The notes under the pieces: model-generated
Seen by the model: the letters and a program-made list of their open reading frames with translations, nothing else
Told to the model about the DNA's origin: nothing
The model's database searches: none
Shown here: one piece after another, positions 1-53,130 of the stretch
How the letters are laid out: each line of letters opens with the position of its first letter
Numbering within the stretch: position 1 is the stretch's first letter
IMG/VR virus record: IMGVR_UViG_3300030430_003035
Coordinates: 1-53,130 of that record
Source: a virus
Taxonomy: Duplodnaviria > Caudoviricetes
DNA length: 53,130 nt
Direction: 5' to 3' (one strand)
Translations under genes and position numbers: made by a program

Positions 1-49
1 CCTCGTCTTTAGTATCGCCATTGCAATACGCATGAACTGATTCATTAAA

Positions 50-256
50 TTAATCTGCTTCAAATCCATAAGTCTCTGTATCTTTTTTGCATAAGTCTAT
101 GATGCTTGAACCACTTGGTGTTATGGTTTTATCAACCCACTTATCATATTCTTCAAAGAACTTTTTCTTTGCTTCGTTAAGTGAGGGTGTGTCTTGGTGT
201 TCTGCTCTATACATAAACCCTTGCACAAACCAGTGCCAACTTTTTTTATCATTCAT
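50..256 (-). CDS. Hypothetical early protein (MNDKKSWHWF...)
   Basis: ORF conserved in the right repeat copy (52577-52783); ATGA overlap with upstream gene fixes the start. Confidence 0.75.
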   Translation of the reverse strand: MNDKKSWHWFVQGFMYRAEHQDTPSLNEAKKKFFEEYDKWVDKTITPSGSSIIDLCKKDTETYGFEAD

Positions 257-438
257 TTTCGTTTGTTCTTTTCTATTCTCCAAAGCGTGAAGAACAATGC
301 TATTAATAAAGGTTCAAGAATAACAAAGATGATTACATTCGCTAAGTAATATCCGTATCCATACGAGCCGGGCGAACCGCCAAGCCATTGAAGCACGTAC
401 ACACACTTCATAAATAAGTCGGTTATAAATTCTTCCAT
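253..438 (-). CDS. Small membrane protein
   Basis: 61 aa with hydrophobic C-terminal helix; the copy at 52862-53047 differs mainly by synonymous or conservative changes. Confidence 0.75.
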   Translation of the reverse strand: MEEFITDLFMKCVYVLQWLGGSPGSYGYGYYLANVIIFVILEPLLIALFFTLWRIEKNKRK

Positions 439-441
439 GCC

Positions 442-630
442 TTACATTTTTATTAAACGCAATCTTCTTTCATACTTACGTATCAACATCGCTGTATTTG
501 TTAACTGACGTTGCACTTTTTTCGTCCACCCAATTCTACTTGCGTGAATCGTAAGGTTTACTTGGTCAATCATAAGCGAGTCCAAGTAACTCTCAGTTCT
601 TTTTATGTGTTTTCTCTTTCGTGTCATCAT
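442..630 (-). CDS. Hypothetical basic protein
   Basis: ORF in tightly packed minus-strand operon. Confidence 0.6.
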   Translation of the reverse strand: MMTRKRKHIKRTESYLDSLMIDQVNLTIHASRIGWTKKVQRQLTNTAMLIRKYERRLRLIKM

Positions 631-776
631 GCAAACAGTCTTTGTAAGCCTTTGATAATCACGTAGAAAAACGTAAAGATAGGCCCGTAAAGAAAAATGT
701 ATGCAAGAATCTCTACAATTACAGAGGGCTTGCGTCTTGGTTTAAAGTCGTCTGGTGACGGTGGAAAGTTCTTCAT
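627..776 (-). CDS. 49-aa single-pass membrane microprotein (MKNFPPSPDDFKPRRKPSVIVEILAYIFLYGPIFTFFYVIIKGLQRLFA)
   Basis: Translated by hand; fills the gap, ATGA overlap with next gene, one TM helix. Confidence 0.6.
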   Translation of the reverse strand: MKNFPPSPDDFKPRRKPSVIVEILAYIFLYGPIFTFFYVIIKGLQRLFA

Positions 777-1392
777 AGTTTGTTGATTTTAATATTTCTA
801 AACATAATTCGTGAGGTATTTTGCTACGCTCGTGATTGTTCGCGCGTCCTTGAGTACCTGTCTGAGAACCACGTGGCGCACGTTCGTGGCACGGGTCTCC
901 ATTCTTACACATCGGTCTTGGAATCCAACGCATATCATTGGTCCATATATCCGTAGGTTTCATTCGTGTGTCTCCGTACTGACAATACGTAACGGTATGT
1001 CGTATCGGATGTATTTTCATAAAGTCCATCTTGCGTAGCATACCACGAGGGTTCTCGATGTAGTATACGAGGTCGGGATTCTTCTTGGTAAAGTAATCTA
1101 TAATCTCGTGAACCTTAGCAATCATTAGGTCGGACTTCTTAGCGAACTCTGTCTTGGGTTCTTGTCCGTTTCGGTGGTGTGATACCGCTGCGATGCTGTA
1201 TGATGTACACGGAGGCGATGCCCAGATCACGTCAGGTATCATCATTACCTCACGCACATCAAAGTCAAGGATGTCGGTTATGTAATCAATACCACCAAAC
1301 TGAGTGATATCGCTTGAGAACACACGCATCCCAAGTTCTTGTGCGGCTTTGCCCACTGAGCGTGAGCCCGCAAATAGTTCTAACACATTCAT
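742..1392 (-). CDS. DNA (cytosine-5) methyltransferase, short phage type
   Basis: Motif I ELFAGS, motif IV ASPPC, motif VI IENP. Confidence 0.9.
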   Translation of the reverse strand: MNVLELFAGSRSVGKAAQELGMRVFSSDITQFGGIDYITDILDFDVREVMMIPDVIWASPPCTSYSIAAVSHHRNGQEPKTEFAKKSDLMIAKVHEIIDYFTKKNPDLVYYIENPRGMLRKMDFMKIHPIRHTVTYCQYGDTRMKPTDIWTNDMRWIPRPMCKNGDPCHERAPRGSQTGTQGRANNHERSKIPHELCLEILKSTNYEELSTVTRRL

Positions 1393-1569
1393 AAGGCAAG
1401 TTGTATTTAATTTTCTTTTTCTCTTAGGTACACTTGGCTAACGTCCTCAAGGTCATCAATAACCTTGAGCAGATAGTCAGAAGTTATATACACTCCAGAT
1501 ATGTTTTTGTCTTCGTATATCGACTTGAGTGCATTTACTGCTTGGTTTATTTTATCGTTTACCATAGTC

Positions 1570-1878
1570 TTATCGGTACTGTATTTTATGCACCTTGACA
1601 GTGCCTTCGTTAATCATAGCAAACACATTGTCCCAATCGCCGGCATCCATCGCCCACTCAAGGTCATCCTTGTGGTGTGGTATTCCGAAGTTGCTATAAG
1701 CAAATCCATTGGTAGAGATTACGAAATCTCCATCGTCGTTCTTCTTTGCTATCCATCTGTACTTGTTGTCGCACATCACGGATACTAAATCAATCTTGAT
1801 TTGGTGTACTGAATCGTAAGGAAACGGGTCTACCTTAAGTGCAGGCGGGTTTTGTATTAGTTGTCTATATAAACTCAT
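1570..1878 (-). CDS. Hypothetical early protein
   Basis: ORF in minus-strand operon. Confidence 0.65.
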   Translation of the reverse strand: MSLYRQLIQNPPALKVDPFPYDSVHQIKIDLVSVMCDNKYRWIAKKNDDGDFVISTNGFAYSNFGIPHHKDDLEWAMDAGDWDNVFAMINEGTVKVHKIQYR

Positions 1879-2015
1879 TATCTTGTCTATTAAATTCTAC
1901 TTCTATTATGGCAAGCAACTCAAGTGCTTTGTCTAATTTGACACGAACAAAAGTGTTGTGTAACAAATTCGCAGTATCCCGTGCCTCCTGCACGAGACTT
2001 ACCGCTTTGTTTAAT

Positions 2016-2336
2016 TCACTGTCCACCACGACTCTTGCTTAAAAGTTCAATGAAATCTGATGGCTCATCATTCCTGGAATTAAATTCTTTTACCATCTTA
2101 TCTACTCTTGCGTTGTGCTCTTCAATCGTAACTTCGGTTTGAATTAATTCATCAATAGAAAAATGTGCGAGTTCAATCTCGTTCGTTTGGCTCTCACCTA
2201 ATTCTATTTCGGTCATGCACAAGTCAAATATGCCTTGCACTTCCTCCTTTAGTTGAGGGAACTGTTTAATCACATCTTTACAGCGATTGATTAAAGTGTC
2301 TATCATTATGTCATTCATTTGTTGCGCCTCCTTCAC
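2016..2336 (-). CDS. Hypothetical acidic protein
   Basis: ORF in minus-strand operon with AT-rich leader. Confidence 0.65.
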   Translation of the reverse strand: MKEAQQMNDIMIDTLINRCKDVIKQFPQLKEEVQGIFDLCMTEIELGESQTNEIELAHFSIDELIQTEVTIEEHNARVDKMVKEFNSRNDEPSDFIELLSKSRGGQ

Positions 2337-2375
2337 GCGTTAAAAGATTAAATTATTTTTTTAAAAACCAAAACA

Positions 2376-2633
2376 TTATACTCCTTCGTATTTACTGATT
2401 AGTTTTTCAAGTGCTTGTTCGTACTCCATTGACCCGTAACTAATATTCGGAAAGAAAGTATTATGGAAATCTCGGTTGGTGTAATCACTGAATACCGCAT
2501 CTACATACGTTCCACCTCCGCTCCCATCGTTCCAGATCCGTGCACCACGTACATTGGTTGTGCATTCGTAACCCAATCCTCTCCGGGTTTCAAAGTAACG
2601 TACTCCCGTTACCTTCAATTCATTTGTTTTCAT
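2376..2633 (-). CDS. Hypothetical phage protein (VRYFETRRGLGY...IWNDGSGGGT)
   Basis: ORF with AT-rich leader ending TGCTT-ATG. Confidence 0.7.
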   Translation of the reverse strand: MKTNELKVTGVRYFETRRGLGYECTTNVRGARIWNDGSGGGTYVDAVFSDYTNRDFHNTFFPNISYGSMEYEQALEKLISKYEGV

Positions 2634-2678
2634 AAGCATTTGTATTTAGTTTTCGTTATCATTAAAAAATAATTGTCA

Positions 2679-2999
2679 TCACCCCATCTTCGGATACAAA
2701 CCGTTCAGTTCCTCAGAGTCTGTTAAGTAGCACCAAAGGCATCCAATAATATTTTGCGGGGGCCATGCATACACACACCCGCTCGGAGGTGTGAGTGCAT
2801 ACCCACAGGATATGACTCCATTGCCCAAAGTGTCCAACATTCTATGCATAGTCTTGTAGAACTTTGTTCTTCTTGGTTGCTTGAATTGACCTTGACCTAT
2901 TACATAGGTCTTTTTTGTCTTGACCACCTCTCCAGACTCTACTTCTACATAGAAGTACCAAGTTTGAATAGTTTCGTAAGTCTTTGCTTTCTTTTTCAT
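2679..2999 (-). CDS. Hypothetical early protein
   Basis: ORF with TGCTT-ATG leader directly after a tRNA-like element. Confidence 0.65.
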   Translation of the reverse strand: MKKKAKTYETIQTWYFYVEVESGEVVKTKKTYVIGQGQFKQPRRTKFYKTMHRMLDTLGNGVISCGYALTPPSGCVYAWPPQNIIGCLWCYLTDSEELNGLYPKMG

Positions 3000-3024
3000 A
3001 AGCATTTATTTAAAATTATTTTCG

Positions 3025-3095
3025 TAGAAGAGCGGTGGGAATCGAACCCACAAAAACCATTCGCCCTGTCCGCCTTTGACTACCTTACCGCTTCT
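3025..3095 (-). ncRNA. tRNA-like element D (degenerate)
   Basis: T-arm GTGGG-TTCGATT-CCCAC, imperfect acceptor AGAAGCG/CGCTCT, 3' TCTA, D-like hairpin GTC-AAAGGCG-GAC, no proper anticodon arm. Confidence 0.55.
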
Positions 3096-3184
3096 ACCAT
3101 CTTCGAATCTTTGCACTACAGCGGAGGCAGGTAGCCCTTCAATCCCCAAGGCATCGGAGATTTTACAATGTGTAGTGCAATTAC

Positions 3185-3580
3185 TTAATACCACGCATAG
3201 TAGTATAATTCATCATTTGCTTTAATGTCATCAAGTGCTTCTGAAAGACCTGTTATTGTATCACGAATGTCTTGATAGTACCACTCGTCGTATTCCGTTT
3301 CTCCCCAAAAGAACCCTTCTTCCGTAGGCAGTAGTTCCTTAGCAACGTCTTTCTTGCCTGCAAGCACGTCCATACAGAGGTCAATCAACTTCAGTATCTC
3401 TTTCTCTGTTACAGGTATAGGTGTGCAGTTATCTTCCACAGCACCTTCCGTAAACCAACTGTGAATTTGGTTTGCCTTTCGCCAATACATCAACTGAACA
3501 TCATCAGCCTCTTTGTAGTCTTCATTCGTAGCGTAATCGCTTCTGCGCTTCTTACGATACAAGTACATATCTAATCCCAT
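3185..3580 (-). CDS. Conserved phage protein (MGLDMYL...YWRKANQIH family)
   Basis: Recognisable MGLDMYL start and YWRKANQIHxWF motif common in tailed phages. Confidence 0.8.
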   Translation of the reverse strand: MGLDMYLYRKKRRSDYATNEDYKEADDVQLMYWRKANQIHSWFTEGAVEDNCTPIPVTEKEILKLIDLCMDVLAGKKDVAKELLPTEEGFFWGETEYDEWYYQDIRDTITGLSEALDDIKANDELYYYAWY

Positions 3581-3757
3581 AGCGTTGTTATTCTTTTTCT
3601 GATTTGTCTTGAGGTATGTCTTTGACCTCACCAGTTTTAGGGTCAATTACCACTAATTTCTTTCTTGATTGCTCAGTCTTTACAGTGAAAAGACCGAGCG
3701 GTGTTACATTTGATTTACTCATATTAATTCCATTTTTTATTAAATCTATGTTATTGG

Positions 3758-4654
3758 TTAGGGTTTGTTTTTAAAAATATCAGCCTCAACATCTTCCCAT
3801 AAATCCATTACCTCATCAACAGCGTCAAGCAAGTAGGCGTTACATTTCATACACTCTGAGTTGTAATTCACATCAGTGTCTTGAGTCCCGCATACATTAC
3901 AGTCATACGTTCCTTCCAGAGGTGCTTGTGCCGTGAAGTCAATAAAATCATCTACGTCTGATAACTCATCCGGATTAGGGAAGAAAGACTCATTGTAGGT
4001 TTTGATATCCTCTTCATCGTCAAAGTAGCCATCGTCTTGTCCCCAATCGTACGTGTAAGAACTCCCGCTTGAAACAGCCGTACTCCCGTAGTACCTGATC
4101 GCCTTCGTGTGTGAGTCATTGCTGAACCAATTGTCTCCAATCCATTCGCCAAGTTTCTCCCCGAATATGCGGTACTCGCCCTTGTCGTCCAAGAATATCA
4201 ATTTGTTTGTGCCTCCTAAATACTCGTAGATAGCATCCTCAATAAACATATTGTCAAGCATCTCCGTGCTAACATTAGGTATGGTGCTAAGTAATTCCGT
4301 AAACTCTGCGGTGTCAGATTTGTCCTTTGTACCGAATCCACGAATAACACCATTGTGTACGAGTCCGAGTTCGTTCGTTACGAAGAACGGGTGTAGGTAC
4401 TCCTCGCTCATACCGTGAGTAGCAATACGGAAGTGTAACAGCATAGGTTGCTCGCCTGATGCTGAACGCTTGACCTCCGTATATCGTTGATAAAATTCAT
4501 CAAATGAATTACCACCTGTGTTGGGAAACTTTTCGGCTACAAGTTTGCCGTCTTGTATGAACAGCATGCCTGCGCCATCGTCATTGTATGTCCAACAATT
4601 GGACAGTTTTTTCTTAGGCAACATCTTGCCTGCATTCATAATTGCAATACACAT
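3758..4654 (-). CDS. Class II (Ntn) glutamine amidotransferase with C-terminal Zn ribbon
   Basis: N-terminal M-C nucleophile, HFRIATHG, HPF and HNG motifs; CNVC..CMKC near C-terminus. Confidence 0.88.
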   Translation of the reverse strand: MCIAIMNAGKMLPKKKLSNCWTYNDDGAGMLFIQDGKLVAEKFPNTGGNSFDEFYQRYTEVKRSASGEQPMLLHFRIATHGMSEEYLHPFFVTNELGLVHNGVIRGFGTKDKSDTAEFTELLSTIPNVSTEMLDNMFIEDAIYEYLGGTNKLIFLDDKGEYRIFGEKLGEWIGDNWFSNDSHTKAIRYYGSTAVSSGSSYTYDWGQDDGYFDDEEDIKTYNESFFPNPDELSDVDDFIDFTAQAPLEGTYDCNVCGTQDTDVNYNSECMKCNAYLLDAVDEVMDLWEDVEADIFKNKP

Positions 4655-4711
4655 AAGCATAGTTGTGCGGTGTTATCCTCTCGCACTCTTGAGTTTGGTT
4701 AAACTATTATT

Positions 4712-6760
4712 TTAAATTGCTACCTTGTCTAGGTATTTTGCTGTTTCTTCATTGTCCATATCGTACGCTGACCCGAAGGTGTTGCTTAGTCGGGTAGTAG
4801 CCTCAAACGTATTTGATACAATGATGTTACCCTTGATTTTGCGGTTCTTGAGTCTACGGACTGCACTCTTGATGAACACTCCAACACCATCGCTCGTGAA
4901 GTCGTAAGACGAGTACAGGTCGTCTGCGAACTGAGCGTATAGGCTGACAATCTTGTGTATCATGTCCACGCTGTAAACCTTGCGTAGTAGTCTGTGCAGT
5001 TTACTCTTAGGGTTGAGCATCATCGAAATCACATTAAGTGGTTTTAAGTTTTGATTCTCGCAAACAATACGCATGAGGTCTCGCCTCCACAAGAGGTTCG
5101 TTACGTTACGTACAGCGGGTGGTAGACGTAACTCTACATACTTGTTCTTGATGTGTATAGCAGAGTATTTACCTGCATTCTTGTAGTCAGAAGGCTTGCG
5201 TTTTATCTGCGAGTATGAGTTGCCTAATCGGTGTCTCCATATCGTTAAGAACAAAGGCACGAAGGCTTGTATGCTATCGAAGAAAGCCTCACCACTTTTA
5301 CCAATCTGTCCTATGTTGATGTGTCCCCCACAATTACTTGTGTAGTCTGCGCTGATGTGTTCAACAAGCATTCTGCTTACAAAACCTTCGCCGTTCAAGG
5401 CAATATCAATATCATCCGTAAACAAGTCATATACAGGGCTTACTAACTCGTACCCGTCATTCCCAAGCGAACCGTCTGACTCGCGACACCATTTGGTGTC
5501 GTCTACCTCATCGAGGTCATAGTCATCAAGTAATTGCTCATCTTCTTTCTCCACCTCAAAGCCAATGGTAAATTTCGTGTCATTATTGTACAGTATTTTA
5601 CGAAATCCGCTGTGGTATTCGTGAGTGCGCTCATATCGTGGCTCGCGGTTAACGTACTCCTCGTTGCGGTCATCCCACCATACATAGTTGTTTTCGTCAT
5701 CGTGGTGGTAATACTCGCCGTCACTATCACAATACAGCAAGTCATCAATCCAATCGTACTCGCCTTCACGACTACCTGCGGTTATCATTGCTATACTGTC
5801 GCTAAAATCCGGCAACCAAACAAAATTTCCGCTTACTAACTCAACGACTTCATCGTCATCAAAAGGTGTAAGTATTATGGTTGACTGCCCGCCATCAACG
5901 TCTACATCATAATACCTGATCGCGACATTTGAATGTATGTACTCGCCCTCATGTTGGCTTTGTGATGTTAACACAAGTGCTTCATCAGAAGATATTGTGT
6001 TACCATCGTAATCCAATACAAAATCTTTCATAGACCTTTTTTTATTTAATTCAACAAAATTTTCAACAATCTTTATGTTCATTCTTATCGCACGTGTTTT
6101 AGGACCCAAAGAGCCCGCTTCCCCCAAAGCATTCTCAAGGCTTCTTACGAAGGATGCTAATTTTTTTACCATTCTCATGCGGGATACTCGATATTCTTCA
6201 ATTGTGGCTTGATTAAAACCCTCCTGCTCAAAGTACTCAAGCCTCTTTGAGTGGAAGTTGATGCTATTTATCAAATCGTACGTCCACCTTAGTGAGTTGT
6301 ACATGAATGCTCCAAGAGCATTTTGTCCTGTGAGTGTGTGGTCACGTAAATAAAACATATCGAACCCACTTGCCTTATACAGAGTTGCCTTCTCGCCTAT
6401 GCTTAGTACGTCTGGAATCAGCGCGTACTTTCGCGAACCCTCACTAAAAATCATTGACTCATCACTCCACTCAAATTGTAATAATTTGAAACCGTCTATT
6501 TGGGGCAGTGTCAAATCATCTAAACTACGTTGCGTTACTTCGTACACAAGTTTTCTGATTTTCCTCATCTGTGTTTGAAAGGTCTCCATTAAAGTGTATT
6601 TCGGTATAAGACCCGTCGCACCCGGATGTACCCTCGCTCCATGCACACTGCTATACAAACCGGGTCCTCGTTCACGTTGCACAAGATGTCCAAAGTCATC
6701 CCTTTTGAACAACGTGACAATCAGACCTCTAAAGTCATACTCAATTAAATTCATAGTCAT
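4712..6760 (-). CDS. Amidoligase (COOH-NH2 ligase, Amidoligase_2-like) with long unknown N-terminal region
   Basis: IGFEVE, DGSL, YELVSP, CGGHINI and ELR motifs; adjacent GATase-II; start uncertain (6754-6790). Confidence 0.85.
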   Translation of the reverse strand: MTMNLIEYDFRGLIVTLFKRDDFGHLVQRERGPGLYSSVHGARVHPGATGLIPKYTLMETFQTQMRKIRKLVYEVTQRSLDDLTLPQIDGFKLLQFEWSDESMIFSEGSRKYALIPDVLSIGEKATLYKASGFDMFYLRDHTLTGQNALGAFMYNSLRWTYDLINSINFHSKRLEYFEQEGFNQATIEEYRVSRMRMVKKLASFVRSLENALGEAGSLGPKTRAIRMNIKIVENFVELNKKRSMKDFVLDYDGNTISSDEALVLTSQSQHEGEYIHSNVAIRYYDVDVDGGQSTIILTPFDDDEVVELVSGNFVWLPDFSDSIAMITAGSREGEYDWIDDLLYCDSDGEYYHHDDENNYVWWDDRNEEYVNREPRYERTHEYHSGFRKILYNNDTKFTIGFEVEKEDEQLLDDYDLDEVDDTKWCRESDGSLGNDGYELVSPVYDLFTDDIDIALNGEGFVSRMLVEHISADYTSNCGGHINIGQIGKSGEAFFDSIQAFVPLFLTIWRHRLGNSYSQIKRKPSDYKNAGKYSAIHIKNKYVELRLPPAVRNVTNLLWRRDLMRIVCENQNLKPLNVISMMLNPKSKLHRLLRKVYSVDMIHKIVSLYAQFADDLYSSYDFTSDGVGVFIKSAVRRLKNRKIKGNIIVSNTFEATTRLSNTFGSAYDMDNEETAKYLDKVAI

Positions 6761-6797
6761 TCTAATGTGTGTGTAACCTGCCCTACACACTTGGGCT

Positions 6798-6889
6798 TGG
6801 GGGACTGAGTGGGACTCGAACCCACAACGCGCCCTCCGACTCCGCTACTAACCAAACCAATGCAAAAAAATAGTCGGTGCGCTCAGTCC
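6798..6889 (-). ncRNA. tRNA-like element A
   Basis: Acceptor GGACTGA/TCAGTCC + CCCA; T-arm GTGGG-TTCGAGT-CCCAC; D and anticodon arms replaced by one long arm (GCGC..CCGACT/AGTCGG..GCGC). Confidence 0.75.
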
Positions 6890-6927
6890 GTTTATAGTGT
6901 GGTCTCCACTACATCAAATCATCCTCA

Positions 6928-6935
6928 CAAACGTA
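6928..6935 (-). promoter_or_regulatory. Bacteroidetes-type -7 promoter box TACGTTTG
   Basis: TAnnTTTG just upstream of the hairpin leader, element A and the amidoligase operon. Confidence 0.6.
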
Positions 6936-6981
6936 GGATAAATATCTGAGAATCAGTGTTAAAGGTTTGTTAAAACCATTC

Positions 6982-7140
6982 TCATCGTATCAGCGAGCGT
7001 ATTATACCCACGTCTATCGTTCCGTACGTTCTGTGTACCTTGAGTAGGTACGACTCAGCCTCCTTCCATTCCGGTAGGTTTGTATGTATCTTACCTTCGT
7101 ACACACGAATCGCTCTTCTTATTTTCTCCAATTCATTCAT
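6982..7140 (-). CDS. 52-aa hypothetical protein (MNELEKIRRAIRVYEG...)
   Basis: Translated by hand; overlaps stop of 7133-7321. Confidence 0.55.
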   Translation of the reverse strand: MNELEKIRRAIRVYEGKIHTNLPEWKEAESYLLKVHRTYGTIDVGIIRSLIR

Positions 7141-7321
7141 AGTTCAAATGTTTTGTGTATAGTTCAGGCGCATTGTGATGCGTCATCCATTCGCAGTTAT
7201 CTACACGATGGTTCATACTAATGAAGTCCTCAAGAAATTTTTCGTATCCAACAGGAAGTGAATACACACATACCTTCCCACTCTCAAAATCTAATACTGT
7301 TACATACTTGGCTCTACTCAT
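7133..7321 (-). CDS. Hypothetical protein (KYVTVLDF...NCEWM)
   Basis: ORF coupled by overlaps at both ends. Confidence 0.7.
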   Translation of the reverse strand: MSRAKYVTVLDFESGKVCVYSLPVGYEKFLEDFISMNHRVDNCEWMTHHNAPELYTKHLNYE

Positions 7322-7425
7322 AGCATAGCATTTTTTCTCAAGTTCAACACAAGGTGCAATACTGCTTGCCCAAGCAAGGACAAGCCCATCATAGCCTGCA
7401 CAAGGCTCAAAATCAAATCAATCAT
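7318..7425 (-). CDS. 35-aa hydrophobic microprotein (MIDLILSLVQAMMGLSLLGQAVLHLVLNLRKNAML)
   Basis: Translated by hand; ATGA overlap with next gene. Confidence 0.5.
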   Translation of the reverse strand: MIDLILSLVQAMMGLSLLGQAVLHLVLNLRKNAML

Positions 7426-7437
7426 CGGTCATTCATT

Positions 7438-7482
7438 TAGTGAGTGTAGGGGGAATCGAACCCCCTCGTGTACCATACACCC
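7438..7482 (-). ncRNA. tRNA-like element B (45-nt mini-tRNA)
   Basis: Acceptor GGGTGTA/TACACTC + ACTA; T-arm GGGGG-TTCGATT-CCCCC; only 10 nt (TGGTACACGA) between them. Confidence 0.75.
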
Positions 7483-7483
7483 T

Positions 7484-7646
7484 ATGGACTCATACTTTCG
7501 GTTAGCCTAGAACTTAAAAGTCCATCCATCTACGCTGACCTAACCCGGCATACAGGGACGCATCGCTTAAACCGGGTGTGATGCGCCCGAAGGAAAGTAA
7601 ACACGCCATATAGTTTACTTTTACGATAGTGGTTTCGCCTACTATC
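7484..7646 (-). ncRNA. Structured RNA: two hairpins and two tandem H-type pseudoknots
   Basis: Hairpins GATAGT/ACTATC and AAAGTAAAC/GTTTACTTT; PK1 GGGCGCATC/GATGCGTCC + ACCCGG/CCGGGT; PK2 GGTCAGC.TAGA/TCTA.GCTAACC + ATGGACTT/GAGTCCAT. Confidence 0.65.
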
Positions 7647-7664
7647 AACCCAAAAGATGCACAT

Positions 7665-7772
7665 CTACTCGCAGTTGAGACACTCGTCTCTTTCGAGTTC
7701 TTCATTCCATTCAACGCTGTATACAAGGTCGCCACAGCAACCGCATATATAAAGCACAGGTTCGTTCATCAT
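7665..7772 (-). CDS. 35-aa Zn-ribbon microprotein (MMNEPVLYICGCCGDLVYSVEWNEELERDECLNCE)
   Basis: Translated by hand; CxxC...CxxC; AT-rich leader. Confidence 0.6.
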   Translation of the reverse strand: MMNEPVLYICGCCGDLVYSVEWNEELERDECLNCE

Positions 7773-7785
7773 AAAGCAATTAATT

Positions 7786-7852
7786 TAGGGGACTACGAGC
7801 ATCACGAATGCTCAGTACGACAAGGCATAGTTATACCTTTCGTAGATAGTCC
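7786..7852 (-). ncRNA. tRNA-like element C
   Basis: Acceptor GGACTAT/GTAGTCC + CCTA; T-like arm GAGCA-TTCGTGA-TGCTC (non-canonical loop); one middle arm TACGA..AAGGTAT/ATGCCTT..TCGTA; same leader as element A. Confidence 0.65.
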
Positions 7853-7882
7853 GTTTTAGGTGTGGTCTCCACCGCCAACAAG

Positions 7883-8104
7883 TTACTTGCGCTTGGCTCT
7901 ACGAGCCTCACGCTGGGCTTGTGCCCTGTACACCTTGCGGTCTATCTGCTCGGCGTACCTTATCTCAAGTGCATCGGCTTTCATCTTGCCTCGTGCCTTA
8001 CGTTTGCTTGAGTTTGCGGTCTTGCCTCCAAGTGAAGGTGCGCTCACCACTCGGACTACGTACTCGTAGCCCTTGTGGTTGCGGTGTGTTGCGAACATAC
8101 CCAT
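7883..8104 (-). CDS. Basic early protein
   Basis: K/R-rich ORF coupled to upstream gene. Confidence 0.6.
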   Translation of the reverse strand: MGMFATHRNHKGYEYVVRVVSAPSLGGKTANSSKRKARGKMKADALEIRYAEQIDRKVYRAQAQREARRAKRK

Positions 8105-8364
8105 TAGTCGGCAGGGTTTTCGGCGGATAAATCCGCAGGGTTGAGGAACATATCCGCATTGCCTTGTACGAGTAGTGCGAACTGCGGGTCCTGTGTGCTT
8201 AAGTACGCCCCGCTAAGCATGTCTGTGAAGAAGTTGAAACTTGCGAAGGCATCGGTGTTTAGGAAATCCTCGAAAAGTGTCTCGACGAAATCGCGCCCTA
8301 ACTTGCGCTCAAGGGCTTGTAAGAGTGCTTGTGTGCTTGGGCTTGTGTTGTCTGATTTTTGCAT
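8104..8364 (-). CDS. Acidic early protein, first gene of the leftward arm
   Basis: ORF directly following the large non-coding region. Confidence 0.6.
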   Translation of the reverse strand: MQKSDNTSPSTQALLQALERKLGRDFVETLFEDFLNTDAFASFNFFTDMLSGAYLSTQDPQFALLVQGNADMFLNPADLSAENPAD

Positions 8365-8399
8365 TGTGTGTAATTCTTATTTGGTTAAACAATCAATCG

Positions 8400-9700
8400 A
8401 ACACCACAAACATCTGTCAAGTTTTTTTAATAATATCACAACAAAATGTTAAAATCCCTGCGCATTATGCCCACCAATTTTCCTGTGTGCGTGATCTGGG
8501 AGCGTCATACACGTGCATGATACAGCGGGTTAGTCAGCCTCTCAGTCCTTTCCGCCTGCGAATGAGCAAGGCTTGCCTTGCGAAGGTGTGGGTGAGGCTT
8601 GAGTGAGGTAGGCTTGTGTGAGGTGTGCGGTACGGCTTTGCCGTTAACACTCTTTAACATTTGCCCAAATAGGCGATTTCGCATTTTAAGGTATGCTGAA
8701 GGGCTTGAAAGGGTGCTTGAGGTACTTGGGGTAGGGCGATGTCGAGAAAGTGTATAGATATCCCTATAACACTACGTATTATAGGGTATATATACAAGAA
8801 AAAGTTGAGAAAAACAAGACCAAAAACACGCTTTAACAAAATTTTAACAGGACGTTTTAACAAGGCTTTAACAAATTTTTTTTGTATTCACGTATGTGGG
8901 CAGGTGCGCGTGGTATGTGTGTACATACGGAATCTGGCGGGCGCATAATGCGAGCGTAAGATATACGTGTATGTACGAGGTTATTTTAATCCGTTTTTAG
9001 GCACTCTCTCCCCTTGTGCTATACATTGCCCCTTAAAGAATTAGTTATGCTCTTAAATGCTTTCTGAGGTGCCTTAGTGTGCATCCATTAGTGGGTTATG
9101 GTGTGGTGTGGTTATGGCGGGGTGGTGTGTGGACGTGTATTGTTCGTCCTCTCTTACGTACAAGAGCGGGGGCGCAGGGCTGTGGGGGCACCCTATGCAG
9201 GCACGTACAAACGCACTGCTCACGAGCGCACTGGCGCGTGAACGTACACATGCACGTACCATGTGCAGGCACGAGCGCAAAAAGCGCAAACCTGTGCAGG
9301 CAAACGCATGCAGACACACCCCCGTTCGCTTGCGGGCGCGTTTGGGTGTGCGCGCGCGTACGTCCCTATATACATATAATCCCCACAAAAAACATTTCTC
9401 AGCAATTTTTCCCAGATCTGGTGCAGAAAATTCTAATAGTAGTACCCCCATAACAAAAAACCCAACTGAAAATCAGATGGGTTCTTCTGTTCACTGTAAA
9501 ACGTAAGTGCATGCGAAAAATTTTGAGCAAAATAGGGGCCCTTTGTAACGGAGCACCTTACGATTACTTCTAAACTGTACATGCAAGCGTTATAAAATCC
9601 AATGTGACTATCGTCTTGGATTAAATAACTACTGTGCACTACTTAAATCCTTAGTACGGTGTGAAGGTACACTAAATTTTAATAAAAGTCAATAGGTATA
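8400..9700. other. Large non-coding region near the transcription divergence point (candidate genome end, packaging site or origin)
   Basis: No credible ORFs; alternating purine-pyrimidine tracts, TTTAACA repeats, palindromes; lies between the early leftward arm and the late region. Confidence 0.65.
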
Positions 9701-9711
9701 AACAACTATTT

Positions 9712-10164
9712 TTACGCATAATCTTCATAAGTTATCCAAACGTCCTCACCTTCGGATAATGCTTGGGCAATCCCAGGATATATGTCCTTATATGCGCTAG
9801 TGCTGCTACCAATAAAGCCTTTCATGTCTGCAGAGCGACCTACAAGCAGGCATCCTGCTGTGTGTTCGTCTGTGTTTCCTATATGAATCAAGATATATTC
9901 AAAGTTTGGTACATCTCTTACCCATAACATACCCTTATGCATCTTCGGAAACTTATCGCTGTAGCGAGCATGATGTCCCCCCACCTTTCTAAAAGTTATC
10001 TTGTATCTGCCTGCAGGTATTCTTGTTTCACTCATTACCTTTTTGGTACGGTGTTCATCTTCTAGTGTGAAGCAGAGAAACTCTCTCTCCTCACCTACTT
10101 CTTTGTACAGCGATCCGATGGTAAAATCATCAGAACTATACATTCTTATTACTCTTAGTTCCAT
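9712..10164 (-). CDS. DUF5675 family protein (L,D-transpeptidase-like fold; candidate endolysin)
   Basis: TLE, RIPAGRY, ILIHIGN and TAGCLLVG (His...Cys) motifs. Confidence 0.82.
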   Translation of the reverse strand: MELRVIRMYSSDDFTIGSLYKEVGEEREFLCFTLEDEHRTKKVMSETRIPAGRYKITFRKVGGHHARYSDKFPKMHKGMLWVRDVPNFEYILIHIGNTDEHTAGCLLVGRSADMKGFIGSSTSAYKDIYPGIAQALSEGEDVWITYEDYA

Positions 10165-10169
10165 AACAA

Positions 10170-10186
10170 CAAAGATAGTATATTTG
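10170..10186. promoter_or_regulatory. Back-to-back divergent TAnnTTTG promoters
   Basis: Minus TATCTTTG (10177-10170) 5 nt before ATG 10164; plus TATATTTG (10179-10186) 4 nt before ATG 10191. Confidence 0.75.
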
Positions 10187-10190
10187 CAGT

Positions 10191-10778
10191 ATGAGTTTAA
10201 TTAATTTATACAACAACGGACAATACTACAAGTGCTCAGACAAGAATACTGTGCACTCGTATGTAGAAGGGTATTACACGCATGAGTTTAAAAACCCAGA
10301 GCGTGTAGAAAGAATTTTAGAAATAGGCATTTGGACCGGAGGAAGTATGCTTCTTTGGAGCGATTGGTTCCCTAATGCACAAGTTATCGGGTTTGATAAC
10401 AACCCACATGCTATTGATCAGGCTGAAAAGACCAGAAAGAAGTGGTACAAGGATAACGACTATAGTAGAGTTCTTATGAGATTAAGAGATGCGTACACTT
10501 TGGATACAGTGGCGCGAGTAGAGGATGACTCTTGTGACTACATTATAGACGATGGCCCACATACATTGGACTCAATGAAGTATGCTATCAAACATTATTT
10601 AAAGAAGGTAAAGCCAGGAGGCAAACTTATTATTGAAGACGTGCAGTCTATTAGTTGGTTTGACGAGTTGGAAGATGTTTCTGAGGAAGTAAAGGATTTG
10701 GTAAAAGAATGCAAAAGGGTTGTTCTCGATACCGATTACCGATACGACGACTTAATATTTGAGATAACAAGAAAATGA
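10191..10778 (+). CDS. Class I SAM-dependent methyltransferase (Methyltransf_24-like, probably glycan or small-molecule)
   Basis: ILEIGIWTGGS, IGFD, IIDDGPH and KPGGKLIIED motifs. Confidence 0.85.
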   Translation: MSLINLYNNGQYYKCSDKNTVHSYVEGYYTHEFKNPERVERILEIGIWTGGSMLLWSDWFPNAQVIGFDNNPHAIDQAEKTRKKWYKDNDYSRVLMRLRDAYTLDTVARVEDDSCDYIIDDGPHTLDSMKYAIKHYLKKVKPGGKLIIEDVQSISWFDELEDVSEEVKDLVKECKRVVLDTDYRYDDLIFEITRK

Positions 10779-10909
10779 GTGAACCTAAAAAGAAAAAGAA
10801 GAAGTACAAGGTTAGAGGAGTGCTTGTAGAAGAGTTACCAGAAGGGCGCCTTACTCCTTACGAGAAAACAATATTTGATTTTTTTAAAAGAAAAAAGAAA
10901 AAGAGATAA
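10775..10909 (+). CDS. 44-aa lysine-rich microprotein
   Basis: Translated by hand (MSEPKKKKKKYKVRG...FFKRKKKKR); ATGA overlap with upstream gene. Confidence 0.55.
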   Translation: MSEPKKKKKKYKVRGVLVEELPEGRLTPYEKTIFDFFKRKKKKR

Positions 10910-10911
10910 TC

Positions 10912-11211
10912 GTGTTATACAGAACCGGAGGAAAAAAGAGAGACCCCAAAGTAGGTACAGGTAAAAAACCTAAAGGAAGCGGCAGACGTCTGTATACAGA
11001 TGAGAATCCAAAAGACACTGTAAGCATTAAGTTTGCTACAGTGGAAGATGCTAAAGAAACCATAAAGAAGGTAAAGAATATAAATAAACCTTATGCTCGT
11101 AAAATACAAATACTAACGGTATTAGAACAAAGAGCCAAGGTTATGAAGAAGATGGAACAAGCACGCCTAGCAAAGAAGGCTAAAGAAGATTTAAAAAAGA
11201 ACAGAAAATGA
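10912..11211 (+). CDS. Conserved basic phage protein (LYTDENPKDT motif)
   Basis: GRRLYTDENPKDTV..KF and LEQRAK motifs; GTG start. Confidence 0.7.
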   Translation: MLYRTGGKKRDPKVGTGKKPKGSGRRLYTDENPKDTVSIKFATVEDAKETIKKVKNINKPYARKIQILTVLEQRAKVMKKMEQARLAKKAKEDLKKNRK

Positions 11212-11414
11212 AACTAAAGAAACTAAAAAAGTCACTAAAGGTTGACCCACCAAAAGGATTTCACTGGATGTTAGAAAACGGAAGGTTTTATTTAATGAAG
11301 GGAGACTATAAGCCACACAAAGGAGCAGTTCCTCAAGCAGACTTTAGATTGGTAACTCACGATAAGGGTGCTCCAGACAAGGCTATGGATGCTGCTCGTA
11401 AGGCTCGTAGTTAA
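11208..11414 (+). CDS. Small basic protein (PPKGFHWM motif)
   Basis: ATGA-coupled ORF. Confidence 0.7.
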   Translation: MKLKKLKKSLKVDPPKGFHWMLENGRFYLMKGDYKPHKGAVPQADFRLVTHDKGAPDKAMDAARKARS

Positions 11415-11844
11415 AAGGTTCTTCACCTCGCATCTTTCTATTTATTCGTGCGACCATTAATCTTCCTTTTTGGGAGAGAGCATAGCGCACTCTATAATTA
11501 AACTTTGTTTCTTCTCTAAAGAAATAGTCCTGAACAGAGTTCGTTGGGGTTAGTTTATCAAAATGTTTGTATATGTATTCCTTTTTAAGTAAAGGATAGA
11601 TTATACGGTCTGCCATTTTGCGCGGGCTTTTATTCATTGCATTAGATACATGCTGTATAGTCCAGAACTCCAGATCGTAAATAAATAATATGAACTCTAA
11701 CTCTGCTTTACCTAAATCATAATTCTGTTTAACGTCTGTATATAGGTAATGTAGATTCTTTAGAGGATTATCCTGTACGTATTTCTTTTCTATCTTAGAG
11801 AACTCACGAAACTTTTTCTTTCGGCTTACCGTACTTTTAGGCAT
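11383..11844 (-). CDS. Winged-helix DNA-binding protein
   Basis: ELEFILFIY..., PLLKKEYI and YALSQKGR pattern typical of MarR-like wHTH. Confidence 0.6.
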   Translation of the reverse strand: MPKSTVSRKKKFREFSKIEKKYVQDNPLKNLHYLYTDVKQNYDLGKAELEFILFIYDLEFWTIQHVSNAMNKSPRKMADRIIYPLLKKEYIYKHFDKLTPTNSVQDYFFREETKFNYRVRYALSQKGRLMVARINRKMRGEEPFNYEPYEQHP

Positions 11845-11876
11845 ATCTGTATCTTTGTTTTTATAAAACTATTAAT

Positions 11877-12851
11877 ATGGCATCACTCAGCGGAACTAAA
11901 ATTAAAGACACCTATAACACTCTTCTTAAATTAGAGAGCGGTCCAATAACGACAAGTACAAAGATAGTAGAAGACGGACTAGGCAATGATTCGGCTTTAA
12001 AAATATCTACAAACACTGTAGAGACAACAGGTGATTTAAAAATATCAGGAACACCAGGAACAACGACTTCTGATACAAAAGCACTAATGTTAAGTACCTC
12101 TGGTGTTATAGTAACTCGTGACCTAAACTCAAGTCCAATAGGAACTACAACTATTACAGCAAACTCTCCTCTATCAGCAACAGGGTCTACTGTAGAACTA
12201 AAAGACCCAAGCGGACTTGCTCAGATAACTACGCCGGCTACCAATGATAAGTATCTGATCTGGGATGAAAGCACAAGCGCTTATAAATATATAGAGCAAG
12301 ATGATTTAGCCAATTCTATATCAACCATTATTAGCGGATTACAACCTCAAGAAATTGTAGCAAGAATGGGTGGGACTGCAGCAACTACTGCTATAGCAAC
12401 TTCTCCAACTGATGTAGTTTTTGCACCAGTGCTTTCTACCGGCACAGTTACTGGTGCTGCAACATCTTCAGTGATGTTCGGACCTAATACAAACAATATA
12501 TTTCAACTAACTAATACTACTGTCACTAATGATTCTGTAACTCCCGGTGAGAACACGGGACAATACGAAATTACAGCAGTAATGCAAATAGAGGGAGGAA
12601 GTGCTACAAACATGACTGTAGAGTTAATTGATTCTTATAACAGCGTCACTGTTTTAGCAACAGGAGTACAAGTAGTTCAAAACGGAACTAATCATATACT
12701 TCAATTTAGCCACGTGCATTATTACAACTTTTCCACAGATAGTGGTCTTAGGCTTCAGTTAAGAGTTACCGGAGCAGAGGTAGGTTCAAAAATAGTGAAA
12801 AAAGGAACGTACCTAAAAGTTAGAGCGTTAGGTGATAATATAACATTCTAA
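11877..12851 (+). CDS. Virion fibre or decoration-type structural protein
   Basis: T/S/G-rich, beta-rich C-terminal domain; upstream TATCTTTG box at 11850-11857. Confidence 0.55.
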   Translation: MASLSGTKIKDTYNTLLKLESGPITTSTKIVEDGLGNDSALKISTNTVETTGDLKISGTPGTTTSDTKALMLSTSGVIVTRDLNSSPIGTTTITANSPLSATGSTVELKDPSGLAQITTPATNDKYLIWDESTSAYKYIEQDDLANSISTIISGLQPQEIVARMGGTAATTAIATSPTDVVFAPVLSTGTVTGAATSSVMFGPNTNNIFQLTNTTVTNDSVTPGENTGQYEITAVMQIEGGSATNMTVELIDSYNSVTVLATGVQVVQNGTNHILQFSHVHYYNFSTDSGLRLQLRVTGAEVGSKIVKKGTYLKVRALGDNITF

Positions 12852-13156
12852 TGACTGCGGAAGAAAGAATACAATTCTTCCTATTACTTAGACTTAAATT
12901 AGATGAGATAGAAGAGATAATGGAAGACTATGGCGGAAAAGAAAAGTTTCTTTCAGCCTGGTGTTTTGGCGTGTATGTTCCTGAAGAAAATGAAGACACC
13001 CCAGAGAGGTATGAACTCATGACAGGAATGCACATGGCTATGGAAGAGGAGTTTGATTTAATGTCAGATACTATGGTAGACTGTTTTGAAAACAGAAGAA
13101 AAGAAGATGGCGATGAAGGCGACTCTGGAACTATAGATTATTGGATAAATAAATAA
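12851..13156 (+). CDS. Hypothetical acidic protein
   Basis: Coupled ORF. Confidence 0.7.
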   Translation: MTAEERIQFFLLLRLKLDEIEEIMEDYGGKEKFLSAWCFGVYVPEENEDTPERYELMTGMHMAMEEEFDLMSDTMVDCFENRRKEDGDEGDSGTIDYWINK

Positions 13157-13157
13157 A

Positions 13158-13397
13158 ATGGAACTAATTAGAAAAATTATTATCGGGCAAAACCCGAAAG
13201 ACGCTATGGCTTACTTTGTGGGCCAAAGAGCAGGAGAGTCGGTTATTGATTCAATAGTACTGGACGAAAGATGTTTTGTAAAACATGGAATTCGTCGTTA
13301 CCTTGTGTACATCTATAATGAAGATCTGGGCGTTATGCTTTGGAAAACTATAGATGATATGCCAGTATTAATTGAACACGATTGCGACTTTGAATGA
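13158..13397 (+). CDS. Conserved protein upstream of GroES-like gene (LIRKIIIG..KDAMAYFVGQ)
   Basis: Coupled ORF in the pre-terminase block. Confidence 0.75.
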   Translation: MELIRKIIIGQNPKDAMAYFVGQRAGESVIDSIVLDERCFVKHGIRRYLVYIYNEDLGVMLWKTIDDMPVLIEHDCDFE

Positions 13398-14068
13398 AAT
13401 CACTAAGACATTTTCTTGTACGTGTCCCTAATGTCACAAGGGATACATTTACTTTAGGGGATAAGGAACTATACCTTGACACGAAGTGGGATGAGTTTTC
13501 CCACAGAACAATGGAGGGAGAGGTGGTGGCCACTCCTGCTAAATACAAAACAGAGGTTAAAGTAGGAGACACCCTTTACTTCCATCATCACGTTGTGCTT
13601 GGCGGAAACCACCTGATGATGAATGATGAAATAAATCAATTAGAAGAAACTAAAAAGAGAGGTCAGTTTATAGACCCAGACGATGATATTTATGTCGCCA
13701 CTTATGATGGAGGCGTAGACCCTTTTTCAGTACAGGCTTTTGCTTTTAAATGCAAGGACACTGGAAAAATTAGATTAATCGCAGACTGGGTATTTATTCA
13801 ACCCGAAGAAGAGGTAGAGGGAAAGCAAGAAGAAACTGAGATTATGGTTGGAAATCAAATAATCTATCTAACCCCCTCAAAGAAAGAACCGGAAGAAAAG
13901 AAAGGTTATATTAAATGGAGTTCCCCTAAGTTAGACGAACTTGGACTAAAGCCCGGGGACAAGGTTTTAATTAGAAAAAGCGCCGACTACGAAATGAAGA
14001 TAGAAGGCGAGAAACTATGGAGAACTATTATTACTTCAATTCATGGCAAAATCGAAGAAGTACAATAA
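13394..14068 (+). CDS. GroES-like co-chaperonin with two GroES-type domains
   Basis: GEVVATP..VKVGDTLYFHH and LKPGDKVLI..DYEMKIEGEKL repeats. Confidence 0.72.
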   Translation: MKSLRHFLVRVPNVTRDTFTLGDKELYLDTKWDEFSHRTMEGEVVATPAKYKTEVKVGDTLYFHHHVVLGGNHLMMNDEINQLEETKKRGQFIDPDDDIYVATYDGGVDPFSVQAFAFKCKDTGKIRLIADWVFIQPEEEVEGKQEETEIMVGNQIIYLTPSKKEPEEKKGYIKWSSPKLDELGLKPGDKVLIRKSADYEMKIEGEKLWRTIITSIHGKIEEVQ

Positions 14069-14336
14069 TATCGCTACAGCGGAAAGGTTAATGCAGTCTA
14101 TGCAAATCGCTATAGAGAATATGATACAGGAAATACAGAAACCTGTTGATCAGGAACTAAGCGGCTCGCAAAGAAAGGCTGAATTACAATCTATAAAGCA
14201 AACCGCTGTAGACGCAAAAGATTTAATAGTTGAAAGAGAAAGACTTGACCAACTCATCAAAGGACTTAAAAAAAGCGGAGAAATTAAAGAAGAAAGAGAC
14301 TACTCGGGAGGATTCGCAGAGCAATACTCTAAGTAA
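14043..14336 (+). CDS. Probable terminase small subunit
   Basis: Helical ~100-aa protein ending GFAE, directly upstream of TerL. Confidence 0.55.
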   Translation: MAKSKKYNNIATAERLMQSMQIAIENMIQEIQKPVDQELSGSQRKAELQSIKQTAVDAKDLIVERERLDQLIKGLKKSGEIKEERDYSGGFAEQYSK

Positions 14337-14370
14337 TCAAATCTTTATATACTGGGATTACTAACACCTT

Positions 14371-16467
14371 ATGGCAGGACTTGTAGAAATAGAGGAGGAA
14401 ATAATTGTCAATATATGTCCTGACAAAACCTCTGGTGTTGTTAAAGATTTTTTTGACTTATCTATACAGTTGCCAAAATCCCCTGCTAAAAAAGAAATAC
14501 TATTTTACGACAAAGCGAAAGAAAATCAGTATTGGACAAGAGAGGAGTTGCCAGATGATTTACGGCGGATTAAATCCATGGAAGAATGGATGGAAATGCC
14601 AGAGGTGTTTCGTAAAAAATACACACCCTATATTACAGAAGAATTTAAAAGAAGAAGAAATGGAGTATGGTTTTACAACAACGGGGTGCCCACATACATT
14701 ACAGGAAACCACTACTTTTTCCTTCAGTGGTGTAAGATTGATATCGGATACCCATCTTACCTCGACTTTCAAAGGAAGTTGTACATACATCTTGAGGCCT
14801 GTGTAAAAGACCCAAGGTGTATTGGTCAGATATACGTAAAGTGTCGTCGATCTGGATACACGAATATGTCTGCATCTGTGCTTGTCAATGAGGCAACACA
14901 GGTAAAGGAGAAACTGTTAGGCATTATGTCCAAGACAGGTTCGGATGCTCAAGAAAATATATTTATGAAAAAGGTTGTGCCTATGTATAAGTCACTTCCT
15001 TTTTTCTTTAAACCTATACAGGATGGTACAACAAACCCCCGTATGGAGTTAGCCTTCAGGGAGCCTTCAAAAAGAATAACCAAGAAGAACAAAACCTCAT
15101 CCCGAGGAGAGGCTTTGAATACTATTATCAATTGGAAAAACACCACGAACAATGCTTATGACGGGGAGAAACTACACTACCTATACATGGATGAGGCAGG
15201 TAAATGGGAAAAAGGTAATGATATACGAGAAGCATGGAGAGTACAGCGCACTTGTTTGCTTGTAGGTAGAAAGATAGTTGGAAAAGCATTAGTAGGAAGT
15301 ACAGTTAATCCGCTAGATAGGGGTGGAAAGCAGTACAGAGAAATGTACTATGCAAGTGATGTAAAAGAAAGAAACGAAAACGGAAGAACCAGAAGTGGTT
15401 TGTACGGTGTGTTTATACCATCCTATGAAGCACTAGAAGGTTTCTTTGATATTCATGGGATGCCTATTATTGAAGACCCAGAAAAAACAATTATAGGTAT
15501 TGAAGGAGAGGATATAAATATAGGTGCAAAGACCTATTTAAAAAATGAGCGAAAGGGATTGAGTTCTGACTCTTATGAGTTAAACGAGGTTATCAGACAG
15601 TTTCCCTTTACAGAAGCAGAGGCTTTTAGAGATAGCGCTAAAGCATCTTTGTTTAACGTTCAGAAAATATATGAGCAAATAGAATACAATCAAGACCTGT
15701 ATCCTTCACCTATAGTTGTAGGAAATTTTAACTGGATGAACGGAGCCCAAGATACACAGGTAAAGTTTAGCCCAGATCCCAACGGAAGATGGAGAATATC
15801 TTGGATGCCTCCCTTGGAACTTAGAAATAAAACAAAACCAGAAAACTCTTGGCTCGGATGTGCAGGAGTGGATAGTTATGATATTGATGCAACTGTAGAT
15901 GGAAGAGGCTCAAAAGGTGCTTGTCACTTTTACAACAAGTTCAATATGGCTCATCCATCAAATATGTTCGTTGCAGAGTATGCGTCTCGACCTCCGTTGG
16001 CTAAAATATTTTATGAAGATATACTCATGGCTGCTAAGTTTTATGGATATCCGGTATTAATTGAGAACAACAAATACGGTATAGCAAGGTATTTTGAATC
16101 AAGAGGATACAGCCACTTTCTTTTAGATAGACCTGAACATTTGACTTCTAGTTATGGAAGCAAAACAAAAACAAAAGGCATACCGTCAAACAGCCAAGAT
16201 GTAATACAGGCTCACGCGCAAGCCATTGAATCTTACATACATGCACACGTTGGGTTAAACGAGAATACATTAGAGTTTGGCAAAATGTATTTTGAAAGAA
16301 CTTTAGAGGATTGGATTAATTTTAAAATAGATGACCGTACAAAATATGACCTTACGATATCTGCGGGGCTAGCATTGCTAGCGGCTCAGGGCGATAAGCC
16401 TCAAAAGCCAAAGTCTGATTTTAAATCAAAACAATTCTTCAGAAAAGGTCAGATAATTTTAAGGTAA
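14371..16467 (+). CDS. terL: Terminase large subunit
   Basis: Walker A-like KCRRSGYT, Walker B YMDEAGKW, GST coupling motif, RNase H-type GVDSYD and KYD. Confidence 0.92.
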   Translation: MAGLVEIEEEIIVNICPDKTSGVVKDFFDLSIQLPKSPAKKEILFYDKAKENQYWTREELPDDLRRIKSMEEWMEMPEVFRKKYTPYITEEFKRRRNGVWFYNNGVPTYITGNHYFFLQWCKIDIGYPSYLDFQRKLYIHLEACVKDPRCIGQIYVKCRRSGYTNMSASVLVNEATQVKEKLLGIMSKTGSDAQENIFMKKVVPMYKSLPFFFKPIQDGTTNPRMELAFREPSKRITKKNKTSSRGEALNTIINWKNTTNNAYDGEKLHYLYMDEAGKWEKGNDIREAWRVQRTCLLVGRKIVGKALVGSTVNPLDRGGKQYREMYYASDVKERNENGRTRSGLYGVFIPSYEALEGFFDIHGMPIIEDPEKTIIGIEGEDINIGAKTYLKNERKGLSSDSYELNEVIRQFPFTEAEAFRDSAKASLFNVQKIYEQIEYNQDLYPSPIVVGNFNWMNGAQDTQVKFSPDPNGRWRISWMPPLELRNKTKPENSWLGCAGVDSYDIDATVDGRGSKGACHFYNKFNMAHPSNMFVAEYASRPPLAKIFYEDILMAAKFYGYPVLIENNKYGIARYFESRGYSHFLLDRPEHLTSSYGSKTKTKGIPSNSQDVIQAHAQAIESYIHAHVGLNENTLEFGKMYFERTLEDWINFKIDDRTKYDLTISAGLALLAAQGDKPQKPKSDFKSKQFFRKGQIILR

Positions 16468-16477
16468 TAATAATCGG

Positions 16478-16485
16478 TATATTTG
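16478..16485 (+). promoter_or_regulatory. TAnnTTTG promoter box
   Basis: TATATTTG between terL and portal. Confidence 0.65.
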
Positions 16486-16505
16486 CAATTGTAGCAATCT
16501 TGAGT

Positions 16506-18938
16506 ATGAACACAGAATATAAAAACGGACAATCTTCATTTCCAGATCCTTTGGCCTCAACAAAGGAGAAGATGTGTCAGCCATACGGCCTTCAATATGC
16601 TAAGGCTATGTATGCTCAGTGGATTGGTAGTGATTATCAAAACTCTTTGTATGGAAGAAGAAACAGCGAGTTTGAGAGATGTAGAGATTACGCTCAAGGA
16701 ACTCAGGACACATCAATCTACAGACAAATATTAAACTCACTTAATCCAAATAACGGAGATGGAACTTTACTAACATTAGATTATACTCCAGTTCCTATTA
16801 TTCCAAAGTTTGTTAAGATTGTAGTAAATAAGATTCTATCAAGACAACCTTATCCACAGTTAGAGGCAATTGACCCTCTGTCAAAATCAGAAAAAGATAA
16901 AAAGAAAAACGCTACGATATTACGTATTGAGAATCGCGAAATGATAGAGGAAGCGAAGTCTCTTGGTTTAAAAGTAAAAAAAGACCCTGAATCCTTACCG
17001 GACACACCAGAGGAAACTGAGATATTCTTAGATACGAATATTAAAACAGATGCAGAGGTATCAGCACAAATTGCTACAGAGATGACCTTAAAGTGGAACG
17101 ATTTTAATCAGTCCATTTATCGTCGATGTGTTGAAGACCTATCAGTTTTAGGCATGGGTGTCGCTAAAAGAACTAACGACCCAAACTACGGAATCAAAGA
17201 AGAATACGTAGACCCAAAGAAGTTCTTGCATAATTTTACTGAAGACCCAAACTTCAATGACTTAACATACGCAGGTCACTTTAGACATATAACTATTATG
17301 GACCTAAAGCGTATTGCAGGTAATCAGTTTACAGAGGACGAGTATCGAGAGATTGCTAAAACCGTAATGAACAAGTACGGAAACAATCCAACTCAGTTCT
17401 CTACCACAGGTTCTACTTATGATAGACCGGGAACAAGATATCGTCAAGGGTATGACGAATACAAAATTGAAATACTTGACTTTGAGTTTATGTCTGTTGA
17501 TGACATTATATACGAAAAGAAAGAATCTGCTTACGGTAATATTGGTTTTTATTATAAAGGAAACGAATACAACGCACCTCAACAATCTGTTTATGATAGA
17601 GAGGCTGTTTATATGAAGAATGCAACAGTATATGGGGGCTGCTACATTATCGGAACAGAGCACTTATTTAACTATGGTCCAAAGAAAAATATTCCTAAGA
17701 ATGTTCATGATATATCTCGTGCACGTTTGTCTTACAGTATTGTAGCGACTAATATCAGAGGAATGATTCCAAAGTCTATGGTTTCCTCTGTAATAGGGTT
17801 TGCTGACATGCTTCAGATTACACACTTAAAAATTCAGCAGTCTATAGCCAAAGCAAAACCAGATGGTTTGATTATTGACATTGAAGGATTAGAGAATGTA
17901 CAATTAGGCCGAGGTGCAGAACTACAACCTCTTGAGATTCAAGACATATATGAACAAACTGGTGTGTTCTATTATCGTAGCAAAAACCCAGAGGGCGGAT
18001 TCCAAAATCCTCCTGTTCGTGAGATAGGTAATAGAATTAGAAACATACAAGAATTAGTTACTCTATATAACCACTATCTAAGAATGATTCGTGATGCTAC
18101 AGGAATCAACGAAGTAATGGACGGCACCACACCTAAAGGAGAAGCACTTGTTGGTGTAAATCAACTGGCGATTCAGGCAGGTAATAATGCTATATACGAC
18201 ATCACAAACGCAGCATTAGTTCTTTACAAAAAAGTATGTGACGATATAGTAAGATGTGTTCAGGTTATTCCATCGGAAAGCATTCTGTACAAAACGTATG
18301 CAAATGCAATAGGAGAAACCAACATGGCTGTGCTATCTTCTTTTGATAATCTATCCATGTACAACTTTGGTGTAATGGTGGTGACGGAGATGAATGATCA
18401 GGACAAGCAGTATCTTGAGCAAAACATTCAAATTGCACTCGGTCAAAAAGAAATAGACCTTGAGGACGCCATAGCGATTCGACAACTAAAAGATGTTGAT
18501 CAGGCAGAAAGATTATTGGTTGTTCGTCGCAAAAAGAGAATCAAGCAGGCACAGCAGCAAGCACAGCAGCAGGCTGAATTAACAGCACAAATAAATGCGC
18601 AGCAAAGTCAAACTTCTGCTCAAATGGAGATGCAGAAAAAACAGTTAGATGCGCAGATAGAAGCACAAAAAATACAATTAGAATCACAGGCAAAAGCCCA
18701 GTTGATTCAACTAGAATACCAGTTCAAGATTCAAATAGAAAAAATGAGAGGAGAGTTTGGTGTTGTAGAGCAACAGATAGAAAGCGGAAACAGAATGGCT
18801 ACCGAGCAGGAGGCAGAAAACAGAAAGGATCAGCGCATTAACAAACAAGCGTTGGCCCAAAGCAAACTGATAGCGCAGCGCAAAGGAGAAAGACCGCCGT
18901 TAGACCAAGATATAGTAACCAACCTAACCATAGATTAA
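16506..18938 (+). CDS. Portal protein
   Basis: ~810 aa after terL; PVPIIPKFVKIVVN and TGINE motifs; Q-rich C-terminal coiled coil. Confidence 0.88.
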   Translation: MNTEYKNGQSSFPDPLASTKEKMCQPYGLQYAKAMYAQWIGSDYQNSLYGRRNSEFERCRDYAQGTQDTSIYRQILNSLNPNNGDGTLLTLDYTPVPIIPKFVKIVVNKILSRQPYPQLEAIDPLSKSEKDKKKNATILRIENREMIEEAKSLGLKVKKDPESLPDTPEETEIFLDTNIKTDAEVSAQIATEMTLKWNDFNQSIYRRCVEDLSVLGMGVAKRTNDPNYGIKEEYVDPKKFLHNFTEDPNFNDLTYAGHFRHITIMDLKRIAGNQFTEDEYREIAKTVMNKYGNNPTQFSTTGSTYDRPGTRYRQGYDEYKIEILDFEFMSVDDIIYEKKESAYGNIGFYYKGNEYNAPQQSVYDREAVYMKNATVYGGCYIIGTEHLFNYGPKKNIPKNVHDISRARLSYSIVATNIRGMIPKSMVSSVIGFADMLQITHLKIQQSIAKAKPDGLIIDIEGLENVQLGRGAELQPLEIQDIYEQTGVFYYRSKNPEGGFQNPPVREIGNRIRNIQELVTLYNHYLRMIRDATGINEVMDGTTPKGEALVGVNQLAIQAGNNAIYDITNAALVLYKKVCDDIVRCVQVIPSESILYKTYANAIGETNMAVLSSFDNLSMYNFGVMVVTEMNDQDKQYLEQNIQIALGQKEIDLEDAIAIRQLKDVDQAERLLVVRRKKRIKQAQQQAQQQAELTAQINAQQSQTSAQMEMQKKQLDAQIEAQKIQLESQAKAQLIQLEYQFKIQIEKMRGEFGVVEQQIESGNRMATEQEAENRKDQRINKQALAQSKLIAQRKGERPPLDQDIVTNLTID

Positions 18939-18939
18939 A

Positions 18940-19347
18940 ATGTCGTGTTCATCTTCATCATGTTCAAAGAGTCCATGCACTTGTGAAAACGCAACCAACG
19001 TAAACCTAAATACAGCGGATAGAGTAAACGTATGCTGTAGAAGGGGAGATACTTTTGTATTAGAAGTAAACGTAAAGGATTCTGCAGGAGCCGCTCTTGA
19101 TGCTACATTATATTCATATAAAGTAGAGGTAAGAGAGTATGATGATGGACCAATAATTATAGCAAGCACAGCAGTTGCTACAACATCAACCTCAGCAGGA
19201 AAGGTTACCATTACTATTACGGCAGCAAACATGTTGGTAACTGCAGGAACTTATGTGTACGGACTTCAGGCAACTAAGACCTCAGACTCTACTGTAGAGA
19301 CTTGGATTTTTGGAACCTTTGAGGTAGTACAGGATATTGTACAATAA
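18940..19347 (+). CDS. Beta-sandwich virion protein (BppU-N-like) with Cys-rich N-terminus
   Basis: RRGDTF, GKVTITITA and GTYVYGLQ patterns. Confidence 0.55.
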   Translation: MSCSSSSCSKSPCTCENATNVNLNTADRVNVCCRRGDTFVLEVNVKDSAGAALDATLYSYKVEVREYDDGPIIIASTAVATTSTSAGKVTITITAANMLVTAGTYVYGLQATKTSDSTVETWIFGTFEVVQDIVQ

Positions 19348-20543
19348 TGCCGAACAAAAGCGTAGATATTATAAGACCCGATACAGCATCGGTGGATTTA
19401 AAATTATCAAGCGTTGCGTCTGTTAATTTTTCCCTAACAGCAACCCCGTCTGTAAATGTAACTGTAAAGAATACAGACACCCCTTTGTTTGCTCCTGTAA
19501 TAAACGGAGTGCCAACTGTTTCGGGAGTGATTAGAGTAGGACAGACACTAACCGCTAACGCTGTTTCTGTTAGTGCAAATCCGGCGAGCACCAGAGTGTT
19601 TAGATGGGAGCGTAGTGATAACGGAACAACCGGTTGGACTACAATACAGGATTCTAGCACATATACAATACAAACTGCAGATGAACTAAAATACATAAGA
19701 GTTGCACAGCGTGAAACTAACTCACAAGGAACAACTATAGCAAATTCAGCAAGTACCTCTCAAGTTCCCGCCTATACTTTCTTGTTAGATTCTTTTGCAA
19801 CAAATGTATCAACTGCTTTTTCTTTAAGAAAACTAAGAGCATCATATTCTGGGGACTGTATTCAGGTTACTAAAAATGGTTCTGATTTTCAAAATATAGG
19901 GTTTAGTAATAATGTATTAGACACTTCTTCATTACAAACTTTTGCAGGAAGTGACAGTGTATATGTTTCAAAAATATATGACCAATCTGGCACAGGCTCT
20001 GCAAATAATTTAGAGCAGTCTACTTTTTCAGCAATGCCTAAAATATGGGACAGTTCAAGTGGATTAATAACAAGAAACAATAATCCCTCTATAGAAATGG
20101 ATGGGTCTTCGTTTTTAGAAATGCAAAGCGAGATTACTCAAACCGATGACCTCGCTGTGTTTACAATAGGGTTTGCAACATCAGCGGGTAGGTATTTTGA
20201 CTCAAGTGACCAAACCACACATCTTGCAATACAATCAAGCAGTCTTGATGTAACATTCTCGAGCACACGTAAAACACAAGCACTGTCTAATGACGGGTTA
20301 AACAACCAGTATATATGGTGGGTGTGTAGAGACACAGGAATTATTAGAGGTAGAAGAAACTCAACTGAATATTCAACTATAGGTAGCGGAACAGTGTCCG
20401 GTAGTGCTAAGTTTAAAACCTGGGGTAGTGGTAATCAGTTTTTTAACGGAGATATACAAGAAATGATTTTTTACTCAGCACATAAAAAAGACGATGCTGC
20501 CGCTATAATAACAGAGATTAACGGTTTTTACTTCGTGTTTTAA
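19347..20543 (+). CDS. Fibre or receptor-binding protein (Ig-like plus LamG/ConA-like domain)
   Basis: PTVSG..VGQTLTA..FRWER Ig-like repeat; AFSLRKL, YDQSG and FNGDIQEMIFY motifs. Confidence 0.68.
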   Translation: MPNKSVDIIRPDTASVDLKLSSVASVNFSLTATPSVNVTVKNTDTPLFAPVINGVPTVSGVIRVGQTLTANAVSVSANPASTRVFRWERSDNGTTGWTTIQDSSTYTIQTADELKYIRVAQRETNSQGTTIANSASTSQVPAYTFLLDSFATNVSTAFSLRKLRASYSGDCIQVTKNGSDFQNIGFSNNVLDTSSLQTFAGSDSVYVSKIYDQSGTGSANNLEQSTFSAMPKIWDSSSGLITRNNNPSIEMDGSSFLEMQSEITQTDDLAVFTIGFATSAGRYFDSSDQTTHLAIQSSSLDVTFSSTRKTQALSNDGLNNQYIWWVCRDTGIIRGRRNSTEYSTIGSGTVSGSAKFKTWGSGNQFFNGDIQEMIFYSAHKKDDAAAIITEINGFYFVF

Positions 20544-20571
20544 CGCGATACATTTCAAGTTTTTAATACTG

Positions 20572-20579
20572 TATATTTG
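20572..20579 (+). promoter_or_regulatory. TAnnTTTG promoter box, 4 nt before ATG
   Basis: TATATTTG-TATT-ATG. Confidence 0.7.
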
Positions 20580-20583
20580 TATT

Positions 20584-20877
20584 ATGTCAGAAAGCAGATA
20601 TAAAAACTTACTTAAGAGGTATAACTTAAAAGGTTTTAATAAACCTAAACGCACTCCAGATCATCCAAAAAAATCTCACATTGTTGCAGCCAAAGTAGGC
20701 GACAAGGTTAAGATTATTCGATTTGGGCAGCAAGGAGCAGAAACTGCGGGTAAACCTAAAAAGGGAGAGTCTGAAAGAATGAAAAAGAAAAGAGCGTCTT
20801 TTAAGGCACGTCACAGAAAGAATATAAAAAAGGGAAAAATGTCCGCAGCGTATTGGGCGAACTTAGTTAAGTGGTAA
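20584..20877 (+). CDS. Conserved basic phage protein (IRFGQQG...SFKARH...AAYWA)
   Basis: Motifs of a widespread small basic phage protein family. Confidence 0.8.
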   Translation: MSESRYKNLLKRYNLKGFNKPKRTPDHPKKSHIVAAKVGDKVKIIRFGQQGAETAGKPKKGESERMKKKRASFKARHRKNIKKGKMSAAYWANLVKW

Positions 20878-21716
20878 TGAGAAAGGTGTATAGACATGGA
20901 GGAATGCATGAAGGCGAAGAGCCTGTGCGGTCAAGTATGTTTACAAACGTTGTAAGAAATATATTGCCTATACCTCTACCCGCAGCACAAGCGGCAGCAA
21001 GTAAAATAACAGGAGACACTTCTTTTGGCTTTGCCGATGCGCCTCAAGCAGTTCAAGATGAAGTTGCCCTTAGTGTAATCAATGCTAGAAAGAGAACAGG
21101 ACAAGACAGGGGAGGAACAGAGTACATCGACTACAGCGAAGAAATAGACAGAGACATAAACAGCCTTAGCCCTAATGTTTTAAATGCCGCAATAGCCTCT
21201 GTAAAATCCCCAGACTTTAGAGCAGCAACAACCTTTGGTAGAGTATCTTATTCATACGATCCTGATACAGACACTTACAGTGTATTTGATTCTTATGACT
21301 TCTCTCCAATTAAAGGAGATGTATCAACAGCGTACGGAAAAGCAAGAAAGGTTTTGGGTGGCGGTGAAGAGGGAGAAGCCAAACTTATAGGAACGTTTAA
21401 GGGAAGCGACTATGAAGACGTAAAGAGTTCTAAAGATTACGGCGATATAAAAAGATTTATGTCAGAGTTAGCCTCATATTTTAAAAACACTCCACCTACT
21501 AAAACACGTATGAACTTTAAGAAAGGAGGTAAATCAAAAAAATACCGCTCAAGAGTAAATGAGGCGGGAAACTATACTAAACCAAAAATGCGTAAGCGTT
21601 TATTTAAAAGAATAATGGCAGGCAGTAAGGGTGGTAGGCCAGGACAATGGTCTGCACGAAAAGCACAGATGCTTGCAAAAGCATATAAAGCCGCAGGAGG
21701 GGGTTATAGAAACTAA
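20877..21716 (+). CDS. Modular protein with C-terminal DUF5872-like half (YTKP...GGRPGQWSARKAQ...GGGY)
   Basis: Recognisable GQWSARKAQ motif; modules bounded by YRHGG and FKKGG. Confidence 0.75.
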   Translation: MRKVYRHGGMHEGEEPVRSSMFTNVVRNILPIPLPAAQAAASKITGDTSFGFADAPQAVQDEVALSVINARKRTGQDRGGTEYIDYSEEIDRDINSLSPNVLNAAIASVKSPDFRAATTFGRVSYSYDPDTDTYSVFDSYDFSPIKGDVSTAYGKARKVLGGGEEGEAKLIGTFKGSDYEDVKSSKDYGDIKRFMSELASYFKNTPPTKTRMNFKKGGKSKKYRSRVNEAGNYTKPKMRKRLFKRIMAGSKGGRPGQWSARKAQMLAKAYKAAGGGYRN

Positions 21717-21964
21717 TGTCTGGCCATAAAAAATCACAAAAATCCCTAAGAGATTGGACTAAGCAAAACTGGAGAACAGGAAGTGGAAAGGAGAGCCTTA
21801 AAACAGGACAACCCTACTTTCCGGCAGCAGCAGTTGCTGCATTAAAAAAAGCAGGTCTGTACGCTAAAGCAACAAGACAGAAGAGGGCGGCAATGAAAAA
21901 GGGAAAGCAATTTGCTAGATACTCTCCTGATATACAAAAGATAGTAAAGCGTTATAGAAGTTAA
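21716..21964 (+). CDS. Basic protein, second DUF5872-like half (QKSLRDWTKQNWRT)
   Basis: SLxxWTxQxWxT and YFP motifs. Confidence 0.7.
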   Translation: MSGHKKSQKSLRDWTKQNWRTGSGKESLKTGQPYFPAAAVAALKKAGLYAKATRQKRAAMKKGKQFARYSPDIQKIVKRYRS

Positions 21965-22024
21965 TATTCTCACTTGAGTATACCTTATAAACATTTTTTA
22001 AATTTGCATTAGAAAGAGATAGTT

Positions 22025-22252
22025 ATGGCATCAGCAACATTACCATATAAAGTGATAGTAACCAATAAAAGATTAGACAGCACTGCAGGAGCAGGTATGT
22101 CTTCTTTTGATTTTTTGTCTTTAGTAGATGCTACTGCTTTTGGAACAAAACTAAAAACTGAATTTTCGAATGCATTCGTATATGTTTGGAATGGTGCGGA
22201 TAATCAGTTAACGGAGTATAGAGGCGACACTGGCGCTGTAACTGTTTTTTAA
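22025..22252 (+). CDS. Small protein, paralog 1
   Basis: Strong similarity to 22255-22467; TAAATTTG box at 21999-22006. Confidence 0.75.
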   Translation: MASATLPYKVIVTNKRLDSTAGAGMSSFDFLSLVDATAFGTKLKTEFSNAFVYVWNGADNQLTEYRGDTGAVTVF

Positions 22253-22254
22253 TA

Positions 22255-22467
22255 ATGGCATCAGGAATATTACCATACAAAGTAATTGTTTCAAATAAAC
22301 CTCTGTCAACTACAGCGGGTGCAGGAGAGGCAGGTCTTGAGTTTCTTAGTTTAGAAGACGCCAAGGCATTCGCAGTAAAATTAAGAGATAATTTTGCTCA
22401 AGCAAGAGTCTATATATGGGATGGGTTCTCTGGAGAAATAATAAAATACGAACAATCAGGAGATTAA
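22255..22467 (+). CDS. Small protein, paralog 2
   Basis: MASxxLPYKVIVxNKxLxxTAGAG...FLSLxDAxAF...VYxWxG shared with paralog 1. Confidence 0.75.
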   Translation: MASGILPYKVIVSNKPLSTTAGAGEAGLEFLSLEDAKAFAVKLRDNFAQARVYIWDGFSGEIIKYEQSGD

Positions 22468-22477
22468 ATTAGAAAAA

Positions 22478-23161
22478 ATGGAACACAAGTTAAAGGAAAT
22501 GTACAGATCTGGAGGATTGATGAAGGCACTCCTGAAAGACCCGAAGCAAAGAAAAATGGCCGAAGACATTCTTGGAAAAGCAGAAATGGGAATGAAAGTG
22601 TTTGGTCATGGCGGCACACACGGCAAAGGGCCGATGAAGTACCGGATGGGTGGAATGTACGACAAAATGGCCATGGGCGGAATGCAGGAAAAAATGGCTA
22701 TGGGTGGAATGCAGAAAAAAATGCCTATGGGCGGAATGCAAGACAAGATGGCCATGGGAGGAATGCAAGACAAGATGGCTATGGGCGGAATGAAGATGTA
22801 CGGTCATGGTGGAATGCACATGTACGGCCATGGTGGAATGCACGACAATGATGGTGAGCCTGTTTCCGAACTAACAGAAATGGAGACTGAAAGAATAGTT
22901 AAAAACCCAACCAATATGGGGTTTGAATTCGTAGGTCAAGATTATCTTGAGCAATTACCAGAAACCATTAAAGAGCCACGCGATTTACTTAGATTCTTTG
23001 TAGTAAAAGAAGCCGCTCGTCTATTAGACGGAGTTGATGGTATTAGTACGAGAGGCATGAAGCCGCAGGATATTTTAAACGCTGCTCGTCAAAAAGGCAT
23101 TAATCCATTGACCTCTGCACGCGAATTGTTTGACATAGAAATGGATAAACGTAGCAAATAA
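22478..23161 (+). CDS. Met/Gly-rich repeat protein (KMAMGGMQ repeats), likely internal head protein
   Basis: Tandem 9-aa and 8-aa repeats. Confidence 0.75.
   Translation: MEHKLKEMYRSGGLMKALLKDPKQRKMAEDILGKAEMGMKVFGHGGTHGKGPMKYRMGGMYDKMAMGGMQEKMAMGGMQKKMPMGGMQDKMAMGGMQDKMAMGGMKMYGHGGMHMYGHGGMHDNDGEPVSELTEMETERIVKNPTNMGFEFVGQDYLEQLPETIKEPRDLLRFFVVKEAARLLDGVDGISTRGMKPQDILNAARQKGINPLTSARELFDIEMDKRSK
22637..22842 (+). repeat. Coding tandem repeats with 27-bp and 24-bp units
   Basis: Units like aaaatggccatgggcggaatgcaggaa (about 5 copies), then atgtacggYcatggtggaatgcac twice. Confidence 0.85.
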
Positions 23162-23183
23162 TTTAAGTGTTACAGCGATAAAT

Positions 23184-23212
23184 AAAAAAGGGGGCCGTTA
23201 AGCCCCCTTCTT
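23184..23212. terminator. Intrinsic terminator between convergent genes
   Basis: AAGGGGGC-CGTTAA-GCCCCCTT with U-tract on the minus strand. Confidence 0.8.
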
Positions 23213-23215
23213 CGT

Positions 23216-23509
23216 TTATAATCGCGAAATGGTTGTTGTTTCTCTTCGCCCGTACCAAACGTTGTATATGATTCTCCAATGCTCGAAGTAGTAGACCTTG
23301 CTCCTTCCGTCCTTATCCTCTATAATCCTGTGGGGATTATTTAGATTCATTTCTTTAGGAAGGTCAACATAGTCAATGTGAACAATGGTGTCCCCAGGAA
23401 AAGGAATTGTCAATCTGTACTCGTATCCTTCTGCAAAATCAAGGATACTTTCTTGTGCGTTTGCCGCTACTCCAGAAAGGAGTAGTAGGCTGAAAATTAA
23501 GTTTCTCAT
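23216..23509 (-). CDS. Secreted or periplasmic protein, counter-oriented moron
   Basis: Sec signal MRNLIFSLLLLSGVAANA/Q; Gln at +1 is typical of Bacteroidetes. Confidence 0.7.
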   Translation of the reverse strand: MRNLIFSLLLLSGVAANAQESILDFAEGYEYRLTIPFPGDTIVHIDYVDLPKEMNLNNPHRIIEDKDGRSKVYYFEHWRIIYNVWYGRRETTTISRL

Positions 23510-23590
23510 AATAAATCGGTTAAATGTTTCACTGCCTCAATAGTAGAAATTCTTTTTTAATTTTGCAACTATATATTAAATTTTTTTCAA

Positions 23591-24775
23591 ATGAGTAAGG
23601 TAGAATCAAGTATGGAACAGGCTATTCAGGATGCAGGATTTAGCATATCTGATACTCCACCGGGAGCAGAACCTCAACCAACTCAACAGGCAGAACCACA
23701 GCAACAAACTGAGGCACAGCCACTACAAGAAAACGCGCCTGAACCAAGCGCAACTGAGGTGCAAGCGGAGCCCGCTGTATCTCAACAAGAGGTTCAACAA
23801 AATGATGCTCAAACACAAGAGCCCATTCAAGCAAAAGAGCCTGCGCAAGAGCAAGCACCCGTGCAAGAACAAGCGGCTGTGCAAGAGCAAAGTTCTTTGA
23901 ATAATGAAGTTGAATCGGGATTAGAGGATTTCTTTTCTACGCTTAGTGAATCAGCGAATGCGCCTAGTAAAGAACCTATAGAATCTCAAGACACTATACC
24001 TGCAACAGAACTTGACCCAAGAATTCAAGTTATTGCTGACTTCGTCGAGAAGACCGGGCGTTCACCCGAAGATTGGTTTCGCTATCAGTCATTAGACCCA
24101 TCCGAAATGGATGATCGTACTGTAATGCGTGTACACATGGCGAGTGAATATCCATCGTTAGGTAATGATGAGATTGATTTATTAATCAAGTCTAAATACC
24201 AGAACGACTCTTCAGTGTACAGCGAGGAAGAAGTAAGGCTTGCAAACTTGCAGTTAAAAATTGATGCACAGAAGGCCAGAGAAAGTATTGGTGAACTTAG
24301 AAATGAGTACACCTCACCTGTTCAGCAACCTTCACAAACGTCACCAGAGGAAATTGATAATCCTTTTGATGATAATTGGATGGCTACAAACTCAAAGTCA
24401 CTTGGAGAGTTAGGCGAAATTGCCTTTGAACTACCAAATGGACGTTCGTTTAATTATGGCGTATCCCAAGATTATCGAAATACTTTATCAAAAGAGAATG
24501 GCGACATGACTTCGTTCTTTGATAAGTATGTGGACAACGCAGGAGAATGGGACCACGACCTTTGGAACATGCACAGAACTGTTACGGATAATCTCCCTAA
24601 CATTTTACAGAGCATATACCAACAGGGATTAAGTGATGGACAGCGCACAATCGTAGAGCGTGCAGCAAACATTGACCCGCAAGCACCACAGACTAACACA
24701 GAGCCAAGTCAACAGGACTCTGTAGCGCAACAAGTAATGGATGCGCTCGGACGACCACAAATGTTTTTAAAATAA
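23591..24775 (+). CDS. Capsid scaffolding-like protein
   Basis: Acidic, Q/E/P low-complexity N-terminus, directly upstream of MCP; TAATTTTG box at 23558-23565. Confidence 0.7.
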   Translation: MSKVESSMEQAIQDAGFSISDTPPGAEPQPTQQAEPQQQTEAQPLQENAPEPSATEVQAEPAVSQQEVQQNDAQTQEPIQAKEPAQEQAPVQEQAAVQEQSSLNNEVESGLEDFFSTLSESANAPSKEPIESQDTIPATELDPRIQVIADFVEKTGRSPEDWFRYQSLDPSEMDDRTVMRVHMASEYPSLGNDEIDLLIKSKYQNDSSVYSEEEVRLANLQLKIDAQKARESIGELRNEYTSPVQQPSQTSPEEIDNPFDDNWMATNSKSLGELGEIAFELPNGRSFNYGVSQDYRNTLSKENGDMTSFFDKYVDNAGEWDHDLWNMHRTVTDNLPNILQSIYQQGLSDGQRTIVERAANIDPQAPQTNTEPSQQDSVAQQVMDALGRPQMFLK

Positions 24776-24797
24776 TAATGCTATAAAATAAATAGAC

Positions 24798-26210
24798 ATG
24801 GCAATAGCGACAGGACAACCTCCAGTTTTTAATGGAGGAAAAGATGCGGTATTCCGCAGATTAGACCCGGCGAAATATTCTTCGTTGGCAGATTTCATTG
24901 ACGAAATCAACGCACCTGACAACCGTGACCAATTGGTTAAAACATACGGTTATCAGCAAATCTCAGGGGGCCTTACGGGGTTTCTAAGCCTTACCGGCGC
25001 CGTACGCGCAAGCGGTACAAACGATGAGATTCAATACTGGGAAGAAACCCGTTTACACTCTACGGCTGCAGTTAAATTAGACGCAACAGCAGCGTCAACT
25101 GCTACCACTTTAACTTTAAAGAAAGCAACATCTGATGCTTCTGTATTGCGTTTAAATGATGTAGTGCTTCTTACTGACAAAGATGGAACCGCGAAATTCA
25201 GTGGCGACAAGCGCGCAATTGTTACAGCGATTTCTCCAACAGGTGAAATTGCTCACAACGCTACAGCAGATTACACAGTTGAACTTCTTAACGGTAATCT
25301 TGGTGCTACCGCAGCGACTTCTAATCTTACAATTCCAGTAATCGGTAACTTGTTTGCACAAGGATCTGATCAAAACACTGGTTACTTAGAGTCAAACGTA
25401 ATTAAGCGCACTAACCCTTATATGATTGTCAAAGAGGTATTCAAGGTTACAGGTTCTCAAGCAACCAATGTTGGTTGGGTTAATGTAGGTAACGGAGACT
25501 ACCGTTGGTACGTAAAAGGAGAAATGGACACTCGTGCTCGTTTCTTAGACAAGCGTGAAATGATGATGCTTCTTGGACAAACAGTAGGAAACACACTAAC
25601 TGGTGTAGGTGCTAATGTAACAAGCAGCGAAGGTTACTTCTCTGCAATTGAAGACCGTGGTATCGTATCAGATAAAGTGAACGACTTTGCTGATTTGCAA
25701 GCAATAATCGAAGAACTTGACAAGCAAGGTGCTGCTCCAGAGTATGCTATGTACGTAAATACTTCGCAAGCGATTGCAATCGACGACATGGTGGCTTCAT
25801 TAAATGGTGCAGCAGGTTTTGCTACTGGTGGCGTTACAAGTGGTCTTAGTGCATTCGGTGGACGTGGAGAGGAACTTGGTTTCGATTCATTTAAGCGTGG
25901 CGGATATACTTTCCATAAAAAATCTTGGAAGTTACTGAACGACCCAACATTGTTAGGTCAATCCGCTCTATTCCACGGAGCAATGATTCCATTAACCACT
26001 GTAGTTGATCCTAAAACAGGAACTCGTGCAGCGGCATTGGAAATGAACTACAAAGACACTAACGGTTACAGCCGTGAAATGGAGCACTGGATGACAGGTT
26101 CTATTTTAGGAGTAAACAACGCAAACACAGACGACTTACAGTTTAACTATCGTTCTGAGTGCGCATTGGTAACTCGTGCAGCAAACCAACACATTCTTCT
26201 TAAAGAATAG
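24798..26210 (+). CDS. Major capsid protein
   Basis: 470 aa; YWEETRLH, VTGSQA, WY.KGE.DTR.RF, EG.F and LGFDSF.RG.YTF motifs; followed by strong terminator. Confidence 0.88.
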   Translation: MAIATGQPPVFNGGKDAVFRRLDPAKYSSLADFIDEINAPDNRDQLVKTYGYQQISGGLTGFLSLTGAVRASGTNDEIQYWEETRLHSTAAVKLDATAASTATTLTLKKATSDASVLRLNDVVLLTDKDGTAKFSGDKRAIVTAISPTGEIAHNATADYTVELLNGNLGATAATSNLTIPVIGNLFAQGSDQNTGYLESNVIKRTNPYMIVKEVFKVTGSQATNVGWVNVGNGDYRWYVKGEMDTRARFLDKREMMMLLGQTVGNTLTGVGANVTSSEGYFSAIEDRGIVSDKVNDFADLQAIIEELDKQGAAPEYAMYVNTSQAIAIDDMVASLNGAAGFATGGVTSGLSAFGGRGEELGFDSFKRGGYTFHKKSWKLLNDPTLLGQSALFHGAMIPLTTVVDPKTGTRAAALEMNYKDTNGYSREMEHWMTGSILGVNNANTDDLQFNYRSECALVTRAANQHILLKE

Positions 26211-26222
26211 TAACAACTTATT

Positions 26223-26252
26223 GGAGGGAGGCGTTGCCTCTCTCCTTTTTTT
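26223..26252 (+). terminator. Intrinsic terminator after MCP
   Basis: GGAGGGAGGC-GTT-GCCTCTCTCC-T7. Confidence 0.88.
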
Positions 26253-26273
26253 AATTTTTTAATTTTATTTATA

Positions 26274-27077
26274 ATGGCAACACAAACAAAACCCGCTACA
26301 GCGGTAAAGAAAAAACCTATGGCTAAAAAGGAAGGCTATAAGGTTATCAAAAAAGAATCTTCCGCACCTACTATCACGATATTTGAAATACCAGAAGGTG
26401 GAGGAATACTTCGAGTAATTAAACCACAAGCAAGTGTGTACGATGAAGAATCAAATCAAGTTCGTACAATTCGTTACTGTCCAGGAGAGCCAAGTGTTTT
26501 TACAGATGAGCAAAGTGCAAATGCTGTGCGTTCTCATGTAATGTTTAGAGACGGCGTTCTTGCTGTACCTGTAGATAAACCTAATCTTAAAAAATTCTTA
26601 GAATTACATCCTCAAAATATGGCTAATGGCGGAGGAGTCTTTAAAGTGTTAGACAGAAGCGGGGACTCTAAGGATGAAATGGAGCAAGAGTTTTTAACTC
26701 ACGATGCTGTTGCTTTGGTCAGAAACAAAGAGTCAGATGAAATTCTTTCTGTCGCATTGACTTATGGAATAAACATTAGTCAAAGTATGATAGATATAAG
26801 AAGAGAATTATTACGCGAAGCAAAAGCAAATCCAAAAGATTTTATTGCAAAGTTCGATGACCCAAGAGTAAAAGTTCGCTCTGCTGTCATTCAATCAGGA
26901 GAGTTTCAAATACTATCATTTAAACCAGATGGAGTGTATTGGTTTGACAGCGGAAGGTTAATTCTTTCTGTGCCTGCAGGTCAAGACCCTACTGATATAA
27001 TGGTTAGATTCTGTCTAACAGAAAAAGGTGCTACTGTTTATGAAGAATTAGTTTCTAGATTAGAAAAACTTTCTTAA
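26274..27077 (+). CDS. Conserved post-capsid protein of unknown function
   Basis: RTIRYC..EPSVF.DEQ, FRDG.L and FLELHP motifs; position after MCP. Confidence 0.7.
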   Translation: MATQTKPATAVKKKPMAKKEGYKVIKKESSAPTITIFEIPEGGGILRVIKPQASVYDEESNQVRTIRYCPGEPSVFTDEQSANAVRSHVMFRDGVLAVPVDKPNLKKFLELHPQNMANGGGVFKVLDRSGDSKDEMEQEFLTHDAVALVRNKESDEILSVALTYGINISQSMIDIRRELLREAKANPKDFIAKFDDPRVKVRSAVIQSGEFQILSFKPDGVYWFDSGRLILSVPAGQDPTDIMVRFCLTEKGATVYEELVSRLEKLS

Positions 27078-27132
27078 TTTTGCACCATCTTGTTTTCTTA
27101 AGCATAGAAAATCAAGAGTCGGTTAAACACGT

Positions 27133-27159
27133 AAGAGGGCCCAAAAGGCCCTCTTTTTT
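27133..27159 (+). terminator. Intrinsic terminator
   Basis: AAGAGGGCC-CAAAA-GGCCCTCTT-TTTT. Confidence 0.88.
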
Positions 27160-27164
27160 ATTCG

Positions 27165-27172
27165 TATATTTG
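27165..27172 (+). promoter_or_regulatory. TAnnTTTG promoter box for tail genes
   Basis: TATATTTG immediately after the terminator. Confidence 0.7.
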
Positions 27173-27191
27173 CTATAAAGCCAAAAGGTAT

Positions 27192-27944
27192 ATGGCAAGT
27201 GTAGAAAGAGTATTTAAAGCAGTAAAAGATATAGCGAACAAGGATCAGAGAGGATTCATTACACCCGCTATATTCAATCAGTTTGCAGGCGTAGCACAGA
27301 TGAACATTTTTAATAGAATGTTTACTGATACTACTTTAGCAAATAGACTAAGACGCGCACAGTTTGATGGACCTCGACAGTTTGCGAAAACAAAAAGCAT
27401 TCAAGAAGACCTATCTACTTTTGCAAAGAAGTCAGAACTTACATTGACTTCTGGTGCTGTAGATAAGCCAAGTGACTTTGCACGTGTAATATCTATTAGT
27501 ACGGTAGGGAAAACAATTCTTGGAGAAAAGAAACAACCCCTTGTTCAAATAGTATATAACGAAGAACACATTGACAGAATACTAAATAGTGACCTGTCTG
27601 CACCTTCTGATGAATCTCCCGTTGCTCTTATTGGAGACAACATTGAGGTTTTTCCAAATACAAATACAAGTATATCTAAGATAAATCTCAGGTACTACAA
27701 GTTACCACAAGGCATAGTTCCTACTACAGGAGCAAAGTCAACATCGTCTCCTTCTTTTGGATACACGTCTTCTGTTGCAGGTGTAGAGATTTACAGCGCT
27801 GCGAACAGTGTAGACTTTGAATTACCAGAGCATTACTTTACAGAAATAGTAAATGAAATATGTTTGCTTGCAGGAGTAAACCTAAGAGACCGAGACTTGT
27901 ACACTTATGGTAACACCGAAACAACTAAAGACGAGAAACAATAA
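27192..27944 (+). CDS. Tail ring or adaptor protein 1
   Basis: NKDQRGFITP..FN..A..AQ and DFELP motifs; position. Confidence 0.7.
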   Translation: MASVERVFKAVKDIANKDQRGFITPAIFNQFAGVAQMNIFNRMFTDTTLANRLRRAQFDGPRQFAKTKSIQEDLSTFAKKSELTLTSGAVDKPSDFARVISISTVGKTILGEKKQPLVQIVYNEEHIDRILNSDLSAPSDESPVALIGDNIEVFPNTNTSISKINLRYYKLPQGIVPTTGAKSTSSPSFGYTSSVAGVEIYSAANSVDFELPEHYFTEIVNEICLLAGVNLRDRDLYTYGNTETTKDEKQ

Positions 27945-28687
27945 TGAGCCAAGCGTACGTAACAGTAGATAAAGTAATCAACGATTATATCATGGGTATA
28001 GACTCAGACGACTATGGGTCTAATGCTACAGACTATATGCTTCGTCAATATGCCCTGAGAGGTATACGTGAGTTTAGTTTTGATATGGTGCACAACATAA
28101 AAACCACGTTGCTAGAAGTAAATGAAACATTAGGAACGGTAGAACTTCCTTCTGATTTTGTAGACATAGTAAAACTTGGTCAACTTGGTCTTGATGGGTT
28201 AGTGTATGTTTTTGCTGAAAATGAAAACATAAATCTTCTCCCAGATCAGCCCGCAGATTCTATACCAGACTATCTTGTTGGTTTTGACTCTTATGTTTTT
28301 AGAAACTTTATTTACGAATCCACTGTAGGTAGACTATATGGTCTTGGTGGAGGACAAGGTGCAGGGGAGTACAGAATCAACTGGGAAGAAAACAGAATTG
28401 AAATATCTTTAGTTTCAAGTACCACACAAGTTGTTTTAGAATATATATCTGATGCAGCAAAGTCTGATAACCCTTGTGTTCCTGTATATGCAGAAGAAGC
28501 ATTACGCGCATATATTTATTATAAGGTAATCATGCGTAAGTCAAGTGTTCCTGCGATAGAAAAACAACGTGCACGCAAAGAATACTACAACGAAAGAAGA
28601 TTGGCTAATGCAAGACTTAAATCATTTAATAAGTTTGATGCATTGAGCACAAGTAGAAGAAACTTCAAACTAAGTCCAAAAGCATAA
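27944..28687 (+). CDS. Tail ring or adaptor protein 2
   Basis: A.RG.REF.FD, LPSDFV..VK, LEYISD and AEEAL.AYI motifs. Confidence 0.7.
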   Translation: MSQAYVTVDKVINDYIMGIDSDDYGSNATDYMLRQYALRGIREFSFDMVHNIKTTLLEVNETLGTVELPSDFVDIVKLGQLGLDGLVYVFAENENINLLPDQPADSIPDYLVGFDSYVFRNFIYESTVGRLYGLGGGQGAGEYRINWEENRIEISLVSSTTQVVLEYISDAAKSDNPCVPVYAEEALRAYIYYKVIMRKSSVPAIEKQRARKEYYNERRLANARLKSFNKFDALSTSRRNFKLSPKA

Positions 28688-28690
28688 TAG

Positions 28691-31600
28691 ATGCCGAGAA
28701 TAGATAAATTACTTCCTCGCTCTCTAAATACAGACGACGATGAGCGCCTAATAAAGTCCACACAGATGACAGATGCGCAAAATATCCGTGTGTCTGTTGA
28801 TGTTGAGGAGGATGCTCTTGTATTAAAAAACGCTTGGGGAAACACGCTTCGTTCTTCATCAATTGAAAACGGTAGCATGCCTTCAGGTGTTAATGTAGCG
28901 ATTGGCGCTGTAGCAGACGATGCTTCTGCTCAGATTTATTATTTTGTATATAATGGCTCTAACAATCACACGATATTTAGATACGATCAGAATGCAAAGA
29001 AAACATTCATCGTTTATCAAGATGCTGTATTAAACTTTTCAAAAGAGGGGTTCATTACAGCGAGCATTGTAACGCTGTCTAACAACGATACACTTTTGTA
29101 TTTTAATGATGGTGTTACAGAGCCTAAAAAGATTAACGCTACTATTGCAGAACAAACCTTTTCGGGAGTAGGGGGATATGACTCTACGTTTAGCAGTGGC
29201 ACCGTTCAGGAAAGAACCAATTATATTACTGTTGCAAAACAGCCACCTCTTTCTCCGCCGACTATATCATTCTCTACAAATACAAAGTATTCCCAAAATG
29301 ACATATTTGATAAGAACTTTCAGTTTGCTTATCAGTACGTATACTTTGATGGAGAGCATAGCGCGCTTAGTCCTTATTCTAAATTGTCTGTATCTGACAA
29401 TCAACTAAAAGATGGATTTTTAACTTTTGAAGAAAGAACAAAAAAGAATCAAATAGACATAACTGTTAAGCAGTCTAATCTTGATGTAAAAGAAATAAAC
29501 GTTTACGCAAGGCTTGGTGATAAAGATTCTGCATTCTTTTTAATCGAAACCATTGATAACAATCATGGAACTGCTGATGTTGTAGTTCCTTTTAGAAACG
29601 AGTCTAACTACATAGGACTATCAGCATTAACTCAAGATAAGTTTTACGACAACGTCCCTCAAAAAGCAGATAGCCAAGCAATATCGCAGGGTAGACTTTT
29701 CTATGGGGGATACACAGAAGGGTATAACAATGTTGACATAGACGCTACAGCGGTTCCTAATTACTATGCAAAGCCTGATACTTTTTCTATACAGGTGAAT
29801 AAGTTTGATGACGAACTTGAAAAAGGTGCAGGTATAGAGATAGATTTGTCCTCTTTGCCGGCAACAGTAGAAACTGATTCTAAGGTTTTGTTATCGTTCT
29901 CATTTAATGATGGTGCGATAATGATTACAAACGAGTTAGGAAAAAATAGAGACTTTACGTTTTTCCGTAGTACAGACACTAGTGAGATTAGTGTTAATAG
30001 AAACAAGACTGGCGGACTCAGCCTAAACTTAAGTCAATCAAATAAACTTGAGGCGCTGTCAGGTCTTAGATATAAGATTGTTACTTCAGGAGCAACTGCA
30101 GGCGCCGGCGGAAATGAGGTTGGTCTAAATGTTGAGGGGACATTAAATGGTCCTCCTACAATTAGATTTGCAGTTCAAAAAAATACCTCAGACACCAGAG
30201 AAGACATTGTGCCCATAAGAAGAATAGATGATGGGATTAAACTTATAAGCAGTGGAATTCAAGTAAGAAAAGTTTTAGAAATACCCGCAGGCACTACATT
30301 AGATGGGGTGATGACAATTATCTCTGAGGAACTGAACGGTTTGTATCCGATTCAATATTCTCCTCAAGCAGGAGAGGCGGGCTTCAGTGGTTTCCGTACA
30401 GGTGGGGATACTTTAGCAAATGAAGAGACAGGAGCGTTTTTTGGATATGGGGATGTTTGGCTAAGAGAGATAAATAGGAATGAAAATCCAACTACCGGAG
30501 CCACCGCTGCAGGAAAAATGTACTTTAAGTTATCTATAAGTAAAGCAACATTAGCCTTAAACAAACTAACATTTGGAACTAAACAGGCTGAGGTATTAGA
30601 AGCAGACGGAACAAGTTCTCAGTTTGATATTATAGAAGCAAACATAAATGGTTTACTATCTGCTATACCTACGTTTTCTAGAATACCTAACATGCAAGGA
30701 CGATTTATCAGCAATCAGGCATATCAGCATGGAAAAGGCGCTGTTGTAAAAAGAAACGGTTCTTATGTAACTCAAGGAGGCAGTTTCTTGATACAGGAAA
30801 GCGACATGGAAGGAAATCGTGCTTTTAAATCAGGTGCATCTCATGAGTTTGGAATCATATATTATGATGATAAAGGAAGACCGTCAGGGGTTCAGCCTTT
30901 ATCTGAAGACCCATTTATTGAACATACCAATAACCGATCTGGAGAAAACAATCTAGATGGTCGGGCGGATATAGTTTTTAGAATCCTAAAAAACGAGGCG
31001 CCTGAATGGGCAGAGAGATACGGAATAGTATATGCAGGACAAGGTTCCATAAAAAATAAGTTACAGTATTCTATAGGAGGAGCGTATCTTGCTTTAAATG
31101 ATGACACACAAGGTTCTTTTGGTTCTGCTAAAACAATATACCTTTCCTTAAACACACTTCAAAGCAAAGCAAATTCTTACGATAATCAGCAAGGAGCACT
31201 TATTAATTATGGATTCGCAGAGGGCGACAGATTAAGAATTGTTCGATATGGTGATGATGTAAAAAGCACAGCAGATTTTAGAATATCAAGATTTGATACT
31301 CTTTTAGCGGATATTAGCACCAACCCTCTTTTAGACAGAAGTTCAAAGGCAGCAATACAAAATACTACCGGAGACTTTTTAGTTATTGAAGATAACGGAA
31401 CAGAGGGCTTTGACATAAGCAGTATTCTTGATGGAAACTCTAACTGGAACAATAAGTGTGTTGTAGAGATATACAGAGAGTCAGATGCTTTTGAAGAAAC
31501 ATTCTATTATCAAATAGGTGAAAACAGAGCGGTAAATAGTGACCGAACACATCAAAGCGAAAGGGTAACTAGCACAGGTATAAACTCTAAGATAATATCT

Positions 31601-33772
31601 CAAAGCGGAGACTCTGTAGTAATAGAAACCCAAGAAAAAGTATACAAAGGTGACCTTATGGACATCCAAGGCAACGGAGTATTTTCTGCACAAGTGGGCA
31701 ATGTTTCTGATAATCCTAGCACAGATGGATACTCCTACAAGGTGTACTTAATAGATAGAACTGCAACATATACACCCGGTGCTACTTCAACGTCAGGTGC
31801 TATAAGCAATCCAGATGTAGTCGTTCAGTTTAATCAAGGGGACTCTTATTATAGATTAAGAACCTTGTACTATGGTAGTGCCCCGAGAAAAGGAGACGTT
31901 TGGAGAAACATGGCTCAGGCCTTTAGTCAAAATGCAATTGTAGACTTTATAGAAGACCCACGTGTAAGTGATTTTTATCCTTCAGAATTTTGTTCTTTAG
32001 GAAAGACTTTTGCTTACCTGCCTGATGCAAAAAGAATTAAAAGGTACGGTTCAATAACATACTCAGACCCGTTTGCATTTGAGGCTAATAAATTAGGTCT
32101 TTCTTCTTTTAACATTACTACACAAAACTTTAAAGACTTATCATACGATTATGGGTCTTTAAAATCACTGATTCCTTACGATGAGTTCTTGTATGTAATA
32201 CACGAGCGCAGAAGTGGAATCATTCCTATAGGCAGAAACATACTTACAGCGAACGATGGAGAATCACTAACTGCTACAAATAAGGTTGTAGGTCCAGTAA
32301 AATATTATGTAGGAGAATACGGGGTAAACAACAATCCTGAATCTGTGGCTTACTATAGGGGTTCAGTGTTCTTTGTTGATGCAAAGGCAGGAAAGGTTCT
32401 TAGAATTAACTTCCAATCAGGGATGTCTATTATTAGTGAAATTCAAGTAGACTCATTCTTTAAGAGTAAGATGTTTGCTACAAGCACATCTGCTAAAAAT
32501 AGAAGGTATAGAGCGGGGATGGATAGGGAGAACTATGAATACATAATAAGTTCCCCTGCTTTGTTTACATCAGCGCTTAGTATTGACAACACCTGTGCTT
32601 CTACTACAGCGAGCGGAAACGGAAGAACGAATAGCGGAGGCACGATTATTAATGTAACCGCTGTATACGATAACTCTCTGACGTTTGATTTTAATAACGA
32701 CACAAGAAAATGGGAGTGCTCAGAAGAAAACTGGGAAGACTCAGGTAAAGCAATGGTTTTAATAGACCAACTTACCAATAACCCAATCGTAGGAATATCA
32801 GAAGATTTATCTCCCGTTGTTACTGGTGCTAATGCAAACATTCCTACACTAATGACTTCATCTGCTTATCAAGCATTCCATACAGGAGTGTATAGTCAAA
32901 GTACAGAGGAGATAACTCCAAACACAGGATTATCAGGTTCTTCATTTACCATAGCAACCCCTAGTGAAACACTGCCTTCATTTACCATCGCTTATGATGT
33001 TAGGTCTAACTTCTGGACTACAAGGTATTCGTATATAGCAGAGGAGTTTGCAGGTCTTTCTGATCGTATATACACATTTAAAGATGGTGCTATTTATGAA
33101 CACAATCCTAGCGCTAACAGAAACACATTCTACGGAGTTGCAGGAGATAGTATTATAGAGTGTATATCTAACTTTAATCCATCTATGGTAAAGGCTTATG
33201 AGGCTATAAGTTTAGAAGGAAATAACTCAAGTTGGACAGCAACTCTTTCAAACAGCGACCAAACAAGCACAATAGCGTCTTCTATATGGGAAGAAAAAGA
33301 AGGGTTTTACTACGGTGCTATTCATCAAGATTCAACCAATAATGTGGACTATACGGCAACTGCTAATATTAGTTCTGTTAGCGGAACCTCTGAGGTGTTT
33401 GGCTTAGGAAGTGTTTCTTCTATTACGGGATCAGACGCTTTTATAACATTTAAAAACACAATAAACAACATGAGTTTCCCGCTAGGTGTTACTACGGCGT
33501 TGTTTAAAATCAGTGGTTCTAATTTAGTCCCATTACAGCGATATGCTGTATCAATAAATAGCGAGAAAAAATTGGAGTGCAATGCGACGATTACAGGTCT
33601 ATCAGCAGATGACCAAATAGTTTTAATTGCAAACTCTGCAATTGAAGGAGATACAATTAGAGACTACTATTTAAAAGCAAAACTGGTTAACTCTTCAACT
33701 TCAGCGCATGAATTGTATGCGATTAATTTTATATATAATAAGTCTAATCTACACAACCAACAAGGAAAGTAG
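28691..33772 (+). CDS. Tail nozzle/muzzle (P22 gp10 or tubular B-like) protein
   Basis: LNTDDDERL..DAQNIRV start, EPKKIN, FAYQY, FKSG..HEFGI.YYD..GR and YG..NPES motifs. Confidence 0.78.
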   Translation: MPRIDKLLPRSLNTDDDERLIKSTQMTDAQNIRVSVDVEEDALVLKNAWGNTLRSSSIENGSMPSGVNVAIGAVADDASAQIYYFVYNGSNNHTIFRYDQNAKKTFIVYQDAVLNFSKEGFITASIVTLSNNDTLLYFNDGVTEPKKINATIAEQTFSGVGGYDSTFSSGTVQERTNYITVAKQPPLSPPTISFSTNTKYSQNDIFDKNFQFAYQYVYFDGEHSALSPYSKLSVSDNQLKDGFLTFEERTKKNQIDITVKQSNLDVKEINVYARLGDKDSAFFLIETIDNNHGTADVVVPFRNESNYIGLSALTQDKFYDNVPQKADSQAISQGRLFYGGYTEGYNNVDIDATAVPNYYAKPDTFSIQVNKFDDELEKGAGIEIDLSSLPATVETDSKVLLSFSFNDGAIMITNELGKNRDFTFFRSTDTSEISVNRNKTGGLSLNLSQSNKLEALSGLRYKIVTSGATAGAGGNEVGLNVEGTLNGPPTIRFAVQKNTSDTREDIVPIRRIDDGIKLISSGIQVRKVLEIPAGTTLDGVMTIISEELNGLYPIQYSPQAGEAGFSGFRTGGDTLANEETGAFFGYGDVWLREINRNENPTTGATAAGKMYFKLSISKATLALNKLTFGTKQAEVLEADGTSSQFDIIEANINGLLSAIPTFSRIPNMQGRFISNQAYQHGKGAVVKRNGSYVTQGGSFLIQESDMEGNRAFKSGASHEFGIIYYDDKGRPSGVQPLSEDPFIEHTNNRSGENNLDGRADIVFRILKNEAPEWAERYGIVYAGQGSIKNKLQYSIGGAYLALNDDTQGSFGSAKTIYLSLNTLQSKANSYDNQQGALINYGFAEGDRLRIVRYGDDVKSTADFRISRFDTLLADISTNPLLDRSSKAAIQNTTGDFLVIEDNGTEGFDISSILDGNSNWNNKCVVEIYRESDAFEETFYYQIGENRAVNSDRTHQSERVTSTGINSKIISQSGDSVVIETQEKVYKGDLMDIQGNGVFSAQVGNVSDNPSTDGYSYKVYLIDRTATYTPGATSTSGAISNPDVVVQFNQGDSYYRLRTLYYGSAPRKGDVWRNMAQAFSQNAIVDFIEDPRVSDFYPSEFCSLGKTFAYLPDAKRIKRYGSITYSDPFAFEANKLGLSSFNITTQNFKDLSYDYGSLKSLIPYDEFLYVIHERRSGIIPIGRNILTANDGESLTATNKVVGPVKYYVGEYGVNNNPESVAYYRGSVFFVDAKAGKVLRINFQSGMSIISEIQVDSFFKSKMFATSTSAKNRRYRAGMDRENYEYIISSPALFTSALSIDNTCASTTASGNGRTNSGGTIINVTAVYDNSLTFDFNNDTRKWECSEENWEDSGKAMVLIDQLTNNPIVGISEDLSPVVTGANANIPTLMTSSAYQAFHTGVYSQSTEEITPNTGLSGSSFTIATPSETLPSFTIAYDVRSNFWTTRYSYIAEEFAGLSDRIYTFKDGAIYEHNPSANRNTFYGVAGDSIIECISNFNPSMVKAYEAISLEGNNSSWTATLSNSDQTSTIASSIWEEKEGFYYGAIHQDSTNNVDYTATANISSVSGTSEVFGLGSVSSITGSDAFITFKNTINNMSFPLGVTTALFKISGSNLVPLQRYAVSINSEKKLECNATITGLSADDQIVLIANSAIEGDTIRDYYLKAKLVNSSTSAHELYAINFIYNKSNLHNQQGK

Positions 33773-33781
33773 ATAAAGTAG

Positions 33782-33789
33782 TATTTTTG
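33782..33789 (+). promoter_or_regulatory. TAnnTTTG promoter box, 4 nt before ATG
   Basis: TATTTTTG-CATT-ATG. Confidence 0.7.
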
Positions 33790-33793
33790 CATT

Positions 33794-34597
33794 ATGAATA
33801 AGTATAAAGATTTTTTTGTAGGAGGCTTGATAAACATAGGAGCAGGGGCCATCAAAGCAGGAGTCGGTGCATATCAAGAGCGCCAAGCAAAAAAGAAAAT
33901 GGCGCAAGCAGATGAAATCGCCGAAGGTGCCATAAGAACACAAGCCGCAAGACAGCGTATTGCTAAACAAGAAACAGATGCACAAAGTGCTATAGATGCT
34001 GCACTAAGAGCGCAAGCAACTGCAGCGGAACAACTCGAACAATCAGGAGGCTCTCGTGCTGTTATATCAGCAACTCCGGGCTTAGTCAGGGCAACTAATC
34101 TTGCTACAAGCGAAGCAATAGAAGAGTTTGGAACACAAGGCGCAAGGGTTAATCAAGCGATTGAAGACCTTGAGATGCAACAAATGGCTGACCGAACAAG
34201 AAGTAATTTAGACAGGCTTCAATTAGCGGGTGATGCGGCAGCAACATTAAAATTCTCTGGATTCTCAGATATAGCAAAAGGGGCTGCAGAGGTTGCAGGA
34301 GACACTTTGTTTGATGGAGACGTAGATGACGATGACGATGATAACGAAAATAGAGAAGAAGGGGGAGTTCAAAAAAACCCACTAAAAGAAGAAGTTGAGA
34401 AAACCCCTGGTGAATTTTCTCATGATAGTAATCCAATAGATATAGTACAAGAAGGGGAAAAGATAGGAGAAATGACAGGGGGCGAATACATATTCAATCC
34501 AGATCAGGCTGAAAAACTTCTCGAACTTTCTAAAGAAGGAGATACAGAACTACATATATTCGTTCGTAACTTACTAAATCAAGAACAGTTTAAATAA
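33794..34597 (+). CDS. Ejection/cargo protein 1
   Basis: Gly/Ala-rich N-terminal helix, coiled coil, TPGEFSH..NPI and E.TGGEYIFNP motifs. Confidence 0.6.
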   Translation: MNKYKDFFVGGLINIGAGAIKAGVGAYQERQAKKKMAQADEIAEGAIRTQAARQRIAKQETDAQSAIDAALRAQATAAEQLEQSGGSRAVISATPGLVRATNLATSEAIEEFGTQGARVNQAIEDLEMQQMADRTRSNLDRLQLAGDAAATLKFSGFSDIAKGAAEVAGDTLFDGDVDDDDDDNENREEGGVQKNPLKEEVEKTPGEFSHDSNPIDIVQEGEKIGEMTGGEYIFNPDQAEKLLELSKEGDTELHIFVRNLLNQEQFK

Positions 34598-34598
34598 A

Positions 34599-36278
34599 AT
34601 GGCCGATACATCTACATTTATGTCCATAGCATCGTCAATTCCTGACGTAGATTATGGTGCAATATACAGAAACGCAAAATTAAGAAGGGAACTTGAGGAA
34701 GAAAGAAAACTTCGATATTTAAACCAATTCCAACAAGAGCGGGGTTCTTTTACACCCGGCATGCAGGATGAGTTGCAGGCTGAATGGGATGCTATTGAGG
34801 CTGACTTAGATTCAGGGGATATGTCTTTTAAAGCAAAGGCTAGAAGACAACGTATGTATAACACATACAAGGACCACGCTGCAAATGCTTTGAACTACTC
34901 TACTGCGATTAATAACATTGAATCAACTGTACTAGCAGACCCCTCTGCATATAATGACCCTGCTGATATTCTTCAGCAACTACAAACTGCACGTGAGTTA
35001 AACATTCCAGTTATTGGTTTTCAGCAAGCGATTGATGAGTTGCCAAAGTTAGCAAGTTTAAGAAGATATGCATTAACAGAAATATCTCCTAATGCCGCAG
35101 CAGGTTCTATTTTACAGAATTTAAAAACCTCTGGGGGCATCAATAGGTTTTACGATACCGAGGAGTCTGGTGAGATAAACCCACAAGCAATACAAAATTC
35201 TGTTGGTGCTTGGTTTAATGCAAATGCTCTTTCTCAAGAAGAAGAAGATCAGGCAATCGCTTATGTTATGCATCAACAAGGTGCGCTTGACGGAACAATG
35301 AAAGATATTTCATCACTTAAAAATCTTTCTGATGACGCTAGAGCACAATATATTGGTCAATATGCAGGGTATGTGACTACTGCATTAACCAACATGCTTG
35401 CTAGCGATATCGAAACTGAAAAAGAGAAAACACAAAGAGACCTAAACACTTATAGAACTAAAGCAAGAATTACAGCACAAGAGAATGCTGCTGCTCGGTC
35501 GGCTTCAACACCTGATATATTTACAGCGATGATAGGAGATGTACAGTACTCTCCTCCTTTAACTCCAAACGAAAGAGGGCAAATAGTAAAAAGAGAAGAG
35601 CCAAATGCAGTGAGCGCAGGAATGGATGTGCATGCCCTAATAGAAGGTACTCAGCCTTCATATCTTGCCCAAGACGGAACTCAATATTTTATTGAGTCTA
35701 TCGGTATAAATGATGATGGAAGAGAAGTCGCTGTAGTTAGATTCAACCAAGACGTAATAACCGGCAAAGCAGACAAGGACAAGCATGTTGCTCGTACTCT
35801 GGTTTTTGCAGATGAGATTCCATTAACCGGATTAAGCAATGCAAGTCAAGGGGAAAAAATAAGAGAAACCTATAAGGCCATGCTTCCTTATTGGTCAAGA
35901 AACTTTGCAGGAAGACAAACTCAGCCTGTTAACCAAGATGGTCCAGGTTTAACAGAACAGAAAATAGAACAAGGAATTTCTGATATTGCTGATCTTGTTT
36001 CAGGATTAGGACCAACTCAAGATGTACCTCTCCCCCCTGAAGGTCTTCCTTTTAACGTACAAGCAACTACAATACCAAGGCCGACTTATTTCCCTGAGTT
36101 AAGTTATGGAGACTGGATTGCATTAGGAAAAAGAACAGGAGGCCACTCTAATGCTATAACAGAATTAGTTAGACAGCAGTACGGAAGGATTGCCTCTTTG
36201 ACTCCACAGGAAAGAATAGAGGCTCGTGCTGATATCAAGAAAAAACTTTCAGAGCAATTCGGAATAGATATTAAATAA
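34599..36278 (+). CDS. Ejection/cargo protein 2
   Basis: Helical 559-aa protein between cargo genes. Confidence 0.55.
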   Translation: MADTSTFMSIASSIPDVDYGAIYRNAKLRRELEEERKLRYLNQFQQERGSFTPGMQDELQAEWDAIEADLDSGDMSFKAKARRQRMYNTYKDHAANALNYSTAINNIESTVLADPSAYNDPADILQQLQTARELNIPVIGFQQAIDELPKLASLRRYALTEISPNAAAGSILQNLKTSGGINRFYDTEESGEINPQAIQNSVGAWFNANALSQEEEDQAIAYVMHQQGALDGTMKDISSLKNLSDDARAQYIGQYAGYVTTALTNMLASDIETEKEKTQRDLNTYRTKARITAQENAAARSASTPDIFTAMIGDVQYSPPLTPNERGQIVKREEPNAVSAGMDVHALIEGTQPSYLAQDGTQYFIESIGINDDGREVAVVRFNQDVITGKADKDKHVARTLVFADEIPLTGLSNASQGEKIRETYKAMLPYWSRNFAGRQTQPVNQDGPGLTEQKIEQGISDIADLVSGLGPTQDVPLPPEGLPFNVQATTIPRPTYFPELSYGDWIALGKRTGGHSNAITELVRQQYGRIASLTPQERIEARADIKKKLSEQFGIDIK

Positions 36279-36282
36279 AATT

Positions 36283-39200
36283 ATGAACCACGAAAAACTA
36301 TTACAAGCACTTGAAGATGCTTATAACAAAGGTGTAACCTTTGAGCAAATGCAAGGAAAACTTAGTGATGAAGTATTGGTTGTCGCTGAAGATTTTTTTT
36401 CAAAAAAAAAAGCCAGTACCGAAGATTCTCAAATCGCCAGTCCTTCGGTATTAGTATCAGAGCCTTCGGTAAGAAGTACGGGTTCACTCTCTACTCAACT
36501 CGAATCTGACTCTCAGGCGATTAACAAAGGGCTTCTTGATGCATTAGAAGGAGCAAAGAATAAAGGGATAGGTCTTGATCAGTTGCAGGCAAAACTATCT
36601 CCAGAGGTTTTTAATATAGCACAGCAGTATTACGGCACACTAGATTCAGAAAGACCTCATACTCGTACCATGAGGGAGCACCCTTTGATTATAGACGACA
36701 ACCCAAGCGAAATAGGTAGACTCTGGAATCGAGCAGTAGCAGGAGGTATCCTTGCTAATGAGATAGCAATGGGTGAGCAAAGCCAAGCGGGTATGGATTA
36801 TGAAAAGATTGCATACTTAAACAGCATTATACAAAGAGATGCTGTGCGAGATTCAGATTATTTATACGATGAATCAGGAAGCGCTGTAGATGATTTTGTA
36901 TTAGATGTAATACGAACAATACCTGAGTCCTTAATCTCAATGGCTACAGCGATTAAACCGGGTATTGAAGGCCTCGCTGCAGGTGTCGGTGTAGGAACAG
37001 GTGTAGGTTTAGCCGGTGGTCCTCTTGCAGGTATAACTGTTCCTGTTGCTGCAGGTGTCGGTGCAACTTCAGGATACTTTGGGGCAACCTCTCTTGCTTT
37101 AGAGTATGGTCATTCTATTATGGATGTTCTTAGAGAGGAAGGTGTAGATGTAACAGACCCGCAGGTATTGGCTGATGCTGTAGAAAACGAGCAGATAATG
37201 AAGAAAGCCAGAAGCAAGGGATTAAAGAGAGGTATACCTATTGGTATATTTGATGCTGTTTCCGGTGGCGTAGCAGGTAAGATTGGTAAAACAGTAGTAA
37301 AATCAGTAAGTAAATCTGCAAGAAATCAAGCAGCAAAGGTACTTGCAGCAGAAACATTAGTACAAGCGGGTCTTGGTGGTGGTGGTGAACTGACAGGTCA
37401 ACTTGTAGCAGGAGAAGAAATCCGTCCACGAGACATTGCTTTAGAGGCGTTCGCTGAGATAGGTCCTGCCGCACCTGTGATGGCTTACAGGCTTGCGGGA
37501 AGGATAGGGAAAACTCCCGGAGAAATAGGATACATAGATTGGGCTGAAACACAAAACCAATCAGACTTAAAAGATGCAAATGAAGTTGCCTTTCTTATAA
37601 ACAACGGAGAGATAGCAAGCATTGATAACGAAATAGCCAAACTAAGAGAGTCTCAACAAAAAGACCCTACTGTCAAAAAAGCGGTAGAAGGAAAGATTCG
37701 CAGGTTACGAGATGAAAAGTACGACCTACTAAGAGACTTATCTGAACAGGTATTAAAATTAGACGAGCAACAAAAAATACAGGCAGCAGAACTGTCTAAA
37801 GAAATATATACAGCGGCAGAGGTTTTAAGAAAAGCAGATAACCTTTCAGTAGAAGAACAGGCTGCTATTGAGGAAGAAATGCAGTCAAACTCAAAAGCAT
37901 TAGACGATTTAGTAGCCGCTAAACCAAGACAAGTAAGAGATGATCAGGAAGATAGGGCCGAAGAAGTACCGGGTACTCAGCAAGAAAGGCAAGAACTTGG
38001 GGACGTACCCGAGTCGCAAACAAGCAGAGCAAAGGCTCAGATTAGTGGAATACTTCAAGCGCGCGAGGAAGACCTAGGGCGCAGTTCAAGACACATTAGT
38101 ATTAATCAGGCTCGTCAAAAGTTTGAAGGAAACAAGAAAGGTTTCTTTAATCTATTTGACAAGAACGATGCAGGCGCTCTAAGACAAATGCTTGATGAAG
38201 GAGTATATCCAGACGGCACAAGAATATCGCCTCTCGAGCAACGTACTCTTGCAAGATTAATTCTTGCAAGTGAGTCTATGCTTAAACTTGAACCTGATGC
38301 CGCTGTTTTTAATGTTGGCTTTGGAAGAAGAGGGTATAAGAAAGCCGGTAAAAATGCAGGATTTGCTTCTAATCAGTTAAAGGGCAGTGCAGCAATCACA
38401 TCTGGTTTTAAAAGAGAAAAAACTGATGTTCCAAACAAAATTGCAGTTGAAATACCTTTAAAAGAAAGCACTCTTGAGGGAAGAGGAACACAAGATAGAT
38501 TTACACCACAAGGCGCAGCATACCATGAAATATATCACAACATTTTTGCAAAGTTTTTTAATGGCAACCCAATTGATTTCAATCAGTTTAGAAAGTTAAT
38601 TGTACGCAGACTCAAGGAATCCAATGTAAAAGAATTAAATGCTTTTACGAATAGGTATTTAGAAAGAGAAGATGAAACTAGCGCGGGAGCCTATAGGTCT
38701 GAAGAGTTTATGGTTGAACTTGGAGGTCTACTTGCAGATGAACGTATTGCTTTTGAGCCTTCTTTTTTAGAAGAAGTAAAGGCTTTTTTAAACGCTGTAG
38801 TTGGCAAACTTACAGGACAACGTGTTCAGATTTTTGAGGACGCTGCTCTTGCTAAAGACCTTGCTGCTTATATGACCGGACTTGCAGATACGGTTCGTGC
38901 AGGCGGAGACCTTAGTCAGGTAACTATGTCTGAAAGATTAAAAACAGATAGATTTCAAAGAAGAAGACCAGAAACAAAAGAAGTAACAGAAGTTGATGAG
39001 TTTGGATTTGAAAAGCCTACTGGAGAAATGGAGACAACACCAAGCGAGAATGTTGCGGGTATTCCAGATCCCGAGAACTACGACAAAACGCTTGACCCTT
39101 TGGAAAAAGTTCTTGGGTTTATTAAGCCAAGAATGGAAAACTTTCTTAAAAGACTTGAGAAAACATTAGGGGTAGACAGATTAAGAGCCACACGTCGTGA

Positions 39201-42060
39201 TGTATTACAAGCACTAGAGGTTTCCGAATCAATTAATGTACAACATATCAACAGATTTTTCTTAGCGCTACGTCAGGTAAACAAAATCACAAATAAACTT
39301 TCAGATTCTGAACGAGAGCAGGCGGCAAATCTTGCTAACGATTACTTGTTTGGAGAAAACAATGAGATACGAGAATCAGCCCTTAACGACTTAATAAAAA
39401 TAAATCCAGAGTTGGCAAATCAACTTGGAAGATTGCGAGCAGTGCGTGCGTCTATGCAAGAGTCTATTCAGAACAGTTCTGTGTTTGCAAAACTAAGCAC
39501 AGAATTACAGGATGTAATCATAGATAATACAGCGAATTACGGTACAAGAACTTATCGTGCGTTCACTGACCCGAACTTTAAGTTTGACCCCAAGTTACGC
39601 AGAGCCGCGTATAAGGCAATGATAGAAGGCAAGATAGCAGAAAGGGGTTATGATATTGACGAGAACATGACTGAAAAAATTGAACGGGAGATGAGAAAAA
39701 ATGACCTTGACCCCACGAATATGGACGATATTTTTCGTTATGTTGAGTTTAATGAAAAAGAAATAAATGCCATAAGAAAAAGCGCAAACAATGCCTTGAG
39801 GGCTCTTGAGGAAGCGGCTGAAAAACAAAAAGGAAGTTACGGAGAAGGGCTTTCAGGTTCTAGAGACTTAGGTAAAATGAGAATACCTACAAAAAAGTTA
39901 CGAGAAAGAAAAGACCTTCCTGTAGAACTAATGGATTACCTTGGTGTAGAGAAAGACCCTTACATCAAGTTTAGTCAAACCATTGCTACGCTGACAAATA
40001 TGGTGCAACAGTTTACGCTTACAGATAGGGTAAACGAAATCGCACAGCAAAGCAATCTTGGAGATTTGATTATCACAAAAAGTGTGATTCAAAAACTTGA
40101 AAAGGACTTGCTTTCGTTTTCAAAACTTGTAGATTTAGGGAGAGACACTGGGCTTATACAAAAAGGAGAAAGTCTTGTAGATTTTTACAAAAGAGTTGGT
40201 TTAGATGAACTTGTTGATCAGGATGGAAACCGAATCAAAGACAGCAAAGCAGAAAGAGATGGGATGTATTCGGCTGTATACGATTACTTCAAGAAAAACT
40301 ACACTGTAATTACAGAGAAAAAATCACCAATGAACGGTAAGGCAGTGAAGAATGACTTCGCAGGTATGCTTAAGCAGACTCCGCTGTATCAATCTGACAG
40401 CAAAGCACTACAGGCGTATTATAAACTGCTTTTGCAAATGCGTAGAGTACGTGTCCTGTATAACCTACCGACATGGAGAAAGAATATCATGGGTGGTTGG
40501 TACTTCTTGGGTGCTAACTTCGTATTGCCTTACAACAAACACAGAGGAGGCCTTACTGTAATGAAAGATTTACAGAATCGTTTTAAGAAAATGAAAGATG
40601 GTGTTGCAGACCCTGAAGTAGAGACAGTGTTAAACAGAATGGGGGAACTTGGGCTTCTTGGCTCATCTCCAAATATGGGTTTGTTTACAGATATTAATCA
40701 ATCTTTTATAGACCAACTCAATGGAGTGTCTCCAGAGGTTGCTTGGAAATGGTTGCCTGAAGGATTAAAACAAGCACAGAGAAAGATGGGTACCCGTGCT
40801 GCACGTATTGCCTATCAGTATGGATTTATTGATGATTATACCAAGATGATTGCATACCTCACGAAACGTGAAAACTTTGCAAAAAGACTAGCATCTAATC
40901 CAGAAGGTAAATCATACGGTGAATTAAGCGCATCAGAGCAACAGCAAGTAGATGAGATGACAGCAGAGCGCATTAAACAGAACATGCCTACGATGTCTCG
41001 TATTCATCCTGCTTTTAGAAACTTATTTAAAACACCTTTCGGAGACTTCTTGTCTTTCCGTGTTGAGGCGTTCCGTAGTTTCTTTAGTATATATAAAAAT
41101 GCAGTTGCAGATTTAAGCGAGGCAATGACTAATCAGAACCTCTCAAAATCTCAAAGGTCTGCTTTTATGACCGATGGGGTTGGCTCATTAACTATGGGTA
41201 TATTGCTTGCAGGTGCCTCTACAATGGGTTATCAAGCGGTAGCAAATTTAATTTTAGAAGACGATGAGGAGGAAGAACTTGGCCAACAAGCGAGAGGTAC
41301 CAATTATATTCTCCCCCCTTGGATGCAGGGCTCTAATATTGTCGCTGTAGATATGGATGACAAGGGAAAGATTCGTTTCGCAAACATCAGTTCAGAAGAC
41401 CCCTATGATGAAATACAGGGGCTTATTTATGGTCGTGAAGGAATATCAAGAAACAAGACCCTTACAAATATTGCTCAGGATTTCAGTGACCCTAACCTTG
41501 CAGCGAGACTTCTGTTTAATTTAGCAGACGGCAAGGATTCTTATGGAAGGCCAATACTCAACAATCAAGATGTTGGTTGGTTTAACAGATACGTTATCGG
41601 GCCATCATTAACAGAGTGGTCAGACGCTTATGGGTCCTATATATTTAAGGAAGCATTCGTGCCTCCAAATATTAATTATATCGCTCGTGAGTTTCGTAAG
41701 CGCATAAAAGAAGCAGAAGAAAATCCAGACATAGAACTGCAACCATTAGAGACAGCAGCACAATTGTCTACAGCGATTATCTTCCGTGACTATCCTGTAG
41801 ATATAGCAAAGCAATTTTACTACAACATGCAGGACCAAAACTTCCGTGAGCCATACACCGAACTAACAGAACCACAAAAAGTAAACAGACAGGCAAGGTT
41901 AGACGAAGTTAAAAGAGCCTACGAGTTTGCAGCAAATTACTCAGCAAAGTTTGATAATTTTAATATTGTGAAAAGCGTAGAGAGAACGATTAAAAGAACG
42001 TTTTCCAAGAGCCCAGAGGAAGAAATGTACATTCTGTACGACATAGAACTTCCTAACTAA
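36283..42060 (+). CDS. Large ejection/cargo protein with zincin-like HExxH metallopeptidase motif
   Basis: 1925 aa; Gly/Ala hydrophobic segment, AYHEIYH...SEEF, duplicated N-terminal module. Confidence 0.68.
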   Translation: MNHEKLLQALEDAYNKGVTFEQMQGKLSDEVLVVAEDFFSKKKASTEDSQIASPSVLVSEPSVRSTGSLSTQLESDSQAINKGLLDALEGAKNKGIGLDQLQAKLSPEVFNIAQQYYGTLDSERPHTRTMREHPLIIDDNPSEIGRLWNRAVAGGILANEIAMGEQSQAGMDYEKIAYLNSIIQRDAVRDSDYLYDESGSAVDDFVLDVIRTIPESLISMATAIKPGIEGLAAGVGVGTGVGLAGGPLAGITVPVAAGVGATSGYFGATSLALEYGHSIMDVLREEGVDVTDPQVLADAVENEQIMKKARSKGLKRGIPIGIFDAVSGGVAGKIGKTVVKSVSKSARNQAAKVLAAETLVQAGLGGGGELTGQLVAGEEIRPRDIALEAFAEIGPAAPVMAYRLAGRIGKTPGEIGYIDWAETQNQSDLKDANEVAFLINNGEIASIDNEIAKLRESQQKDPTVKKAVEGKIRRLRDEKYDLLRDLSEQVLKLDEQQKIQAAELSKEIYTAAEVLRKADNLSVEEQAAIEEEMQSNSKALDDLVAAKPRQVRDDQEDRAEEVPGTQQERQELGDVPESQTSRAKAQISGILQAREEDLGRSSRHISINQARQKFEGNKKGFFNLFDKNDAGALRQMLDEGVYPDGTRISPLEQRTLARLILASESMLKLEPDAAVFNVGFGRRGYKKAGKNAGFASNQLKGSAAITSGFKREKTDVPNKIAVEIPLKESTLEGRGTQDRFTPQGAAYHEIYHNIFAKFFNGNPIDFNQFRKLIVRRLKESNVKELNAFTNRYLEREDETSAGAYRSEEFMVELGGLLADERIAFEPSFLEEVKAFLNAVVGKLTGQRVQIFEDAALAKDLAAYMTGLADTVRAGGDLSQVTMSERLKTDRFQRRRPETKEVTEVDEFGFEKPTGEMETTPSENVAGIPDPENYDKTLDPLEKVLGFIKPRMENFLKRLEKTLGVDRLRATRRDVLQALEVSESINVQHINRFFLALRQVNKITNKLSDSEREQAANLANDYLFGENNEIRESALNDLIKINPELANQLGRLRAVRASMQESIQNSSVFAKLSTELQDVIIDNTANYGTRTYRAFTDPNFKFDPKLRRAAYKAMIEGKIAERGYDIDENMTEKIEREMRKNDLDPTNMDDIFRYVEFNEKEINAIRKSANNALRALEEAAEKQKGSYGEGLSGSRDLGKMRIPTKKLRERKDLPVELMDYLGVEKDPYIKFSQTIATLTNMVQQFTLTDRVNEIAQQSNLGDLIITKSVIQKLEKDLLSFSKLVDLGRDTGLIQKGESLVDFYKRVGLDELVDQDGNRIKDSKAERDGMYSAVYDYFKKNYTVITEKKSPMNGKAVKNDFAGMLKQTPLYQSDSKALQAYYKLLLQMRRVRVLYNLPTWRKNIMGGWYFLGANFVLPYNKHRGGLTVMKDLQNRFKKMKDGVADPEVETVLNRMGELGLLGSSPNMGLFTDINQSFIDQLNGVSPEVAWKWLPEGLKQAQRKMGTRAARIAYQYGFIDDYTKMIAYLTKRENFAKRLASNPEGKSYGELSASEQQQVDEMTAERIKQNMPTMSRIHPAFRNLFKTPFGDFLSFRVEAFRSFFSIYKNAVADLSEAMTNQNLSKSQRSAFMTDGVGSLTMGILLAGASTMGYQAVANLILEDDEEEELGQQARGTNYILPPWMQGSNIVAVDMDDKGKIRFANISSEDPYDEIQGLIYGREGISRNKTLTNIAQDFSDPNLAARLLFNLADGKDSYGRPILNNQDVGWFNRYVIGPSLTEWSDAYGSYIFKEAFVPPNINYIAREFRKRIKEAEENPDIELQPLETAAQLSTAIIFRDYPVDIAKQFYYNMQDQNFREPYTELTEPQKVNRQARLDEVKRAYEFAANYSAKFDNFNIVKSVERTIKRTFSKSPEEEMYILYDIELPN
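37940..38077 (+). CDS. Nested +1-frame 45-aa basic protein (MIRKIGPKKYRVLSKKGKNLGTYPSRKQAEQRLRLVEYFKRARKT)
   Basis: Translated by hand; resembles the small MIRK...GKNLGTY..R..A..RL..VEYFK family; host frame is low-complexity here. Confidence 0.7.
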   Translation: MIRKIGPKKYRVLSKKGKNLGTYPSRKQAEQRLRLVEYFKRARKT

Positions 42061-42066
42061 TATTCT

Positions 42067-42074
42067 TATATTTG
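42067..42074 (+). promoter_or_regulatory. TAnnTTTG promoter box, 4 nt before ATG
   Basis: TATATTTG-TAAA-ATG. Confidence 0.7.
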
Positions 42075-42078
42075 TAAA

Positions 42079-42312
42079 ATGAGTTGGAAAGAAATATTTA
42101 AAGACAGCAATGATTGGAACGAGAAATCTATTCTCGGAGCACTATCTTTTGCTGTAATGGTTTGCGTAATGGTACTAGATCTGGTAACCGGAGCGTTTGG
42201 AAAAGATTTAGTAATAAACGAAAGTGTTTACAATTCCTTTGTGATTACAACTATTGGCTGTTTCGGAATAGCGGGAATAGAAAAATTTGCTAAATCTGAT
42301 GGCGAAAAATAG
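42079..42312 (+). CDS. Two-TM holin-like protein
   Basis: 77 aa, two hydrophobic helices, charged termini. Confidence 0.55.
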   Translation: MSWKEIFKDSNDWNEKSILGALSFAVMVCVMVLDLVTGAFGKDLVINESVYNSFVITTIGCFGIAGIEKFAKSDGEK

Positions 42313-42580
42313 TGAAATATCAGAAGACACTGTAGTAGGTCTATCTCTAAAAACTATTGCCCTAATTATCAGCGGTGCGGTAATCGTTAGTCTTGGATAC
42401 TTTGATTTAAAAGCAGATGTTCAAGAAGCAAAGGAACTACCTGAGCCTGCGATAGGCAGAACAGAGTATGACCTAAAGGACCAACTGATCAGGGAAACCA
42501 TCATGAATACGAAGTCTGATGTTGATGAAATAAAAATTCAACTAGACAAAATAGAACGTAGACTTTTTGAAATGAAATGA
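42299..42580 (+). CDS. Single-TM protein with C-terminal coiled coil
   Basis: TM at about residues 15-35, then EYDLKDQLIR...LDKIERRL. Confidence 0.65.
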   Translation: MAKNSEISEDTVVGLSLKTIALIISGAVIVSLGYFDLKADVQEAKELPEPAIGRTEYDLKDQLIRETIMNTKSDVDEIKIQLDKIERRLFEMK

Positions 42581-42909
42581 AAAGAGTAGCGCTATCCATA
42601 GCATTTTTTTTGCTGTGTGCCTTTAGTATTCCAACAAAAGGCTTGGTGATAGTGCAGTATAACGCTGAGTTTAATTCTAGCAACAGCGTGCCTCTAAAGA
42701 AAATAAATGATGCTCGTGTTATTGATGCATGGATAGACAATGCTGACGTCAAAGATTACGCCAAAATAAAATCCGTTCCTACAATAATTCTTTATCAAAA
42801 CGGAAAAGAAATAAAACGATGGGAGTCTGGTCTTTCATTGAGCCTTTCTATAACACACAAAGATGTGCAGGAAATTATTGATGAAATTACCGGCGCAAGC
42901 AGATTCTAA
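42577..42909 (+). CDS. Exported thioredoxin-fold protein lacking CxxC
   Basis: Signal peptide; IKSVPTIILYQNGKEIKRW thioredoxin cis-Pro region; YNAEFN occupies the active-site position. Confidence 0.7.
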   Translation: MKRVALSIAFFLLCAFSIPTKGLVIVQYNAEFNSSNSVPLKKINDARVIDAWIDNADVKDYAKIKSVPTIILYQNGKEIKRWESGLSLSLSITHKDVQEIIDEITGASRF

Positions 42910-42910
42910 A

Positions 42911-43990
42911 ATGAGAAATATACTAATTACTTTTTTCGTGCTGTATTCTGCAGTATTACAAGCCCAAAAAATAGGTGGTATTTTTAAGTACGCAACAGTT
43001 TACACAAGCGCGTTCGCCTCTACACCCGCTCCCGCAAGAACACAATACTACATAAACCAAATGGGTGAGATAAAGGATATCACTGTAGAGAATCCTTATG
43101 ATTATACGGTCACCTACGGGATTAGAAGGGTGGCTAGATACGAGTATGAAAATAGACGTAACAGATTCTACGATGGACAAACTGAATCTACCATATCTCT
43201 AAATGCGACAGTAGGTAGTGTAAAAGGTTTTGAATATCTCGCTCAATACGACAGAGGAAGACAACAAGGAAGAGAGTATGAGAATCAAAGATACTTCCTT
43301 AGATACATTGCAAAGCATTGGCTCGTAAAAGGCGAATACTTTTCTCAAGGTTTGGTAAACTTAAAATATGGACAGACAGATGCAAGACTTAGAATGCACG
43401 TTGGAAAAGTTGACTTTAGCATCGGTATCGCTTCAAGGCAGAACAAGCCATACGGGTACAATCCTGTTGAAGAATTGCTTGATTCAATTCCTTGGTTTGC
43501 ATTCGCCTATGGTCAAGGGTTCTCTGACTTCATGTATGGAATAGACAACAACCTCAACGACAGCATAGACGATTACGATTGGAGATGGGAAGACTTTGAG
43601 GGCAATGAGATAGCCGATAGTGATGAAGATTTTAGAAGACACGTTTTCCCAGATCTGATGAAAAGATACAACAGAGACGTGCTTGACAGCATAGGGTATT
43701 TAGGCTCCTTGTCTGGTATAGCAGGCATAGACTACTATCATTACAGCGAAAAGTTTTGGATACACACCTGGGCAAGCCTATTGTTTTTGCACCAACATGT
43801 AGTAGGAGATGAAGAGTTTTCTTACAATAACTACATAGACGGAAACCAATGGTTCGATTACACAGCGGGCGCTGTATTAGGTTGGAAACTAGGTAAGAAT
43901 TGGGGTGTATTCGGAGAAGGTCAGATAACTAGGTATTGGGACAGACAAGTCTTTGGATTAAGAGCAGGTATAAACTATCAGTTTAGGTAA
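42911..43990 (+). CDS. Putative outer-membrane beta-barrel protein
   Basis: Signal peptide (..VLQA/Q), aromatic alternating strands, C-terminal beta-signal-like LRAGINYQFR. Confidence 0.68.
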   Translation: MRNILITFFVLYSAVLQAQKIGGIFKYATVYTSAFASTPAPARTQYYINQMGEIKDITVENPYDYTVTYGIRRVARYEYENRRNRFYDGQTESTISLNATVGSVKGFEYLAQYDRGRQQGREYENQRYFLRYIAKHWLVKGEYFSQGLVNLKYGQTDARLRMHVGKVDFSIGIASRQNKPYGYNPVEELLDSIPWFAFAYGQGFSDFMYGIDNNLNDSIDDYDWRWEDFEGNEIADSDEDFRRHVFPDLMKRYNRDVLDSIGYLGSLSGIAGIDYYHYSEKFWIHTWASLLFLHQHVVGDEEFSYNNYIDGNQWFDYTAGAVLGWKLGKNWGVFGEGQITRYWDRQVFGLRAGINYQFR

Positions 43991-44406
43991 TGAAATGGCT
44001 AATCGGATTAACTATGACGCTCTTATTAAGCAGTTGTGGGGCGAAGTACCACTTAAAAAGAGCGATAAAGAAAGACCCAAGTATACTAACCGTAGACACA
44101 ATTGCTGTGGTGGATACAATTGTAACTGCACCGGTGTTAGTGCGTGATACTATCACGTTAAATAAACAAGATACCATCACAATCACTAAGGATAAATTAA
44201 AAGTAAAATTAATTAGGTCTTACGATACTATACAGGTTGACGCTGTGTGCGAGTCTGATACTATAGTTCGTGTGATAGAGGTTCCTACGCCCTCTATTGT
44301 GTTGAAGGACAGCGACAAGTGGTACAACAAGGTGTACAAGTTTTCTTTTTGGTTTTTGTTACTGCTTCTATCCTTTCTGTTTGTAAAAAAGAAATTACTT
44401 TCTTAA
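43990..44406 (+). CDS. Candidate unimolecular spanin
   Basis: Lipobox LSSC, beta-rich DT repeats and a C-terminal TM helix (T1 gp11-like topology). Confidence 0.65.
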   Translation: MKWLIGLTMTLLLSSCGAKYHLKRAIKKDPSILTVDTIAVVDTIVTAPVLVRDTITLNKQDTITITKDKLKVKLIRSYDTIQVDAVCESDTIVRVIEVPTPSIVLKDSDKWYNKVYKFSFWFLLLLLSFLFVKKKLLS

Positions 44407-44505
44407 TTAAGAGCCGCAGGCTTCGCAATCTTCTGGGTTTTCAAAGTTACAAGTTGGTTGCTCTGCGGACGCTAAGTCCTCTACGAATTTGTCGAAGTCT
44501 TCCAT
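44407..44505 (-). CDS. 32-aa peptide resembling the RNR alpha-subunit C-terminal redox tail (MEDFDKFVEDLASAEQPTCNFENPEDCEACGS)
   Basis: Translated by hand; AT-rich leader; C-x2-EN-x3-CxxCGS end. Confidence 0.7.
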   Translation of the reverse strand: MEDFDKFVEDLASAEQPTCNFENPEDCEACGS

Positions 44506-44568
44506 ATTATAGATAAAAAATTGGTTATATCCCACTGACTTGTGGGGGCATCGAAGATACCATAATTA

Positions 44569-44913
44569 TTAATAGCGAAACCCCTTGAAACCTATTAGAT
44601 GTAATGTAGTTTCTATCAAATGTGCGAGTTTAACTTTCTTTGTTTTCAGTACAATAAATGCATGCTTTACATTCTTGCCTTTATTTTTGTGGCTTAGTAT
44701 GCGCCTGTTATAATTCTTAGTCATTCCTACATACCTTTCTTTTGGTAAATAGTAGATTATAAACTCTCCCTCAACCTTTCCGTCGTTTTGTTTTTTCTTG
44801 CATTGCTTACAATATCTTTGAATACGCAAAGGTCTGCTCCGGTCTACATGAAACTCGGAGCGGTCTTTTTCTATTTTACACTTACTACATTTTTGCGTTG
44901 GGGGATAATTCAT
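44569..44913 (-). CDS. Zn-finger plus GIY-YIG-like endonuclease
   Basis: CSKC..F...YCKQC, then IIYY..RYVGMT.NY.RR..H. Confidence 0.65.
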   Translation of the reverse strand: MNYPPTQKCSKCKIEKDRSEFHVDRSRPLRIQRYCKQCKKKQNDGKVEGEFIIYYLPKERYVGMTKNYNRRILSHKNKGKNVKHAFIVLKTKKVKLAHLIETTLHLIGFKGFRY

Positions 44914-45409
44914 AGTAAGGTGAATAAGCCTTCGTAACTACGTTCCATGAGCGTACTTGATCTGGAGAAAAGTTTGAAAGAAGGTATGTGTCTGGGGAAG
45001 TGAACATAATGAATATTACTATGTCTGCTTCTTCGATATCTATTGCTCTCTTGTTTGCCTTAAATGTTTTCTCGCAAGTCTTTACACTGATTCTGTAGGT
45101 TTCCTTAGAAGAATAAGCAATAATGTCTGAGTCGTCGGTTATGTCGTCTTGTTTCTTTAATAAAGTAGACGCTGTATATCTTACTATCTCATCACTCGTT
45201 TCTAAATAATGCCTAACAAGTAACTCTCCAAGTATGCCTACGTAATCCGTATAGTAATCTCTAGGCACGGAGCCTAAAAGGGTAGAGTCTTTAAATCCCG
45301 GCCTGTGCTTATGTGTGCCCTCATACCTTTCTTTGTTATCCTTGACTCTAATTGTGGTCAGGCCGTGAGCATAGTTCTTTAGATATGGCGGTATGTTTAG
45401 GGTTTTCAT
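44885..45409 (-). CDS. PD-(D/E)XK-like nuclease
   Basis: GILGELLV...SDI...ISVKT pattern. Confidence 0.5.
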   Translation of the reverse strand: MKTLNIPPYLKNYAHGLTTIRVKDNKERYEGTHKHRPGFKDSTLLGSVPRDYYTDYVGILGELLVRHYLETSDEIVRYTASTLLKKQDDITDDSDIIAYSSKETYRISVKTCEKTFKANKRAIDIEEADIVIFIMFTSPDTYLLSNFSPDQVRSWNVVTKAYSPYYELSPNAKM

Positions 45410-46371
45410 CTTAGTCCTTCGAGTCGTATCTTATTAATATCAGAAATATTATAGTGCTTTTTACAATACTCATATAGGTTTTCTCCAAGCCTCCAAGCCT
45501 TACCCAATGTCATGCCCTCTATGGCCTCTTTCCATTGTTTTGGTGTACTGCATAGGATACCTGTCTCCCCGTGCTTTATAACCTCCTTATATGGCGTTAC
45601 GTTGGATGCTATGATTGCAGTTTTAGTAAACCCTGCCTCCACTACTTTCAGTTCTGATTTACATCGGTTAAACTTAGAGTTTTTTAGCGGACTTAGAGAA
45701 ACATCAAAGAACTTATATAAATGGCCGTACTGTGTGACGTCTGTAGCATTTATTCCATACTTTGCTTTTAATCTCTCTCTGTAATCCATAAGATTCATGC
45801 AGTACAATTCATGGTTCTCAAAAGTCATCCCCATTTCGTCTAAGTCTTTTTGATGACCGTTTGCTCCGAGATAACCAAATCTTACCTTGTAATCTTTTGG
45901 GTTATCTTTTTGTATATCCTTCCATTGCTTTTCTTCAGTGTAAAGAGTATTAGGAACTAATCTATATACAGCGGACCTATTTATCTTACGCATTTCCTTA
46001 ATTAAAAACTTAGATGGGCTCCAGATCTCGTCTGCAATCTTAATAGTGTTTTTAATGTTGTCTGCCTCAACTTCTTTATACCATTTTTTAGCAGGGTTAT
46101 CAGAAGGGAGAATCCAATAATCATCGTTGTCAAGTATTAGTTTGACTTGATTTTTTTCTAAAAACTTTTTAAACGCTTCGTGATTACTTACTGAAACTCT
46201 TCTTGTTGTGACAAGGTTGTCGACTTTTGTTAAATCAAATTCCTTTAGGTCGTTGAAGTTTTCTATGAAATGAATATTTAAACCTTCCTCATACTTCAGT
46301 CTCAAGAAAGGAGTCATTACTCTGTGGTAGTTAATACCACTAAGAGAATCAAGGTATATCAATGTTATCAT
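45406..46371 (-). CDS. Glycosyltransferase (GT-B, GT4-like)
   Basis: G..YHR..P, D.DDYW, PL..SKFN.CKSELK..EAG and ASNV.PY motifs. Confidence 0.85.
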   Translation of the reverse strand: MITLIYLDSLSGINYHRVMTPFLRLKYEEGLNIHFIENFNDLKEFDLTKVDNLVTTRRVSVSNHEAFKKFLEKNQVKLILDNDDYWILPSDNPAKKWYKEVEADNIKNTIKIADEIWSPSKFLIKEMRKINRSAVYRLVPNTLYTEEKQWKDIQKDNPKDYKVRFGYLGANGHQKDLDEMGMTFENHELYCMNLMDYRERLKAKYGINATDVTQYGHLYKFFDVSLSPLKNSKFNRCKSELKVVEAGFTKTAIIASNVTPYKEVIKHGETGILCSTPKQWKEAIEGMTLGKAWRLGENLYEYCKKHYNISDINKIRLEGLR

Positions 46372-46573
46372 AATATTCTAATAGCGCTGACCTTATTAAA
46401 TCAAATTCAGAATCTATATTTCTTTTGTGCTTTCTGATGGTGTTGTGAAGGCTTTCTGCGTCTGTTCTTGGAACGCCTCCGTTGCTGTGTAGGCTTTCGT
46501 AAAGTTTTGTTGCGGCCTCGTGCATTCTGCTCGTTGCCAGGAAGTAGACTTCACTCAGAGACTTGGTATCCAT
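46349..46573 (-). CDS. Hypothetical helical protein
   Basis: Coupled ORF. Confidence 0.6.
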   Translation of the reverse strand: MDTKSLSEVYFLATSRMHEAATKLYESLHSNGGVPRTDAESLHNTIRKHKRNIDSEFDLIRSALLEYYDNIDIP

Positions 46574-46925
46574 GGCATTTAATTTTTGCTACGAACTCAT
46601 CTTTGTTTAAAGAAGGGTCATACTTTGTTGATTGAGATGTAAAAAATTTAGGATTGTCGTCCTTGATGTATCCATGATTACGCAAATAGTCAGCCAAAAA
46701 CTTACAACAACATATAGCGTTGTCAACATCAAATCTACAGTTGTAAGACACGTGAATAGACATCTGTTGCATTTCAAACTTGTCTAAAGTATTCATTACC
46801 TTATCAATCTCTTCCCAATACTTATCCTTATACTTTTTGCGCACAGCATAGTGCCTTCCGGAGTAGAATTGATTTAAAGACGGTGGCTTTGGTAGACTTA
46901 CTATAATCTCCTCGTAATCATTCAC
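46551..46925 (-). CDS. RusA-like Holliday junction resolvase
   Basis: PPSLN.FY and DVDN....K...D.L...G.I.DD motifs. Confidence 0.75.
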   Translation of the reverse strand: MNDYEEIIVSLPKPPSLNQFYSGRHYAVRKKYKDKYWEEIDKVMNTLDKFEMQQMSIHVSYNCRFDVDNAICCCKFLADYLRNHGYIKDDNPKFFTSQSTKYDPSLNKDEFVAKIKCHGYQVSE

Positions 46926-46928
46926 GCT

Positions 46929-48725
46929 CTAATATAACTCCAAACTGCTGTTTTTATACGCTAAAGGCTGAAAATTTTTAACACCTGATGAAAGTTCGGT
47001 AAAACCAGTGCGAGAAGAATTGATTTCTAGCACCACCGGATCCTGGTATGGAGTAGGTGAACCACCTGTTTCTTGATTACGCTGTTTACGTACGTGTATC
47101 TCTGTGCGGTTACGGATATAATAGTCATCTGCCTGAACTTTTCTATGAAATGTTAAGAAAGAATCACATCTATTCACGAACTTACCCCCTCCTTCAGTCA
47201 TTGCGGCACTTGGGGCAACGGGTAATCCGTCCTCTCCCTTGATTCTTTGAGCCTCAGTAACGCTGTGAGTATTCAACCATACAGCGATATTGTTATTTAC
47301 ACTGAATGTAAGCATCTCTGATGCGGCTTCATAGTGATACTCGTGTGAAGACAACTGTGCGTTCTTAGATATCGTAGTTTTTAATGAGTTGTAAGGGTCT
47401 ATTAAAAATCCATCGTACTTTTCTTGTCGAATAAGTTTTTCTGCAAACACAAGAAGGTCTGTGTAACTATACACTTGAGAGTTATTGATTACTGTGAAGT
47501 GTTCGTTTACCCACTTATATGCGGCAACTCTTTCTTCATAATGCATATCAGTTATAGGCAAGTCAACTAAGAACTCCATCAGCCTCATCTTGATTGCAGC
47601 AGTTTTGTTTTCCGAAGAGTATATAATCCAACGCCAATCGTGCATCACGGATGCGGAACACATTAAGAAAAGAGCCATAGTAGTTTTACCTACATTGCTA
47701 TGGCCGTTGATAATGGTAAACTCCTTTTTAAACACAAAGTATTTATCCAAATGCTTATACCCTGTAGATAAACCTTTTTCAATCTCTCCATTTGCAAACT
47801 TGTTTATCCATTCCAGATCACTATGGTCAGAAGAAATAAAAGACATGTCGCCATCATTGATGCGCATCTCTCTACGAATCTTGTTTTCATCATCTATAAC
47901 TTCACGAATAGGCATATTTCTACCCCTATCAATGCCATCAGCCATTGTTCTTCGTGCAAGTTCCATGTTTTCTACACCTTTGCGGGAGAGTTCACGCTCC
48001 ATCACACGCAACGCCTCATCCTCCTCCATGCGCCCTGCGCTGATGTATCCTCCACATAATATAGATGCTCTTAAAAGAACGTTGTGTTTGTCTCCGTCCT
48101 CTGCTTTCCTTATCATGTGAACAATGATGTCCAACTTTTCGTAGTCGGTGTATAGTTCTTGCTTTACAATCTCTTGATGCTCGCTGTTCTCACTAAGCAT
48201 AGCACCAAATGTTTTACAAGACTCATTGTCTATAAGATCTGGGTCGTAACTTTCAAAGCAAGCCCTTGCTACATTGATTCCTGAAGGGTCTATCTCTAGG
48301 CCATAGTTCCTTTCAAAGTATGATTGCAATGCTCTAAAGTGGTCCCTGTGTCTTTCAGGATTGCTTATACGAACGAGCGCTTTGAGCCCGTCTCCACTCG
48401 GTGACGTCCAACATGCACGTATGTGTTCATCAGTTCCTAAAAGGGACTTGTAATCTTGAACATCAATGTGGTCAAAGTCTAAAACAATAAGACCGCTGTG
48501 GCCTTGTATGTGCTCGTCTTTTCTGCCGGTAAAGACTCCCGAGAATAAAGCAATAGGAAGTTCTTTTTTTGACTGTTTATCTCCCTCTCTTACTTTGTCT
48601 ACTTTTTCTTTACTTTTCCCGTTCTTGATTCTTTGTAGACTGTCTTCAAGAGTTATGTAATGTGGTTCACTTGTATTTGTAACCGATTGGAACATGGTTA
48701 TTGCATTATTCCCATTCACTTCCAT
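46929..48725 (-). CDS. Primase-helicase (BT4734/VirE-N-like primase plus SF4 helicase)
   Basis: FSG.F, HSGLIVLDFDH and SPSGDGLK motifs; Walker A GHSNVGKT, Walker B LIDPYN. Confidence 0.85.
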   Translation of the reverse strand: MEVNGNNAITMFQSVTNTSEPHYITLEDSLQRIKNGKSKEKVDKVREGDKQSKKELPIALFSGVFTGRKDEHIQGHSGLIVLDFDHIDVQDYKSLLGTDEHIRACWTSPSGDGLKALVRISNPERHRDHFRALQSYFERNYGLEIDPSGINVARACFESYDPDLIDNESCKTFGAMLSENSEHQEIVKQELYTDYEKLDIIVHMIRKAEDGDKHNVLLRASILCGGYISAGRMEEDEALRVMERELSRKGVENMELARRTMADGIDRGRNMPIREVIDDENKIRREMRINDGDMSFISSDHSDLEWINKFANGEIEKGLSTGYKHLDKYFVFKKEFTIINGHSNVGKTTMALFLMCSASVMHDWRWIIYSSENKTAAIKMRLMEFLVDLPITDMHYEERVAAYKWVNEHFTVINNSQVYSYTDLLVFAEKLIRQEKYDGFLIDPYNSLKTTISKNAQLSSHEYHYEAASEMLTFSVNNNIAVWLNTHSVTEAQRIKGEDGLPVAPSAAMTEGGGKFVNRCDSFLTFHRKVQADDYYIRNRTEIHVRKQRNQETGGSPTPYQDPVVLEINSSRTGFTELSSGVKNFQPLAYKNSSLELY

Positions 48726-49014
48726 AGTCTTTTTCTTTGTGATTTATTGAGTAGCCAACTATTTCTTGAGACTTAATATTGCATACTCTAAAGTTTAATT
48801 TCTTAGCAGTCAACTTGGTTTGGTCTTCAAGATTACGAAGCGTTACCTTGTCTTTGTTTAGGTCCTGTAGATTCTTTGCTCTACTTACACACTCCATATC
48901 ATTCCATTTGACAACGGATAATTTTTGACCCCTCTTAGTTTGCCATACTACATCGACGACATACCAATATATTGGTTGTCCCTCCTTGCTTGCTTTAAAT
49001 ATCTCGTAACTCAT
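48706..49014 (-). CDS. Hypothetical protein
   Basis: Coupled ORF in replication operon. Confidence 0.65.
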   Translation of the reverse strand: MSYEIFKASKEGQPIYWYVVDVVWQTKRGQKLSVVKWNDMECVSRAKNLQDLNKDKVTLRNLEDQTKLTAKKLNFRVCNIKSQEIVGYSINHKEKDYGSEWE

Positions 49015-49490
49015 ATTAGAAATTCTTTTAGTGTCATATCCTTAACACTTAGAATCTCTATGTTTTCTAATTTGTCTGGGTCATCAGTATACAAAACAAC
49101 TCTATATCTTAAATCTTTTGCAAGTTCTTTTCGCTCACCCATAACTTGAGAAAGTATTTGACTGCCTTCTAAAAACTTTTTAGTATACATTTCATTTACT
49201 CTCCTGCCGTTACTAAACATTTCAGTATGTTTTTTATGAGCCTTTATACCTGCTATCACTGTGGAGTGATGTTTGTTAAATAGTTTACCAAGACCATGAA
49301 AGGACAACGTAGTATGCTCTCTTAAGTAAGCCCAGATCATACAGCGGGTTTCTACGAGTTCCCTCTCTCTGCAATGATTTTTCAAATCTTTAGCAGGGAC
49401 TTTATTTACATTAGAAAATGTTTCTATTGCCTCATGTATTGCATGGGAATCTACGGTTCTTATGTAGTAAAACTCCCTATCTTTTCCCAT
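49011..49490 (-). CDS. DnaA C-terminal (domain IV)-like DNA-binding protein
   Basis: R.RELVETR....Y..R..T.LS...LG..F.KHHSTVI matches the DnaA HTH. Confidence 0.78.
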   Translation of the reverse strand: MGKDREFYYIRTVDSHAIHEAIETFSNVNKVPAKDLKNHCRERELVETRCMIWAYLREHTTLSFHGLGKLFNKHHSTVIAGIKAHKKHTEMFSNGRRVNEMYTKKFLEGSQILSQVMGERKELAKDLRYRVVLYTDDPDKLENIEILSVKDMTLKEFLI

Positions 49491-49742
49491 CCTTTAATTT
49501 TTTTTTACGTTCATAAACTACATAACCGTTGCTCTTTAGAAGAGCCACTGCTTTGTCTATTTTTCTCTGATGCTTTTTGTAATGCTCAAATATTCGGTTA
49601 CTGATTGCCATACTTTAATTTTTGATTATAAATTTTGAGGTGTTGCTCTAATCTCTCTAAGAGTTCTAACTCGTTGTTGTCGGAGAGCACCTTGTGCAGA
49701 GCAACTAATTCCTCTGGGTTTAAGTCTATATAAAATTTCATA

Positions 49743-50198
49743 CTAAAAAGACTCTAGAGTTTTATCTCCTTCTCTGTAGTATTCTTTTGGAGCAAAGTAC
49801 ACCCATGGGTTTAGTGAGGTTCCATCGGTGCATATCACATCCGTCTTCTCCCTCTTGTACCACTTAGGATGTCCTTCAAGCATATCTAAACGTGAAAGTG
49901 TTTGCTCATCCACTAAATACACTTCAACATGTACGTTCTTTCCTACTCCTTTTTCGTTCGCTAAGAACGGCAGTCCAGATCCTCCTATTACCAACGGGTA
50001 ATTGTCTTTAATTTTTCCTTCTGATACAAAAACAGAGTCATGAAGCAGTAAGTTATTTCCGCAACCTTTTTTAAGTGTTCCGTAAACAGCAACTAAAATA
50101 TCATGCAGTTTACCGCTATCACTTTCTCGTACCATTGGTCCACGTCCATCTTCTGACTGCTGCTGAACACTGTCTTTCCTTTTCGTTTTAATATCCAT
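49743..50198 (-). CDS. Gamma-glutamylcyclotransferase (AIG2-like)
   Basis: VAVYGTLKKG, EVY.VD and LD.LEGHP..Y.R motifs; true start probably downstream of 50198. Confidence 0.88.
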   Translation of the reverse strand: MDIKTKRKDSVQQQSEDGRGPMVRESDSGKLHDILVAVYGTLKKGCGNNLLLHDSVFVSEGKIKDNYPLVIGGSGLPFLANEKGVGKNVHVEVYLVDEQTLSRLDMLEGHPKWYKREKTDVICTDGTSLNPWVYFAPKEYYREGDKTLESF

Positions 50199-50314
50199 CT
50201 TTTCTTTCTTCGATTAAATTCTATTGAATAAGCCGACTTCACTTGATGTGGTGGCTTTCCGTTTAAGGGACTTACACTCCCGTAAGGAACCCTTTGTTCT
50301 CCTGTTTTTGCCAT
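50093..50314 (-). CDS. Small basic hypothetical protein
   Basis: ATG after hairpin, overlaps GGCT ORF. Confidence 0.5.
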   Translation of the reverse strand: MAKTGEQRVPYGSVSPLNGKPPHQVKSAYSIEFNRRKKRWILKRKGKTVFSSSQKMDVDQWYEKVIAVNCMIF

Positions 50315-50387
50315 AACAATTAATGAGGGGAGGGCCCTAATGTAAGATGTATGTTAATAATATCTTTTCCCTCCCCATCATTATTTT

Positions 50388-50666
50388 TTAGAACGGCAAA
50401 TTATCCTTGCCCTGCGAAACCGTTTGGTTTGCACGGTTAGGTGTGTTCGTTCCGGTAGCACGTGGATTGTACACTGAAGTAAATGCAGTTCCGTCAGTCT
50501 TAATTACGAAATCAACATTTACATTACCTGCATTTGTGAGATACTTTTTCATCTCATCCAACTGCGCTTCCTTAAAAGAAATTGAATACTTGACAACCCC
50601 GCTGTCAAACTCCTTTCGGTCACCTACATATCCGATGTAGTTGTCCTTTTTTCCATTTTGTTGCAT
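50388..50666 (-). CDS. Single-stranded DNA-binding protein
   Basis: Beta-rich core and C-terminal DNLPF tail; follows recombination genes. Confidence 0.68.
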   Translation of the reverse strand: MQQNGKKDNYIGYVGDRKEFDSGVVKYSISFKEAQLDEMKKYLTNAGNVNVDFVIKTDGTAFTSVYNPRATGTNTPNRANQTVSQGKDNLPF

Positions 50667-50680
50667 AGAAAAAATAGTGA

Positions 50681-51460
50681 TTAAATTTCCCCTTGAATAA
50701 AATACGTAGACGTGCTCTTTCCACTTTCGTAGTGCCTCTTGATTTCGCTCAAGGCACGAGCCACCTTACGTTCGCCAGAGGCAAGGGTATCCTCCGTTGC
50801 TTTGTATACAGCGGGTAAGTATGGATATGATTTCTCCTGTACCACCCAATAAAAATCTTTACAACCAAACGCGCGCGTATAAAGAAATGCTTGTATGTCG
50901 TACCCAAAGACACGAACGTCTCTTGGAAATCCTTTAATACTGCGTGATGATTTACTGTCTGAAATAAAACCTTTTCCAAGACAGTCTAAGAACCCCCGAA
51001 AGGGGATTGTCTCTCCGTTGATTTCAAGCCTCTGAAGAAACTCAACCTGATAATCCCCATCAAGGTATATGTTTAGGATTTTAGAATCATCCAAACGAGT
51101 AATCATATCAATACACTTTTGGTAGTCCTCAATACCTAATATTGTTTTATCCTTTGCAAGTTCCTCTTGTGCGACCTTCCATTCCTTATAGGCTTTTGTT
51201 ACTCTTGGATTCTTACCTCCCAGATCTTGTATGATTTCAGTGTCGTCCATAACATGAAACGTGTTGTCAAACTCGTGAGGTGTAAACAATAGGCAATCAT
51301 ACGCAGTACCAAAGGTAAGAGCATCTGACTCTTTCTTTAACTTTCCTTGCATGTACAACTCAAACAGCGCCATGTCTTGCAAGGCATACTTAATTGAAGA
51401 GTACGATAGGTATTTCTTGCCTGTCTTCTCTACTAAAGATTTAAACCATTCATTAGTCAT
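50681..51460 (-). CDS. RecE/ExoVIII-like PD-(D/E)XK exonuclease (DUF3799-like)
   Basis: LSYSSIK, FGTA, RGFLD..DSKS and YDIQA.LY motifs. Confidence 0.8.
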   Translation of the reverse strand: MTNEWFKSLVEKTGKKYLSYSSIKYALQDMALFELYMQGKLKKESDALTFGTAYDCLLFTPHEFDNTFHVMDDTEIIQDLGGKNPRVTKAYKEWKVAQEELAKDKTILGIEDYQKCIDMITRLDDSKILNIYLDGDYQVEFLQRLEINGETIPFRGFLDCLGKGFISDSKSSRSIKGFPRDVRVFGYDIQAFLYTRAFGCKDFYWVVQEKSYPYLPAVYKATEDTLASGERKVARALSEIKRHYESGKSTSTYFIQGEI

Positions 51461-51984
51461 ACTAATTTGTCAAGTTTACTTTGCTGTTCTTTACTGAGTG
51501 TTTGCCCGTACTTCTCCTTGATTTGATTTAAACGTGTAGCACGTTCCGGTTTATTCTTACCCTCCTTCACATAGTTTACAGCGCTTGCGTATATGTCTGA
51601 ACTACCTTTAGTGTTGTTGCTGTCTTGCTTTTTGATAGCCATGTCAACTTCATCCGCTGTGGCTATAGATGTTTCGATGCCTATACCCAAGAATCCAAGC
51701 GCTCTACCTACGGCTGAGGTCTCACAGTTTTCTACAAAGGATGTTTGATTAATACGTGAAGAAGATTTATCTTCTTGAGCCATTCCTTGAGCAATGACCG
51801 CTCCTTCTTTATTGCTGATTGTTGCGCGAACTACACAAGATGATTCATCTATATGTAATAGTTCCGTTGTTAAGGCAAAGCCTTTGTACTCAGAAAGAGT
51901 TCGGAAAGCAATGACACGTTGATTAACCTCAACATACTGCTTACCCTTGATGTTCGTTGTCTTGAACTGATAAGTGTTACTCAT
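51457..51984 (-). CDS. ssDNA-annealing recombinase (Rad52/Sak-like)
   Basis: KGKQYVEVNQRV and ENCETSAVGRAL motifs; adjacent exonuclease and SSB. Confidence 0.7.
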   Translation of the reverse strand: MSNTYQFKTTNIKGKQYVEVNQRVIAFRTLSEYKGFALTTELLHIDESSCVVRATISNKEGAVIAQGMAQEDKSSSRINQTSFVENCETSAVGRALGFLGIGIETSIATADEVDMAIKKQDSNNTKGSSDIYASAVNYVKEGKNKPERATRLNQIKEKYGQTLSKEQQSKLDKLV

Positions 51985-52000
51985 AAAATATAAATTAAAT

Positions 52001-52095
52001 TAGTGGACGAGCGAGGAATCGAACCTCTTAGTCTAAACCTAACGTATGTGTCAATACTTTTAAAACCACTCCGTGCACCATGCAAGCACTCGTCC
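52001..52095 (-). ncRNA. tRNA-like element E
   Basis: Acceptor GGACGAG/CTCGTCC + ACTA; T-arm GAGG-TTCGATT-CCTC; D-like TGCA-TGG-TGCA; irregular long middle arm. Confidence 0.7.
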
Positions 52096-52240
52096 TTGTT
52101 GTTAGGATTGCGAATGTACGTTATCCTCATGTAATTCACAAGGATATTCTCGAATATTTTCTAAAGCCCTAACCATCTGCTCTTGATTGCTATAATGGAT
52201 GTTTTTAATTTTCATCATCCAATTCACAAATTCTTCTTTT

Positions 52241-52477
52241 CTATTCATCTTTACTTAAATTAGGACATTTCCAATCCAATTCCCACCTGTTTATGAACCT
52301 GAATACAGTCCGTTCTGAAACACCAAGATACTTTGATGCCTCCTTCGCTCCTCTGTGCTTGCGTAATGCATGTAGCGTTAAGAACTTCCAGTTTCTTTCA
52401 ATGTCCAGATCTTCTACAAGTTTGTTTGTTCCTTCTGCTTTTTTGTAAAGCAAAGGCTTTTCTTTCTTTCCTGCCAT
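52241..52477 (-). CDS. Fis-like HTH protein
   Basis: AL.KH....EASKYLGVSERTVFR motif. Confidence 0.75.
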   Translation of the reverse strand: MAGKKEKPLLYKKAEGTNKLVEDLDIERNWKFLTLHALRKHRGAKEASKYLGVSERTVFRFINRWELDWKCPNLSKDE

Positions 52478-52576
52478 TTGATATACATTTTCGCAGCCCA
52501 TGCTTTTCGTTGCGGTAAATACGGATACCTCGTCTTTAGTATCGCCATTGCAATACGCATGAACTGATTCATTAAA

Positions 52577-52783
52577 TTAATCTGCTTCAAATCCATAAGT
52601 CTCTATATCTTTTTTGCATAAGTCTATCATGCTTGAAGCACTTGGTGTTATGGTTTTATCAACCCACTTATCATATTCTTCAAAGAACTTTTTCTTTGCT
52701 TCGTTAAATGAGGGTGTGTCTTGGTGTTCTCCTCTATACATAAACCCCTGCACAAACCAGTGCCAACTTTTTTTATCATTCAT
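52577..52783 (-). CDS. Allele of 50-256
   Basis: Near-identical protein. Confidence 0.75.
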   Translation of the reverse strand: MNDKKSWHWFVQGFMYRGEHQDTPSFNEAKKKFFEEYDKWVDKTITPSASSMIDLCKKDIETYGFEAD

Positions 52784-52865
52784 TTTTATCTTCTCTTAAA
52801 ACTTTATACAATATCAAGGCACCGCCTAATATGTAAACCAAAATCAATAATACTCCTGCTGTCAT
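52776..52865 (-). CDS. 29-aa TM microprotein unique to the right copy (MTAGVLLILVYILGGALILYKVLREDKNE)
   Basis: Translated by hand; start overlaps upstream stop (ATGA) and its end overlaps the next start. Confidence 0.65.
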   Translation of the reverse strand: MTAGVLLILVYILGGALILYKVLREDKNE

Positions 52866-53047
52866 CTTCGTTTGCTCTTTTCTATTCTCCAAAGCGTGAA
52901 TAACAATACTATTAGTAAAGGCTCAAGAACCACAAAGATGATTACATTCGCTAAGTAATATCCGTATCCATACGAGCCCGGTGAACCACCAAGCCATTGA
53001 AGCACGTACACGCACTTCATAAATAAGTCGGTTATAAATTCTTCCAT
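52862..53047 (-). CDS. Allele of 253-438 membrane protein
   Basis: Near-identical protein. Confidence 0.75.
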   Translation of the reverse strand: MEEFITDLFMKCVYVLQWLGGSPGSYGYGYYLANVIIFVVLEPLLIVLLFTLWRIEKSKRR

Positions 53048-53130
53048 GTCTTACATTTTTATTAAACGCAATCTTCTTTCATACTTACGTATCAACATCG
53101 CTGTATTTGTTAACTGACGTTGCACTTTTT

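Follow-up and report, generated by a model that had tools for sequence, protein, structure and literature searches.

In bacteriophage lambda, the Rz1 gene is located in the +1 frame of the Rz gene. The proteins encoded by this pair form the two subunits of a single lysis complex, as outlined in the available text of PMC5295617 and PMC6139136. Overprinting, in the usual case as presented in the available text of PMC8227390 and PMC3494269, involves the appearance of a new short open reading frame (ORF) within an old gene. In the crassviruses, a muzzle gene is followed by several large genes, the products of which are kept within capsid and tail and are ejected (Bayfield et al. 2023, available text of PMC10172136).

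The window analysed here, a 53,130-nucleotide stretch of DNA from a virus of the Caudoviricetes (IMG/VR record IMGVR_UViG_3300030430_003035), contains a short ORF (37940-38077) which is very probably a functional protein-coding gene, enclosed by a giant gene (36283-42060) and offset from its frame by one base. As with lambda Rz and Rz1, a small phage gene with its own start lies wholly within a larger gene on the same strand and in the +1 frame, and both frames are coding. Unlike Rz, the larger partner here is a giant gene of virion or cargo type, with no functional connection of the two products being claimed. The pair also differs from Rz/Rz1 in that the family of the embedded gene occurs mostly outside any overlap, suggesting that the embedded gene predates the overlap, and in that the overlap has been lost again in one clade. 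As in overprinting, two proteins are derived from one stretch of DNA in different frames, one of which is phylogenetically restricted. In the usual case the short ORF is the newcomer, whereas in the window it is old and widespread, and the restricted reading is the linker and helix of the giant gene.

The gene order of the window resembles that of the crassviruses (PMC10172136, available text), with a muzzle gene bearing a PF25729 match followed by large genes, whereas its genome measures 53 kb, compared with about 103 kb for theirs. This likeness, which rests on the PF25729 muzzle domain, is a resemblance and not a taxonomic placement. Similarity between the giant protein and the named crAss001 cargo proteins was not detected, and the available text of PMC10172136 does not mention a nested gene in the crassvirus cargo genes.

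Genomic context of the giant host gene

The features of the locus are listed in Table 1. The giant gene is the third after a muzzle-like gene (28691-33772), the product of which matches the muzzle C-terminal domain PF25729 in Pfam with a score of 30.3 bits, above the cut-off of 27; terminase, portal and virion protein genes, along with the muzzle-like gene, are encoded upstream on the same strand. This late position in the structural block places it among the internal-virion, 'cargo' or polyvalent-type genes, with packaging of its product being putative. A match to the giant ORF24 of Xanthomonas phage CP2, located after genes annotated as 'internal virion protein', covers residues 255-334 of the giant protein, while residues 1200-1708 match, with 21% identity, a phage protein annotated as an ADP-ribosyltransferase. 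Pfam, PHROG and NCBIfam assigned no family to the giant protein or to either of the two neighbours upstream of it, and a megablast search of phage records with the giant gene returned no match. The HExxH motif of the giant protein is invariant in all six aligned homologs and has no Pfam match; it might represent a zincin-type peptidase site.

Table 1. Positions of the nested gene, its host and associated features in the window.
Feature	Position	Strand	Remarks
Nested small gene	37940..38077	+	45 codons; ORF, translation, homologs, selection in own frame
Giant host gene	36283..42060	+	1925 codons; 'cargo' / internal-virion-protein position
Putative internal initiation region	37920..37939	+	A-rich, weakly structured 20 bases; without Shine-Dalgarno motif
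Host linker, residues 547-579	37921..38019	+	Predicted disordered; pLDDT <50 at model residues 67-99
Host helix, residues 577-595	38011..38067	+	Predicted; model residues 97-115, block-mean pLDDT 80-86
HEIYH (HExxH) motif, host residues 748-752	38524..38538	+	H748, E749, H752 invariant

The nested gene and the host reading of the shared span

The ORF listing and translation place the start of the nested gene at an ATG (37940) and its stop at a TAG (38075-38077). It is enclosed entirely by the giant ORF on the same strand but in another frame, as Rz1 is by Rz, and its offset of 1657 bases from the start of that ORF (37940-36283; 1657 mod 3 = 1) corresponds to the +1 frame. The product, MIRKIGPKKYRVLSKKGKNLGTYPSRKQAEQRLRLVEYFKRARKT, comprises 45 aa with a net charge of +14 by hand count (nine Lys and seven Arg against two Glu). 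Its AlphaFold2 model (pLDDT 94.5) has strands at residues 2-6, 9-13 and 19-23 and a helix at residues 26-44. There are 17 ORFs of at least 30 aa in the six frames of 37000-39000, so that an ORF of such length is within chance expectation, and the nested ORF exceeds chance because of its homology rather than its size.

Across the nested span the host frame reads DDQEDRAEEVPGTQQERQELGDVPESQTSRAKAQISGILQAREEDL. Host residues 481-680 were modelled with AlphaFold to obtain the structure of the host frame. The predicted linker lies over the nested gene's first half, and here the host-frame alignment is variable, with indels just upstream, while the predicted helix overlies the nested protein's own helix. 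The second half of the span is thus the truly dual-coding half. A preliminary description of this DNA had placed the same ORF in the +1 frame of the giant gene, which the coordinates, translation and frame arithmetic bear out, and had read the host frame over the whole span as a linker. The latter holds for the first half (pLDDT <50) and not for the second, as residues 577-595 are modelled as a helix (pLDDT 80-86).

The host frame is open across the nested span in 24 records. Among the distinct non-nested copies of the small-gene family, the equivalent alternative frame is without stops in only one of 46, suggesting that the open giant frame is itself maintained. The same count led to rejection of the idea that stops are naturally absent from an alternative frame when a gene is rich in Lys and Arg, which would have made absorption easy.

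A widespread family of small basic phage proteins

In a search of 5.8 billion sequences, five of five small candidate proteins (43-46 aa) matched the nested peptide with 59-78% identity, the best being a 44-aa protein (78% identity, E 3.2e-12). An exhaustive HMMER search identified 380 cluster representatives at E <= 1e-3, with the matches covering residues 1-2 to 41-44 of the peptide, and a relative is encoded in 398 of 460 candidate stretches from viral contigs. The family consensus is MIRKxxxxxYRVxSxKGKNLGTYxxxxxAxxRLRQVEYFKH, with invariant or near-invariant columns at I2, K4, V12, S14, G17, G21 (GKNLG loop), A29, R32, L33, E37, F39 and K40, and every one of these positions is conserved in the window's peptide. 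The sequence comparisons thus show the peptide to be a member of a large unnamed phage family with a basic domain of ~42 residues. The motif given in the preliminary description (MIRK...KNLGT[YF]...VEYFK) agrees with this consensus, and the resemblance to stand-alone small phage proteins which it proposed is borne out by the five small matches, the 380 clusters and the viral contigs; stand-alone homologs were indeed recovered with the 45-mer as query, as it had called for.

Members of the family are encoded either as stand-alone genes or in frame within virion or polyvalent proteins. The stand-alone copies either separate the genes for the large terminase and the portal or adjoin portal or virion structural genes. 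At 46 of 80 loci the domain is embedded in frame midway along large proteins (for example of 992, 996 and 2273 aa), and such in-frame copies are fused with Phage_lysozyme, SLT, Zeta_toxin, Peptidase_C39, DUF5661 and other domains. This recalls the polyvalent proteins, in which Zeta toxin, lysozyme, ART-PolyVal and peptidase-type domains are likewise found (Iyer et al. 2017, available text of PMC5512222). The words 'frameshift' and 'overlapping' do not occur in the available main text of that paper. Among the models of Pfam, including those for the 'LPD' domains of the polyvalent proteins, none is matched by the small domain; the best Pfam hit was IF3_N at an E of 0.076, under the threshold.

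The predicted fold of the family consists of three strands and a C-terminal helix, and the small-domain model superimposes on the same domain in polyvalent phage proteins of BFVD with TM values of 0.75-0.91, both sides being predictions. Matches of the small protein to PHROG families 3684 (phrog_3684, E 4e-4), 2859 and 13335 are weak. No NCBIfam match was obtained for the small protein (P0001), a relative matching eS8 at an E of 0.017, far below the cut-off, while the ESM Atlas yielded only unnamed clusters of 45-49 aa. Against solved structures, no convincing match was found with Foldseek (best E 0.79), the best VIA-align score (Z 5.7) is of a size that the tool itself describes as noise, and a profile of the small protein against PDB sequences (best E 0.12) assigned no fold. 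DNA-binding folds of the AP2 and lambda Int N-terminal type were among the structural hits (2gcc, Z 4.9; 2wcc, Z 4.1; 7et4, Z 4.0), in a range which the tool calls common, and no sequence-profile match linked the small protein to these three structures. No published description of the nested gene or the small domain was found among the openly accessible papers searched. As a guess, and a doubtful one, the basic 45-aa product might be virion-associated, serving as a nucleic-acid-binding or a portal- or cargo-associated accessory.

Conservation and selection in the nested frame

Intact nested loci number 33, corresponding to 24 records including the window, with 13 distinct DNA sequences and eight peptides. 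A start (ATG or GTG) and a stop (TAG or TAA) are kept in all 13 distinct sequences, the carriers of which range in host-protein identity from 100% down to 45%. In two pairwise Nei-Gojobori comparisons, made over 45 codons without correction for the overlap, pN/pS is ~0.2 in the nested frame (0.109/0.489 and 0.186/0.834) and exceeds 1 in the host frame of the same bases (0.202/0.143 and 0.354/0.229). The differences across the nested span fall on host codon positions one to three in counts of 15, 5 and 6 relative to locus L007, against 272, 159 and 654 for the whole gene (chi-square p = 1.4e-4), and 23, 14 and 8 relative to L008, against 596, 426 and 809 (p = 1.2e-3). By nested codon position the variable sites number 17, 17 and 32, and are thus concentrated on the nested wobble position, and variable amino-acid columns amount to 20 of 45 in the nested protein versus 35 of 46 in the host. 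Of 1302 sliding windows along the giant gene, that with the highest third-position identity (0.89 versus a mean of 0.47, sd 0.10) begins at host residue 553. This codon coincides with the first codon of the nested ORF, which therefore marks the exact onset of the strongest third-position conservation in the giant gene. When the codons were read by hand, all three natural variants within the nested ORF proved silent for the small protein and alter the host protein, while five of the six outside it occur at host third positions. These patterns show, at the level of sequence, purifying selection on the nested frame across deeply diverged relatives. Both frames of the embedded pair are under selection, the host frame being kept open across the span.

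Age of the overlap and its loss in one clade

The small-protein family has a far wider distribution than the giant gene, and the related giant genes of Xanthomonas and Limnohabitans phages lack the small gene, suggesting that of the two coding sequences the small frame is the older. On both counts the suggestion of the preliminary description that a pre-existing gene was absorbed is supported. Frame-specific conservation, which it had named as a check, likewise favours the nested frame through the pN/pS values, the wobble bias and the third-position peak. The outcome that would have counted against it, a peptide lacking homologs along with stop codons in this frame among close relatives, was not encountered; homologs were recovered, and one sister clade lacks the motif. 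The linker-plus-helix reading of the giant gene would thus have been laid over the older small frame, and its capture could have occurred through gene fusion across the small gene, insertion into a linker, or displacement of an in-frame domain out of frame.

In the sister clade (L001, L005 and L006; three records) the giant gene is retained and the family motif is lost; there is an 18-nt deletion and a shifted ATG, in a frame that is still open. The nested start reads ACG in this clade, a change that leaves the giant frame unaltered (Asp, GAT to GAC). All six differences in PESQTSRAKAQI are silent for the host frame in this clade, indicating that the second half of the host reading is conserved. 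A search for a second copy of the small gene in the 22-kb record of this clade, which is 40% complete, gave no match. As the clade has lost the motif and kept the giant gene, the small protein may be dispensable in some backgrounds. The decay in these phages is what would be expected if the nested ORF were a non-functional relic, a small gene recently swallowed which is unexpressed and intact only for lack of time. Such a relic is very unlikely, however, given that the ORF is intact in 24 records with host proteins down to 45% identity, and that nested pS values of 0.49-0.83 against pN values of 0.11-0.19 denote long survival under constraint. Furthermore, the decayed clade forms a late branch within intact lineages in the tree, by which the loss is secondary.

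Probable translation of the small gene

Separate translation of the small gene is strongly implied by the frame-specific purifying selection. A search for RNA sequencing runs containing the stretch listed none. No Shine-Dalgarno site or promoter was seen upstream of the nested copy in the window, and a fixed-spacing promoter pattern, TANNTTTG-N7-ATG, gave no matches; Shine-Dalgarno-like 4-mers precede only five of the 36 listed ORF starts of the window. The A fraction of the 20 bases before the nested ATG is 0.55 versus a host-gene mean of 0.35, a value in part confounded by the Lys codons with which the ORF begins, while the minimum free energy around the start (-30..+30) is -4.5 versus a mean of -9.0 kcal/mol. 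An A-rich and weakly structured start is likewise evident in all seven lineages. Internal initiation on the late mRNA of the giant gene may give rise to the small protein, starting from the ATG of the nested ORF or, in some relatives, a GTG, with the A-rich unstructured region directing initiation as in Shine-Dalgarno-poor, probably Bacteroidota, hosts. In this way a small accessory protein would be made together with the cargo proteins.

Alternatively, ribosomes could shift into the +1 frame near 37940 and back near 38075, so that the domain becomes part of the giant protein, as it is when in frame within large proteins at 46 of 80 loci; the giant gene also has a conserved slippery A10 run elsewhere. 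This would, however, demand two efficient shifts where a slippery motif is conserved at neither end, and a +1-frame stop precedes the ATG by two codons in the window, five in L007 and seven in L010. The start and stop fall exactly on the stand-alone boundaries of the family in 13 of 13 sequences, and maintenance of an open host frame over the span, rare as this is (one in 46), would be pointless if it were bypassed. Double frameshifting is accordingly considered highly improbable. Conservation due to a nucleic-acid element, such as an RNA structure or a packaging or regulatory site, with no second protein involved, would likewise preserve host-frame third positions. It would not account for the three-base periodicity of variation in the nested frame or for the homology of the peptide to hundreds of proteins in other genomic contexts; structure is weaker in the start region than in the remainder of the gene and Rfam gave no match at E <= 1 in 36200-38400, leaving such an element exceedingly improbable. 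A chance ORF, or frameshift errors that placed an in-frame domain out of frame in this metagenome-derived record, can practically be dismissed, an assembly artefact being refuted by independent assemblies, as the arrangement is shared by 24 records of different data sets and by contigs of four further sequencing runs from three studies, without insertions or deletions. Independent expression of a selected small protein is thus the reading adopted here.

Nested frames in other giant genes

In locus L092, an unrelated ORF of 1365 aa with an ADP-ribosyltransferase (ART-PolyVal) domain likewise contains this small gene, again nested in its +1 frame. The nested ATG here is preceded by AGGAG at six bases (TAAAAT), and the genes of L092 generally carry Shine-Dalgarno motifs. 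The giant proteins of L092 and the window showed no similarity by BLASTP (best E 0.73), and the hhalign match was confined to the part beneath the nested gene (E 0.029, probability 1.7%). The L092 giant gene was therefore dropped as a diverged homolog of that in the window, which does not in itself prove an independent origin; the overlap was either copied into an unrelated giant gene or has originated twice.

A second, unrelated family of small ORFs is nested in the +1 frame in 78 of 80 viral loci; these include, at the equivalent place, the 'structural protein' gene (3694 codons) in Flavobacterium Elemovirus phages, which are cultured. For the nested form of the present family, no carrier in culture was found. 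The terms elemo, overlapping and nested are not mentioned in the available text of PMC7077304 on Baltic Flavobacterium phages. Separately, the A10 slippery run in the giant gene of the window is strictly conserved and opens into a conserved -1-frame tail; a hairpin 3' of the run (z -1.57) is not significant, with 18 of 200 shuffles folding equally well. Slippage at the run, possibly during transcription, would give a predicted product of 75 residues, made up of 40 N-terminal residues and the -1-frame tail. A hidden second coding layer may tentatively be envisaged, at somewhat less than even chances, as the rule in the giant internal-virion or polyvalent genes of marine and freshwater podophages with Shine-Dalgarno-poor, probably Bacteroidota, hosts. 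If so, small basic virion-associated proteins would be encoded in the inter-domain linkers of cargo genes and produced by internal initiation or slippage, and small-protein dosage would be tied to that of the cargo.

Significance of the nested gene

A small gene located wholly within a longer ORF on the same strand is invisible to gene callers and is missed by ordinary annotation. Its recognition here would add a real, selected protein for a whole clade of abundant marine phages. The overlap is of a rare and clearly polarised kind, in which the embedded small gene is ancient and the giant reading was laid over it, and as it has been kept, copied or arisen twice, and lost once, it provides a natural system for the gain and loss of dual coding. 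The side observations suggest that nested or recoded small products may be common in giant virion genes, and since the Flavobacterium phages with the second nested family are cultured, they offer a case that can be tested at the bench. For the small-protein family itself, a very common uncharacterised phage mini-domain (380 clusters), the ties to virion cargo and packaging modules would provide a first testable context.

Genomic setting of the nested ORF

The virus record has a completeness rating of 98%. A complete basic microprotein gene nested in the +1 frame of a giant cargo gene had been proposed from the sequence alone, and the ORF translates to exactly the peptide then given, with its start at an offset of 1657 bases in the giant ORF (1657 mod 3 = 1), one base out of frame. 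Alternative-frame ORFs of this length are common, with 17 of at least 30 aa in the surrounding 2 kb, and the nested ORF by itself therefore proves nothing.

Coordinates of the nested ORFs and of features in and around the giant gene
Feature	Location	Strand	Remarks
Large terminase	14371-16467	+	first of the + strand block
Portal	16500-18938	+	after the large terminase
Several 'virion structural protein' PHROGs		+	between portal and muzzle-like gene
1693-aa protein		+	C-terminal match to PF25729, the muzzle domain of crassviruses (30.3 bits; cut-off 27)
ORFs of 267, 559 and 1925 aa		+	in this order after the 1693-aa muzzle-like protein
Giant ORF	36283..42060	+	1925 codons, encloses nested ORF
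T8 run	36393-36400		giant gene, upstream of the A10 run
A10 run	36402-36411		giant gene, within TCA10G (TCA AAA AAA AAA G), host residues S40-K43
Nested ORF	37940-38077	+	ATG to TAG, 45 codons
Nested family member of locus L092	2501-2635		within 1702-5130 (= L104 2299-6393)
Second family, Elemovirus copy	L101 3001-3126		= NC_062741.1 53458-53583

In phi-crAss001, the genes following the muzzle gene are described as coding for cargo proteins, which are kept within the capsid and tail and ejected (PMC10172136). The 1925-aa giant protein matches no family in Pfam, PHROG or NCBIfam. Across residues 255-334 it matches the giant ORF24 of Xanthomonas phage CP2, located after genes annotated 'internal virion protein', as well as a giant ORF of Limnohabitans phage DC33; a second match, across residues 1200-1708, is to a Pseudoalteromonas phage protein with the annotation ADP-ribosyltransferase. 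'Giant cargo gene' is thus a fair label, by gene position and partial homology rather than by experiment. An HExxH motif (HEIYH, window 38524-38538, giant residues 748-752), in which H748, E749 and H752 are invariant in all six aligned homologs, may mark a zincin-type peptidase module, comparable to the MPTase of polyvalent proteins; no family model matches this region.

Shine-Dalgarno-like 4-mers occur at only five of the 36 ORF starts listed for the window which, together with kinship to Flavobacterium phage genes, suggests a Bacteroidota host. Several gene starts are preceded by TA..TTTG-like strings at 10166-10190, 33769-33793 and 16475-16499 (tagtatatttgcagt ATG, tagtatttttgcatt ATG and ggtatatttgcaattgtagcaatc TTG, respectively), lying 4 bases from the start or, ahead of 16500, about 14 bases. 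These resemble Bacteroidota -7 promoter elements, in which case the leaders would be very short or absent; a fixed-spacing pattern search for such strings gave no matches.

Conservation and selection in the nested frame

Relatives of the giant gene were gathered by querying viral and metagenome contigs with both the giant protein and the small family. The +1 ORF is intact in 33 loci, representing 24 distinct records including the window, 13 distinct DNA sequences and eight distinct peptides, with an ATG or GTG start at the same codon and a TAG or TAA end. In the relative L008, the giant protein is 45% identical to that of the window (1366 aligned residues), and the nested peptide keeps 33 of its 45 residues. 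The nested wobble position coincides with host codon position 1, and differences between the window and the relatives L007 and L008 within the span fall at host codon positions [15,5,6] and [23,14,8], against [272,159,654] and [596,426,809] over the whole giant gene (chi-square p = 1.4e-4 and 1.2e-3, respectively). Nei-Gojobori pN/pS values in the nested frame are 0.109/0.489 (L007) and 0.186/0.834 (L008), compared to 0.202/0.143 and 0.354/0.229 for the same bases read in the host frame, and variable sites across the 13 sequences distribute over nested codon positions as [17,17,32]. Conservation and selection both act on the nested frame itself; frame-specific conservation was among the checks proposed in the preliminary description.

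Among 1302 40-codon windows of a seven-genome codon alignment, the highest third-position identity (0.89; mean 0.47, sd 0.10) is found in that beginning with host residue 553, the codon at which the overlap starts. Natural variants from contigs of four further sequencing runs in three studies occur within the ORF at 37999, 38005 and 38066; all three leave the small protein unchanged and alter the giant protein, while five of six flanking variants lie at host third positions (codons by hand). As judged from these alignments, the span carries a second coding frame, under selection and with start and stop kept.

The relatives are divided with respect to the nested gene: it is intact in the 24 records, and one close clade lacks the family motif. 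This clade comprises L001 (same contig as L004 and L009), L005 and L006, the closest relatives of the window (82-85% protein identity), which share an 18-nt deletion and an ACG at the position of the window's ATG, and in which substitutions track the host frame ([7,9,19]). In a FastTree phylogeny (LG+gamma, 955 gap-free columns, nested span excluded) for which the most divergent sequence, L008, was chosen as root, the clade is sister to the window and L003 (support 1.000) and is nested within lineages keeping the gene, and its state is therefore a secondary loss.

Of 46 distinct small-gene copies that are not nested, only one lacks stops in the frame used by the giant genes; the openness of this frame in the nested records is therefore maintained rather than accidental, and several host-frame stops had to be purged, whatever the origin of the overlap. 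The host frame had been described as a linker, which agrees with predicted disorder at residues 547-579 (pLDDT below 50) in an AlphaFold model of host residues 481-680 and disagrees with a predicted helix at residues 577-595. In the clade without the nested gene, the host segment PESQTSRAKAQI has six differences, none of which alters the host-frame reading. Together with the helix prediction, this means that the second half of the overlap is truly dual-coding.

The A10 run is strictly conserved in all 12 giant-gene relatives examined. In the -1 frame that follows (region 36402-36509), a conserved basic 32-residue tail is encoded (KKKSQYRRFSNRQSFGISIRAFGKKYGFTLYSTRI in the window, then a stop), with a shared stop in 11 of the 12 and an earlier one in L029. 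Variation across this region is greatest at host codon position 2 ([16,27,20]), and only one stretch of the giant gene has a higher peak of third-position conservation; a hairpin downstream of the run is not significant (z -1.57). Programmed -1 frameshifting or transcriptional slippage may occur at the run (for general background, see PMC5009743), and would yield a short product.

Distribution of the small-protein family

The proposed resemblance to stand-alone small proteins holds. Five candidates of 43-46 aa emerged from 5.8 billion proteins in a word-indexed search, all significant, with 59-78% identity over 89-96% of the nested peptide, and an exhaustive search with HMMER across 1.84 billion representatives recovered 380 clusters at E <= 1e-3. 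The domain stands alone or is located N-terminally, C-terminally or within proteins of up to 2273 aa; in Citrobacter phage IME-CF2 (T4-like) it forms the in-frame C-terminus of a 207-aa protein. Pfam partners among 60 larger members include Phage_lysozyme, SLT, Zeta_toxin/AAA_33, DUF5661, DUF5662, DUF5872, His_Phos_1, CTP_transf_like, Peptidase_C39 and PG_binding_1, and such domains belong to the repertoire of virion-delivered 'polyvalent' proteins described in PMC5512222. The 2273-aa protein P0113 contains the small domain in frame (residues 926-966) and several repeats of a short motif, FDPxQ(P/L)RDEDGKW, between its modules; it matches no Pfam family at E <= 1e-5.

AlphaFold2 with a 40-row alignment predicts a confident three-strand-plus-helix mini-domain (pLDDT 94.5), and the same fold occurs in many BFVD phage models, including those labelled ART-PolyVal, 'Large polyvalent protein associated domain' and XkdF. 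Solved structures gave no convincing match, with AP2 and lambda Int-N type DNA-binding domains at Z 4-5 being background by the tool's own rating.

Among the best 80 of 398 family-encoding viral-contig stretches, 46 belong in frame to larger ORFs, 10 stand alone and 24 overlap with a same-strand ORF of at least 150 aa, these being 21 relatives of the window's giant gene, L092, and L076 and L081. In the latter two (contigs of 235 kb and 107 kb), the family member (2501-2623) lies in a 62-aa open frame overlapped by a same-strand putative 203-codon ORF (2104-2712).

L092 (record G002, 48 kb, terminal repeats) encodes a 44-codon family member within a 1365-codon ORF, in its +1 frame. No similarity between this ORF and the window's giant protein was detected (best BLASTP E 0.73), and the sole hhalign match covers the span beneath the nested gene (E 0.029, probability 1.7%). 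An ART-PolyVal domain (PF18760, E 4.3e-15, residues 326-470) directly follows the nested gene (residues 268-312). Genes of this phage have clear Shine-Dalgarno motifs, and AGGAG lies ahead of the nested ATG, separated from it by six bases (TAAAAT), which is the best sequence evidence of separate initiation.

A second nested family

In MW202828.1, an uncultured podovirus related to Elemovirus phages, a different 43-codon ORF (L100 4845-4973) occupies the +1 frame of a distant giant gene at a place equivalent to that of the nested gene. This second family (~43 aa, beginning MPFKSK) is unrelated to the first, is absent from the window and matches nothing in Pfam or PHROG. Copies with 76% identity are present in 68 Flavobacterium Elemovirus records, from cultured phages, under a 'structural protein' CDS and again in the +1 frame (3661 mod 3 = 1); the MW202828 and Elemovirus host proteins are alignable only around the nested ORF. 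Of the best 80 viral-contig loci (L105-L184), 78 have the family nested +1, within ORFs of ~390-410 aa or >1200 aa, and its differences fall at nested codon positions [8,7,16].

Expression, function and origin

In all seven lineages the nested start region has a higher A fraction (0.45-0.65 versus 0.31-0.35), which is partly confounded by the Lys-rich ORF start, and a weaker predicted structure (MFE 0 to -4.5 versus -9 to -10.7 kcal/mol). Both measures show a predicted accessible start, subject to the same partial confounding. The small protein would arise by internal initiation on the giant gene's late mRNA, and would therefore appear along with the cargo proteins.

Stand-alone members are tightly packed into head modules in L073 and L097. 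The small gene of L073 (2416-2541) is located between the large terminase (917-2416) and portal (2545-3984) genes, its start overlapping the upstream stop, while that of L097 (2501-2623) overlaps the last ~100 bases of the portal gene (1045-2604). Further stand-alone copies occur just ahead of portal or adaptor genes (L061, L079) or ahead of virion structural genes (L060), and fused copies are found on enzymes that are typically virion-delivered. The nested peptide contains 16 Lys+Arg and two Glu residues (hand count). The favoured, though rather doubtful, function is that of a small, strongly basic, head-associated protein which binds nucleic acid or tethers cargo. Candidate origins of the overlap are fusion of two genes across the small gene, insertion of the latter into a linker, or a shift that took an in-frame domain out of frame.

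Embedded genes are a known kind in phages. Rz1 lies in the +1 frame relative to Rz. The architecture of Rz1 within Rz, as outlined in PMC5295617 and PMC6139136, is the same as that of the nested gene. Classic overprinting, as presented in PMC8227390 and PMC3494269, differs in polarity, as here the embedded gene is the old one, in keeping with the pre-existing gene originally proposed. Literature searches gave no description of the nested gene or its domain; the main text of the polyvalent-protein paper (PMC5512222) contains neither 'frameshift' nor 'overlapping', and its supplementary domain lists may name the domain. The nested gene is real and the preliminary description was essentially right. 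It is an embedded phage gene, and the overlap, which is old and polarised, has recurred and was lost once, hints that giant virion genes contain a wider layer of hidden coding.
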